Positions 1-62,441 of a stretch of DNA of 62,441 nucleotides are shown piece by piece. The translations under genes and the position numbers were made by a program. Origin of the DNA: Chara braunii (taxonomy: Eukaryota; Plantae; Charophyceae); assembly GCA_003427395.1 (NCBI GenBank), contig BFEA01000028.1:918662-981102 (forward strand), given 5' to 3'. Within the stretch, counting starts at the first letter, position 1. The number at the start of each line of letters is the position of its first letter. The notes beneath the pieces were generated by a model. It had not been told where the DNA came from and ran no database searches. It saw nothing but the letters and a program-made list of their open reading frames with translations.

Positions 1-3000
1 GGGGCCAGGCAATGCTGTCGATATCCCGGCTCATGAGTGTGGAATCTCGTTCCCAACGGCGCTTCACTAAATTTGTAGTGTCAATGGTTTTGTGTGTTTT
101 TCTGTAACAGTCCTTCACTGTGAATTTCCAGAATGGCAGTGGCTTAACCCCCTCCCAGTGCCATTCAGAGGGGTCAAAAGGGAGCTTGCACACAGAAACC
201 GATGACTCATACCCGTACCAATCTTCTTTGTCATCTCCAAGGACCCTGACTTTGATAAGGGCGGTCCAGGGCAGTGCAGTATCCAGTTCAACATTTCTTT
301 TAAGCGCAGTGAGTCGGGCGCCTGGCAATGTCGGCTCGTATGCCTCCAAATCCACATGCTGTTGCGCTCTATTGGTGACCTTGTAGATGACCATGGGTAG
401 GGGAAGCGACGCCACTGGCACCACCCAGTCTCACTTTTCAGGTTGCGGTCCTTGTTTGAGGGCTCGCAGCCAGGCTACCGGGACAGCTTCGAGGAGGGTG
501 TTGAGCTTGCCCTCTAAATCTTTGATGTTCTTTAGTTGCTGTCGTATTTGGGTATCTGATTTCCAGCTTGCTGCCGATATGTCCCATAAGTCTCCTAGAG
601 AGAATATCCCTTTCTTTACCCAGGAGAGCCAGTGGGACCCTTGCTTGACTGAGAAAGGTCGGCCCTGGGCATCCAGGATTTGCGGGTTCCCAAACCACGG
701 TTGCCTCCATATCTCGTGCCACCTTGTCGGCGGCAGGATTTTCTTGGGTCCGATGTCTCTCCAGAGTGCCACAAGGGATGCCCACATAGGGTCATTAGCG
801 AGGTCTGTCCTCGCTGCCATGTCATGAGTGACAGCAACGGTTGTTCTTGGAGTCGTAGGTATCGACCAGGCCGGGTTCGTTAGCCATGTCAGTGGGTGGA
901 TTGGGGTTTCCGGCGGTGTTGGTGGTGCCAGACAGTTGAGTTGAATGTGTGCAAGGGGGGCCCATGGGAGGTCGTCTGCCATTAGTAGTCTCACGATGAC
1001 TTTGAAGACCAGGGCCTTGATTTGGTCTTCTGGGTCTATAATTCCCAGGCTCTCTTTGGCTCTTGGCTGGGCCACTTGGGCCCATACCACTCTCTTTATG
1101 CAGTTCCTCAGTTCGTGATCATTCGTCCATAGGTATGCTGCAACTGCAGATTTCAACAGTGTTATTTGGCGTGGTAGGAGAGTCCAGAAAGCCGTCTTAT
1201 ACCAAATAATAGACAAGATAGCGTTGTTGATGGCCAAGGCTCTGCCCACTATTGAGGTGTGCAGGCCCTTCCATTTGGCCATGGCGTGAATTGCTGTTTG
1301 AACTAGGTGGTCTCCATGGTCTTTGGGAGGGCCAAGAGCTGTTAGTCTTATCCCCAAGATGCTGATGGCGTCCTCTTCTGTTCGCCAGTTAACTGGGGGC
1401 TCTTCCGGCGGAAGGTCCGCCGTGTGGAGCCACCAGCCTTCCGTTTTGGCACCCTAGTTGACTTTCATATCTGCAGCAATGGAGAAGACATGAATTGTGT
1501 GTGTGAGCGCTTGCATACTAGCTTTGGATGCTTTGATAAGCACGGTGAGATCATCCGCGAACAATGAGGTGACCGGTAATTTGTGTGTAGGGATCTCTGG
1601 GATGGAGATCCGCTCTATAGCAGGGTTGGCTCGTATAAGTGCAGCCAAGGTCTCCATGACGATAACGAAGAGAAGCGGGGCGATCGGGTCTCCTTGTCTT
1701 ACCGACCTTTGCAGCGGAAAGGGCTGTGAGAGGTGACCATTTAGCATGATGTTCGTCGNTGCNGAGTGGTGCAATGTGTGGACCCAGTGTCTGAACTCTG
1801 GACCAAAGTTCATCTTGTCTAGGCACAGATCTAAGAACCGCCAATCCACATGATCGTAGGCCTTTTTGAAGTCAATGAAAAGGATCGCGCTTCCACCTGT
1901 CTCTGTCTTGCATATTTGATTGTCTCATTGACCAACAAGACGTTATCTTGGATGTTCCTATGGGGCATGAATCCTGTTTGGTCCATGTGGATGAGGTGGT
2001 GCATGCAGGGTAGGAGTCTGTTACATAGTGCTTTAGCCACCATCTTGTATGGTAAGGGGAGGAGGGTGATTGGGCGATAGTTTCTGATTTCTGCTCGATC
2101 TCCTTTCTTATACAGTAAGGTGGTTACTCCTTGCCCCATGAGGTCCCCTAGACGTCCTTCTTGCTGGGCCACGTGTATGTAAGACACCAAGTCTGGGCCC
2201 AGAGGTTCCCAAAAGTGGATCCAGAATTCTTTCGGAAAGCCATCCAGGCCTGTTTTTTTTTCATCATCCATGGATTCTAGCGTCGCGTGGATCTCCTGCG
2301 AAGTAAGAGGTGCGTCTAGAGCCTGCCTCTGCTGGTGGGAGAGCAGGGCTGACAGGTTCTGGAGCATAGTATCCCTGGCCTGAAGCAAAGTTTCGTCACC
2401 CCAATGTGCATTTTCAGGCGTGAAAAGTTTATTGTAGTAAAGTGTGGCGTAATCCACTATTTTGTAAGCATTTGTGGCGTCCGGCTGGTGTGAGTCGAAA
2501 GGATGGTGCAGCTCCGCCACGAGGCTTTGCCTTGCCCTGCTCCTGGCTTTATTGAAAAAGGCCCTGGCCATCATCCCTTCTGTGTCCGCTTTTCGAATCC
2601 GGGCCTGGATCCTCCATTTCTCTGCTTGGTGGTCAAGGTGGGCCCGTAGGTGATCTCTAGCGTTTTGAAGTTGCGAAAAGATTTGTGGATCCAACGGTTG
2701 TTCAAGTAGTTGTTGGTCCCATTGTTCAAGGGTGTGTAGCAGGCCGTCCAAGGTGGCTTTTCGGTCTCTTGCATGTTTAATTGAGAATTTTTTAATTAGC
2801 CCCCTGAGATTGGCCATGCCTATATTGAACCAGTCCACCAATGAAGCATGTGCCTTTTTCTGAGTCACCCAGTACGTATAGTATTCCACTACCAGCTGAT
2901 GGAGCGATTGTAATTTAAGCAATGAGGTATTGAATTTATAGAAGTTAGGGCCTCGTGATAGCTTGTGATGAAACGAGAGACCCAATACTATTCCTCTGTG

Positions 3001-3072
3001 ATCAAATGATCTGCAGGGACTGATAGTTTGGATTTTTATCACTGTTACCAGTCCCGTGAGGGGTTGTGATAT
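1..3072 (-). mobile_element. L1/Tx1-clade LINE copy A, 5'-truncated, decayed ORF2 (end of APE endonuclease, RT, post-RT region); runs off the window start
   Basis: ORF fragments 1831..3042 (FDH..., RGPNFYKFNTSLL, GLDGF, NYRPITLL, DQTGF), 1454..1849 (SVRQGDPIAP, LFADD) and 431..1357 (LGIIDP) are collinear LINE ORF2 motifs broken by frameshifts. Confidence 0.93.
1454..3042 (-). pseudogene. LINE ORF2 reverse transcriptase, frameshifted
   Basis: RT motifs YRPITLL, QTGF, DFKKAYDHVDW (across a frameshift near 1850-1890), QGDP and FADD. Confidence 0.9.
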
Positions 3073-3468
3073 GTTGCTCTTACCAGTGCCTTGAATGGTG
3101 AGTCTGATGCCCGAATTAGAACAGTCAGATCATCAGCAAACATAGTTTCTGTGGGGAATTTAATGTGATTTTTTTTTTTTTTTTAACAAAGAAGACCCCT
3201 TTATTTTATGGGGGGGACCAATCCAGTTGCTTATCACCGGCAAGCATATAGTACAAAGATGCAGCTCAGGGTAGGGATGTTGCAAAAGAAGGGTGAAAAA
3301 GGTGGTGGCAGGGGCAACGTACCTCATAATGCTGCCCCCAACCACAAATTTCTTACCAGTTGACCCGACGTGCATTTATGATGACCGGTCGTTGCCTCNN
3401 NNNNNNNNNNNNNNNNNNNNNNNNNNNNNNNNNNNNNNNNNNNNNNNNNNNNNNNNNNNNNNNNNNNN

Positions 3469-5460
3469 TTTTTTTTTTTTTTGAAATGGGAACAAGGCTC
3501 CAATCTATTCGTGGGGAGCAGCACGTGCTGCGAACCGGGCCCAGCGTCCCATATGGAGATTTACATCGAATTTTGAAAATTTGAGATACCGGGGCCATTA
3601 CCCGGCTTAAATTACTACAACAAACTTCAAAATTGGATGAAATTCAGAAAACAACTCAGGAGCCCCCCATCAATCCTCTTTTACCTCACTCTGGCAAGAC
3701 TTACTGCAACAGAGCCACCATCTCCGTTGCTGTTGTACCCTATTTCCATCCTACCAGCTAGCCCCCGCACTAGTAGGACGCTTGATATCCCACCATCTAT
3801 TTCTCCCACTCACCTAAAAGACTCAAACACCCCCAATCCGTCCCCTGTACCCAACTCCGGAAAGACTTACTGTAGCAGAGCCACCATCTCCGCTGCTGCT
3901 GTACCCTATTCCCGTCCTACCAGCTAGCTCCCTTACTAGTAGGACGCGTAATATCCCACCTTCTCCTTGTCCAACTTACCTCGGTCCCTTAAGAAAACGT
4001 CTGAGCAGTACGAAAAACATGGGAATAGACCTCATGGGTCCTACAAATGCTAAAAAACCCTTGAAATCCCTGGCAAACACTTCCAAGGCATTCCAACACT
4101 GTCCTACTCCCTGCCGAGCTCTTCCAGGTCTCACATCCTGCTTGGTTACAGGGCAACACAACTCACCCCAGCTCCGACCAGCGTCGTCCCAGCAGCAACC
4201 CTTAGTTGTCCCGTGGGATTCCCACCCCAAAGCATCCCCAGATCTCTCTACTAGGCCTCACGCTCCTGCATCAGCAGGTCACAGGGCAACACCCCAACAC
4301 CGGCCAGCGTCCTTCTGGCGTCGAACAGCCGCAGGTCACTGAGTATAACAACATCTAAGCCACCTAAGAAGAGTTGCTAGGAATCCCCAGAGTCCAAAAA
4401 CATTCTTAAGACCACCAATCAGCCCCCCCCTTTTTTTTTTGATGAAACCAATAAAAACAGACTTCCACTATTCGTCTTTCTTCGACGAGCCGACCTCCTC
4501 CACCACATAGTTCGAGGAAGAAAAATAGAAGTAGTCCGCCAAAAAACTTTTGAGTGAATTTTATGAGCCAGCGACAATCAACGGAACCAACTTCCCTTCA
4601 ACCCCCTACTTTTCTTCATCCCTCGACGAGCCGACCTCCTCCACCACATAGTTCGCGGGATGAGAACAGCAGTCACAACCACACACCTTCCTCAACACAT
4701 TCCTCCTCTTACAGACGAGCCGACCTCCTCCACCCATAGTTCGCAAGAGGAGAAATGGTAGAAATCAGGTGAACACCCTCACCCTAGTAAGTGCAGCACC
4801 ACACCTCCTCGAAACACCTGGCTCATAAAACGTAGGCAAGCAACTCATAAATCAGAAGGTTATGAAAACCAAGTAGTCATATAAGGCATATTAATCCCAC
4901 AAGAAGAGAGGACGGAAGGGAAGTTGTTCACTACCCATGGAAATTCCTACGCCTATTCCCATCTTCGCTGAAGGTAAAGGCTCACAAGAACCGAGTGGCT
5001 TACTCCCCCCCCACACAAAACGACCTCCTGCCCTTTCACTGCCTTCACTGGAAGATGCCCCCTCACCTTCCAGCCCCAGTTCAGAGCAGCCCCGTAAATC
5101 TCTCCTGCTCCCTCGGCAGCATACAATACCTCCTAGAGTACGCCCCCGCAGAGACGAAGATCACCCTTCCCTCATGTCCCACCCCCTCCAAGTGAAACAC
5201 CTAGCAACCTCTCACCTTGCTGAAGCCAGCATTGAACCTTTGTCCTCTCTCTTAACCGCCTTAGCTGATCCAACCCAAATCAGCCTGACCCAAAAGAGAA
5301 CAAACCCACAAACCACCCCTACCCTCTCAAGGATCACACCTCCCACCTTGCATAACCCTCGCAGGGTGGGGCTCAACCCTGGAGGAGCGAGTTCAATCAG
5401 CACCTATGAGCCCAAATCCTACGGTATCGCAGCGTGAGACTCAGTTATGACCCACTTTTT
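3469..5460 (-). mobile_element. Poly(A)-tailed non-coding retroelement or long LINE 3' UTR that shares its 3' motif with LINE C; 5' boundary uncertain
   Basis: Poly-T at ~3469-3482. 3495-3555 is homologous to 24775-24835 (LINE C 3' UTR). 4260-4415 recurs at 16973-17130. Confidence 0.5.
3695..3960. repeat. Direct duplication of a ~100-bp block, ~166-bp spacing
   Basis: aagacttactg..agagccaccatctccg...ctagtaggacgc..atatcccacc at ~3696 and ~3862. Confidence 0.85.
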
Positions 5461-5637
5461 GAAGATCCCCCAAACAGATAAACTCTAATATCTAATCGGA
5501 TATCGAATTCAAGATATAAGAGCACATACTAATATAAGGTAGAATAACATAAACTTGAGCTTACTAAAATAGGGAAACACGACAAATTAAGAATTTCACT
5601 CTCAGGCGAGTCGAAACATCAAGAAAAAACTAGCAAA

Positions 5638-5950
5638 TTCACGAGACCATTGGAAATCTAAAAGGTTAGAAATCATTATTCGAGATCCGAGACGAAGCTC
5701 TAATTTACGATGGTCAATATGAAAAGAACAAATCGAGAATTATTCGAAAAATTTTGAGATCATTCATGAGTCCACTGTCTTGAATAAGGTACATGGATTA
5801 TTTTTCACGAGTTCATTGAGAATCTAAAAAGTTAGAAAACATTATTCGAGATCAGAAACGAAACTTTGATTTATGATCATTAACATGAAAAGATCGAATC
5901 GAGAATTATTCGGAAAATTTTGAAATCATTCATGAGCCTGCTGTCTTGAA
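5638..5950. repeat. Diverged AT-rich tandem duplication, ~165-bp unit
   Basis: ttcacgag...aatctaaaa.gttagaaa.cattattcgagatc...gagaattattcg...tcattcatgag...ctgtcttgaat at ~5638 and ~5803. Confidence 0.85.
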
Positions 5951-6740
5951 TCAGACTTGAATTGAAAGCCTAAAGCTACCTTTCATGAGAAATCCAAAAG
6001 ATTCAAAAATTAGATTCGAAACCTAGAGATTATAATCAAAACTCGAATTTACAATCATCTGAAAATCGAAATTGAGTTACTATCTTGAAGCTACCTCCCT
6101 AAAAAACGAGATAAAAACGAAAAAACGGAGGTCACTCAAGCCATGAAGATCAACAAGCATCAGCACAACCCACTATACAATGCAGCTCCACCTCAGCTTA
6201 AATGCCACGTCAGCTAGTTCTCATCACACAGCATACACCCCTATGTCACCACATAGCCTTCCAGGCGCACCCACAGGACACTGGACTGTTGATCATTCTA
6301 GCGCGATAGCCATATCATTGTCGTGCATGGTCATGGCACCGCACCAAATCAACCAATGCGTTGGAGCCAGATGAGTGGTTCCAACCAGCTCCGGTACCAA
6401 ATTGCAACGAAAATGAGCAAGAGCGAAATGACAGAGTTCCAAATTGCAACATCACATTGAAAGCCAGATAGTAGTGAGCTGTCTAGAAAGCAGAAATGCA
6501 CCAATATTGCACCAAAGGAGACCAAAACAACGAACTCAATTGTCAATGTTAGCCCTTGTCTCGCCACCATCAACAATGCGCCCAACGTCTTTCCTCCTAC
6601 TCAACACTCAGCCCCCAGACTACGATCACATAGCTCCTAATCTAGTCTACACTAATCACAACACAACCGAAAACTTCAGCAGCAGGAACCATAGCACGTA
6701 CAAATGTCGCCCATGCAGACCTCCATGACGAACCAGGTAC

Positions 6741-6743
<3 letters not shown>

Positions 6744-6826
<83 letters not shown>
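6744..6826. repeat. (CT)n microsatellite
   Basis: Directly visible. Confidence 0.98.
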
Positions 6827-6830
<4 letters not shown>

Positions 6831-6884
6831 TCACCCCACACTCATCTTCCACCCGAAAACCACCACCATACCCTGCTGACCTTT

Positions 6885-7050
6885 GTTCCCATGCCCGACT
6901 TTGGCTGGGAACTGGCACTGTATCCTTCAGCGCCCACCATCTCACTGCTAGCGGTTGTGAGCGCTCTTTCCAGCACCGCTGCAGCACAACATACAAATGC
7001 CCGAATTACTGAAAGGTAGGAGGGCACTTTCCTATATGGAAAGTGCTTGC
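6885..7050 (+). pseudogene. Possible hAT transposase C-terminal dimerisation-domain remnant
   Basis: LTASGCERSF is in frame. With small frameshifts it is flanked by CPTLA/ELAL upstream and TAAAQHTNAR downstream, resembling the hATC motif P.LA.LA..L....SAS.ERSFS......T..R. Confidence 0.4.
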
Positions 7051-7676
7051 CTGGGCCTTGCCACCTTGAGCCCAGTAACTTCACATTGGGCCACAGTATC
7101 TGCACCTAGGCCCAATTCAGACAGCGTCCTGGGACCGAAACAGTCAAGTGCGCCCAACTGTACAACGTGGCCTGGGTCACTTGCTGCATCCTGATAGGCC
7201 GAAAAGCCTTCTCCCACGTCGTGCCTGGAAGAGCCTAGAAGGCTCACCAACCTGTGGTTGGACATCATGCAGGGCCCTTCAACCAAGTGGCGCCCAGTAA
7301 CTGTCTGACGCCCCCCAAAGACCCCGAAAATGTCAAGCTTACGCCTCTTGGAGAACTGTATAGGCCCGCCTGCACTTAGGGCGGGCACTTTGCTTGTAGT
7401 GGGGCACCTCAAGATCCTGCCGAGGACTGTTATCCTCCCACTTTCTTTTTCATTTTAGAAGGAGACTACCTTGAGACATCGTCGTTGAACTGGCAGCCCC
7501 AGATAATTCAGAAGGAATTTTGTTCTGCTCATCTGATCGTGATTGGATTCGAAATTGGGTCTGTATTTCAACAATTCGTAGGTGTACCGACTGAGGTAGG
7601 CTCATGGGTTCATGGGTTCTTGCCTCAATTTTGATTCTCAAGTTTGCCTGGGAGATGTTTGCAGCCCGTCAGGGGT

Positions 7677-7935
7677 GCGTTTTGCACCCCTGAGTCTATT
7701 TTTCGTCATTTGGCCATACTAGTCGTCCGTTCGGGTCCAAATGGTAATTGGAAGGGTGATGAATTTGTTGGGGGGGCAATTTATTGGGAACGGCCAGTTC
7801 CCCGTCAGGTTGCATTTTATACCCCTAAGTCAAATTTTCACCGTTTGGTCATACCAGTCATCCGTTTGAGTCCAAATGGTAGTTAGAAGGGTGGTGAATT
7901 TGCTGGGGGGGGAATTCATGGGGAACGGGCAGTTG
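7677..7935. repeat. Tandem duplication, ~135-bp unit
   Basis: gc.tttt..acccct.agtc...gtccaaatggta.tt.gaagggtg.tgaatttg.tggggggg...gggaacgg.cagtt occurs twice. Confidence 0.8.
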
Positions 7936-8210
7936 TTGCTTGCGAAGGACTGGTAGCTGCCCGTAAGAGGCCGAGGAGGCCGCAGTCCTTGAGTTGAACA
8001 TTTCAAAATCGAAACGAAGTGGGTCCACTTTTCTCGAATAGACAGGCACTTCGAATAGACCACATACATGCTCTATTTGACTACAACTCACATTTCTTTT
8101 ATTCAAATTTCGAATAGGAAAAACTCTTGTATTCGAAACAACATTGCCTTTTTTTTTTTTTGAGGTTAGTGTTGTCCTTGTGCTCCCCACCACTGACATG
8201 CTGCATGCTG

Positions 8211-8244
<34 letters not shown>

Positions 8245-10034
8245 NNNNNNNNNNNNNNNNNNNNNNNNNNNNNNNNNNNNNNNNNNNNNNNNNNNNNNNN
8301 NNNNNNNNNNNNNNNNNNNNNNNNNNNNNNNNNNNNNNNNNNNNNNNNNNNNNNNNNNNNNNNNNNNNNNNNNNNNNNNNNNNNNNNNNNNNNNNNNNNN
8401 NNNNNNNNNNNNNNNNNNNNNNNNNNNNNNNNNNNNNNNNNNNNNNNNNNNNNNNNNNNNNNNNNNNNNNNNNNNNNNNNNNNNNNNNNNNNNNNNNNNN
8501 NNNNNNGGGTTCAACCTCCTGATGAGTTTGTGAAAGTCCCACGAAACAGTCTGGTACAGTCATGCTTTTTTTGACTACATAGCCAATATGACAACACACA
8601 CTATAGCGGACCCACCAGGTGTGGTGCTCCGCCTGGGATGATGATGGAGATGGAGGATGAGGGAGGAGCGAGATGGCACAACGCAACTCCCGCACAAGAC
8701 TCCAGCGCACGTACTCCAAAACTGTGCGAATGTAGAACGATCACGAAAACAGACAACTGTTGGGGTATACCCCAGCGGACTGACGGGATTGGACTGGACT
8801 GGCTGGTACCGACAGGGGTACCGGCCTAGACTGGACTGGACTGCCCCTGAATAAAACACAGGCCTGTGAGAACAGGCCAAGGGGCTGGTCTCACAGGCCA
8901 ACCAGAGGTCCGCTACACGATCCTCGGCCTGTGATGGATCGCCTAGATACAAGCACGCTTCCGCCAAGAAGCGGAACTCTACCAAAGAAAAAGAAAACCT
9001 GAGTAGTCTAGGATGCGGAGCAAGTTCCATGCTGAGTCCATGCGATGCAACCTAGGATAGAAAATGTCACAAAACAGCAATGTCACAGCTAACAACCTAA
9101 GTGAAAGCAGAAGCAACTAACTAGCATACATGTCCTAGGAAAGCAGTACTTGAAGTAGTGACAACTAGATCCTAGAATGTTGGAGGCAGTAGCCTCAGTC
9201 TGGGAACAACTGACTAGTATATAAGTCCTAAGAACAGCAAAAGCAGAACAACTAAATCCTAGAAATGTCAGAGGCAGTAGCCTCAGTCTGAGAGCAACAA
9301 GCAACAACAAGACAACCATATGTCATAGGAGATGTGTGTCGCAAACCAAAGGGTGGGATGGTCTCTGAGGGTGGCGAATGCAGCCTAGGGGTCGAAAACT
9401 CCTAAGGGCATCCACGCATAGTGATAGGGATACACATGTCATCAGGCTCAATGAGGGTAGGGAACTGGGAGCGAACAAAACCAATGACCCTAACAGATAC
9501 ACCATCAGGGCGGGTAATGCTCGACTAAAGGGGTGACCGCTGTGGAGGGTCGACCATGCAAGGGAACAAGGAAGCCTGGTATATTGGGCGCACCTAGATG
9601 AAGCATGCAAGGCTGCCTAACTAGGGCGTGAGGGCCTGCAGAGGGTAGAAAGATGATAGGTAAGGGAATCATGCAAGTGACTCCTAAAGTGAGGGAAGTC
9701 GGAGCTAGATCCGTAAGACGGGAAGCCAGGGCAACGCTACGGTCTCGATGCCTATGTGTATACCAAGGGAGAGCCCAACTCAGAGGAACCCGACTAAAGG
9801 GGAGACCATCATGCGACACGACAAGGGTACTGTATAGGGTAAAGTGGTAGGAGAGTGATGACGTCTGAAGTAGGTAAGGCAGATCGTGACGAAGTCCATG
9901 AAGCTACCGATGACGTCCACGATGAGAAGTCCGGAATGTCGTTGATGAAGAGCCGCAACGTCGACGAGCTGAAGTAGCAAAACTGATGTGGATGGAGTAC
10001 TGAGAAGTCAAAGACGTGGGGAGGTAAGTCAGAG

Positions 10035-13000
10035 TCAATCGTCGTATCGAGCAGGACGACGACGAGTGCGCTGTGGACGCTCAGAAGCATCCGGCTGCTG
10101 CTGAAAGTCTGCCTCAGATGGAGCAGGCTCGAATTCAGCTATCTCCTCAGCCGAGGGAGAAGGAGGAGGGTCAGTGGGCTGAGGGGGAGCAGTCGACCCA
10201 GCACGACGGACACGGTCATAGGCACGCACCAACATGCGAGCGTGCTGCAAGTTCTCGAGGGGCTCCCAGGTAGCCTCCTCACCAGGGTACCCCTTCCAAC
10301 GTACGAGATACTCGACATGGGGAGGGTTGTCGTCGGTGACTCGACGACCAATGATGTCTGAAACGAGGAACTCCTCGTGGTCGTCCACCATGATGGGTGG
10401 AGGGCGCTCGTATGGTCGTCCGGCGAAACGCTCAAACGGTCTGCGGTAGGGACGCAGTAACGAGACGTGGTAGACATCGTGCACACGAGCCTGGCGTAGG
10501 TAGTCGGGCAGCTTCACACGGAAGCTGACTGGGCTAGAAGCCGTATCAAAACCCACGGCCTGGAGGATGCGGCATGGGCCAAAGAAGCGATGTCGAAACT
10601 TGCGAAGCGTGTGCGCTTCGAGCTGTAAGTGGCGGGCGTCGATAAGCACATCATCACCGACTTTGAATGAGTGATCCATCCTCGATCGGTTCGCACGTGC
10701 GGCCATGCGAGTCTCGAAAGCGGCTATGTGCTCATGTGTGGTCTTCATGATCGACGTCATGTGTGCAACCCAATCATCCAGCGTGGGACAACTCGTGTCG
10801 GGGTGCATCTGTGACGGTCGAAGGAAGTCCGCGGGAACACGAGGGTGATAGCCGAGGTTGCAATAGTAAGGCTACATCCCGATGGTCGGCGAGACGGCGT
10901 GGTTGTATGCTATCTCCGCGTGGGCGAGATGGAGATCCCACTGCTGGTCGTCACGAACAATCTTTCGGAGAATATCTCCGAGAGTCTTGTTCGTGACCTC
11001 GGTCTGACCATCAGTCTGAGGATGGTAAGACGAGGAGAAGCGGAGCTGAGTGTCATACACCTCGTGGAGCCGTCGCCAGAATCGGCTGGTAAAACGCGGG
11101 TCACGGTCAGATATGATGCTCAGAGGTAAGCAGTGGTCACGCACGACTCGGTCAAACACGATGTCGGCGACCTCACGTGCACTGATGGCATAGCGGCACG
11201 GAACAAAGCGTGCACGCTTTGTGCAGCAGTCGACGATGACCAGGATAGCATCATGACCGCGAGGGGTCGGAGGACGAAGAGGACCGATAAAGTCCATCGA
11301 GATGGACTGCCAACGACCCTCAGGGATAGGAAGAGGGTGGAGCAGACCATAAGGAAGGTGGTTCGCACTGTTCACCTCTTGACAGGTGGGACACTCTGCG
11401 ATGTAGTCCTTCACAAAGTCCTTACGCTTCGGCCAGACGTACAGGCGGCTCACACGAGCCAACGTCTTGTGGAAGCCCATATGACCGGCGACTGCCTGGT
11501 CATGAAACTCTGCTACTGCTCGGACACGTAGTTGTCCAGTGGAGGGAACGCAAATACGGGGCTCTCTGGTGCCCTTTGAACTGTGTCAGTACACAAGACC
11601 GTTGGCCCCGAGAGAGTAGTTTGGGACGGTCTTGCCACTCCGAAGGGTCACGTGGATGTCGCGATAGTCGGGGCAGTGGCGGTACTGAGTGCGAAAGTGG
11701 TGACCGAGATGGAAGAGAGCTGGATCTGCTCCTGGTCGTGGTCAGGGCACTGGGATAAGGCATCTGCGACCCGATTAGTCTCACCTTTGATGTGCTCAGT
11801 GGTGAAACTAAACTCGGATAGGCCGCGCCACCAGCGAGCCTGTCGAGGAGTGAGCTTCGACTTTGTCAGAAAAGCCTGGACAACAGAGTTGTCCGTACGC
11901 ACCGTGAACGGTGCCCCGTGCAGGTAGTGACGCCAGTGCCGAGAGGCATAAACTACTGCGAGAACCTCACGTTCATCTGCGGTGTAGTTTATCTCGGCGG
12001 GCAGGAGCTGACGGGAGTAGAAGGCTATCGGACAATCACCTGAGCGAGACTCGATAGTGCCGTCCTCGGCGATGGTAGGCGAATAGTCAATAGAAGGCTC
12101 GTCAGTAGCTAGACGAGTAGGCGTCAGCCGGGAAGCAGTGGTAGGGGTAGGTGGTGGGAAGCGAGGGATACGAGGATGAAAGGAATCAGGAGAGGAGGGG
12201 AAGATCTGAGAAAGCATTGCTCCTACGGCAAAGTCTGACGCATCGGTGGTCAGGATAAAAGGGCGGTCAAAATTGGGTACGTAAAGAACTGGTGCGTATG
12301 TCACCGTCTTCTTGAGGGCGCGAAAGGCGTCCTCGTGGAGGGGTGTCCAAGCCCAGGGTGGGTTCTTCCGGAGGAGGGTGAAGGTAAGGAAGTAGGAATA
12401 TCTAGCGTATCCCTGGATGAAATTACTATAGTAGTTGGTAAGGCCTAGGAAGCTGCGAAGCTGCTTGGCGGATGTGGGGACGGGCCACTCCGCGATAGCA
12501 GTGATCTTCTCGTCGTCCATGTGGAGACCCTGGTCAGACACGTAGTGTCCTATGAAATCCACTTTGTGCTAGGCAAAGCGACACTTGCTCAGCTTGGCGT
12601 GAAAGCCATGTCTGCGCAAGCGGTCAAGGACGTCGCGGAGGTGTCTGAGGTGCTCCTCAAGGGTACGACTGTAGACCAGGATATCGTCGAGGTAGACGAG
12701 AACGTACTGCTCCAGGATGTCCCTGAAGATGTCGTTCATCGCCCTCTGAAAGGTAGCGGGTGCGTTGGTGAGGCCGAATGGCATCACCGTGAACTCGTAG
12801 TGACCGAAGCGCGATCGGAACGTTGTCTTCGGCTGGTCGGCTGCAGCAACGTGGATCTGATGGTAACCGCTACGAAGATCAACCTTCGTAAAGAAGCGGT
12901 TGCCTGCTAGGCGGTCGAACAACTCGTCGGAACGAGGCATGGGGTAGCTGTTCTTAACCGTGTAGCGGTTGAGGCCGCAATAGTCGATGCGGAGACGGAG

Positions 13001-13960
13001 AGTTCTATCCACTTTGCGAGTAAAGAAGACGGGTGCACCCCATGGGGAGTTGCTGGGTTTAATGAAACCCAGTCTCAGGAGCTCCTCAAGCTGACGCTTG
13101 AGTTCGGTGGCCTCGGGGATCGAGAGTCTGTAGGGTGCCTGGTGGTGAACACGATAGTCAGGCACAAGTTGGATGGAGTGCTCGACGTCGCGCATCGAGG
13201 GGATGCCAGCGTACGAGAACGACGATGGGAAAACGTTGTGGTACTCTCGAATGAGGTCACGAACTGCGGGCTCCAAGTCGGTCGTATGCGAGTTCCTCAG
13301 CGTCAGCGTCGGCGCGCGACGACGGGGCGGACTCGACGGACGACGGAGGGTGGAAAATAGAGATGGGAACCATGGAGATCGAAGGAGGATCTGGCTCCAT
13401 AGGGATGAGCTCAGCGTCGAATCAGGGTGGATCATAGTGTAAGAGATCCGTCACGTTCACCATAAAGAAGGTGACGTCGTCCTGTCGGATGAAGTGAGCA
13501 AACTGCCGAGGCGAGGTGACAGTAATAGAAGGAGATGGTGTGGGCGCAGAAGGCTCCGGGGGAGGAGGATCGGGGCGTGGTGTTGCAGTGGTACCTATGA
13601 AAGGTACGCGATACGTCTGTCCACACTTCGTTTTGAGAACGAGAGTGTTGGTCACCCATTCGGTGTCGGTGCTGCGAAACCGACGAGACCACGGAGTGCC
13701 GAGAATGAAGTCGTACCCTGTCTCCATCATATCGAAATGTGCAGAGGAGCGGTGGCGACGAGACGCCAGGGGACAATCAGTCGGCTCGAGAGTGAGGAAG
13801 AAAAGGAGGGCGGTGACCGTCTGATCGAAGAAGCGTTGGGTCTTGTCATCCCCTAGGGTGATAGAGATGGGAGTCGGGTACGCGGGCTTCTTTCACCATA
13901 CGTGGGTGAACGAAGTCGCTCTGAGAATCGGAATCCCACACGCGACGTGCACAACGACCA
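10035..13960 (-). pseudogene. Gypsy pol: aspartic protease, RT, RNase H, integrase and chromodomain, with stops and frameshifts
   Basis: Protease (VWDSDSQSDFVHP...YDFILG); RT ([34 protein letters not shown]); RNase H (TTDASDFAVG, ERE, TDN, VADALS); integrase (H..GH, CPTCQ, SMDF, SDRDPRFTS, HPQTDGQTE); GPY/F-like FFGP; chromodomain EYLVRWKGY...TWEPLENL. Confidence 0.95.
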
Positions 13961-14489
13961 TGTGTAGTAGTAAGTCACCGTAACAGTGCGCAATGCCAAT
14001 ATGAAACCCTCAATGCTGCGCCTGGAAAGTGCACGAGTGCCCAACACTATACACAGTAAACACGTCGTCCCAACACTCCGACAAAGTGCAGCAAGACTTC
14101 CAAATGCTCAGTTTTACGGTCCTAATCTAGTAGCCACAATGGCGCCAGGATGCAGCAGCATTGGGACGCAGCGAAGTTCAATCATCAGCGAGAAAGTGAC
14201 ATACAACAACTGTTAAGTACTAACAACCTCTATCATCTAGTGGTTCTGCAGCAGGGAAGGCTCTGTAGAGTGTCCGGTCACCCGCTGAGAAGCGTGAGAT
14301 GCTGAGCAGTTCCGAAAATACACAGCGCTGCACCCCCGGAAATACACAGTCAGAAAACGAATCAAGAAAAAGAGAGTGAATCTTTCCCAAAAGACGGGAA
14401 AAATACACCCTACCCACTGTGTCCGTTCCTCGTAGCAAGAGAACCGCCCATCGTCTTCAAAATCCGACTTTATAACTGGATTTCCCCAC

Positions 14490-15330
14490 CCTCGAAACCC
14501 CCAAAACGCATCTTGCCTCGCTCGAATCCATCGAGGATCGAGCGAGTTTTGAATTTTTCACCCCCGTCTCCTCTCTTTCCACCATAGCCCGACGCAACAC
14601 CTTCTTCATCTAGCTACTAATCTACTAACCCCTTGCAATAACTAACTTCACAGTCTAAGTCGCAGTGCCAAAAAGACACAGTCTACGATTTTATTCGCTC
14701 GATTCCGTTAAGAATCGAGCGAAATATAGCTTTATTCTATTTCTACCATAGATGGGCTGAGCAAAATCGAATGAATCTTCCGCTAGAACACGGACAGATG
14801 CATTCCGTTTTCAAACTTACTATCTCCAGGCACAGCCTACACCCGTTATATCACAAACTCTACCTACTATCGTCAAAAACTAACTTCATAGATTGGTTCG
14901 TAACTAGGAAAACCCCACATAGTGCACCATTCCTCAACCATTTTCATTAAGAATCGCGTAGTATTTTCGAATCTCCTTTTCCCTCTTCTCTTCGCTTCCG
15001 CCATAGACTCCGCGCAGGCTTCTTCCTACTAACCTCTCTCTTCACTAACTCTTACCCAAAACTGACCTCATAGCCGCGTTCGCAGGGCCAGAGAACCCGC
15101 GTTTTCACTCCTCACTCGCTCACTTTCACTCAGAAACAAGCGAGGTGCTCGTCTCCCCCCTTTCTGACATTGCCCCCTCCGCCATATCTCCCCGGGGCTC
15201 CTTTTCTCATCTACCTCCTAAACTACTAACTTTCCTTCTAATCTACCTTCACTCACAGGTTCGCAGTATGTCAAAACCCCTAGGCCGTCGCCTCCCGCTC
15301 TCGATTTCACTCAGAATCGAGATCGTGGGG
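14490..15330. repeat. Degenerate tandem array, ~4-5 units of ~185-200 bp, upstream of the Gypsy protease
   Basis: Recurring motifs cgctcga.t....aga.tcgagcga, ccgccata/ccatag, ctactaac and aactaacttca...tcgcag. Confidence 0.55.
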
Positions 15331-16304
15331 CGTTCCGCGCTGCGCCCGGTTCCAGCTTCTGCCATCTCCTGCTTTCCGACGTGCGCGCACCTGGCATGAT
15401 TCGTCGGCCAGGTTCGTTGGTTTCCCTCCGCTTGTCTCCGCTTTGCCCGCCGTGACCCAGCGCCCGCCGTCTCGCCCCTTCCTCATTGCTGCACCGTTGC
15501 TTTAGCACAGCCCGGTCGAACTTGCCGTGCCTTGCTCACTCCGTCACTATTCACGTAGCGCCCGTCACTGCTTGGGCCGCTACTCGTTCTCTGACTACTA
15601 GCGGCCCCACCCCGCATCACCCGCTGCTGCGCAGCGCTGTCCTGCTGCTCCTTACTCACCTCGGCTGCGCTCTCTACGAACCCCGGCTGCCGATCTCTTC
15701 GGCTTATGGTCCGTTGGCAGCCCACTACAGCCTCCTCTTGCCTTACTCCGCTCTCCGCTGAGCCCACCACCCTCTCCAGACTCCAGTATTCCTGCGTGTA
15801 CCCGGCCCCGACCTGCGCCCTCATTCACTTGCCTATCCTCCCTCGTCGTCCCCGTCTGAGCCCGATTCCTGCCTTAGCACTGCTCGCCCCGCCACGTGCG
15901 TCCACGTGCAGCCTTCACCTGTCGGGTCCCCATGGCAGGTTCACACCCCACCTTCCCACAGCGGATGGCGAAAGCGAACTGTATACCGTAATGGCCCAGG
16001 CAGCCCTGGGCTACAGCCCCACAGGCTCACCCGAAATGTTCTCCAACAGCCGTCCACCTTAGACCACCGACGCTCTTCAGGTGGGAAACGAGGGAGGCCA
16101 CGGCCACTGGAACGCGGCCGACCTCTCGTACATCGGTCCTTTTTTCGGTCCGCATTTCCATGCAATCACATAAAAATAGAAAGGGGAGAGGGGAATTTTG
16201 CCTGCGTCCCGGACACGCGGAATCCGGACACACCCGCCGAAAGAGGCGCGTGCTCAAGGTCCTTGACTGTCGTGGCGGCTTTCACAGATCCGGCGTCACG
16301 TCCC

Positions 16305-16972
16305 TGTCAACGACACACCGGAGTATAGCAAGCTATCAGGAATACGATGCTGTATAAAAATTTTACTTCACTTAGGAAGTACCTCCCCCGATCGGGTGCC
16401 GCCGACGACCAAACTAAGGGAAATAGCCCCGTCGGGCCCTCACCCCCTCGGCCTCCTCGCGCCGCTCCGATATTCCGCGTTGTCGCCGCTCGTCCTCGAT
16501 CCCTAAATCTCCCCGATGAAAGTTCGGCATCGTAACCAATAGCGCTAGGCCCAAGTCTGGGTTTGCCCTGACGGACGTCTAAGTAAAGCGGGCACCGTGC
16601 GACCCGCGAAGCCACCGGGACACCTTCAGAAGTCATACTGTCGTCGATGTCGTCCTCCGTACGTACGCATAGGCCACATGAAAGCACCCCAGTCAACTAG
16701 ACATAATCTTTTTAATCCCTGCTTAATCAGAAAATTAAAAAAAATCCGGCCGGCGATCACGCCGACTCTTTCAATCATCAACAGTTAAGAAAATCACGCG
16801 CGCCTCAAATCCGCGCGCCCACACACTCTTTATTCTAGTCAACCATCCAGTCAGCGTAAATTGCAGACGCAGCTGTGCCTAGCACGATATACTTAAACTT
16901 TAAACCAAAACTATTTTCCTATCGCTTGCAAAAACCAGGACGGATACCCTTGTAAGGGTATTCGCGCCGACA
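16305..16972 (-). repeat. Putative LTR (TGTC...GACA)
   Basis: Starts tgtcaac and ends ccgaca, with a sharp junction at 16972. No partner copy and no canonical tRNA PBS were seen. Confidence 0.35.
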
Positions 16973-17520
16973 ACGCTCCTGCATCAGCAGGTTACAGGGC
17001 AACACCCCAGCACCGGCCAGCGTTGTTCTGGCATCAAACAGCCGCAAATCACTGAGTATAACCGCTTGAAAACCGTCTAGGATGGGTTGCTAAGAGTCCC
17101 TAGGGTCCTAAGACATTCATAAGAACCACCGACAAATTAGATAGGTGAAACCCATTCAATCCACCTACGACCACCACCAGCATGGTTGTGTTCAGCACGA
17201 ACCGAAGCTCTTTCAGGCCTCATGCTCCCATCAGGTTAGGTTACCGAGTTGCACCACCTTGCTCCAGCACCGGCCAACATTGCTCGAGTTACGACCCCCG
17301 ATGACCACTGAGGCTGCCCCCGCACACAGCCCCCCAGAGCTCTCTACCAGGCCTCACGCCCCCACTAAGCTAGTTCACAGAGTTGCGCCACCTGTCTTCG
17401 GCTTCGGCCAGCGTTGCTCCAACATCGGTCTTCGAGGGCCACCGAATTTTCAACCACCCTTCGCAGGATCACAGATGACCTGCTAGATAGCACCTATTCC
17501 TACAACCTCCACGAGCGGCA
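16973..17520 (-). repeat. Second partial copy of the dispersed repeat at ~4140-4500
   Basis: acgctcctgcatcagcaggt.acagggcaacacccc...cactgagtataac matches 4260-4350. Confidence 0.8.
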
Positions 17521-17547
17521 AACCAAATGAAAAGAAATAGTAAACAG

Positions 17548-18229
17548 GGGCCTCGGCCCACATGCAAGGTTTAGTAGCAGAAAATGAGACTGGGCGACAG
17601 CACGGCGGGCGGGAAAATTATGTTGTCAGTACTGGGAGGCTTTTGACGTTGTCCGATCACGGCAGGAGGGCCATCAGCCAGCATGACGGGTCGCCGAATT
17701 GCTACATCTGGGGCGAAGTCCCACTACCAAATAGAATTGGATCGAACGCCTGAATCTAGACGTCTCCGCCAGAAAGATGCAGAAAATCGAGATTGAACTG
17801 CTTTTCTGCACCTCTTCTTTTCTGCACCTCTTCTCAAAACACATCCAGATTCCGGAGCTTAATCGGATCCTCTTTGCAAGTCGGACCTGGCCCCTGTTGA
17901 GTTGCGTAAATATCCTTGCCTCTTCACATGCTACCGGAAGTCAGTGCTTCATGCGAAGGCCTGTTCTGCCCGCCAACAGACGACCGATGAGGAATTAGGG
18001 CGTTTAGTTAGCTATGACACTTTTTTTACCATAGTAAACCAAACGTCCCGCGCCTCCCCGTGTGCTGCGCCGACATGTTTTTTGCCAATGAACACCTCCC
18101 GTTTGGGTGGGAAAGCTGCCACTTCTGCGAGCTGGGCTAACAACCGCTGTATTTTTCTACAATCCACGTCTCTTTGGAGTCACAAACATGTCGCTACTAA
18201 ACGCAACCCTTGCATGTGGGCCGAGGCCC
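17548..18229. mobile_element. Non-autonomous PIF/Harbinger (Tourist-like) element
   Basis: Perfect 22-bp TIR GGGCCTCGGCCCACATGCAAGG and 3-bp TSD CAG (17545-17547 / 18230-18232). Confidence 0.8.
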
Positions 18230-18784
18230 CAGATGATAGATTTATTCAAGAAAGATTGCCCCTCCCTCCCCCTCCCCCTCCCCCTCCCCCCTCAGCCCTA
18301 CACTGCCTCCGCCGAGGTGAGTTACTCACTCTCCCTCGGCCCCAATATAGGACCAACCCTCTACCCCCTTTTCCCCAGGAGCACGTAGTTCCCACCTAAA
18401 GCATACCCCCCCGGCCCCTTGCCCATTTCTGCCTCCGCAGGGACTGATATTGACCCACACACCAGCCCCTGCCCCAGAATAGGGCAACCCCCTGCTCTGC
18501 CCCTACCTTCTTCGAGACATTCACCCCCCACCTTGTGATGCCCTTGCAAGATAGAGCTCCCCCCACCCCCTTCCTTACGTTTAACCCTCCGGGAATGATC
18601 CAATCGGAAATTTCTGAAAGTCATGATGAACAAAGGTAGATGAGTTTTTTTTTTGATTTTGCTGATGACGACGAACATCACCCGAAAAATGATGATGATG
18701 AGGATGATGGTGACGACCAACTCACCTGCTGATGTGAACGGGAAACAAAGCCTTGAAGAGCAAACATCTAATGATGACGAACTG

Positions 18785-18826
18785 ATAATGATGATGATGA
18801 TGATGATGACGATGATGATGATGATA

Positions 18827-18891
<65 letters not shown>

Positions 18892-18892
18892 A

Positions 18893-18931
<39 letters not shown>

Positions 18932-18986
18932 GTATGATGAATGATTACAAAAAAAATGATGATAATGATGATGATGATGATGTCGG

Positions 18987-19029
<43 letters not shown>

Positions 19030-19030
19030 A
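18785..19030. repeat. (ATG)n microsatellite
   Basis: Directly visible; it generates the spurious poly-M/I/S ORFs. Confidence 0.97.
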
Positions 19031-19883
19031 GAGATGAGCAACGCCCTATGATAACGAACTTCGCCAACTGCGCTCTATGATGGTGAAATATTAATGATGG
19101 TAATACAACGATGAGTAACGAACCGCACCACCATGATACTAGTGCCAACCAGGAGTGAAGACGTACACCTTGATGATGATAACGAGCAGTGCCCTAATGA
19201 TGATGATGGTGATTACGAACCATCACCGTGATTATGATGTTGAAGCACACCCTGTTGATGATGATGATGATGGTGATGGCGAGCAGCACCCTTAAGATAA
19301 TGACGAATTGCGCCGCTACTTGCTTCCGTGTCTTTAACCGTTGAACCAGCTTAAACGAACGCTTGAAACCGCCAACTCTTTTTGACGCTCCAGCTTGTAA
19401 CCTCCCACTCCGCATGAGAAGATCCTCCTCACTTTCTGCCCGCACTGTCCAACCGACCTCCACTAGATTCATGCAGGAGCATAGGAGTAGGGCCACTACC
19501 ATGCCCAAGATCTCATGAAGACTATCCTAATCACCCCGACAACATCCCCTTCCTCCAAGGTGTCAACCCGTAACACCACATAAACGAAGCACAGAGCAAG
19601 AGACCTCTTCAGCCTAGGTTATTAAGGCTGGAAGAATCTTCAGCCGAAGCATCACGTCAATGGCTGCGCCAGACAAAACCAACGGAACCTTGCGCCATCA
19701 TCCACATCACCTCCTCGATATGCCTCGCTGGGAGCCGTGCCGACAAGGCACCACCAAGTCACAAGCCGGCTCATGTCGATAGCGGAGCGGCGCGGCGCTC
19801 CCGGTCGCGTAGACGGGTATGATTAAGAAACATCAGGGACTGGAAAATAGAAAAGCCTAGTGTTGAGCTGAGAAGTAGGAAAG

Positions 19884-19993
19884 CTACCTTCTCCCCCGAA
19901 TACAACGTACGGTCATTAGAGTTGTATTTAGATTGAAAGATACCCCAAATACGGCTCTAATGACCGTACATTGTATTTGGGGGACGAAGGTAG
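19884..19993. mobile_element. 110-bp foldback MITE-like element, same family as 53315-53425
   Basis: Arms of ~45 bp: ctaccttc.cccc.aatacaa.gtacggtcattagag..gtattt and its reverse complement. Confidence 0.75.
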
Positions 19994-20630
19994 TGTGGAG
20001 ATGACGGCAAAGGGATCCTGCCTGTCAACGTAGGGTTCGGTGGCTGGAATGTCCAGAGGTGAGCCCCTGCCCAACTTCATGAATGACGAAAGCCCTCTGA
20101 CGCCTGAGCCCCTGCCCAACTTCATGAATGTCTCTGTAGCAAATCCGACAGCTTTCGGCAGTAGCTGAGATGTGCCCGACGTCCGAAGTTCCTGGGTGAC
20201 AAGGCTTGCTTGTCTATGCTTCAACTAGGGCTGGGAAGAGGTCAATAGTCGCTCCGGGATTGCCCGTGATCCGCCTAAGCCTTGGGTAAGCTGGGCCAGT
20301 CCGGGCTTGTCCTGTTAGAGCAAGCCTAGCCCTGGTGCCTGTAACTGCTATTCGGTCCAAGTCATGCTCTGAGATAATGAGGTGATAGTATAAGGTGATT
20401 AACACTGAGGTAGGATAGCAGGAATAGGGGGTGCGCTGGAAGAATTGATGAGAGGATGGGTTGGGAGGTGGTCTCACAAATGAAACAATTGTCAGAACAA
20501 CCAATGGCTGACTGATGCAACGACCATCGTGTGTCTGTAACCTGGCCTCTACAAGGGCCAGGGCGTTGGAGGGGAATGGGTCTGGGAAATCTATGGGAGG
20601 GCGTAATGGGAACATGGACTCTATATTGGT

Positions 20631-23600
20631 TCAGTCCTTAAAAACTAGCCTATAATCTCTCATCTCTTCCAAATCCCTCGTCCCTTCTCCGTGGTCCCCG
20701 CTCCATATCACCTTTGCCATCCATCCTTCTCTTTCCCCCCCAACCCAATTCCTGCAGAGTTTTGTGATCTTTCTTCTGACGTCCCCGGTCTGTAGAAGGA
20801 GGTCTAGCTGTAGTCTAGTGTCTAACCATCTGCGTGTAAGATCCATGTGAATTTGCTGTTGTATTTGTTTTGTGATCTCTGCGCTCTCCACCCGTACCTT
20901 TTCCATGGACAGGGTACACCTCTGCCACCAGAGAGCCCACATTACCGCCCTCCTTCCAATTTTGTACATGTTTTCTATATAGCAGAGGTGGGGAACGTTT
21001 TTTTCCCTCACCCTCGACCTAACCCGCCCAATTTTTTTTTCTCCCCATCCACGAGGCCCAAGAATTTTAATTTTTACTTTTAGAAGACCCCACCCACCCA
21101 AAATATTTTTTGAAATTTCAGCCTCACGCCCGATCCGCCCATGACCCGAAAAATGCCCTCACCCACACCCACCGACACCCGTAAGAGTATCATCACCCGC
21201 CCACGTCAAATACCTAAATTTTCTTCACCCACACCCACCCGCATCAGCCCGCGCCTGCCTATGCCAATCCCTTACGCCATCACGATTTCATTGGAGACAT
21301 AGCATTGCAACAAAGACATCTAAAATCCTATTATTAAAACAACGACAACATCAACAATGAGACTCGAACTTCAAGTTCTCAAAGGAAAATATTTCAAGAT
21401 TTTTTTTTTTGCCCAGGGGCAGCTGCACTGCTGGAGCGCGCCGCTTTTTTCTTTCGCACCGGCGTTATTTTATCAGGACCTGGTCAACTGAATCAGGCAC
21501 TTTTTTCTTTGGCTCTCAACCTCAAACCCGACGTACTACACAAGGGGGGGGGGGGAGGCATAATTTTCGGGTCATCCTGGGTCTATGGGTCAGGTGACCC
21601 AGGCCAAGCCATCACCCGCCTTCCACCCACCCAGCGGATGACCCAGGTCAAATCTTCACTCGCCCGTCACCCAGAAAGGCATGCGGGCTGCGCCCACCCA
21701 TAACCCACCCAAGACAGCTCATGTAGACCTAAATCCGACCCATCACCGTGTGGGTCGGGTGGGTGCAGGTGGGTGCGGCTCTGGGCGCCCGGTGCTCAGC
21801 TCTGCTATGTAGCGTGTGGCTGTCCCTGCCCGGGGCCAATGTCCGGCCAGAATGGCTTGCCATGACCAGGGCCAGGGAGTGTATGGTTCTAGTTTCTACC
21901 AGATACGATCCCACCACCTCCATATGTATTGAACAATCGGACACTGCATAAAGATGTGTTCGATGGTCTCTGCCTTCTTGTGGGAGGGGAAGAGGCTCTA
22001 ACATCGTAGACACCATGGAAGTAGGAGACCTCTTTGCTCCAGATTCATACGATCGATTAGCCAGTGATTAGTAGGCAAACAGCGGTGAGCTATTTGCCAC
22101 TGTAAGGAGGTGATTTTCATGGGTCTTAGTTTTTGCTCTTTGAACCATTGGATTGGTGACAGAAGAGAGCGGTCGATATTTAGTTGTCTGACCTATCTAT
22201 CGCTACTTGAATCTCTCAACTGCCTCTTGGGGGGGAACAATTTGTAAGCTGATTTGATTGTCACTGAGCGTAGGCTGATGGGGTTGGGCTTAGGGGTGCC
22301 CTTTTTCGAGGGGGCAGCCCGGTCCATTCCATTGGGTCTAGGGCCAGGTCTTGGATCGGTTTGTCTTGTTGAAAGGTCACCTTCTGTCCCTTCTCCTCAA
22401 TAATCCTTATTCTATAAACTGAAGTTTTGTTCCTACATTCGAAGGGTCCCTTGCTCCCTTGGAGAATCTTGGATTTTGTGATGGCGTAGTTTTCGGTTAG
22501 GACCATCTGGGGGGAAACCATGTGCACTAAACCAATCTGTTGCGGAGACCCATTAGTTATTACCCAGTTTCCCTCTTGCAAGGTGGGGCCTCGTCTGAGG
22601 ATCCGGAACCATTCTAATGGAATGGCTTCGATAAGATCCTCTAATGAGTCCTCTACGTGGTGGCAGTACTGCAGGGTGGATCGCAACTGGTCCCCTGTCT
22701 TCCAATCGTGCTTTTCATTGTCCCACAGGTCCCTACTCTAAGCATCGCATGTCTGACCCAGTTCTTCCAGGGGGGGGCTGAGCTAATCATCACACGGCCC
22801 CTCGTGTCTGTCAGCCATCTGTTACCGAATAGGGGCTGTCGATAGACTTCCTCCCACCGATCGGGTCGGGTTTGGTCCGGGAGCGGAAGTTTGCGCCATG
22901 TTTGCAGCAGTGCAAGCCAAAAGGTGTCCTGCGGTTGGCTCCTTCTTCTGGCCTCTCATGAGGGAAATCAAGGAGTCTACGCGGGATTTGCCAAAAGCGG
23001 TGTTCTAACCAAGTGAGCGGGTGGGTAGTGTGGGGAGTTGTTGGGGCCAGCCTAGCCAAATGTTCCAGAGCCAAGACGCACCAAGGGCTCTGGGGGTCAA
23101 AAATGAGTTTCTTGATGCATTTGACTCTTAATGCCTGCACTTGCGTGGCTGGGTCGAGGATTCTCAAACCTCCCCTTGCTTTTGGTTGGATGATGGAATC
23201 CCAGGCCACCCTGCTGATCACATTGGGTTGCTCCCCATCCCCCCTCCACAGGAAAGCTGTTGCCTTTTGCTTCAGTCCTCTTAGAGTCTCTTTGCTTAGG
23301 GGCCACAATAGTGATTTATACCATAGGGATGCAAAGATGATATTGTTGAGGACTAAGGCTCGGCCGAAGAGGGATGTGTGTTTGTTCCTCCAACTGTCTA
23401 ATTTGTGTTGAGCCAGGGAGCTAATCCATTCATCATTGATTGGTGGTCGTCCCTCTGCAGTCATGGAGACTCCCATAACTCTTACTGGGGATTCCAGAGG
23501 CTTCCAGCCTTTTCTAGGCAATACGTGGGACTTCTGGAGGGCGTCCTCCTTGATAATGGATCCACCATCCCTGTGTCTTAGACCCCCAGTTGACAGACAT

Positions 23601-24117
23601 GTCTGAGACCTTGGAGAACTTCTCCATCATACGGCGAATTTCCTCCATATTACGGTGTGTGGCCTTCGCTATGATTGTGAGGTCATCTGCAAACAAGGAG
23701 CATATCGGGATAGCTTCCTCGGGAATATGAGTGATTCAAATTTTCGTAATATTTTTATTTGCCCGGAGATTGGCAGGTAAGGCCTCCATGATAACAAGAA
23801 AGAGGAAGGGAGCAATGGGGTCCCCCTGGTGGACTGAACGTTATAGGCGCAGTGGTGGTGCAAGGCTTCCGTTGACCTGGACACATGTGGTAGCGTTCTG
23901 GTGTAGGATCTGTATCCATCGTCTGAAGTCCGATACGGAATTCATTTTCTCAAGGCACTTATCTAGGAACAACCAGTCTACGTGGTTGTAGGCTTTTTCA
24001 AAATCGATGAAGATTAGTGCCGCATTTTGACGAGAGTGCCTTGTAAGCTGGAGGATTTCATGGATCAACAGGATGTTTTCCTGTATGTTCCTGTTTTCCA
24101 TGAAGCCTGTTTGGCCC
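20631..24117 (-). mobile_element. L1/Tx1-clade LINE copy B, 5'-truncated within RT, decayed, interrupted by a hAT-like element
   Basis: Fragments with QTGFM, DFEKAYNHVDW, QGDP, FADD and KARGGLRILDP, plus C-terminal 20631..20980 (ALWWQRC). Confidence 0.9.
20983..21804. mobile_element. Non-autonomous hAT-like element
   Basis: Imperfect TIRs CAGAGGTGGGGAAC / CAGAGCTGAGCACC, 8-bp TSD ctatatag / ctatgtag, and CCCAC/ACCCG-rich subterminal motifs. Confidence 0.8.
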
Positions 24118-24168
24118 TCTCACTGTGATGAGATACTTTTTTTTTCACTTTTTAATTCGGACCATTTC

Positions 24169-24666
24169 CTAGGCTGTGTGCCTGGTCGCCTGGGCGCCCA
24201 ACTTCTGCCCGGATATATGCTCGGGTGCCCAGCCGGGCATGAACCCTGGGCACAATTCGGGGAAAGCCCAACGCCAAAAAAAAAGAAACAAATTCAGAAA
24301 ATTCCAGAAAAAGAACTATGTTGTGTAGAGCTGCAATACAAACCACTTTTGGCTAAGGGTCGTATCACAATTCCTCACAGATTCGGAGATAAAAAAGAAA
24401 ACAATACAATCAGACTAAGGCAACCCCCCCTTAGACCCCCTTAGCCCCTTGAGAACCTATTTATATCCCCCGCGCCCCCCTTGACAGCCAACACTCAAAA
24501 ACCGAAAGGATCCCGGATTTGGCCTCCTCTGGCCATGCGCAGAAAACCTCCACCAAAAAAAAAAAAAAAGTTTGGGGATTGATTTTTGCCTGCACCGGGT
24601 GCCCAGTGCAGGTCGCCCCCGGGCGGCTTGCCCGAGCTGCACGGCTGGGGGAGCCAAGTAGCCTAC
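24169..24666. mobile_element. Non-autonomous hAT-like element
   Basis: Exact 8-bp TSD accatttc (24161-24168 / 24667-24674), short TIRs (C/G)TAGGCT, and GC-rich subterminal repeats. Confidence 0.7.
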
Positions 24667-24670
24667 ACCA

Positions 24671-24709
<39 letters not shown>

Positions 24710-27343
24710 CCCTTGTGATATCCCTCTATCCCGGTGGTGGTAAGAGAACCGTCAGAATTGAGGGCTTATCTGTCTGGCTGCTCCATCTATTGGTGGAGAG
24801 TGGCACCTGCTGGAAACCGGGTCCAACGTCCCATTGATACATCAGGTAGCACAAAAATTGGTGTTTGTTGATTCCTGGGGCTGTGGTTATTATTGACTCA
24901 TCCCGGGGCACCTATATCCCATGGAGCTGTTAGTGTCACCCTACCCTTTTTAAAAGCACCCATTATCCATTACCCCAGCCCTATTTCAGCAGCCCCCCTG
25001 TATTGCTATGTTTAATCATTTAGCCTAGCCTGGTAAGACAACCTACACCACCCCCTGAGACCTCACCCTATCCTTCTGAGTCAACCAAGTACCCTGTTTC
25101 CCTGTTCCCCCAAGCCAATGCAGTACAGGGAGACGTGTGCCATTTGCTGTTGCACGGGTGGACAATGCCTTGATTGTATTGTCCCATGGAGCTGCCGGCA
25201 TTCCCCATCACTTTTATGGAGTGTATTCTATTCCATTGTAAATCTTTAAATCTTAAAACCCCTTAAACCTTGTACCCTTTCAGAACCCCTGCAGAAGCCA
25301 TGCAAAACCCGTGCTTGCCACCATTATTGATCCTTGGAGTCCGCAACAACAGTGCCCTCTCTCAGTGTTGGTGTCTTCGTCGTCGTTGGTGCCTGTCGCT
25401 GTGATTCAGTCCCCTATCCTTCAGTAGTCTGGAGAGCAGAGGCAGGCAGTGAGGCGAGCAGGGGAGGGCAGTGGAGCAACTGCGAAGGGGGAGGGGGAGA
25501 GTGTGTTGGTGCATCGGGTTTGTTGGAGGGAGCGAGGGGAGGGGGGTTGGTTGGGCAGGCGGGTCAGAACTTGGGAGGAGGATGAAGTTGGGTTGGGGGT
25601 ATGGGACTTGGAAGTCGCTAAGGGGTTTCCTCTGCCAATAGGGTTCCGTTCTCCTCAATGGTTTCCATGTAATATCCAGATCGGTGTCAAGTTCCGAAAA
25701 CAGTTTGTTAGGGTCCTGCCAAATCTGCATACAAGAGTCTCGAATGACCTCCTTGATGGGAGGGTCTTTCTCATCAGAGAGTTCATGCTTCATTTTCCAT
25801 GCTTCCTGGGTTTTGGTCCTGATTTACTCTTCGACCACTTTTTGCGCCTGCAGCAGGCCAAATTGGTGGTCCTTTCTTTCAAATGAGCATTTGGCTCTCC
25901 AAGCCAACATAAGGATATGTAACCTTGTATACGAAAAAAGGTTGCTCGCAAACGAGGACCAATGTGCCATTAAATGGCGGCTCTCGCGCAGTAGCAAGAG
26001 GCCTAGGTCCCAAGGGATGTGATATCCAGTGAGGGAGTGAAAGGCCGCATCCCACCATTGCCATAATTGGGTGACCATCGGGCACGCCAGTAAGTAGTGT
26101 TCGAGGGTTGCTTTGGCCAGCGTGTGTAGAGGCATTAATGGAAATCCAAAGCTAGTTTTAACATTCCTTCCTGCATAGTTTGAAGGTTACCTTGAGCATC
26201 TTTAAGGCTATGTATTCTGCTGTTCCTGTGGTTCGCCTTCATTTTCTGGAAGAAGAATTTCGTCATGGCTTCATTGCTTTCCCAATCTCTCATTCCAGCT
26301 TTAATGGCTAGTCCTTGTCTCTTCCAGTCCGCCAATTGTCTAAGTTCCGCCCTGGCTTTTTCCAGGAGCTGTTCGGATAGTGGCGCCCCCGGGTTAGCAA
26401 TGAGGTTAAATTTTATAAGTTGTACCATTGCTTCCAAATTTTCTTGTCTTGCCCTTCTCCTTCTGGCTTCCTTCCTCGAGAAAAGGCTCGCCCCCTCTCC
26501 CAATCGCTGGATTGCAGGTGGCAGATCATTAAGAATTTCCCCCTCCCTAAAATTATTCCTTAATTCTGCCCATTTGCTCTTTAGGCCTTGTCCGAAAGTA
26601 TCTAGATTGAGGAGTGATGTATTAAGTTAAAAAAAACTCCTCCCTGGGGAGGTGTCAAGGGAGAGTGAGAGGTTGATAGAGATTGGATTATGGTTGAAGC
26701 CGTTATAGTACGGTAGCCTTCCAATAAAACTTTCCAAGGTAGCTCCCTCCAAGGTTTTAGATATGAGAAAAAAATTGATTCTTGAGGAGGTTGTTCTTCC
26801 TTGAGACATTTTCCTGATACAGGTGTAGTCTTTTTGGGACGGATTTAGCATTCTGTAGGGATCCTTTAGTTTTTTTTTTTACCATAAGTTCGGACAGGAT
26901 GACGTGGCAGGATCTTCAGAGGAGTCATTGGCCCAGGATATCCTGTCCAAATATGGGCACTGAACTGTGTTCCAATCCCCTACTATGACTGTATGTCTTT
27001 GGGGAGGATAAAAATCGTTGATTTCCTTAAGAAACTCTATTCTGTTATTCATTGAATTGGGGGCATAAATGTTTATAATTGTGATTTCTTCTTCCCTGTA
27101 AGAAAGGTCTAGCCTGGCCCATCTACCACCTAAAGGATCTGTTGCGGTGGATGTGACTACCATGAAATGGGCTGCTTCTGTGTTCTTATGTGCTAAAATG
27201 AGCACTCCAACAGAGGGAGGGCTAGGGCTATGGACTACAACTATAGCCTTGTAGTTTCCCATTCTTCTAAGAATCTCCTCTCTTACGGTTGTGTGGGTCT
27301 GGGAGCTAGTCAGGTGCATTTTTTGGAGACATAGAATATCCGG

Positions 27344-27523
27344 CGTCGAGCGCATCGGCCCCCGCGCGAGCGAGGGCCCTCCCGGCCGCGTCACGCAGGA
27401 AAAACTTAGGCTTTCAACTTTTTAGAGACAATTCGGGGACGACACAGTAACCCGCGTCGACCCTTCGCCGCTCCGGCCGAGTGCGCCAACCGTACATCCC
27501 ACGGCTCCCTACGATGGTATAGG
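27344..27523 (+). repeat. Left terminal inverted repeat (180 bp)
   Basis: Ungapped reverse-complement match to 34097-34276 with scattered substitutions. Confidence 0.93.
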
Positions 27524-29079
27524 GTCCTTCGGGGCTATGAAACACCCGCAGACGCGTGTGCGGGGTCGAGCTCGGATGGCGGCCGTATATACAGCCACGT
27601 CTGTGACCGACCCTCGTCCACGTCGCGGATGCGAATTTACCATATTTTTCCTAAATTAAATAATGGGTAAAAAAAAAATAAAAAAATATGGGGTTGTAAG
27701 GATTTTTAATCCCTACAACCCCATATTTATTATTTCGGAAACATATAAGTTTTTAGAATAATAAAAAATAAAAAACAGAAAAGGTGGAGAAAATAAATTG
27801 AAAAATAAGTTAAAAAAAAAAAATAAAAAAATATGGGGTTGTAAGGATTTTTTGTTGGTAGTTCTTTGTATTATTGGTTTTTACGTTTTTTTTTTTTTTN
27901 NNNNNNNNNNNNNNNNNNNNNNNNNNNNNNNNNNNNNNNNNNNNNNNNNNNNNNNNNNNNNNNNNNNNNNNNNNNNNNNNNNNNNNNNNNNNNNNNNNNN
28001 NNNNNNNNNNNNNNNNNNNNNNNNNNNNNNNNNNNNNNNNNNNNNNNNNNNNNNNNNNNNNNNNNNNNNNNNNNNNNNNNNNNNNNNNNNNNNNNNNNNN
28101 NNNNNNNNNNNNNNNNNNNNNNNNNNNNNNNNNNNNNNNNNNNNNNNNNNNNNNNNNNNNNNNNNNNNNNNNNNNNNNNNNNNNNNNNNNNNNNNNNNNN
28201 NNNNNNNNNNNNNNNNNNNNNNNNNNNNNNNNNNNNNNNNNNNNNNNNNNNNNNNNNNNNNNNNNNNNNNNNNNNNNNNNNNNNNNNNNNNNNNNNNNNN
28301 NNNNNNNNNNNNNNNNNNNNNNNNNNNNNNNNNNNNNNNNNNNNNNNNNNNNNNNNNNNNNNNNNNNNNNNNNNNNNNNNNNNNNNNNNNNNNNNNNNNN
28401 NNNNNNNNNNNNNNNNNNNNNNNNNNNNNNNNNNNNNNNNNNNNNNNNNNNNNNNNNNNNNNNNNNNNNNNNNNNNNNNNNNNNNNNNNNNNNNNNNNNN
28501 NNNNNNNNNNNNNNNNNNNNNNNNNNNNNNNNNNNNNNNNNNNNNNNNNNNNNNNNNNNNNNNNNNNNNNNNNNNNNNNNNNNNNNNNNNNNNNNNNNNN
28601 NNNNNNNNNNNNNNNNNNNNNNNNNNNNNNNNNNNNNNNNNNNNNNNNNNNNNNNNNNNNNNNNNNNNNNNNNNNNNNNNNNNNNNNNNNNNNNNNNNNN
28701 NNNNNNNNNNNNNNNNNNNNNNNNNNNNNNTTTTTTTGGTTTGAGGGGGTGGGGCTGGGGTTGCGCCGCCCCATGGCGCTTCCCAAATCCCAAACCCCCC
28801 TCCCCATTGGCCGCCATGCGGCCGCAAAGTTGCGCGGCCGCGCGGACACGCCCGTGGGGGCGCGGCCTAGGCCGTTGTCGTGGACTTGTCCGCGGATGGC
28901 CACCGCCGAGGGGGATTTGTAGCCGCGGGTACAACTTGCCTTCCCTAAAAAAAACGGCTGCCCGTTTGCAACGGGTGCCTGCTAGCATTCTGGGGACTGT
29001 AAGTCTTAGTACTTCTGATAGCGCCACATGACGCTTTACTTTTGGTTTTAGTTTTAGTTTTTCCAAAAAATAAAATAAT

Positions 29080-29146
29080 AAAAAAAAATTGGATCATTTA
29101 TCGATTTACGTGTGTCATCATTGCATAGGGGCCATACAAATTTCTG
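29080..29146 (-). ncRNA. U6 snRNA 3'-half copy (internal stem-loop through oligo-U tail), diverged
   Basis: Minus strand reads ATGGCCCCTATGCAATGATGACACACGTAAATCGATAAATGATCCAATTTTT. Plant U6 recalled from memory is ATGGCCCCTGCGCAAGGATGACACGCATAAATCGAGAAATGGTCCAAATTTT. Manual count: 44/52 identical, ungapped. Confidence 0.85.
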
Positions 29147-29340
29147 CGCGGCTGATTGCAGCCGCACAATCATCAGGATCGTGCGACCGAAATCAACTGC
29201 GCCCGTTCGCCTGGGCTGCCCCAAAAGGAGCCAGTCTGAAGTCGTGCACATATTTGATCCCCTAATCTGCGGGGTGACCGTCTAGTGTACTTGACTATAT
29301 GGGCTGGCTCCTACTACAACTGTAGTAAGGGCAACCCCAC

Positions 29341-29380
29341 TATATGTATGTCATCCTTGCGCAGGGCCATGCAGACCTTC
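29341..29380 (-). ncRNA. Second U6 snRNA-derived segment (internal stem-loop region)
   Basis: Minus strand GCATGGCCC-TGCGCAAGGATGACA matches U6 GCATGGCCCCTGCGCAAGGATGACA with one deleted base. Confidence 0.8.
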
Positions 29381-31758
29381 GCGCGGCTGTTTTCAACCGC
29401 GCGATCTCAGCGATCTCACGGCCGAAAACGACCGCGCCAAAAGACTGGGCCGCTCCAAAAGGAGCTAGCCTAGTGGCGATGTCATCGGGGCTCGACCCCG
29501 ATATCTGCTGGGTAAGAGTCTTGTGTGATATCGTACTGGGCTTGCTCCTATTCCACACTGGAATAGGAGCAGCTCTTCCTTTTGAAGAGCTTGGCCTAGT
29601 GCGATATCGCATGTGGACTCACGCAGGCCATGCCTGCGTACCCCAGCAGCCACAACCGCTGGTTAGCCACACTACCGCCAATACGGCGACCATCTGGCAG
29701 CACGACACACATCTCGTGGCCACGTACATGGTGCGGCCACCTATTTGGCCTACTAAGGCCCTGAATCGCACGACTGTTATTTTAAGTAGCATAGTCTAGC
29801 TTCAGTTTTTCCACGACCACGTACCCCTGCACCCCTGTCGGGAATCGCAAACGACAGGTCGTACCGCCGACTCCAACTGTTTCAATCGGACGTCAATGAC
29901 GTCATGCGTCAACGACACCAGGTTCTAAAAAGGTTTAAGTCTCTCAGTCATAGGGTTGGTCTGAATAAGTTTGGCAACGTCAATCTCATCATATTCCTGA
30001 AATCCAACGAAAAGGGTCGGACGGCGTCTGACCTTGAAAAACTTGAGCAGAAACCGTCACAGGGGTTTTTGTCCCGACAGCCTTCCCCTCCCCCATTAAG
30101 CGACGTCCCCGTCGCTTACCATAAAGTAATACAAGGAGAAGTCTTCATAAGACTTCACCAAATATATCACATAATCACAATACATCTGGAATTAATCCAG
30201 ATCTTACATACTCACACCTGACGAGCGACGTTTCCGTCGTTCATTTTTCTTTCCCTTCATAATCTCTTGGATACTCTTTTGTAAAATACTCCATGCAAAC
30301 TTCATTATTTCCGATAACGTCAACAAGAAAGGCTTACTTTCAAGCCCTTAACAGATAAAGGCTTACTTTCAAGCCTTTCAATCCTTTCAGACCTTCCTTC
30401 GAAAGTACTTTCATTCACTCACGAGTTGGAATAGGGTCAGAAATAACCTCTGGCAGGCCTTTCCCCAATCTGGAATCCACCGTTGGCTTTACCCAACCTG
30501 AGGAATTACAAGAACGTTTTAGAAGAATGATCCTAGTGTCATCCCACTGGTGGCCACTCATTTCTTCTTTTAGTCTCTCATAGATGGGTCAGGCTTATCC
30601 CCCTGATGAGACTCTCTTCAGGTTCTAAACCCCTGTCAAGGTTTCGTCAGGCTTAACCCCCTGAGGGTCTGTCATCAATACAACACATACTGCCAAGAAT
30701 TTAACCTGGGTCTCTTATGTTCATGGGGATGCATTCCCAACACCTCAGCACATCTATCGCTGCCAGGAGTTTAACCTGGGCCTCCCACAAAACACAAGGA
30801 TACTCACACTATACTACAACATGTGCCGACACCATCCCGAAGAGAAATCACCCTTCCAAAAGTCCTTGTCCAGTCCCTCTAATTCCCACTCCAACTTAAT
30901 CATCATACACGATTTACCTCCTACATGTCTTGTAAATGCGTCGAGGAGTGGTGTAATCTATAAAGGATAATATCTCGACGTCAAGCCCCGCTTTAGACTC
31001 GAGCCTTACCACTTTCTCTTCGATTTCAGTGCCATATAATTGTCAGTTTCTACATGGCCGCGGGGGTAGAGCAGATACAAGGTAGAAATTAGAAGAAGAG
31101 GGGAAGAGATGGAAAGAAGAGGGGGGGAAAAAAAAAAAACGGAGCGTCGCGAATCTAATTGCGACGCAGGGCCAGATGCAGCGGTAGAAGCATCTGGACT
31201 CTGAGTTGACAACAGACTGTTGAACTTCAACAGTCTGCTCTACTTGGCTTTATACAACCATTTAGGGCTGCATATGACCGGGGGTAGCGGCCAGATGCAT
31301 TACCAATGCCTGGAACTTGGTTCCCCTAGGGGAACATCAAGTTTCTCAGCCCTTGATCGCGTTTGAGATCAAGGGCCAGGCCTCACTCTTAGTTTTGGCT
31401 GGGGGCAAAGCAACTGTCCTCAGCCTCCAGCCAGCTATAAAACAACCAACAACCAGCTAGCCAACATTCATTTGTGGCTGGTGCTGCTAGCATTTCACTT
31501 AGGCGAATGCTGGCTGCTGGAGGAGGAACTGTTGGTGGAGTAAGAAGGAGCGGAGTGGAGGTCTGCAAGAGAGAGGGGAGGACTGCTGGAGGTGGTCATA
31601 TTTGTGGAACACAGTCATAGCCGCCATCTCAGCGAGTGGAAGGGAGAGAAGCATTGGAGGTCTGCAGAGAGCGTGGGAGTGAGGACATCCATAGTTGTCG
31701 CTGCACTTGGTGGAACGCAAAGGAGGTGTTGTTCGCTCGGCACGACAACGACGACCCT

Positions 31759-32020
31759 TTTTGGCGGTGACGCGGAAGCGCTGCCGATTTTTTATGGCGA
31801 TGGCACTGAGATTTTGGCGGTGACGCGGAAGCGTTGCCGATTTGTTGCGGCGGCGACACTGAGATTTTGACAGTGACGCGGAAGCGTTGCCGATTTTTTG
31901 CGGTGGCGGCGCTAAAATTTTGGTGGCGATGCGGAGGTGCTGCCAAAATCTTCCGGCGTCGACGGTGTTTTTTCTGGCAGCGACGCGGAAGTGCTGCCGA
32001 ACTCTTGCGGCGGTGACAGT
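31759..32020. repeat. ~53-bp minisatellite, ~5 units, inside the TIR element
   Basis: ttttggcggtgacgcggaagcg.tgccgattt...cactgaga units at ~31759, 31812, 31865 and 31918. Confidence 0.85.
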
Positions 32021-34096
32021 GCGTTCTAGGTGGTGGCACGGGAGCGCTTCCCGTTTTGCCTTGACTGTGTGGGACATTTTGTGGCAGCGTGTTCTGGTAT
32101 TGACAACGACGGCGTGGTGGTGCTCTTGGTGTGACGACGAAGCTGAGACGCCGTCAGATTGTTGGGAGGTGATTGTGTGTTGAGAAGAAGTTGCGGCAAG
32201 CGATCGCTCTAGGAAGTGGTGTGGATCGCTTTGCGGGCGACTCGTCGTGACAATTGTCTCTTCTGGAGTGCGATTTTACATGATCTTCTTGAGTGGGCCG
32301 TCTCTTTAACTTCACTCAAGGTCAATTATTGACTCAGACCCCTTCACGCCTGTGTGAACCCACACTTGCTTGACCCTATTCTTTGAATATCCACCGAAAA
32401 GGTAGAGGAAATGTGTATTTGCGCGTGTGAATGAAAGTCCGACGTGAGTTTGAACATACATTGTTTTCTTTTGAACTTGTTGTTTGATTTGATGTGCAGG
32501 TAGGTAGAAGGGTGCCTGAAAAAAGGGAATCTGACCATGTCAATGACAATGAGAGAATAATGTTTGTTTTCTGTTACTCACCTGTATGTATGTTGAAGGG
32601 ATGAAAAATCACTAGACGACGAGAAGCGAAGCGATCACACAAAGAAGAAAAAACCAATTGGACATATATTTTTTTTCCTGAGGTTACCCGTTCTTTCCTG
32701 AATGACCCTCCCCGTCTATGACCGTCTATCTGAATGACTTTCTCTTTTGTGATCTCTTTTCTTCGTCTAAGTTACCCTTGCCGTCAGGCGACAAGGGACC
32801 ATTTTTTGCCTGTCGTGGTAGACATATTTCCCTTAGGAGGCATCTGAGGTGAGGATTCGTTGCCTTAGGGGTCGGCCCTGCTATCGACTCGGAGTGGACC
32901 GCTTATGCGGGGGGATACCATGCTGTTGTGGTGGAGCCAGCCCGACTTCTGAGATCCGAGGTTCGCTTGGGCAAGGACGAGGGGTGTCCCAGACCACCTC
33001 CTAGGGAAAGGACATACGCCTATTCACAAAAGGGCTTTAAGGTTCTTGACGCCTCGCGCTAAGGGGAGTTGCCATAGCATACCCCTCTAGTGGCCGTTTT
33101 AGGAGTCACTGACATATGGGGAACTGGCGCCAGAAGAAGCCCAGTTCGTGTACTCTCTAGTATTGGAGGGAGTGCGAGTAGGTACTACCTCCGCGGATAG
33201 GTTTGCACCATAAGAAGTGCAAACCTGGGGAAGTTGAGATAGGTTGATAGGAAGTTGCAACTAGAGCAACGCTTTAAAGATTCTTCTGATGAAGATTGAG
33301 ACTTCATCATTCAAGGGACGGAAAGAATCATTGTTGCCCAGGAGGACAAAGCAACCAACAAAATTTGGAAGCAGACCCCGTCCTCGACGGGGTAACCTGT
33401 GCTTCGGTTGTCTAAATCGGTCGCTGACTTGTATAGTGGTAGCCAGATTACTCGCAGATGGCATTCACACCAAAGTTAGAAAGATAGCGAAGTCACCATT
33501 AAAGCAATTGTATCCTAGCTGTACTTGAGAGTTAGGAGATGTCTGCGTTTTCTAGCAGTCAGTATGAGGTGGAACGAAAGAACTTGGCACGCATCTCATC
33601 AAGTCGAAAAATTATGTCAGCCTAGCCATCTGGCAGGCAGAGTAGAGATATTTTGGTCAGACGCTACTTGAGCGTCGCTATGCATGTTAATCATGCTTTT
33701 ATCCTTTTGTTAATAAATGTTATTTGAAGTCACGTCAACTCATGTTGGTTTGTCATTGGATGATAAGCCAAGTCAATTTTTGTCGATTTGATCCGAACGA
33801 GTGGTATGCATGATTGTATCGATTTCATAAGATAAGTCAACTTACATTGACATGGGTCTTCTTTATTTGAAAGTGTTTTGTCTGAGTAACTCCTGATTGT
33901 CTTTGAAAGAAGGGACTAGGATCGCCCAAAGTTTTTTTTTTTTTCCTTACTACAACGAACGAGCAAACGCCCTCGGCCGGCCTACCTCTGCAATTGCATT
34001 ATAAAAGCCTTCGCATGTGGGTCAATAGCTCGACGGGGATACGCCCCTAAGGGTGGTGACGGCCCGTTAGGGAAGGTAAGTTGTGGCCCGCGAGAA

Positions 34097-34276
34097 CCTA
34101 TCCTGCCGTAGGGGACCGCGGGATGTACAACTGACGCACTCGGCCGGAGCGGCGAAGGGTCGACACGGGTTATCGTGTCGTCCCCGAGTTGTCTCTAAAA
34201 AGTTGAAAGCCTAAGTTTCTCCTGCGTGACGCGGCCGGGAGGGCCCTCGCTCGCACGGGGGCCGATGCGCTTGACA
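34097..34276 (-). repeat. Right terminal inverted repeat (180 bp)
   Basis: Ends ...gatgcgcttgaca and is the reverse complement of 27344-27523. Confidence 0.93.
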
Positions 34277-34789
34277 CTGGGGGGTTGGTGTCATTCCATC
34301 CAACCGTTGTCATGAGGCAGTGCCATTTTTCTGGGTTGGACAAAATTATTGTCAGCCCCCTTACATTCCAAGACCGGATGACTAGGTCCCCCCTTGATCC
34401 CTTCATTGATTGGTTACTACGTTTCTGTTCTTAGTTTGGTTATATTGGTTTAAGATATGCAAGAAGAGCTACCCTCTGTCTCGTCCTCCAGTGGGAATAA
34501 TTTCTCCCGCAGTTCCTCCTCCAAAATCATGACCCCTGCTTCTGCTAATGTAGCCAGGCTTGCTGCATTCTGGGTCGTAGCTGCCTCATTCCCCAATGCT
34601 GTGATGTACAAGCTTGCTACCATCCACCAAGGTCTCCGTTGCCAACCCTCGGCCAGTTCTGTTTGTTGACCGAAATAGGCTATAATTGGTCGTGCGTCAT
34701 ATCGAGGATTTTTCTCCGTTTCCCCAATGACTCCTGCCCCCTTCAGTTCCTCTTCTGGTGCCGGCTTACTTGCAATTCCTGTGGATGAG

Positions 34790-35878
34790 TGAAGAAGGTG
34801 GAGGAGGAAAAAGGTGTGAGGTGGTTGGCTATGACGGATGGGTGAAGAAGAAGGAGGAAGGAGACAGTGTGAGGTGGTCGGCTACGGTGGATGGGCGAAG
34901 AAGATGGAGGAGGAAGAGGGTGTGAAGTGGTTGGCTATGGCGGATGTTTGAAGAAGACGGAGGAGGAAGAAGGTGTGAGGTGGTTGGCTATGTTGGATGG
35001 GTGAAGAAGATGGGGGAGGAAGATGGTGTGACGAGGTTGGCTATCGAGGATGGGTGAAGAAGATGGAGGAGGAAGAAGGTGCGAGGTGATTGGCTATGGT
35101 GGATGGGTAAAGAAGATGAAGAAGGAAAATGGCGTGAGGTGGTTGGCTATGGAGGATGGGTGGAGAAGATGGAGGAGGAAGAAGGCGTGAGGTGGTCGGC
35201 TATTGAGGATGGGTGAAGAAGGTGGAGGAAGAAGAAGGTGTGAGGTGGTTGGCTATGGAGGATGGGTGAAGAAGATGGAGGAGGAAGAAGGTGTGAGGTG
35301 TTTGGCTATGGTGGATGGGTGAAGAGGATGAAGGAGGAATAAGGTGTGGGGTGGTTGGCTATGGAGGATGGGTGAAGGAGATGGAGGAGAAAAAAGGTGT
35401 GAGGTGGTTGGCTATGGTGGATGGGTGAAGAAGACGGAGGAGGGAGAGGGTGTGAGGTGGTTGGCTATGGAGGATGGGTGAAGAAGATGGAGGAGGAAAA
35501 AGGTGCGAGGTTTTCGACTATGGAGAATGGGTGAAGAAGATGGAGGAGGAAGAAGGTGTGAGATGAATGACTATGGAGGATGAGTGAAGGAGATGGAGGA
35601 GGAAGAAGGTGTGAGATGGTTGGCTATGGAGGATGGATAAAGGAGATGGAGGAGGAAGAAGGTGTAAGGTGGTCGGCTATGGAGGATGGATGAAGAAGAT
35701 GGAGGAAAAAGAAGGTGTGCGGTGGTTGGCTATGGTGGATGGGTGAAGAAGATGGAGGAGGGAGGTAGCGTGAGGTGGTTGGCTATGGCGGATGGGTGAA
35801 GAAGACGGAGGAGGGAGGCGGTGTGAGGTGGTTGGCTATGGAGGATGGGTAAAGAAGATGGAGGAGGAATAAGATGTG
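34790..35878. repeat. 53-bp purine-rich minisatellite, ~20 copies
   Basis: Unit ggaggaggaagaaggtgtgaggtggttggctatggaggatgggtgaagaagat. Confidence 0.97.
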
Positions 35879-36707
35879 CGGCGACCGATATCTCCCCCTA
35901 TTCTAAGTCTCCGGGTTCGTCTCCCCTAAGTTATCTCGGATTTGCAGCAACTAATCCTACAGCAGATATGTAGAAAAACACAGACTTGCAAAAACACAGA
36001 TTTCAGAAAACACAGATTTTGCAGATTTGCAGATTTTGCGGATTTTGCAATTTTTTGTCGTTTTTGCCCAAGGAGGGAGGACCGAAAAACACAGGCTCGC
36101 GTTTCCTACTCGAAACGACATCAGAATCACTCCTAACCTGGTGGGCTATCTGTCTGTACTCTATGGAAGACCCCTATAAAATTGGGGGTGATTCCGTCGT
36201 CGTTTGCCCTTACTTGCCTTTTTCGGGCGCCGTTCGGGTCTCAAGGGGAACTGTTCGATAAAGTCCATTTCCCGTTTTTGGAGGACAATGGACTCAGACG
36301 ACCTGCAGGTTCTGCAGGTCATCTGTGTATGCCTAGGGTATCGCTCTTATATCCTTGGTTTGGCGAAACTGGTCTAAGCGCCTCCCGGTCGCATTGGCCC
36401 CTTGGTCCCTTTTTCGGACCGGTCCGTGCTCCGGAGGTTGGCCATCGACTTTTCAGCTGCAGCAGCAGCAACCAGGGGTTTGGCCAGGCATCAAAAGAAG
36501 CAGCAAGATTATTACGAACAGCAACAATAGCCCTAGTAAAAAAAACAGTATTTTTTCCTACCTCCTATTTACCGCGTTCGATTAAAGCACGGAGGGGGGG
36601 AGAACAAGCGAGATTCAAATAAAGCACGGGGTAGGGTGAGACCGGACCTCAGACAGGCACATGGGTAGAGGAATGGTTACAACACTCATGACACTAGACT
36701 GATTAAA

Positions 36708-37568
36708 AACACAAGTAGGGATCTACACCCAAGTGAAGACTTGGACGAAACAAGAAGAGAGAGTGAGTGTAACTCACTCCCAAGCATGCACACACAAAGT
36801 GGGAAGTAACGATTCACTATGGAGTGAAGAAATGGACAAAGCATGAACTCAAGATGACTAAAATACTAGAATGAGCAAAAATACAAGTTGTGATTTACAC
36901 CCAAGTGAAAAATTGGACATAAAAAGAAGAAAGAGAGAGTGTAACTCACTCCCAAGCACGCACACAAAAAGTGGGAAGTAGCGATTTACTATGGAGTGAA
37001 TAAATTGACAAAGCATAAGTTCAAGATGACTAGAACAATAGAATGAGCAAAAATACAAGTAGCGATTTGCACCCAAGTGAAGAATTGGACAAAACAAGAA
37101 GTANAATACAAGTAGCGATTTGCACCCAAGTGAAGAATTGGACAAAACAAGAAGTAAGAGTGAGTGGAACTCACTCTCAAGCATGCACACACAAAATGGG
37201 AAGTGGCGATTTACTATGGAATGAAGAAACGGACAAAGCATGAGCTCAAGATGACTAGAACACTAGAATGAGCAAGAATACAAGTAGCGATTTGCACCCA
37301 AGTGAAGAATTTGACAAAACAAGAAGAATGAGTGAGTGAAACTCACTCCCAAGCATGCACACACAAAGAGGGAAATGACGATTTACTATGGAGGGAAGAA
37401 ATTGACAATGCATGAGCTCAAGATGACTAGAACACTAGAATGAGCAAGAATACAAGTTGCGATTTACACCCAAGTGAAAAATTGGACAAAAGAAGAAGAA
37501 AAAGTGAGTGTAACTCACTCCCAAGCATGCACACCCAAAGTAGGAAGTGGCGATATACTATGGAGTGG
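36708..37568. repeat. ~171-bp satellite-like tandem repeat, ~5 copies
   Basis: aatacaagt.gcgattt.cacccaagtgaa...aactcactcccaagcatgcacac...ctcaagatgactagaa units at ~36709, 36879, 37051/37105, 37277 and 37448. Confidence 0.95.
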
Positions 37569-38767
37569 AAAAAGAGACCATGAGAAGACCATCACTAGTG
37601 GAAAATCCTCCTCCTACCTCTACTAAGCTTTGAAAGGCACCTGTGGAGAGAGAAGATGAGAAAGAAAAAAACAAAAGAAAGTAGATGAGGGAACATGGAG
37701 GAGTAGGGGAAGGAGAGGAAGAGGAAGAAGAAGGAGAAAAGGAAGAAGAAGAAGAAGAAGAAAGAAGAAGAAGAAGAAGAGGAAAAAAAAAAAAAAAAAA
37801 AAAAAAAAAGCAGAAGAAGAAGAAGAAGAAGAAACTTCTCCTTCTTTCCGCTCACCTCCTCTAGTATCTTGGAGTTGAAGTATCAATCTTGATGATGTTT
37901 TTCCTCACTTGACTATGACTCCCTTCTTTCTCGAACCCTTCTCATTCCTCCTCCTCAGTCCCTTCCTGATTATGGCAAACTCCTTATCACTATGGCTATA
38001 GAGTCCTCTCCTCTAGGAGGGCTAATGAGACTCTCTCTATCCTTTTTTTCTTCCTCACAGCCTGGGGGCTCTGGCGGATCACCTTCCTAGGCCAACCTCA
38101 GTACTCTCACTAGCCCCAATGGCAACTCCTACTAGCTCAGAGCCTCCTCCAAGGCCCCCATCTGGCAGCGGTTCCCCTCCTCTCACTTCAAGTGAGTAGG
38201 GTGCTCCTATGAGCTCATTTGGGCAGCATGCCATCGAACTTCAGTGTTCGAACTAATTCCATTTTCCTCTCGTCGAAGAGTTGTCCATAGTGACACGTCG
38301 AACGGCTAACAATCTGGCATGTAAACTTTGTGTCAGTCTTGTCTGAAGTGCACGCATCTTACCATAATTCTTTGAAAGCGAGGCCTTGTAAATCCTGGTC
38401 TGGTTCATTCAATTAGTACTGACTGTATCTATATTAACACTCATAATAAATTAAATTGCAAAGCCTCTTAGATAATCCTATCCCAAATCCAAAATCCAAA
38501 ATACTGTGTTGGGATTTTGTCGTTCCTTGTATTTATTCATCAATCATTAGGAGGATGTTGTTAACCGGGTTTTGGAAATTGTTATGTTCTATCTATTCAT
38601 TTTGTATGTAATATTCAATGAATAAAATAAAATAGATTCATAAAATTAATGTAGAATATAAAATATCATTATTTGTATATAGATCCTATAAAATAGAACA
38701 ATACATCAAAAATAAAGCATTTTCTTTCAATAAACCAATCCTGGAAAATAAGATGGTTTCATATACC

Positions 38768-38823
38768 TGGATAGATTCAACAAATTCAATCAATACGTTG
38801 ATTGAATTTGTTGAATCTATCCA
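38768..38823. repeat. Perfect 26-bp inverted repeat with a 4-nt loop
   Basis: tggatagattcaacaaattcaatcaa-TACG-ttgattgaatttgttgaatctatcca. Confidence 0.95.
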
Positions 38824-39629
38824 AAAAAATTGGGGCACTCCTCATGCATATGTGAGTGCGGTGGACTGCTCCCTCAGCTTATGTAGGCTGAAACCGGATT
38901 ACCGGCCAACCCATGAGCCTCACCATGTGCCTCCAAGTTAACCGAGGTACCCCCAAGACAAAATTTCACCACTAGGCCTCTCCGGGGGTACCTGGGCCTC
39001 ATTTTGGCCAAGTACATGCAGTCTGAGTGGTTCGTACCAACTCGGATTGCCTCTTGGCTTCCTTCAGCCTCCTTTCCTTTTTCAAATGCTGCCCCCTTGA
39101 GTCCAAATGCTAAAGGGGCAACCTTACTTGGAAGAAAAAAAACTTTTTTGCCTTTTTCTTCCTTTTTGCTGCTCCTACCCCATTTTGGGTAGGCTGAGGT
39201 ATTTTTTCAAGTCTCGGATCAATCTCAACCTTGGATCTGGCTGAGATCCTAGGCGAGCATAATTCCGAGCTACCCCCAAGTGATCCTTGCTTCAATTTTG
39301 AGCCCACATGCTCACTTTTTCAATTTCTGGTGCATCAGGCATACTTTTGGGTCAAATGCACAGTTTCGACCTTTTCCTTCTTTTGTTTCTTTCCATTTTG
39401 GGCTGCTAACTCATTCCGGAGTTGGCCGTATGAGCTGGCAAAAAAAAATGCCCCTATGCTCTCCACCATAAGATCTGATCTCAGGTCCATGACTCACAAA
39501 GAAAACGGCCAACTCCTTTTTGCATTTTTGCCCATTTTTGCCGTTTTAAATTAAGATATTTATGAGATAATGCCCTATTGCCCTGCAATCCGGATTGCCC
39601 TCCACAAAATTTGGAGGGATGAGGTCACA

Positions 39630-42280
39630 GTAGGGACCTGCCAGTCCCTACTATGTCAGTCTCAATTGACCGACACATTCTCCTCCACCCTTTTCTCCCC
39701 TTTTGTCTCATCCACCCTTTTTTTTCTCCAATTTTTCTCTCTTTTTTCGTTTATTTCTGTTATGCCAAGTGTCAAACTGTTGTGCACCATTTTTCTAGGC
39801 CTTAGGACCTTATTAAAAGCTAGACTCATGGCAAGCAGTTGGCCGTTGCAACTCGGATTGCAATAATGGAGCCCCCATGCTCATAGGGGCTACCGTTTGC
39901 CTCCGTTTTCTCAATTTTGAGCCCCATTGTGCTCCGATTTTTCCTTGGCAGCTTATTTTCTGCATAGAGCCTATGGGGGCTCTATTTTCTTGTGCCTTGC
40001 TAGTCCGGGATATCTCGGACTGCTGGGCAGCCCCTCCTTTACTCCTTTTCTCTCACTTTGCCTCCTAGTACGCGCTCATTAGACTCTTTTCAGTTTGCAC
40101 TCACAGTGGCTAATATTTTTCACCGTCAAGATCTTTGATCTTGAAGACGCTACTGCTTGCATAATTCTCTTCTTTTGCTAGCCCATGGTTCTCTTGGGAC
40201 TGCTCAAGTCCCCGCCATCCTCTCATGCTGGTTCCATTTTCTAGTCCCGGTCGTGGTCCCGCCGGCGCATGTCCCAAATTTTAATTATTTTATTTGGGCT
40301 CATTTAGTCCCCGACATCATTCCCGGTGACGTCCCATTCTTATTTGGGACCTCCTTGTCCCCGGCAGCCCCAATCCCTTCTTCTCATGGGCCTCAAGTAC
40401 CGCGAATATTCTAGGCCATGAGACTCACCATCTCGCGGGCCCCACTTACCGTCTTTATTTGCCCAAACCAAAGACACTCTTTTCTAGTGTCTTGGGTGAG
40501 CCAAGGCCCTTTTCCTTTTGGCCTAGGCCTCCCGATGCAGTCTGTTATTTCTCGGACTGCCATAATGGCCTTTTTCCTAGCCTCATGGACCACAACATGC
40601 CTTAAACTGAAACAAAAGGAAGCGACCAACTCCCAAGTGCATCCAGACTCCATATTGACTCCGGATGCATCTAAAACATGTGTTTTCTCCTCCCCATGCA
40701 ATCCATTATATATCGGTTGCATGAGGCCTTGATTTTTCTTGATTTTCTCAGCAAAATCAAAGAAGAATCAAGATCCATTGCAATTACCATATCCCATAAT
40801 GTATATGGTCACGGATGTATCTCCCCAAGTGACCGTTTTTTACCGTTAAACCACCACTACCTTTCACAAGCAAACGCGGAGTCCATCTAGTAGCCTATTC
40901 CTTAAAACACAGGGCTCGAGGCAGGGTTGAAGGCCGACGGAAAAAAAAAAAAAAAAAAAAAAAAAGTTTCAAATCCAGGGACGTCGGGGAAGACCCTCAC
41001 AAGGGTGAAAGTTGCAGAGGCCTTTGATGAATGTATCTGGCCACTATGTGGGGAAGGGGCTTGCTTTTTTGTTTTGTTTTGATTTTGTTCCCATATCTTT
41101 TTAGTGCCCTGCCAGGCAGGTAGGGCGTATTTCACAGGTGACACATAACTGTCTCAATGCTGTAGCATCTGTATCTACCCTCAATCGCAGCATAAGGGGG
41201 GGGGGGGTTGTTTTGTTTTATTTTCCTTTGTGTGTCCCCTACACGCCCTCACTGAGGGCACATTCACACGAGCACCTCATAGAATGTATCTGGCCGTTAT
41301 CGAGGCGTTCGGGATGTTTGGGTTTTTTCTTTTTCTTCTTTTTTTTTCACCCTTTCTCCTTCTTGGCTGAAACTGCCCCGGCTCGGCAAAGGTAGTGGTG
41401 GTTTAAGGCCTTTTTCTTTTTTCTTTTCTTTTTTCTTTTCTTTTCTTTTTTTTTTTCTCCATTTTTGGAAAGTAGGGACATGTCAGTCCCTACTAACGAC
41501 CAACTCACTCACTCCCTCTCACTCCGTTTGTCTTATCCTCCCACATATTTTTTTTCTTTTTCCTTCTTTTTCTAGCATGCCAAGTGTCAAGTAGCCATTA
41601 AGGCCTTTTTTAGGCCCTCCCCCTTAGTTTTGGCCCTTGCAATACCCAATGTGCAGTCCATTATTTCTCGGACTGCAATTAGGTCTCCCCCATGCCCATG
41701 GGAGCTTCCTTTTGCCTCCCTTTCTCCCAAACTGTGGCCCCCTTTGCTCCGATTTTCTCCCGGGAGCCTATTTTTCACATGGAGCTTCTCTTGGCTCCAT
41801 TTTCTTCAAGGTAGCTAATCCGAGATATTTCGGATTGCTGTCGTGCCTTGTTTTTTTTTTTTTTTTTTTTTTCCCTTTTTGTTTTAGCCGTCCTGTTTGC
41901 CTCCACTAGTGCTTGTACTAATGGTGCTAATATTCTTGGTCGTACAAATCTTGATCTTGACGGTACTTCTTGCTTTGGGCATCCTTTCCTTATGGCCCTG
42001 CATAACTTTGTCTTGGGACATCACAAGTCCCCGTCATTTGTCCCGCGCTAGTCCCCGATACTCGTCCTGCCGGTGGTCCCGCCGGCACTTGTCCTGCCGG
42101 TGGTCTCTCCGATACTTGACCCAATATGCCATTATTTTTACTTACTCCCCCATGGTCCTCGACACTTTCCCTTGCGATGTCCCGGTTTCTCTTGGCACTT
42201 TCTTCCCCATGGCCGCCTCATTTCTAGTCTTTTTTCTATGTCCCGCGCGCCCCGGTCTTTCCGGCCACGGCCCTCACTTA
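39630..42280. repeat. Diverged direct repeats of ~0.8 kb (39630-40400 and 41470-42280), plus a partial copy near 40500-40600
   Basis: Shared blocks gtagggac.tg.cagtccctacta, atgccaagtgtcaa, ctccgatttt, gctaatatt, caagtccccg.cat and gtggtcccgccggc. Confidence 0.75.
40850..41402. mobile_element. 553-bp non-autonomous TIR element flanked by TTAA (piggyBac/Kolobok-type target)
   Basis: TTAA|ACCACCACTACCTTT ... AAAGGTAGTGGTGGT|TTAA, a perfect 15-bp TIR. Confidence 0.75.
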
Positions 42281-42732
42281 TTATTTTCTCGACCTCTCGA
42301 CTCTTTTCTCCCTGCGATAAGCAGCCCAGGGCTTTCTTCTTCCCGGCGGTCCTTCTCTCTTTGGGAAGAAGGGCCGCTTTTACTATTTTTTAGTGCCCCT
42401 TCGCCGCTTACTATTCTGATAATCTCTTCCTGGTCCAGCGGTTCCGGCGTCCCAGGGTATTCTCTATGTCCCTAGGCGGCGACACTTGTGTCTTTGACCT
42501 TCCATCCTTCTTATCTCTCTTACCTCTGGTTTTCTCTGTTGTGCACAGTTCCGCCATATACCATCTCTCAAAGGCCAAGACTTATTTCGGGACCCACAGG
42601 TCCTGACAACGTCTTTTGCTCTACATTGTTCTCCTTCTCTTTTTCCGATTCCCTCTTTTGCTTGACCACTTCTACCCATTTCATCTCTTCCTTTTCCTGC
42701 ACCGACTGCAAATCCGCGCACAAATCTCTTTC

Positions 42733-44019
42733 TCAAATCTCTTGCTTCAGGTTTTCCACATTTATTGTTGGATCCTTAGTGAAACACCTGCGGGATTTCC
42801 TTTCTACCCTCATTGACTGCCATCTGCTGTCATAGGGGGGGTATGTTTCCGTCCTCGGGGTTGGTTCACTATCTAAGATCCATACCCAGTCCGGGACATC
42901 CATGTTATCGTTGAAAACCCAGCCTGCGTATTGCACACCCGGTGCATACCAAAAACCTTTTTCGTTCGTCACCTCTTGCAAGTTGGCTGTTCTGAGTGGT
43001 TTGGGCTTCAAGTTTTCCTTTGTTTTGGTGCAGTTGGGATCGGTACCCAGATATCCTCTTTGTCTGCACTTAAAACAGAAGGGGTTGGTCTTGCTGGACA
43101 CCGCAATTATTCATCCTGCAGAAAAAAACACTCATCAGGTGTGTGCGGCATCGGGCTTTCCCATATGTCCAGAACCACTGTCATTTGATTATGTTGTGGC
43201 GTGAGGAAGTCCGGTGTTGCTACACTCCAGTGCAGTTCCTTGAAATTCTCATATTCCATCTTTACTCTTTCTTTGACGCAGCCGTGCATTCCTTTCGGCA
43301 CGTTGTCGAGTTGAATCCAAAAGTGTTTTTTGATCAAGTCATGTCTGTATTTGAAGGGTGTCTGCTGATAAGCGCGACCCTTTTCCATGGGCGCACTGTG
43401 ACTACTGCTGAGTTGCAATTAAAATATTTGTTTGTTAAAAAAACTGTCAGTGCCGCATCCATGCATAACATCATAATGACGTTTCTTGATCTTGGATGGA
43501 AGGAGACTTGGGATTCATCCCTTGGACTGGTTTCAAGCTTTTCAATTGCTCCCATATCCACTTCACGCCTGTCTGTCCAATTCCTGACTTTTTTTCGTGA
43601 AGGTGAAAAGAACGGCGTGCTTTTTGTGGAGTTCTTCCGACTTGGAGGTTAATTCTTTGGGGTATTTGTAGATCACAATCTCTTCTTTGTTGTTTGCGCC
43701 ATGGTCAATGAGTTTGGTGGTTTTGATGAGGGGTGTTCTTGTCTGTTCCACGAGGCTCGAGCCAATTTTGCGTTTTAATTCCCATGCCCTCCATCGTTGT
43801 GACTATAGTGGTTCGAGCGTCGGTTGCTTGATATTTGTGCTGGTCTTCTAAAAGGGAAAGGTTGATTAAGCGTTCCAACGGGGAGAGCTTAAGCAGTGGA
43901 GCGAGTGAGGGGGTAGGCGCTTGGACGGCCGGTTGCGTGTCAAGAAGGTGATCGTGAAAGTGAATGAGAGGTACACTTAATAGGAGAGAGCTTAAATCGA
44001 GGAAAAAAAAATTGGTCAA
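42733..44019 (-). pseudogene. LINE ORF1-like remnant with zinc knuckle (copy D)
   Basis: Collinear fragments including FWIQLDNVP (resembles the plant L1 ORF1 W..L..LP motif) and a CCHC-like CFKCRQRGYLGTDPNC, followed by a Lys/Glu-rich stretch. Confidence 0.6.
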
Positions 44020-44049
44020 GTGGGTGGGGGTGCTAAGGGGGGCAAGAGA

Positions 44050-44995
44050 ATGGGTAGGTGGATAGGAGCGGGGAGGGATGATAGGAGCGGGACGAGGTCG
44101 GGATGGGGGCGGGATGGGAGCGAGAAGGAGGCAGGATAGGAGCAGAATGGGAGCGGGATAGGAGCAGGATGGGAGCGAGATAGGAGTGGGATGGGAGTGG
44201 GATAGGAGTGGGATAGGAGCGGGAAAGGAGCCGGATGGGAGCGATATGAGAGCGGGCTGGGAGCTGGACGGGAGCGGAGTGGGATCGGGAAGGAGGCGGG
44301 ATAAGATCGGGATGGGAGCGGGATAGGAGCGAGATAGGAGCGGGAAGGGAGACAGGTGGGAGAGGTATGGGTGCGGGATGAGAGCTGGATGAGAGCGGAG
44401 TGGGGTCGGGAAGGAGGCGAGATAGGATCAGGATGGGAGCGGGATAGGAGCAGAACGGGATCGGTATGGGATCGGGATGTAGGAGGATTGGATAAGGGTG
44501 GGATCGGGATGTGGGAATGGATCAGTGTGGGATCAGGATGTGGGTGGGATAGGCTTGTGATGGGGGCGGGATGGGAGTGGGATTGGATCAGGGTGGGATC
44601 GGGATGGGATCGAAATGGGAACGGGCTGGGATCGGGATGGGAGTGGGATGTGAGATGGGTGGGATCGGGATGGAATCGGGATGGGAGCGGGATGGGAACG
44701 AGGTAGGAACGGGATGGGATCGAGATGGGTGGGATAGGATCGGGGTGGGAACGGGATGGAGGTGGGAGGGGATCGAGATGGGAGTGGTCTGGGAGCTGGA
44801 TGGTAGCGGGGTGGGAGCGGGATGGGATCGGGACGGGAGCGGGATGAGAGTGGGGAGGATCAGGATGGGAGGGGGATGGGAACGGGATGGAGCTGGAGTG
44901 GGATGGAATCGGGGAGGGGCAGAGATGGGGACGAGGGCAGGAACGGAATTGGGGTCGGGAGGGGGTATGTTGGGATGGGATCGGTGTGGGAACGG
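44050..44995 (+). repeat. G-rich degenerate minisatellite (GGGAT/GGGAGC units)
   Basis: ~950 bp of gggatgggagcgggataggagc-type repeats. Confidence 0.9.
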
Positions 44996-46154
44996 GTTGG
45001 GCTTCGAGATCAGATCTGGGAATGTTTCAGACTTCAGGATCGGGGCTTCAGATTTGAGTGCGTAGTGAGGGAAGGGTGGGAGGGGGCGAAACGTAAGGAG
45101 AAGAAGAAGGGGAAGAAGAAGAAGCGGAAGAAAAGAGAAGAAAACGAGAGGAGAACAAACGAAGAAGAAGAGGAAGAAGACAAAGAGAGGAAAAAGAAAG
45201 AAGGAGAAGAACGAGAAGAAAGGTGAAGGAAAATTAGTAGGAGAGTTGTCGTCGATTACTTATCTTCGCGAAGATAATACCGACGATGACTATAATGGCG
45301 CGACACGACTGCAAAGATGACTAGCACAACAATGGTGTCGTGGCCCGACGACGGTAAATGTGCTGATGATAGGGAAGACGTATCCCAATGATGACGATCG
45401 CGGTAATCACGAAACTGGCGCCGCGCGGCGATGGCGATCTCGATTATGACGTGACTCGACAACGACAATGGCATTGATCATTGTTGTCCCTTTCATATTT
45501 CGAGTACACCCCCCTTCCTTTGTTTTCCTCACTGCTCCTCTCTTCTGCCCTGTTCCTCCCTCTTCTCTGTGCGTTGTTTCTAGATTATTGCTCACCTTTG
45601 GTCGTATCCGATATTTCCCTATTGCGACTTTTTCTTCCCCGTATCACTGTTTCTCCGTTTGAATCCTTCCTCCCTGAGAGTTTTCTGTCCCTTGCCCTTC
45701 TTATCTTCTCTTGTCCTTGTTCTCCTTTCCCTTCCTTGTCCCCCTTTTCCACTCTTGTTGCCTGTGTGGAGACTATCCTCTCCCCTATTCTTTTCACCCC
45801 TTCGAGCTCGCCTCCCTTTCTCACGGGCCTGCGCCACACCCTAGGGTGTGGCGTGACGTGGCTTAAGGTCGTTCTTCCTATAGCGTTGGGTTCGAAGTTC
45901 GAAAAATGGCGGTCACATCCGCCCATGGTGCTTCGTGCCTTGCCATGCGAAGCCGAAGCCGGGTCCCCTGGGCAGCGTTAGCACTCACGCTAACCGGAGC
46001 GGTGCAGTCGCCAACCAAGCTGTATCGTTATAATTTTAACAGATGTCCCGAACAGTTATTTGCTGAAAGAATGGATGATAACCATAACCATATCAGCGTA
46101 GGATACATACAGTTATTTTGCCAATTCTTGCCATTCTTGGTGTTTACTTTGAAG

Positions 46155-49100
46155 TTTTTTTTTTTTTTTTTTTTTAATTTAAACAGGTCCTCATGGTCCT
46201 GGCTCCATATCCATTCTGGGGAGCGTCAGTCCAGTTCCTTTCCACCGACAAGTCGAGAATTGGAATACATGGTGAACACTCTCACGCTTCCTTCCTTTTG
46301 GCAGAAGGAACCCTGACCAGCATTGATTACTCCTGTTTCGGAGGTTGAGAGATTATCCAAGGTTTGGCTTTTGGGACCCTCACTTTCCCCAATCGGAAGG
46401 AGTCTAGCATCTCACACTGGGGTTCTTTATTCATAATTTCCCACTCTTTGTAGGTTGTGCTTGGTGATCGGGTAGGAGAAGAACTTGGAGAGGTAGCTGG
46501 ATGCATTGGTTCGAGAAACGGATCGGTATGCTATGAGAGGCTGGGTAACCATTGTCTTCGATGTTCTGCCCAAATGTGTTTCACCTGCCAAACTCCTTTT
46601 TCCACCCAGGATAGACATCTCCTGTCTTTTGTGCGTAGTGTCCGGGGTGAGCCACTCGGATCAACTATCCAAGTATTGCAGAAAAGAGGTTGTCTCAAGA
46701 CCTCTTCTCTGTTTCCTAGTGCACCGTGTTTGCTCGGCATCATTCTTCGCCAAGCTTTGAGGGTAGGCTTCCAGTATGGATTTGCTGTTGGGGTGGGGAT
46801 TGTAGCAGGATCTGCTGGGTTTCATCTGCGCGGTCTGCCTGATTTGATTGTCCAGTCTTTCGCCATTATCCAGAAAAGGCCTCTCATGTTCGGAGGGGAG
46901 TTGATGGGTGTTAGATTTCTGATACTATCTAGAGCCATTTGGGTCCATGGAATGAATTGTCTTATCAGGATCTTGATAACCCATTTCATCTCCAGTGCTA
47001 GGGATTCTTGTTTGGGATCAATTAGCCCTAGACCTCCCTCCTGTGGTTTCCTGATGATGTGGGGCTACCCCGTTGATACACATGGTCCTGTTGGGGTCTC
47101 CGGTCCATAGATAACATCTAACCCTGTTCTTTAAAGTTTTGAGGTCGTCGTCAGGACCAGATGGATGCCATGTACCACAATGTGGACAATATTGTTGTGT
47201 TGATCAGTAATGCTCTTCCAATTAGCGAGGCCTAATCGTTTTTGCATGGGGCCATGCAAGTTATTGCCATGGCAACTAGGTTTTGGCCCATGTCTGGCCA
47301 CCCCCCCTACTTGTTTACCATGATACCGAGGAATCTTAGTGCCAGATCTCTTGTAGACCATGACATGGGTGTGGTTGTATCCGTCGGTTGTGGTGGGGTC
47401 TCGTCTGCTAGCCACCATCCTTCGGTTTTAGCTCAATTGACCTTCATTTTTTATGCCAGTCTGAAGGCTTCCATTGCTCTTACGAGGGCTTGGAATGAGC
47501 AGTTGTTGGCGTGAATAAAGACAGTGAGGTCGTCGACGAACATTAGTGCCGTAGGTAGGGCAAAGTCGTGTAATGGGTTGAAGTCGTGTTCAGTAAGGTG
47601 GCCGATGGATGGGTCCTTCCGGAGGAAGGAGGCTATGGCTTCCGTAATGAAGAGGAAGATTGGAGGAGCCAATGGGTCGCCTTGTCTAACAGATCTTGAG
47701 ATCGGGTAGGTCTCTGAAAAAATCCTATTGACCTGAACTCTACCTGTTGCGTTTGAGTAGAGGACTCTAACCCATTTTCTGAACATGGGTCTTACCCCCA
47801 TTCTCTCCGTGCAGGCATGCAGGAAGTCCCAATTGACTTGATCATAGGCCTTTTCGAAGTCAAAGAACAAGATTGCTGCCTTCATTCGGTTTTCCATGAT
47901 TTTCTTCGATGCCTCATTCAATGTCAACACATTGTCTGGTATGTACCGGTCAGGGATAAAGCCTGCTTGGTCAATATGGAAGCATCTGTTTGTTAGCTTT
48001 GTTATTCTATTTGCAAGAGCCTTAGCGAGGATTTTGTAGGGAGTGGTGGGTAGTGATATGGGTCTATAGTTCTTCAGGTCTTTTTGTCTCCCTTCTTGTG
48101 CAACAGAGATACCACGTTGGTGCTTAGTTTATTGCCTAGGCCTCCCTTCAGCCTGCTGTCGTTGAAGAAATCAAGCAGATCCTCTCCTAGAGTCGGCCAA
48201 AATTGACTCCACACTTCTTTCGAGAGGTCGTCGACGCCCGGAGCTTTGTCGTTTCCCATTTGGGTCAGGGCTACGTGTAGCTCAGCTAGGGTTAGGGGGT
48301 TGTCCAGGTTTTCCGCTTGAGATGCTGAGATCGTTTTGTCTAGGTACGACAACATGTGTTGGCGGGCTGTTATGCTCGTTGTGGTCGGAGGTGAAGGCGT
48401 TTTCGACTTGTATAAGCCTGCGTAGAATACCTTGGCTATCCTGACCATCTTTGTCCTTGCTGTTTTGATATTCTCTTGATCTGTTGGGTCTTTGAGGCCC
48501 TCTATCATGTTGTTCATGACATTCGCTTTGATTCTGGAGAAGAAGAATTCAGTCATGGATTCATTGAGTGTGTAGTCCGTCATCCTGGCGCGTAGTTGTA
48601 GTCCTCTCAAGTCACATCTCCTCCATTCGTTTAGTTCCTCTTTAGTCTCAGCAAGTAGGTCCTTGTAGAACTGGCTAGAGGGGTCCTCCGCTAGGTTAGC
48701 TTCTGCGACTGGGATGGCGAATTGGAGTTCCTCCCTTCTCCTTTTGCGATCCCTCGCTATGCCCCGCGATTCTGCTGATACTTTTCGGGTTAGGTCTGTG
48801 TAACTGTCGATGAACCATTGGCGCCTGTTTGTCTGCCTGAACTCTTACTGTTTTTTTATGGACCAGTTTTTTTTTACAACTGCAGACATCCTCTCATTCG
48901 CTAGGAGGGAGGTGTTCAGCCTGAAAAATCCATGTCCTATTTCGACTGGTGAGTTAAAATTCAGCAGCCGTTAAATGGGCTTGTGGTCCAGTCATATGAA
49001 GGGCCGTTCAGGGCGGCCGAAGGACGGATTTCAGCTTCTTTGATTGCCCCTTGTAGGCTCTCGGAGATCAGGAAGTAGTCAATCCTGGACAGTGAGGTCC

Positions 49101-49773
49101 GATTGACTTGTTTTTTGTAATCCGGGAGAATTTTTTTTGTCCGGGTGTAGCAGCCTGAACGGATCGATGAGTTCAAATTCTTTCATCATATTATGTATCT
49201 GGGTTCCGCTCTTGTGGGATCCATTAATATTATCCTTGAAATCCGGTCCAAGTTGAGGTCCAAAGTCGTGTTCCAATCTCCTATGATGACCACCGGTTGC
49301 GGGTTGGGGATAAGAGGTCTGATGTTCTAAATGAAAATCATTCGTTCGGGTTCTGCGTTGGGTGCGTATAGGTTGAGGATTCTCAGCTCTTTGTCTTGCC
49401 ATCTTATATCTACCCATGACCATCTTCGCTCCTCACTGTCTCCTTCGCTGTTCAGGATCTGACTTTGGACATAATCTTGGACGTCCAGAAGGCACATCCC
49501 CCTGCTGTTTTCTCCACTCTAGGTTCAGGTTGGACAGATGGGTTTCTTGGAGTCGTATCATATCAGGTCTAGGATGATCTTTACCTATGAGACTGAGCCG
49601 GATATCTCTGATTTTGTCTTCCTCGGCTAAGATGTTCCCTAGCCCGTTGACATTCCAGCTGAGTATTTCGAGACCCTTGGCATGCCAGTTAGTCTTTGGT
49701 GGGCTTCCTTGCCCCTTTCTGGTCCCTGTGAGGCCAGACATTAATTGATAACTCGTTTTCCTCTTTGCTCCCC

Positions 49774-49868
<95 letters not shown>

Positions 49869-50529
49869 AATTCCCCCCCTCTACTGTTTGGTTACTTACT
49901 GACTTGTTTTTTGCAGTTCTTGTTTCTGCGTGTGTGAACCGGGTTTAATTACTGTTAGGGGTGAGGTCTTCAGTCCACTGCAGCATCGGTCTTACGGCTC
50001 TCGGTGTCCGAATCCCTGCTGTCATCCCTCGCTGATGCAGGGCCCATGCTGTATTCCCCTGCACTGCTCTCCGTCGAAGTGCGTGACACTTCGGTGCCTC
50101 CTCCAGGGGAGAACTTGTCGCCCAAAACCAGCTCATCCTCCTCTTTTTCCTCCATGTCTTCTTCTTCTACCCCCATATCCACATCAATGGGGTAGCCTCA
50201 TCTTGCAGTGAGCTCTTTGAGGTCAATAGGTGAGTTTTGTTGATGTCTGGCAAGGAGTCCGCGATGATCTGAGTCGTGCTAGGTCTGTCATTCAGCACGT
50301 TGTAATGGAGCGCTGTGATCGTGTTCCAAGCCCTCCAAGTCAGGCCTTCGCTGAGTTTTGCTTTTTCCTCGAGCTTGACCAGAAAGGTGTAAGGATCGGT
50401 GCGTCCGGGTTCTTCCCTTCAGCTGTCACCTCTCATGGAGGAACCCCATATACCCCTAGTGGGATTTCTGTTGAAACATTGTCCCTGATGCTCTTTGCCA
50501 GGGCGCTGTCGTCGTCAAGGGTGGGGATT
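46155..50529 (-). mobile_element. L1/Tx1-clade LINE copy E, 5'-truncated in the upstream ORF, with TSD and poly(A); ORF2 C-terminus deleted
   Basis: TSD gtgtttactttgaag (46140-46154 / 50530-50544) and poly-T at 46155-46175. EN motifs SWNVNGL, LQETHL and SRIDYFL; RT motifs DFEKAYDQVNW, QGDPLAP and FVDD. Confidence 0.93.
46531..49741 (-). pseudogene. LINE E ORF2 (APE endonuclease and RT), multiply frameshifted
   Basis: ORF pieces 49433..49741, 48961..49176, 48074..48610, 47451..47930 and 46531..46743. Confidence 0.9.
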
Positions 50530-52829
50530 GTGTTTACTTTGAAGTTTGAATTTACGTACGTCATCAGAAAAGGATGATATGAGTTTCTGGGTAGAGGACC
50601 AAGCAGAAGGATTGGCAGAGAAGAGTGTTTACATCCTTAGGGCATACTCACAGTAGGACTTTCCAGGAAGTATCCGACTGACATTCTGGCGACATTCAGA
50701 TGATGAAGTTACTGGTGTGGGAATGGTGTTATTGAACAATCTTTGTCTCTTCTTGAGTGTTCTGATGCAATCATGTCTGAGTACGGTTGGCAATTGACGG
50801 AAGCGTGCAGGTACATGTATGGGGATACATCGGGTGGGGTACAGCAGGGTATGAGAATAATAAGACAGCCCCACATGCTTTGCGCATTGGGGGAAGTTTC
50901 GCAGCGTGAGTGTGCACTTAGCAGCCCCCATATACTTCATGCCAACCTGTACCTGGCTGTTGGCTGAACGGCACAATTGTTGATGAAGGGGTTAAGACTC
51001 TTAAGAGTACTGACCTTCTTGCATACTCATGCAAGATTTTAGATGGAACTTGGTAATACGATCATCCTAGTAGTGCAAGTGTAGCCTTGGTAATATGAGG
51101 TGCAACTTTGGTACAATTGTCAATTGTTGGCGCTTGCCTTCCTTTATCTCTTTTTTTCCAACTGGAACATAATGTCACTGTCATTAAAACCCCCCCTCTC
51201 CTTTTTCTTTAATTCACAAAAAACTGAACATTTCTGGACTTCGTGAAAAAGCATCAAGATTCAAATTGGAATCAAGCGTTCCCTCTGACACCTCCCTCCC
51301 CCCTCTCTCCCTCCCTCCCTCCCTCCCNNNNNNNNNNNNNNNNNNNNNNNNNNNNNNNNNNNNNNNNNNNNNNNNNNNNNNNNNNNNNNNNNNNNNNNNN
51401 NNNNNNNNNNNNNNNNNNNNNNNNNNNNNNNNNNNNNNNNNNNNNNNNNNNNNNNNNNNNNNNNNNNNNNNNNNNNNNNNNNNNNNNNNNNNNNNNNNNN
51501 NNNNNNNNNNNNNNNNNNNNNNNNNNNNNNNNNNNNNNNNNNNNNNNNNNNNNNNNNNNNNNNNNNNNNNNNNNNNNNNNNNNNNNNNNNNNNNNNNNNN
51601 NNNNNNNNNNNNNNNNNNNNNNNNNNNNNNNNNNNNNNNNNNNNNNNNNNNNNNNNNNNNNNNNNNNNNNNNNNNNNNNNNNNNNNNNNNNNNNNNNNNN
51701 NNNNNNNNNNNNNNNNNNNNNNNNNNNNNNNNNNNNNNNNNNNNNNNNNNNNNNNNNNNNNNNNNNNNNNNNNNNNNNNNNNNNNNNNNNNNNNNNNNNN
51801 NNNNNNNNNNNNNNNNNNNNNNNNNNNNNNNNNNNNNNNNNNNNNNNNNNNNNNNNNNNNNNNNNNNNNNNNNNNNNNNNNNNNNNNNNNNNNNNNNNNN
51901 NNNNNNNNNNNNNNNNNNNNNNNNNNNNNNNNNNNNNNNNNNNNNNNNNNNNNNNNNNNNNNNNNNNNNNNNNNNNNNNNNNNNNNNNNNNNNNNNNNNN
52001 NNNNNNNNNNNNNNNNNNNNNNNNNNNNNNNNNNNNNNNNNNNNNNNNNNNNNNNNNNNNNNNNNNNNNNNNNNNNNNNNNNNNNNNNNNNNNNNNNNNN
52101 NNNNNNNNNNNNNNNNNNNNNNNNNNNNNNNNNNNNNNNNNNNNNNNNNNNNNNNNNNNNNNNNNNNNNNNNNNNNNNNNNNNNNNNNNNNNNNNNNNCT
52201 CTCTGTGTGTGTGTGTGTGTGATCAGCACCCTCGACTCCAGCCGCACACACAGTACTGCAACAAACAAGGATTCTTGTTTTGTCATGAATTATCTTGAAA
52301 GTTTAACATGAATTTCCTATGGTGAGATTTGCATTTATCATACAGCCTTGACTTCCTGATAGACGGATGAAGTCAGTGCCCATTGTCGGGCCCATACACA
52401 ATCATTTTATCGCCATATGGAACCGGTGTCTGCCATAGGAAGGGGTGAGTCCTGACATCGACAGGGATTCTGTTCTCCTCTTTCCTACTGTGCTTTTCAG
52501 AGGCAAACCGCAAGCGAGCAGAGGCACGTGCCTATGTCCAGCTGGCCATTTGTCTCCATCTTGGCCCGTCACCTCTTTCCAGAGGTGCATGGAAATTTGA
52601 TTTTCATAGTCTCTTCCACCAGCAGGAGACCGGCAAAATGATTCAACATTTAGAGCACACATCTACTGCTACAAATGTTCATATAACTGGTGCACGTACT
52701 AGAAAAGGGAGCAACTGGAACAGGACGCTAATAAACATCCAAATTAATGCTAAATTAATTTAATTAAAATAAAAGAATAAATTTGTAGAAAAGCCTATCA
52801 GGAAAGGAGTGAGTGCGATGTACAACAAA

Positions 52830-54110
52830 AACAACAAAAATGCTGTAATAACTATAGCAGATAGGGTATGTCAGCAGATTGTTGAGTCGTATGGAGGGGA
52901 TAGACTAATCAGTGTGATCATTAGACGCCCCGAAGACAAAGATAAGGTAGTCCACGAGGAGTACAAAATGGTCGATGGGTTAATGTTCTTGGCAAAGGTG
53001 GGTGTGGAAGACTCTGTCCTAGATGTGGAGAGCCTAAAGGGCCTAATCTTTAGGTGTGTGATGATACTGCAAAAAGGCACTTTGGATTCAAGAAGACTGA
53101 ATCTGTGACAGCAATTCTGGTGGTCAGGTATGAGACAAGATGCTCAAGCACACGTAGAAAGCTGTGAGGCTTGTTTGCCAGTGGAACAAACCTCGAACTC
53201 AGGCACCTCTAGACTTGCTGAGGCCTCTTCACCTGTAGAGGCATGCTGAAGCCTCTTCCCATGCCGTCGGGTCCGTGTGAGTAGGTCATGAATTTCAGGG
53301 ATACGTTATAATCACTAGCGTCTTCACCCGAATAGAACACCCGGTCATTATAGCCGTATTTGGTGTATTTTCCAGTCCAGATGCAGCTATAATGACCGGG
53401 CGTTCTATTCGGTTGAAGACAGTAGCATCAAGGGAATAATTATACATTTGTACTAGGTAGTACATCACTTTTCCAAGTTTGCTAGATTCATACCGCTACG
53501 GGAAATAGTAAAAGCAGAAAGAGTCATAAAGTCTTTCTTTAGCAGAAGCACCTACAACTTTGACATGCCTAAAAGGCTAAAACGATAGTGAGTGACAGAG
53601 ATGTCGGGTTCACAAGTGAACAACGACGAAAAATATACCACATAGCCATAACTTCAGGGGACCACCCTGACACAAGCACGGAGAGACTGAACAAATGAAT
53701 AGGTTAGTGCAACAGCTACCTAGGCATTTATGCCAAATCAAACTGATTGGGATAAGCATCCGTCTAGAGTGGCTAGTGCATACGATAATGCTGTTTATTT
53801 AGCGACAGGCTGGACTCCCAAGCAACTGCACCTGGAATGGAAGCCAAGGAAACTACGTCACTTCGTATGAAGAGATACTGGATTTGCCGCCTGCTACTTC
53901 AGAATTTACAATACAGTGAATACACTACATAGCATATCAAATGATCCTGTAGAAACCTGCATAGCAGCTGCAGAAAACACAACAGGAAATGATTGAACAA
54001 GCTAATAAGCACAAGACCTCGGTGATCTGGTTTAGGTTTGACTATTGGAGCTTGGTCTTGATATATGTAGAACTGCCTGTCGGGGGCAGAATGCAAGCTT
54101 GTGCCTCGCC
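52830..54110 (+). pseudogene. Highly decayed Ty3/Gypsy integrase remnant
   Basis: Manual translation across frameshifts gives HFGFKKT, FWWSGMRQD...VESCEAC, LKPLPMP, FSKFARFIP, IVSDRDVGFTS, TEQMNR and AYDNAV. Confidence 0.8.
53315..53425. mobile_element. 111-bp foldback MITE-like element inserted in the integrase remnant
   Basis: gtcttcacccgaatagaacacccggtcattatagc pairs with gctataatgaccgggcgttctattcggttgaagac; homologous to 19884-19993. Confidence 0.8.
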
Positions 54111-56260
54111 GTGACAGGGGTAGATTGCAAAGATTTCAATCCAAAAGGGCATTTCACAAACTTTTGAAATTTCAGAGGGTTATTCCGCTCTACCCACATC
54201 TGTTAGGGGTATTTTGCGATAGTCAATGCACAAAATGGCAAAATGCCTTGGATGAGCCACAAATTTTTGCCCCGCCACGCGCAGACCACATGGACCATCT
54301 GCAAATGGCTGACCAACAAAAAGCCCAAGGCATTTTGGGCTTGCAATACCATCTAGATGATCTCCAAATTGTTGCCCAGCATCCAGCACACCAGCCTGAG
54401 ATCCCCGCCAATCTCTATGGTCTAACTGCAACTAATATATGTCTTCACGTTCTCCACCGCTCGTTTTATACACTGCCCTTCTGCTTGATGTTGCTCTTCC
54501 CTGCCTCCAGCCAAAGGATTGTAATTTGTAATTATACCAGGGAAAGAGGGTTTACCATAGCTGTCCTTTAAGTACCAGTGAGGGACAGCCAACGTGAGCT
54601 AAGCAATTCTCAAGCAGGCGAGTGGTTTAAGCCGCTAGTACACGGGCCCAGCCTTGCAGAAAGTTTTTGTCGCCACAAACAAAACTCGGAGGCACCGCGC
54701 GCCCAGGCCCACCGTTGAAAAAAAAAAATTGGCGGCCTCCGAAGTGGTGCGGGTTTCATGCTGACACCCGCAGGCCGATATGTGGTGTACTGGTGCTTTA
54801 ATCCTCCATCCTACATCTCTTTCTGCATTGTACTCGGACGTGGCCATTATATATGCCTCTGACCACTGGGAGTTGTGGGACAATGGCATCATGGTCTATG
54901 CCATGACTGATTTCACTGATTTCTAATCATTTCTTACATAATGATGTTATTTTCTTGCTACACCAAACTTTCCACGATCTCTTGTGTTTTTCGAAGATCA
55001 TTCCTGTGGACCTGTGCTGCAGCAGGACAATGTACCAACACTCTGCAACCTTCTCCTTTGCGCAACTACAAACATTTCTGTAGCCGCCATCGTCTCTGTA
55101 ACAATCACTACACTATTACAATGACATGGTTTCTGCATCCATGCGTGTAGAGGATTGTCCCTCCATTCCTGGCTGCAGGCACCCTCTACATCCAGACACT
55201 ATATGTCAATTTTGCACCCATGGGCGTTATACTGAATGCATGATTTTTGTGGCACCCGTTCTTCCTTCATGTTGGCCTGCAATCGATATGCCATTTGTCA
55301 GGAGTGTATGTTGGGCATGCTAGAACGATCATGTGTAACCACGTGTTCTTGCTTGGCTGCATGTTGCAGACGTTAGTAGTCGAATGGAGGACACGTTCTC
55401 ACAACTGCGTCATTACCGTGATTGTTGCCCCTCACATATCACCAAGCAATCGGTCATAGTTCCGAGTATCAAAGACACACATCCAACCTATCGAGCTATG
55501 TCATCTTCCAGAACCCATTCAAGACATCTATCATATGCACAACTCTTAACCGCGACCCACAACCTTATACATACTCACAACTGTCTTTCACGATGCGAAT
55601 CAACACACAATTCTCATCCACGACATCGACAGAGACAACAAGCAAACTCAGCACCTCTATACACACTCACGACTGCATCATGACGCTGATCAACACACAA
55701 CTCCAAGGCGTCGACAAAGACAGCAAGATGTGTAGGAAAGAGTCCCTTCGAAAGTTGTATTAAAATAAAACATGAAGCACACAGTACCTAAAAACAAGTC
55801 ATGACGCTTAGTGCGATTGGTGCAAAGAGCAGCGTCCTACTCTCGCACCCTGGAAAAGCGCCCGATGCGTTTCTGTTGCTGCCAGTGCAGCGTCTTCAGG
55901 GGCTACACTTCGAAAAGGTAGCAATGCCAGCTGTCGTGGCAATTGTTATACTGAGAATGCTCAGCTAGGTCTTCCTTGTGTTCATCCACCTCATCCTTAC
56001 AATGTATGTCCTCTCTATCCCCAAGGAAAGACTGATTCTTGAGCCTTTTCTTATACTTTCCTTTGCTTTCAACTTCATTCCACACTCCTTACTTTCGTGT
56101 ACTTCCCCTTTGTCTTCCTTTGCCCTTTTTCTCATCTCTCGATCTCTTCTCTGTGTTTATCCCCTCCTCTTTTACTTTGCCTCTTTCTCACAACGTACAA
56201 GTGGGCCGTTATGGCACACAGGGATGCGGGCAACTCGCACTCTACTTCATCAACGTGGCA

Positions 56261-56307
<47 letters not shown>

Positions 56308-56559
56308 TGGTCACCGGCGTTCGGGACCGGCCGAACGCCCGGACCCGAACGTCCGCACGTACGGGGCCCGTCGGCCCGGCATTCGGGCCTACGCTGCCCC
56401 CGAACAGATGACTTTTTTTTTTTTTTTTTAAATAGGGGTGTGCTTGCGGAGGTCGCCCCCTGCGCCTGCGCAACTTTAAAAGGGAAAAAAAAAATTCAAA
56501 TCATCCCCTCCCCACCCACACCCCCGGTCCCGTATTTTTAAAAAAAACATTAAAGCAAC

Positions 56560-59500
56560 ATGGTGGGCCCCAGCAGCAAGCAACCATTCCACGGGAGTGG
56601 TTATAGTACATAACAAAAGGGCTAAGGCGGCAGACAAGATTAGTATCACAGAAACAAGGGTGGACGAGGAGGAGGGCAGATGGGTCAAGGTCGACTTCGA
56701 GCTGCATGAGGAACTCTACATGCTACTTTCGATTTACCGTCTGAATGGCTATCAACAAAGAATAGATATGGTCGAAAGGCTTAAGGAACTCCTGGATGGG
56801 AATAGACATTTGATTCTAGTAGGAGTCTGGAACGCCACCTTAGATCCTAGCCTAGACAAAATTTCAGGAGGCTTTAGATCAGAGGAGGAGGGCTGGACAG
56901 AAGAATCGCTACCGATTCATGGGCTAATGACGAGTTTAGAACTGATAGATCCCTATAGGTTGTATTATCCGGACGAAAGACAATTCACCTACCGCAAGAG
57001 AAACCGTAGCCAACATGTGTCGGTTTCCCGGATAGACTATTTCTTAACATCGCCAGGCATAACGGGCATGTTGCATTTAGTAAACATAGGTAGCCTACCG
57101 TACGGCCTGGGTTTAGATCACAAACCTATGCACTTGAACTTGATATCAGACAAACAAATCAATAGAGGTAAGGGATTCTACAAAATCAATAACTCCCTCC
57201 TAACAACTCGGGAAATGAGGCAGGCGGTCTTGCAAGTGTGTTAGGAACACAACCCAGATACACACTCACTCCCAGAACTGCTAACAACACTGTCTAAGGC
57301 TTCAACAATAGTGGCTAGGAGGCTGGCAACGAAGAGGAAGGAAAGGGAGGAAGAGTTGGCGCGAGCAATAGAGATAGCAGAGCGCAATACCATTAATCGG
57401 CCAGGAGATGAATTATACGAAAGAGTATTGGAGATGACAAGAGGAGAGATGGCGGATTGGCAACGGTGGAGAACGAAAGGCTTACGAATGAGAGCTAGAA
57501 TCAAGGAATGGGAGGAAAGGGAGAGAATGACCAAATTCTTCTTCCAAAAAATTAAGACTAGGGGCAGGAATAACCTCATAGAGCAATTAGAAGGGGAAGG
57601 GGGGCCTACTTCAGACAAGGAAGGGTTGTTAAGGGTGGCCTTCGACTTCTATAGCAAACTATACACATCAGTGGAAGACCAACTCTCGAAGCCTAGGGTA
57701 GAGGAGGCGAGATCAAAGTTTCTGAATTATCTACAGAACACAATATCACGAAAGCATGCGGCCACGCTGGATGAACCCTTAACACAGGAGGAGTTATGGG
57801 AGGCACTAAAAACGATGGCTCCGAATAGAACCGCAGGGAAAGATTGTCTGACCAGAGAGTTCTGGCTAGAATTCTGGTCAATATTGGGCGAAGAATACCT
57901 GTCCTTCTAGAACAGGCATGGCAGGATGAGGGCATAGGAAGCGAGCCCGCAACTGGGATAGTCACGCTGCTTTACAAAAAAGGGAGTCCAGTGGACATAC
58001 GAAATTACAGACCAATAACCTTGTTGACTCTCGCACACAAGATAGTAGCCAAGGCGCTAGCTAATCGCTTATCCAAGATCACGGCTGGTTGCTTCCATTT
58101 GGATCAAACAGGATTCATTCCGGGTAGGTTTATCCTAGACAATGTCATGTGCCTAACAAAATCGGTCCGGTATATAAGAGACAAGAGAATCAACGCTGCC
58201 ATCCTTTTTTTTGACTTCGAAAAGGCTTATGACCAGGTCAGTTGGCCTTTCTTGCAGTTGTGCATGGAAAAGATGGGGGTGGGGCCGAACTTTAGGAAAT
58301 GGATAAGGGTCTTATATAACAATGCGCGGGGACAAGTACAGGTTAACGGTCACTTATCTTCGACTTACCCGATGTCAAGATCGGTTAGGCAGGGGGACCC
58401 CTTAGCAGCTCCTATCTTTCTCTTTATAATGGAGGCAATAGCCTCCTTCCTAAGAAAAGACTCTTCAATAGAAAGATTAATAGCACCACCAGACCAGCAA
58501 GGTCACAAGGTTGAAATCCCCACGACGTTATTGTTCGCAGATGACTTGACAGTCTTAATCAGATCAACAGACTCCTCCTTCCAAGCGCTAACAAGGGCAA
58601 TGGAAGCCTTCCAACTGGCTTCAGAAATGAAAATCAATTGGCACAAAACAGTGGGGTGGTGGCTAGCTGAGCTAGATCAAGAAAATCAGATTCCGGTCAC
58701 AAGCCCGGAGGGGCTTCAATGGATGACACCACAGCAACCACTACGATACCTAGGGATCAAAATAACAGAACAGGGGGCACAGACAAATACGACATAATAC
58801 ATCCGAGCAGTACCACTTCCCAATTGGACACGACATCCAAAGCACCGCTGTATATTCTCAAACAAGGGTTACAGAAGGTAAGAGTGATAGAGATGGATGA
58901 GTTTACAGTGTACAATTCAACAGTACCAATTGAGGAGCTAGAGGTGGACCCCGGAGAATGGGCCTGGAACATTAGGGGGGGGCAATCAAGAGTAGCAAGA
59001 AGAATCAATATCCTCCAATATACCACAAAAATAGGGTATAGGTTGAGGAACAGATCCCGGTCCGTGGGACTTACTCTGCCCAAGCGCTGGGAGAAAAGAG
59101 TGGGGGTCCCCAGGAGCCAAATGCCAGACATACCGTGGTCAAGCATTCTATCTATAAGACTGGGACAGGATAGAAGTATGCAATGGCTAATAGCACACGT
59201 GGCACTGCCAGTGAATGTGTGGCTCAACGAAAGAAAAAGTCACAACCAGAGAAGCGAGGAAGCTGAGCTATGCAGAGTGTGCCAAGAAGGGCTTCCGGAA
59301 ACATTGGTGCATTGTCTGCTGGAATGTAAGGAGGTCGAGGGAATGTGGGAACAAGTCNGGGGAATTTGGAAACAGGTAGCGACGACAGCNTTCCCAGAGT
59401 CAAGAATTGCTAGGCTTTTGGGTGTTGGGGTACCCAAATGGTTGCAACCCTACCAGAGACACATCTTTCAGCTGCTGAGACAATATGGGCTGTGGACCAT

Positions 59501-61077
59501 TTGGAAGAGGAGATGTCAGACCACTATGGAAGGAACGCTAATACATAGGGAGGAAGCCAGGGAGCTGCTCCTCAATGCAGTGGAAACACATCTCAATGCG
59601 CAGTGGAAAAGGGTGAGACAGCAGGCACGGCAACAACCAGGACAAGAGGAGGAGATAATCAAAAAATTTAAACAGAATACGTTGGGTCAGGGGGCAGTAG
59701 CAGAGATCAGAGGCGTGCAACTTCACTTTAAATGGAGAGAGGAGGGAGGATAAAATCAGGGAACAGGAAGGGGGTAGGATAAAAGGAAAGAGAGGAAAAT
59801 TTCGGCAAACCAGTAAGATCCAGTGAGAAGGGGTAAACAAGAATAACTGGGATGACGACAAAGGACGAAGATTGGGGAAAAAAGGTCAGGCGGGGAGGAT
59901 AAGGCCAGAGGCGACAACTCCAGCCGGAGGATTCTGAGGCACACAGCTAAGACTAATAGGCGGACTGCATCAATGGTTAGGGTTCGGGGACCCTTTGAAA
60001 ACTGAGCTGTTCAGGCAAATGGGAGGAAAGACGGATGGGCAGAAACGAGAGGTCAAGAACAGAGGGGAGGTCCATAGGGCAGCGGGTGGGCGGGAAAGAC
60101 GGATGGGCAGAAACGAGAGGACAAGGACAGAGGGGGGGTTCGTAGGGCAGCGGTGTGGGCAGGCAGACTAAGAGGTCCGGCCAGTGAGGAAAAAGGGATT
60201 TTGAGGCAAGCCGGCAGTCAATCCTCCAATTAGGAGGAGCATTCATAAGCATTACAGTAAAGCTAAGATTAGGGTTTAGGGTTTAGGGTCTTAGCAGAAA
60301 CCATAAGACGGGGGCGAGCGCATTGGATGGGAGGATCACAGCAACTTAAGGAAAGGGAGAAGGGGAGGATTGCTAAGGGCGAACAGGGAGGATAGACAAG
60401 CTCCCTCCATAAAATAGTGATATTTGGCAAAATCTTTTCAACAGGCCTGAGAGGGAAGCGTGGGTCATGGCAAGCCGACAGACAACCCCCCACCAAGAAT
60501 GGAGTAACCAAAGCCGTTCAGGGGTCTTCCGGCCAGACGGGAGGAAGCGTGAGTACTCTGCTGAGATATTATATATTGTGACTTGCAGGTGGAAACAGGA
60601 ACCGGTCTGATGCTCTTCAGAGCAGATTACTACAGTGGTAACAACAACAAGAGTAGGGCCTAGGAAGGAGGAAGAGATAGCAGGGTGGTGGGATAAAGTA
60701 AGTCGACAGACTATTGACAACGTCTGACCTTCCAAGGGGGGGGCGAAGTAGCTCATGGAATGGACCAAGCAGGCAAAAGTCACCAGATGATTTCTTTCTA
60801 GGAATTATTGCAGCATCTGACAGACCTTTTCATCAGGCCTGAGAGGAAAGAGAGGATCTGGGCAAGCTGACAGTCAATCCTCCACTATGATGGAGCAATC
60901 AATGCTGATCAGGGGTCCTTCGGCCTGAACGGAAGGAAGCGTGAGTGAGTTCTGTCTCATGTATTATGTATTTTGACTTGCCGGGGGAATAGGAACCGGA
61001 CTGACGCTCCCCAGAATAGAAGGAGCCAGGACCATAAGGCCCTGTTATTTAAAAAAAAGAAGAAAAAAAAAAAAAAG
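56560..61077 (+). mobile_element. L1/Tx1-clade LINE copy F (same family as E), 5'-truncated in EN, with a ~1.3-kb 3' UTR and poly(A)
   Basis: EN (VGVWNATL, SRIDYFL, LDHKP), RT (NYRPITLL, DFEKAYDQVSW, QGDPLA, FADD) and zf-RVT-like CRVC...ETLVHCLLEC. A-rich tail at 61051-61077. Confidence 0.93.
56597..59753 (+). pseudogene. LINE F ORF2 with a stop, frameshifts and an internal deletion after RT
   Basis: ORFs 56597..57244, 57311..57910, 57844..58797 and 58719..59753. Confidence 0.92.
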
Positions 61078-61923
61078 TATGGTGATCACAGATTTCTTAC
61101 CTTCAACAACAGCTGCTGGGTTTTGCCCAGTTCGCGCGCAGGAAAGAATGGAAAACGCTTTTCTAAAAACACTTGAAACGGTTTTCACCTTTGCAGTAGC
61201 GGATGCAGGTATTACGGCTCGATCCCTAGACCTCACTCACCTGTGTACAGTGCCCCGTGAGTTTGATCCCGTGACCTGCGTCGTAGGAGTTTGTAGCTGT
61301 TCGTCGTAGGTCTGTGTAGTAGTCAGGTCTTGCACTGTAGATCTGTCGCATAGGGGTCAAAAGTTGTTGTAGAGGTCGTAGCTGTAGCTTCTCTGAAAGG
61401 TCAAGGTCGTCGCTGCTACAGTTCTGAAAGGTCAAGGTCATAGCTGCTACAGAAACCGAAAGGCCAAGTCTGTAGACTTCCAGAAGCTCCGGAAGCGGCC
61501 ATTCAGAGGCAAGTGGGCAAGTGGGCAAGTGGTGAGTCTGACCGTGCTGAGTCAGCGGTACCAGTCCCAGTCGCACTTAGTCCAGTCAGCAAGTACCATG
61601 TGGGACTGTGTGCGCCAAGGGCCCGGTGGAAAAGGGCAGACCAGCGTCCAACAGAAGTATAAATCAAGAGGCAGCGTCCAGCGATTCATTGATTCCGCTG
61701 TGCGCCATGCAGAAGCGCTGCCCGAGCGTTTGTGCGAGGTGGTCTGCAGGAAGCCCGAAGACGAAGTTCCGCATAGAAAGATGGAAGAGCTTCGCTGTCT
61801 AAGAGCGCAACGGAGGTTCACAGGTTCTGCTACAGTAACTGCTGTACTCCACTCATGCCACGGTGACTTCTACAGTGTTGTTCATAACCCTTGGTGCCAC
61901 GGAGGTTCATACGAACGGAGTTC

Positions 61924-61980
61924 AAGAAGAAGAAGAAGAAGAAGAAGAAGAAGAAGAAGAAGAAGAAGAAGAAGAAGAAG
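61924..61980. repeat. (AAG)n microsatellite
   Basis: Directly visible. Confidence 0.97.
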
Positions 61981-62349
61981 GGGGAGGCTGACGAGAAGGG
62001 GGAGGCTGACGAGAAAGCGAAGAGGAGGGGGAGGAGGAGGAGGAAGTAGTCGAGGGGTAGGAGGAGGAGGAGGCGGACGAGAAAGCCGAAGAGGAGGGGG
62101 AACTTGAAGAGGAGGAGGAAATGTCGAGGAGGATTGAGGATGGGGTAAAGGCAAGTAGAAGGGAGGGAGGCACAGGGAGGAGACGACTAACGTTCTTAAG
62201 TCGTTTTCTTCTTCGTTTTGCGTTTCTCTCACCTTTTTTTTTGTTTTCAATTCTTGCGTCGTTTTCTTCTTCGTTTTGCGTTTTCTCCCTCTGGATTCCA
62301 AGCTAGAACGACGACGATGACGATAGAGGAGCGAGAACGAGCAAGTAGC

Positions 62350-62353
<4 letters not shown>

Positions 62354-62441
<88 letters not shown>
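62354..62441. repeat. (GA)n microsatellite
   Basis: Directly visible to the end of the window. Confidence 0.98.

Follow-up and report, generated by a model that had tools for sequence, protein, structure and literature searches.

A hairpin-rich cassette with a U6 snRNA-derived tail inside a Ginger1-like transposon of Chara braunii: a possible SINE-like retroposon

Within a stretch of 62,441 nt of Chara braunii DNA (contig BFEA01000028.1 of assembly GCA_003427395.1; hereafter the window), we found a short (731 nt), non-coding, many-copy cassette in which two diverged tandem units of hairpins each lead, on the minus strand, into a piece of U6 snRNA (Table 1). At a rough probability of 0.45, this cassette is an old SINE-like non-coding retroposon with a U6-derived tail, which was later carried along by a transposon. 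The RNA read from its minus strand would string hairpin units together and finish with the U6 3' half, followed by a U-rich tail. The 3' tail of U6 contains the Pol III stop and is bound by La and Lsm2-8; the U6 piece would supply the 3' end of the cassette RNA with such a stop run and such a binding site, and this end may have made the RNA a substrate of a LINE reverse transcriptase. Priming of one copy would have taken place at the U tail, and its integration just inside the left terminal repeat of the transposon would have left a 17-bp duplication; the inserted copy would then have multiplied along with its Ginger1-like host.

Rfam cmscan placed the U6 model RF00026 twice on the minus strand, at 29083-29146 in unit A (32.3 bits, E 7.7e-6) and at 29323-29382 in unit B (21.3 bits, E 0.018). 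With just the 3' half of U6 to align, neither score reaches the gathering score of 44, and the matches were judged by E-value. No Rfam family matched at the gathering level anywhere in the window, and a full-length RF00026 match above gathering is absent, the 5' 43-46 positions being missing. Compared with the tea U6 printed in PMC4929424, unit A corresponds to nt 43-105 (51 of 63 positions identical) and then runs into T9 at 29080-29088, and unit B corresponds to nt 42-73 (27 of 32 columns identical); at its 3' end the U6 piece is closer to plant versions than to other versions. These matches bear out the preliminary description of the locus, which had recognised a U6 3' half ending in T9 and had named RF00026 as the model to search with. 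Since the ACAGAGA box is absent from both units, the AGC triad is altered in both (Table 1) and the internal stem-loop (ISL) is damaged in both, neither unit can be a catalytic U6; an RNA of this sequence would be unable to act in splicing catalysis. The strand that pairs with U4 in stem I is also altered in units A and B, and the stem-II/ISL region carries three changes in unit A. Unit B retains 24 of 25 positions of the U4 stem-II-pairing region, its ISL stretch matching U6 at 24 of 25. The earlier suggestion of a decoy RNA, if one of U4 is meant, is weakened by the altered stem-I strand and triad of both units and by the three changes of unit A. No significant 5' half of U6 was found near the array (p 0.18-0.40), and a U6 gene split by an insertion was rejected on this ground.

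Table 1. Positions of the cassette, its parts and its host element within the window
Feature	Positions	Strand	Remarks
Whole folded cassette, 731 nt, from candidate duplication to T-rich tail	29066-29796	minus	MFE -337.5 kcal/mol
T9 run, then T-rich tail	29066-29088	minus	sequence
Candidate target-site duplication, tail side	29049-29065	plus	15/17 identical to 29797-29813
Candidate target-site duplication, head side	29797-29813	plus	direct repeat with 29049-29065, 15/17
Unit A	29105-29337	minus	alignment with unit B
U6 snRNA nt 43-105, unit A	29081-29143	minus	ACAGAGA absent; triad UGU; ISL with three changes; RF00026 E 7.7e-6
26-bp hairpin with 5-nt loop, unit A	29146-29202	minus	20 Watson-Crick and 4 G-U pairs on minus; 3' arm self-complementary
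UUUU-loop hairpin, unit A	29218-29231	minus	
First hairpin, unit A	29307-29332		12 bp; two two-sided changes against unit B
Unit B	29341-29575	minus	alignment with unit A
U6 snRNA nt 42-73, unit B	29349-29379	minus	triad UGC; ISL minus one C; without U6 3' end; RF00026 E 0.018
26-bp hairpin with 5-nt loop, unit B	29381-29437	minus	20 Watson-Crick and 4 G-U pairs on minus
UUUU-loop hairpin, unit B	29452-29465	minus	
First hairpin, unit B	29543-29571		12 bp or more, perfect
Y-shaped fold, long stem closing two hairpins	29516-29620	plus	better on plus strand
Possible third unit, much older: hairpin and U6-like remnant	29602-29659	minus	uncertain; p 0.02-0.11
Ginger1-like non-coding TIR element	27344-34276		ends (T/C)GT...ACA; flanks CCGG and CTGG
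Left TIR, outer part	27344-27535	plus	about 90% complementary to right end
Left TIR, inner part	28913-28948	plus	matches 34067-34103 inverted; same side of assembly gap as cassette
Right TIR	34067-34276	minus	TIRs about 210 bp

Units A and B repeat on the minus strand with a period of 236-238 nt, in agreement with the ~236 nt first described, and are identical at 156 of 238 positions (66%), with an alignment score of 178.5 against 56.5 for the best shuffle. Each unit contains a 12-bp hairpin, a hairpin with a UUUU loop and, directly next to the U6 piece, a 26-bp hairpin whose loop has 5 nt. The reversed architecture proposed earlier, in which foreign hairpins stand 5' and the U6 3' half comes last, was recovered. 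Three hairpins per unit had been described and are present, but the one with an N4 loop is only the 3' arm of the 26-bp hairpin; likewise, the units were located correctly, but the folded segment continues beyond the former limit of 29580 to about 29800. Only two units can be demonstrated. The remnant at 29602-29659 is suggestive of a third, and it gave no match with covariance model R1, which was built from units A and B.

Between the units, four stem pairs are altered on both sides, two in the first hairpin and two in the 26-bp hairpin (chance expectation 0.7-1.1, p 0.006-0.02); the compensatory double changes previously noted in one hairpin were found again, the first hairpin showing both. 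Inter-unit identity is 70-85% in the stems, 74% in the U6 part and 40-56% in the linkers, and the ISL stretch differs at 6 of 26 sites against 40 of 88 in the linkers (Fisher p 0.03). Among the relatives described below, the majority letter at 29416 mends one mismatch in the 26-bp stem of unit B, and the variants at 29410 and 29582 fall on loop positions. These comparisons, made from two sequences only, give modest evidence that the stems may have been conserved.

G-U pairs alone do not decide between the strands. Over ten helices, 13 G-U pairs form on the minus strand and 9 on the plus strand. The 26-bp hairpins have 8 on minus and 2 on plus, and two of the minus-strand pairs are common to both units. 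The 21-bp stem at 29522-29613 favours plus, with 6 against 0, and the segment 29505-29640 folds to -85.3 on plus versus -68.6 on minus. The G-U argument for the minus strand, which had been made earlier, is thus weaker than claimed. The four two-sided changes, the better retention of the ISL than of the linkers and the two shared minus-strand G-U pairs support a retroposed structured RNA, whereas the one strong stem favouring plus speaks against it. At 29504-29516, unit B reads as a 5' splice-site-like sequence on plus and as a U1-5'-end-like sequence on minus, which is not kept in unit A.

Several other identities of the hairpins were considered and rejected. By eye, the stretch before the 26-bp hairpin is similar to the 5' end of U2, yet the likeness is at the level of shuffles (p 0.12-0.55) and the stretch is the 5' arm of that hairpin; neither a U2/U6 fusion nor a U1 or U2 5' head was found in the cassette, for which Rfam gave no U1 or U2 match, including at 29490-29530, where U1 likeness had been suspected. 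The U2 reference was the 5' part of a U2 snRNA that scores above the Rfam gathering level at 922-1027 of a 1767-nt contig (L001) of the viral collection. A U4/U6 fusion was likewise dismissed, since neither the 10-nt match of unit B to U4 (p 0.11) nor the 6-bp helix with the U6 piece (p ~0.19) exceeds chance level. A CUGAUGA-like motif occurs in unit A only and has no Rfam match to a hammerhead, and no ribozyme family of Rfam that would indicate a retrozyme or another self-cleaving ribozyme was matched at E up to 10. The ends of a nested solo LTR around the module were unconvincing. No internal Pol III promoter in the form of a tRNA, 5S or 7SL head was detected within the cassette by Rfam or ARAGORN, which counts against a retroposon.

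The cassette stands out as a folded segment. Its folding z-score is -15.6 on minus, the U6-sense strand, and -8.6 on plus; sliding z-scores are negative from ~29095 to 29800 and return to about 0 at 29815-30054 and 28855-29154. A candidate 17-nt direct repeat brackets this zone exactly, its tail-side copy directly adjoining the T-rich tail. It matches better than any other part of the 50 nt next to the tail (shuffle p 0.003-0.03), and was found post hoc in T-rich sequence at one locus. The layout is that expected of a retroposed insertion that may have been primed at the U tail, and the candidate duplication points to a cassette that entered the transposon by insertion instead of having belonged to it from the start. 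A retroposon is supported by the T-rich tail beside one copy of the 15/17 direct repeat, the other being at the end of the folded zone, and by the strong fold of the whole segment on the U6-sense strand; the post hoc choice, the T-richness and the single locus of the duplication weigh against it.

The location of the module inside a DNA transposon, reported previously, was confirmed by delimiting a TIR element around it. Ginger1 was described from animals and has a CCGG/CCGT target duplication (PMC2836005). The host is like Ginger1 in its TGT...ACA-type ends, TIRs within 40-270 bp, a CCGG-type 4-bp duplication and a length within 2.6-7 kb (PMC2836005), the left end (CGT) and the right duplication (CTGG) departing by one transition each. 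Apart from its occurrence outside animals, it differs in that this copy yielded no transposase or Gypsy-like integrase: the longest open pieces of the element had no Pfam match, an 831-N gap covering part of the region. The element interrupts the reading frame of an L1-type endonuclease close to the start of that frame, the two parts of which lie at 26882-27343 and 34277-34430 (minus). Its left TIR is interrupted by a 1.4-kb stretch (27530-28915), which contains the gap, and resumes thereafter; the cassette tail lies about 120 nt inside this TIR, on contiguous sequence. The right part of the interrupting stretch (28735-28917) is very high-copy, with a summed depth of 4000-13000, and has related RNA reads. 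More hairpin-rich zones of the element, with folding z-scores of -4 to -6 and no Rfam matches, lie at 30055-30414 and 31075-31554. On the minus strand, a tRNA-like piece with A- and B-box-like motifs occupies 30755-30822 (Rfam 19 bits, E 2.6), and a second T-arm copy lies 70 nt away, at 30690-30714; T5 runs at 30041 and 29931 separate the tRNA-like piece from the cassette.

The window as a whole is repeat-rich eukaryotic DNA with L1-type and Gypsy frames and assembly gaps. Fragmented Gypsy-type protease, reverse transcriptase and integrase frames lie at 10038-13892 (minus), and two unrelated tandem arrays, each with a 53-bp period, at 31759-32070 and 34783-35878. L1-type elements are plentiful in the window, which, together with the precedent of SINEU (PMC4494074), favours a retroposon.

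Relatives of the cassette are numerous in DNA. In DNA run X1, contigs identical to the locus have a depth of about 8, the single-copy level. Summed at 80% likeness, the depth reaches 157-216 over unit A and 1136-2296 over unit B, and the 2 kb upstream have 360-11200; none of these values represents true copy number. At variant sites 16-50 distinct contigs were distinguished, the figure of 50 being for one variant in unit B, and long relatives are 82-88% alike (differing at 12-18% of sites). According to joints in X1, some relatives have retained both the U6 piece and the UUUU hairpin but carry other letters in between. The multicopy relatives and the two-sided stem changes refute a dead single-copy local duplication, which the preliminary description had left as the alternative. 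The X1 depths, the 16-50 contigs and the relatives with exchanged letters between U6 piece and UUUU hairpin also argue for a retroposon. On the other hand, there is no sharp depth edge at 29796, and some relatives join the cassette to the same upstream flank (joints of 29769 to 29846 and 29907), so that the host element may simply have carried along most of the copies counted. These two observations count against a retroposon, as do the lack of an empty site among the 15 of 58 joints listed and the rarity of the 3' unit (A) relative to the middle unit (B), which is the opposite of the usual 5' truncation. No relatives were found in metagenome or viral contigs, a result of little weight since both collections are poor in eukaryotic nuclear DNA.

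This copy of the cassette is decayed and appears to be silent. Searches of two raw oligo-dT runs, with 901 and 1634 million letters, retrieved 20 and 29 reads, of which none was at least 95% alike, and RNA depth was zero over 29240-29845 in two oligo-dT runs even at 80% likeness; the transcript proposed earlier was thus not seen in libraries of a type that would miss oligo-U-ended RNA, and the lack of RNA reads counts against a retroposon. The oligo-dT reads on the U6 piece continue into an ACAGAGA-containing 5' half, indicating that they come from another locus. In runs X5, X7 and X8, reads on 29106-29142 represent a variant U6-like stretch with ACAGAGA from another locus. Its transcript, present in oligo-dT libraries, does not end at the U tract but continues into other sequence, and in X8 it has a depth of about 460 and a contig of >500 nt.

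It is fairly unlikely that the transposon has the cassette as a gene of its own, its master copies encoding a selected structured non-coding RNA that would act as a decoy or regulator, be it on U4, Prp24/SART3 or Lsm2-8, or by feeding or blocking Dicer through the 26-bp hairpins. The conserved stems and ISL stretch, the many relatives sharing the upstream flank, the stem-II-pairing region retained in unit B and the tRNA-like piece on the same strand are consistent with such a gene. However, no transcript was seen in the two oligo-dT runs, both units have an altered U4 stem-I strand and unit A has changes in stem II as well, the T5 runs intervene between the tRNA-like piece and the cassette, and the candidate duplication would mark the cassette as an insertion.

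A neutral origin seems less probable still. The cassette would be a 5'-truncated U6 retrocopy that came to lie beside palindromic DNA, was locally duplicated and hitch-hiked with the transposon, its stems being kept by arm-to-arm copying at the DNA level. LINE activity is known to give 5'-truncated U6 copies (PMC4476161), and the lack of reads in the oligo-dT runs, the 13 to 9 division of G-U pairs between the strands and a covariation backed by only two sequences all speak for it. DNA-level correction, however, would erase the two G-U pairs common to both units instead of keeping them; moreover, the U6 stretch is kept better than the linkers, and relatives preserve the U6 piece and UUUU hairpin while the part between them is exchanged. 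Very improbable is a relic of an element that targets a fixed site behind the ACAGAGA box of U6 genes, the stretch of U6 nt 42-73 being a long target duplication that separates tandem insertions, a proposal to which the junction of both units at about nt 42-43, the short inner U6 piece with only the last reaching the 3' end, and the precedents of Dada-U6, Utopia and Keno lend some colour, but which conflicts with the missing U6 5' half upstream, the lack of any coding remnant in the units, the Dada-U6 cut at GCGCAA (nt 65-70) about 20 nt downstream of the junction with 6-bp duplications, and the U2 target and 0-20 bp duplications of Utopia and Keno.

Among known systems, the SINE-like retroposon proposed here is closest to SINEU (Kojima 2015, PMC4494074), retroposons of snRNA origin that Tx1 elements have moved into a DNA transposon. 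Both are short, non-coding and built from snRNA, with no recognisable internal promoter and no detected transcript (for the cassette, in two oligo-dT runs); both occur within a DNA transposon, and both genomes contain L1/Tx1-type elements. In SINEU, U1 or U2 forms the 5' head, whereas here the U6 3' half forms the tail behind tandem foreign hairpins, and in a plant lineage. U6 is the snRNA most captured by the LINE machinery and is enriched in L1 particles (PMC4476161); U6/L1 chimeras and U6 retropseudogenes are alike in being U6 mobilised by LINE reverse transcriptase, with 5'-truncated U6 copies accompanying L2 and RTE. The chimeras are one-off copies with U6 5' of a LINE fragment or poly(A), whereas the cassette has U6 at its 3' end, followed by a T-rich tail with neither LINE part nor poly(A), and its unit is duplicated and multicopy. 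Dada-U6 (PMC3706591, PMC8869645) is a DNA transposon that, like the host, is adjoined by a U6 3' fragment, but it lacks TIRs and is flanked by both U6 halves; in the cassette, GCGCAA is intact in unit B and U6 is internal to a TIR element.

No description of U6-tailed repeats, or of U6-derived repeats in this lineage, was found in the literature. Known SINEs begin with an RNA-gene head at the 5' end, and their 3' tail is simple or derived from a LINE. Cassandra TRIM, a plant transposable element, carries in its LTRs the 5S rRNA, a piece of a Pol III RNA gene that acts as an internal promoter; since U6 has no internal promoter, its 3' half, unlike the 5S of Cassandra, can supply only an RNA end or binding sites. 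It is a possible, though on balance doubtful, extension of our reading that the cassette represents a mobile structured-RNA family in which the U6 3' half is a functional tail, giving access to U6 end-processing, a protein coat and LINEs, and that its RNA may titrate U4 or U6-binding proteins; such a family would be the first class of snRNA-tailed retroposons. Only a transcript or independent insertions would make the cassette more than an unusual repeat. If RNA is made from it, hundreds of U6-mimicking copies could interact with splicing factors. If the retroposon reading is true, a multicopy element with a U6 tail behind compensated hairpins would invert the head-and-tail rule of SINEs and would offer a natural test of the features that make U6 a preferred passenger of LINE reverse transcriptase.
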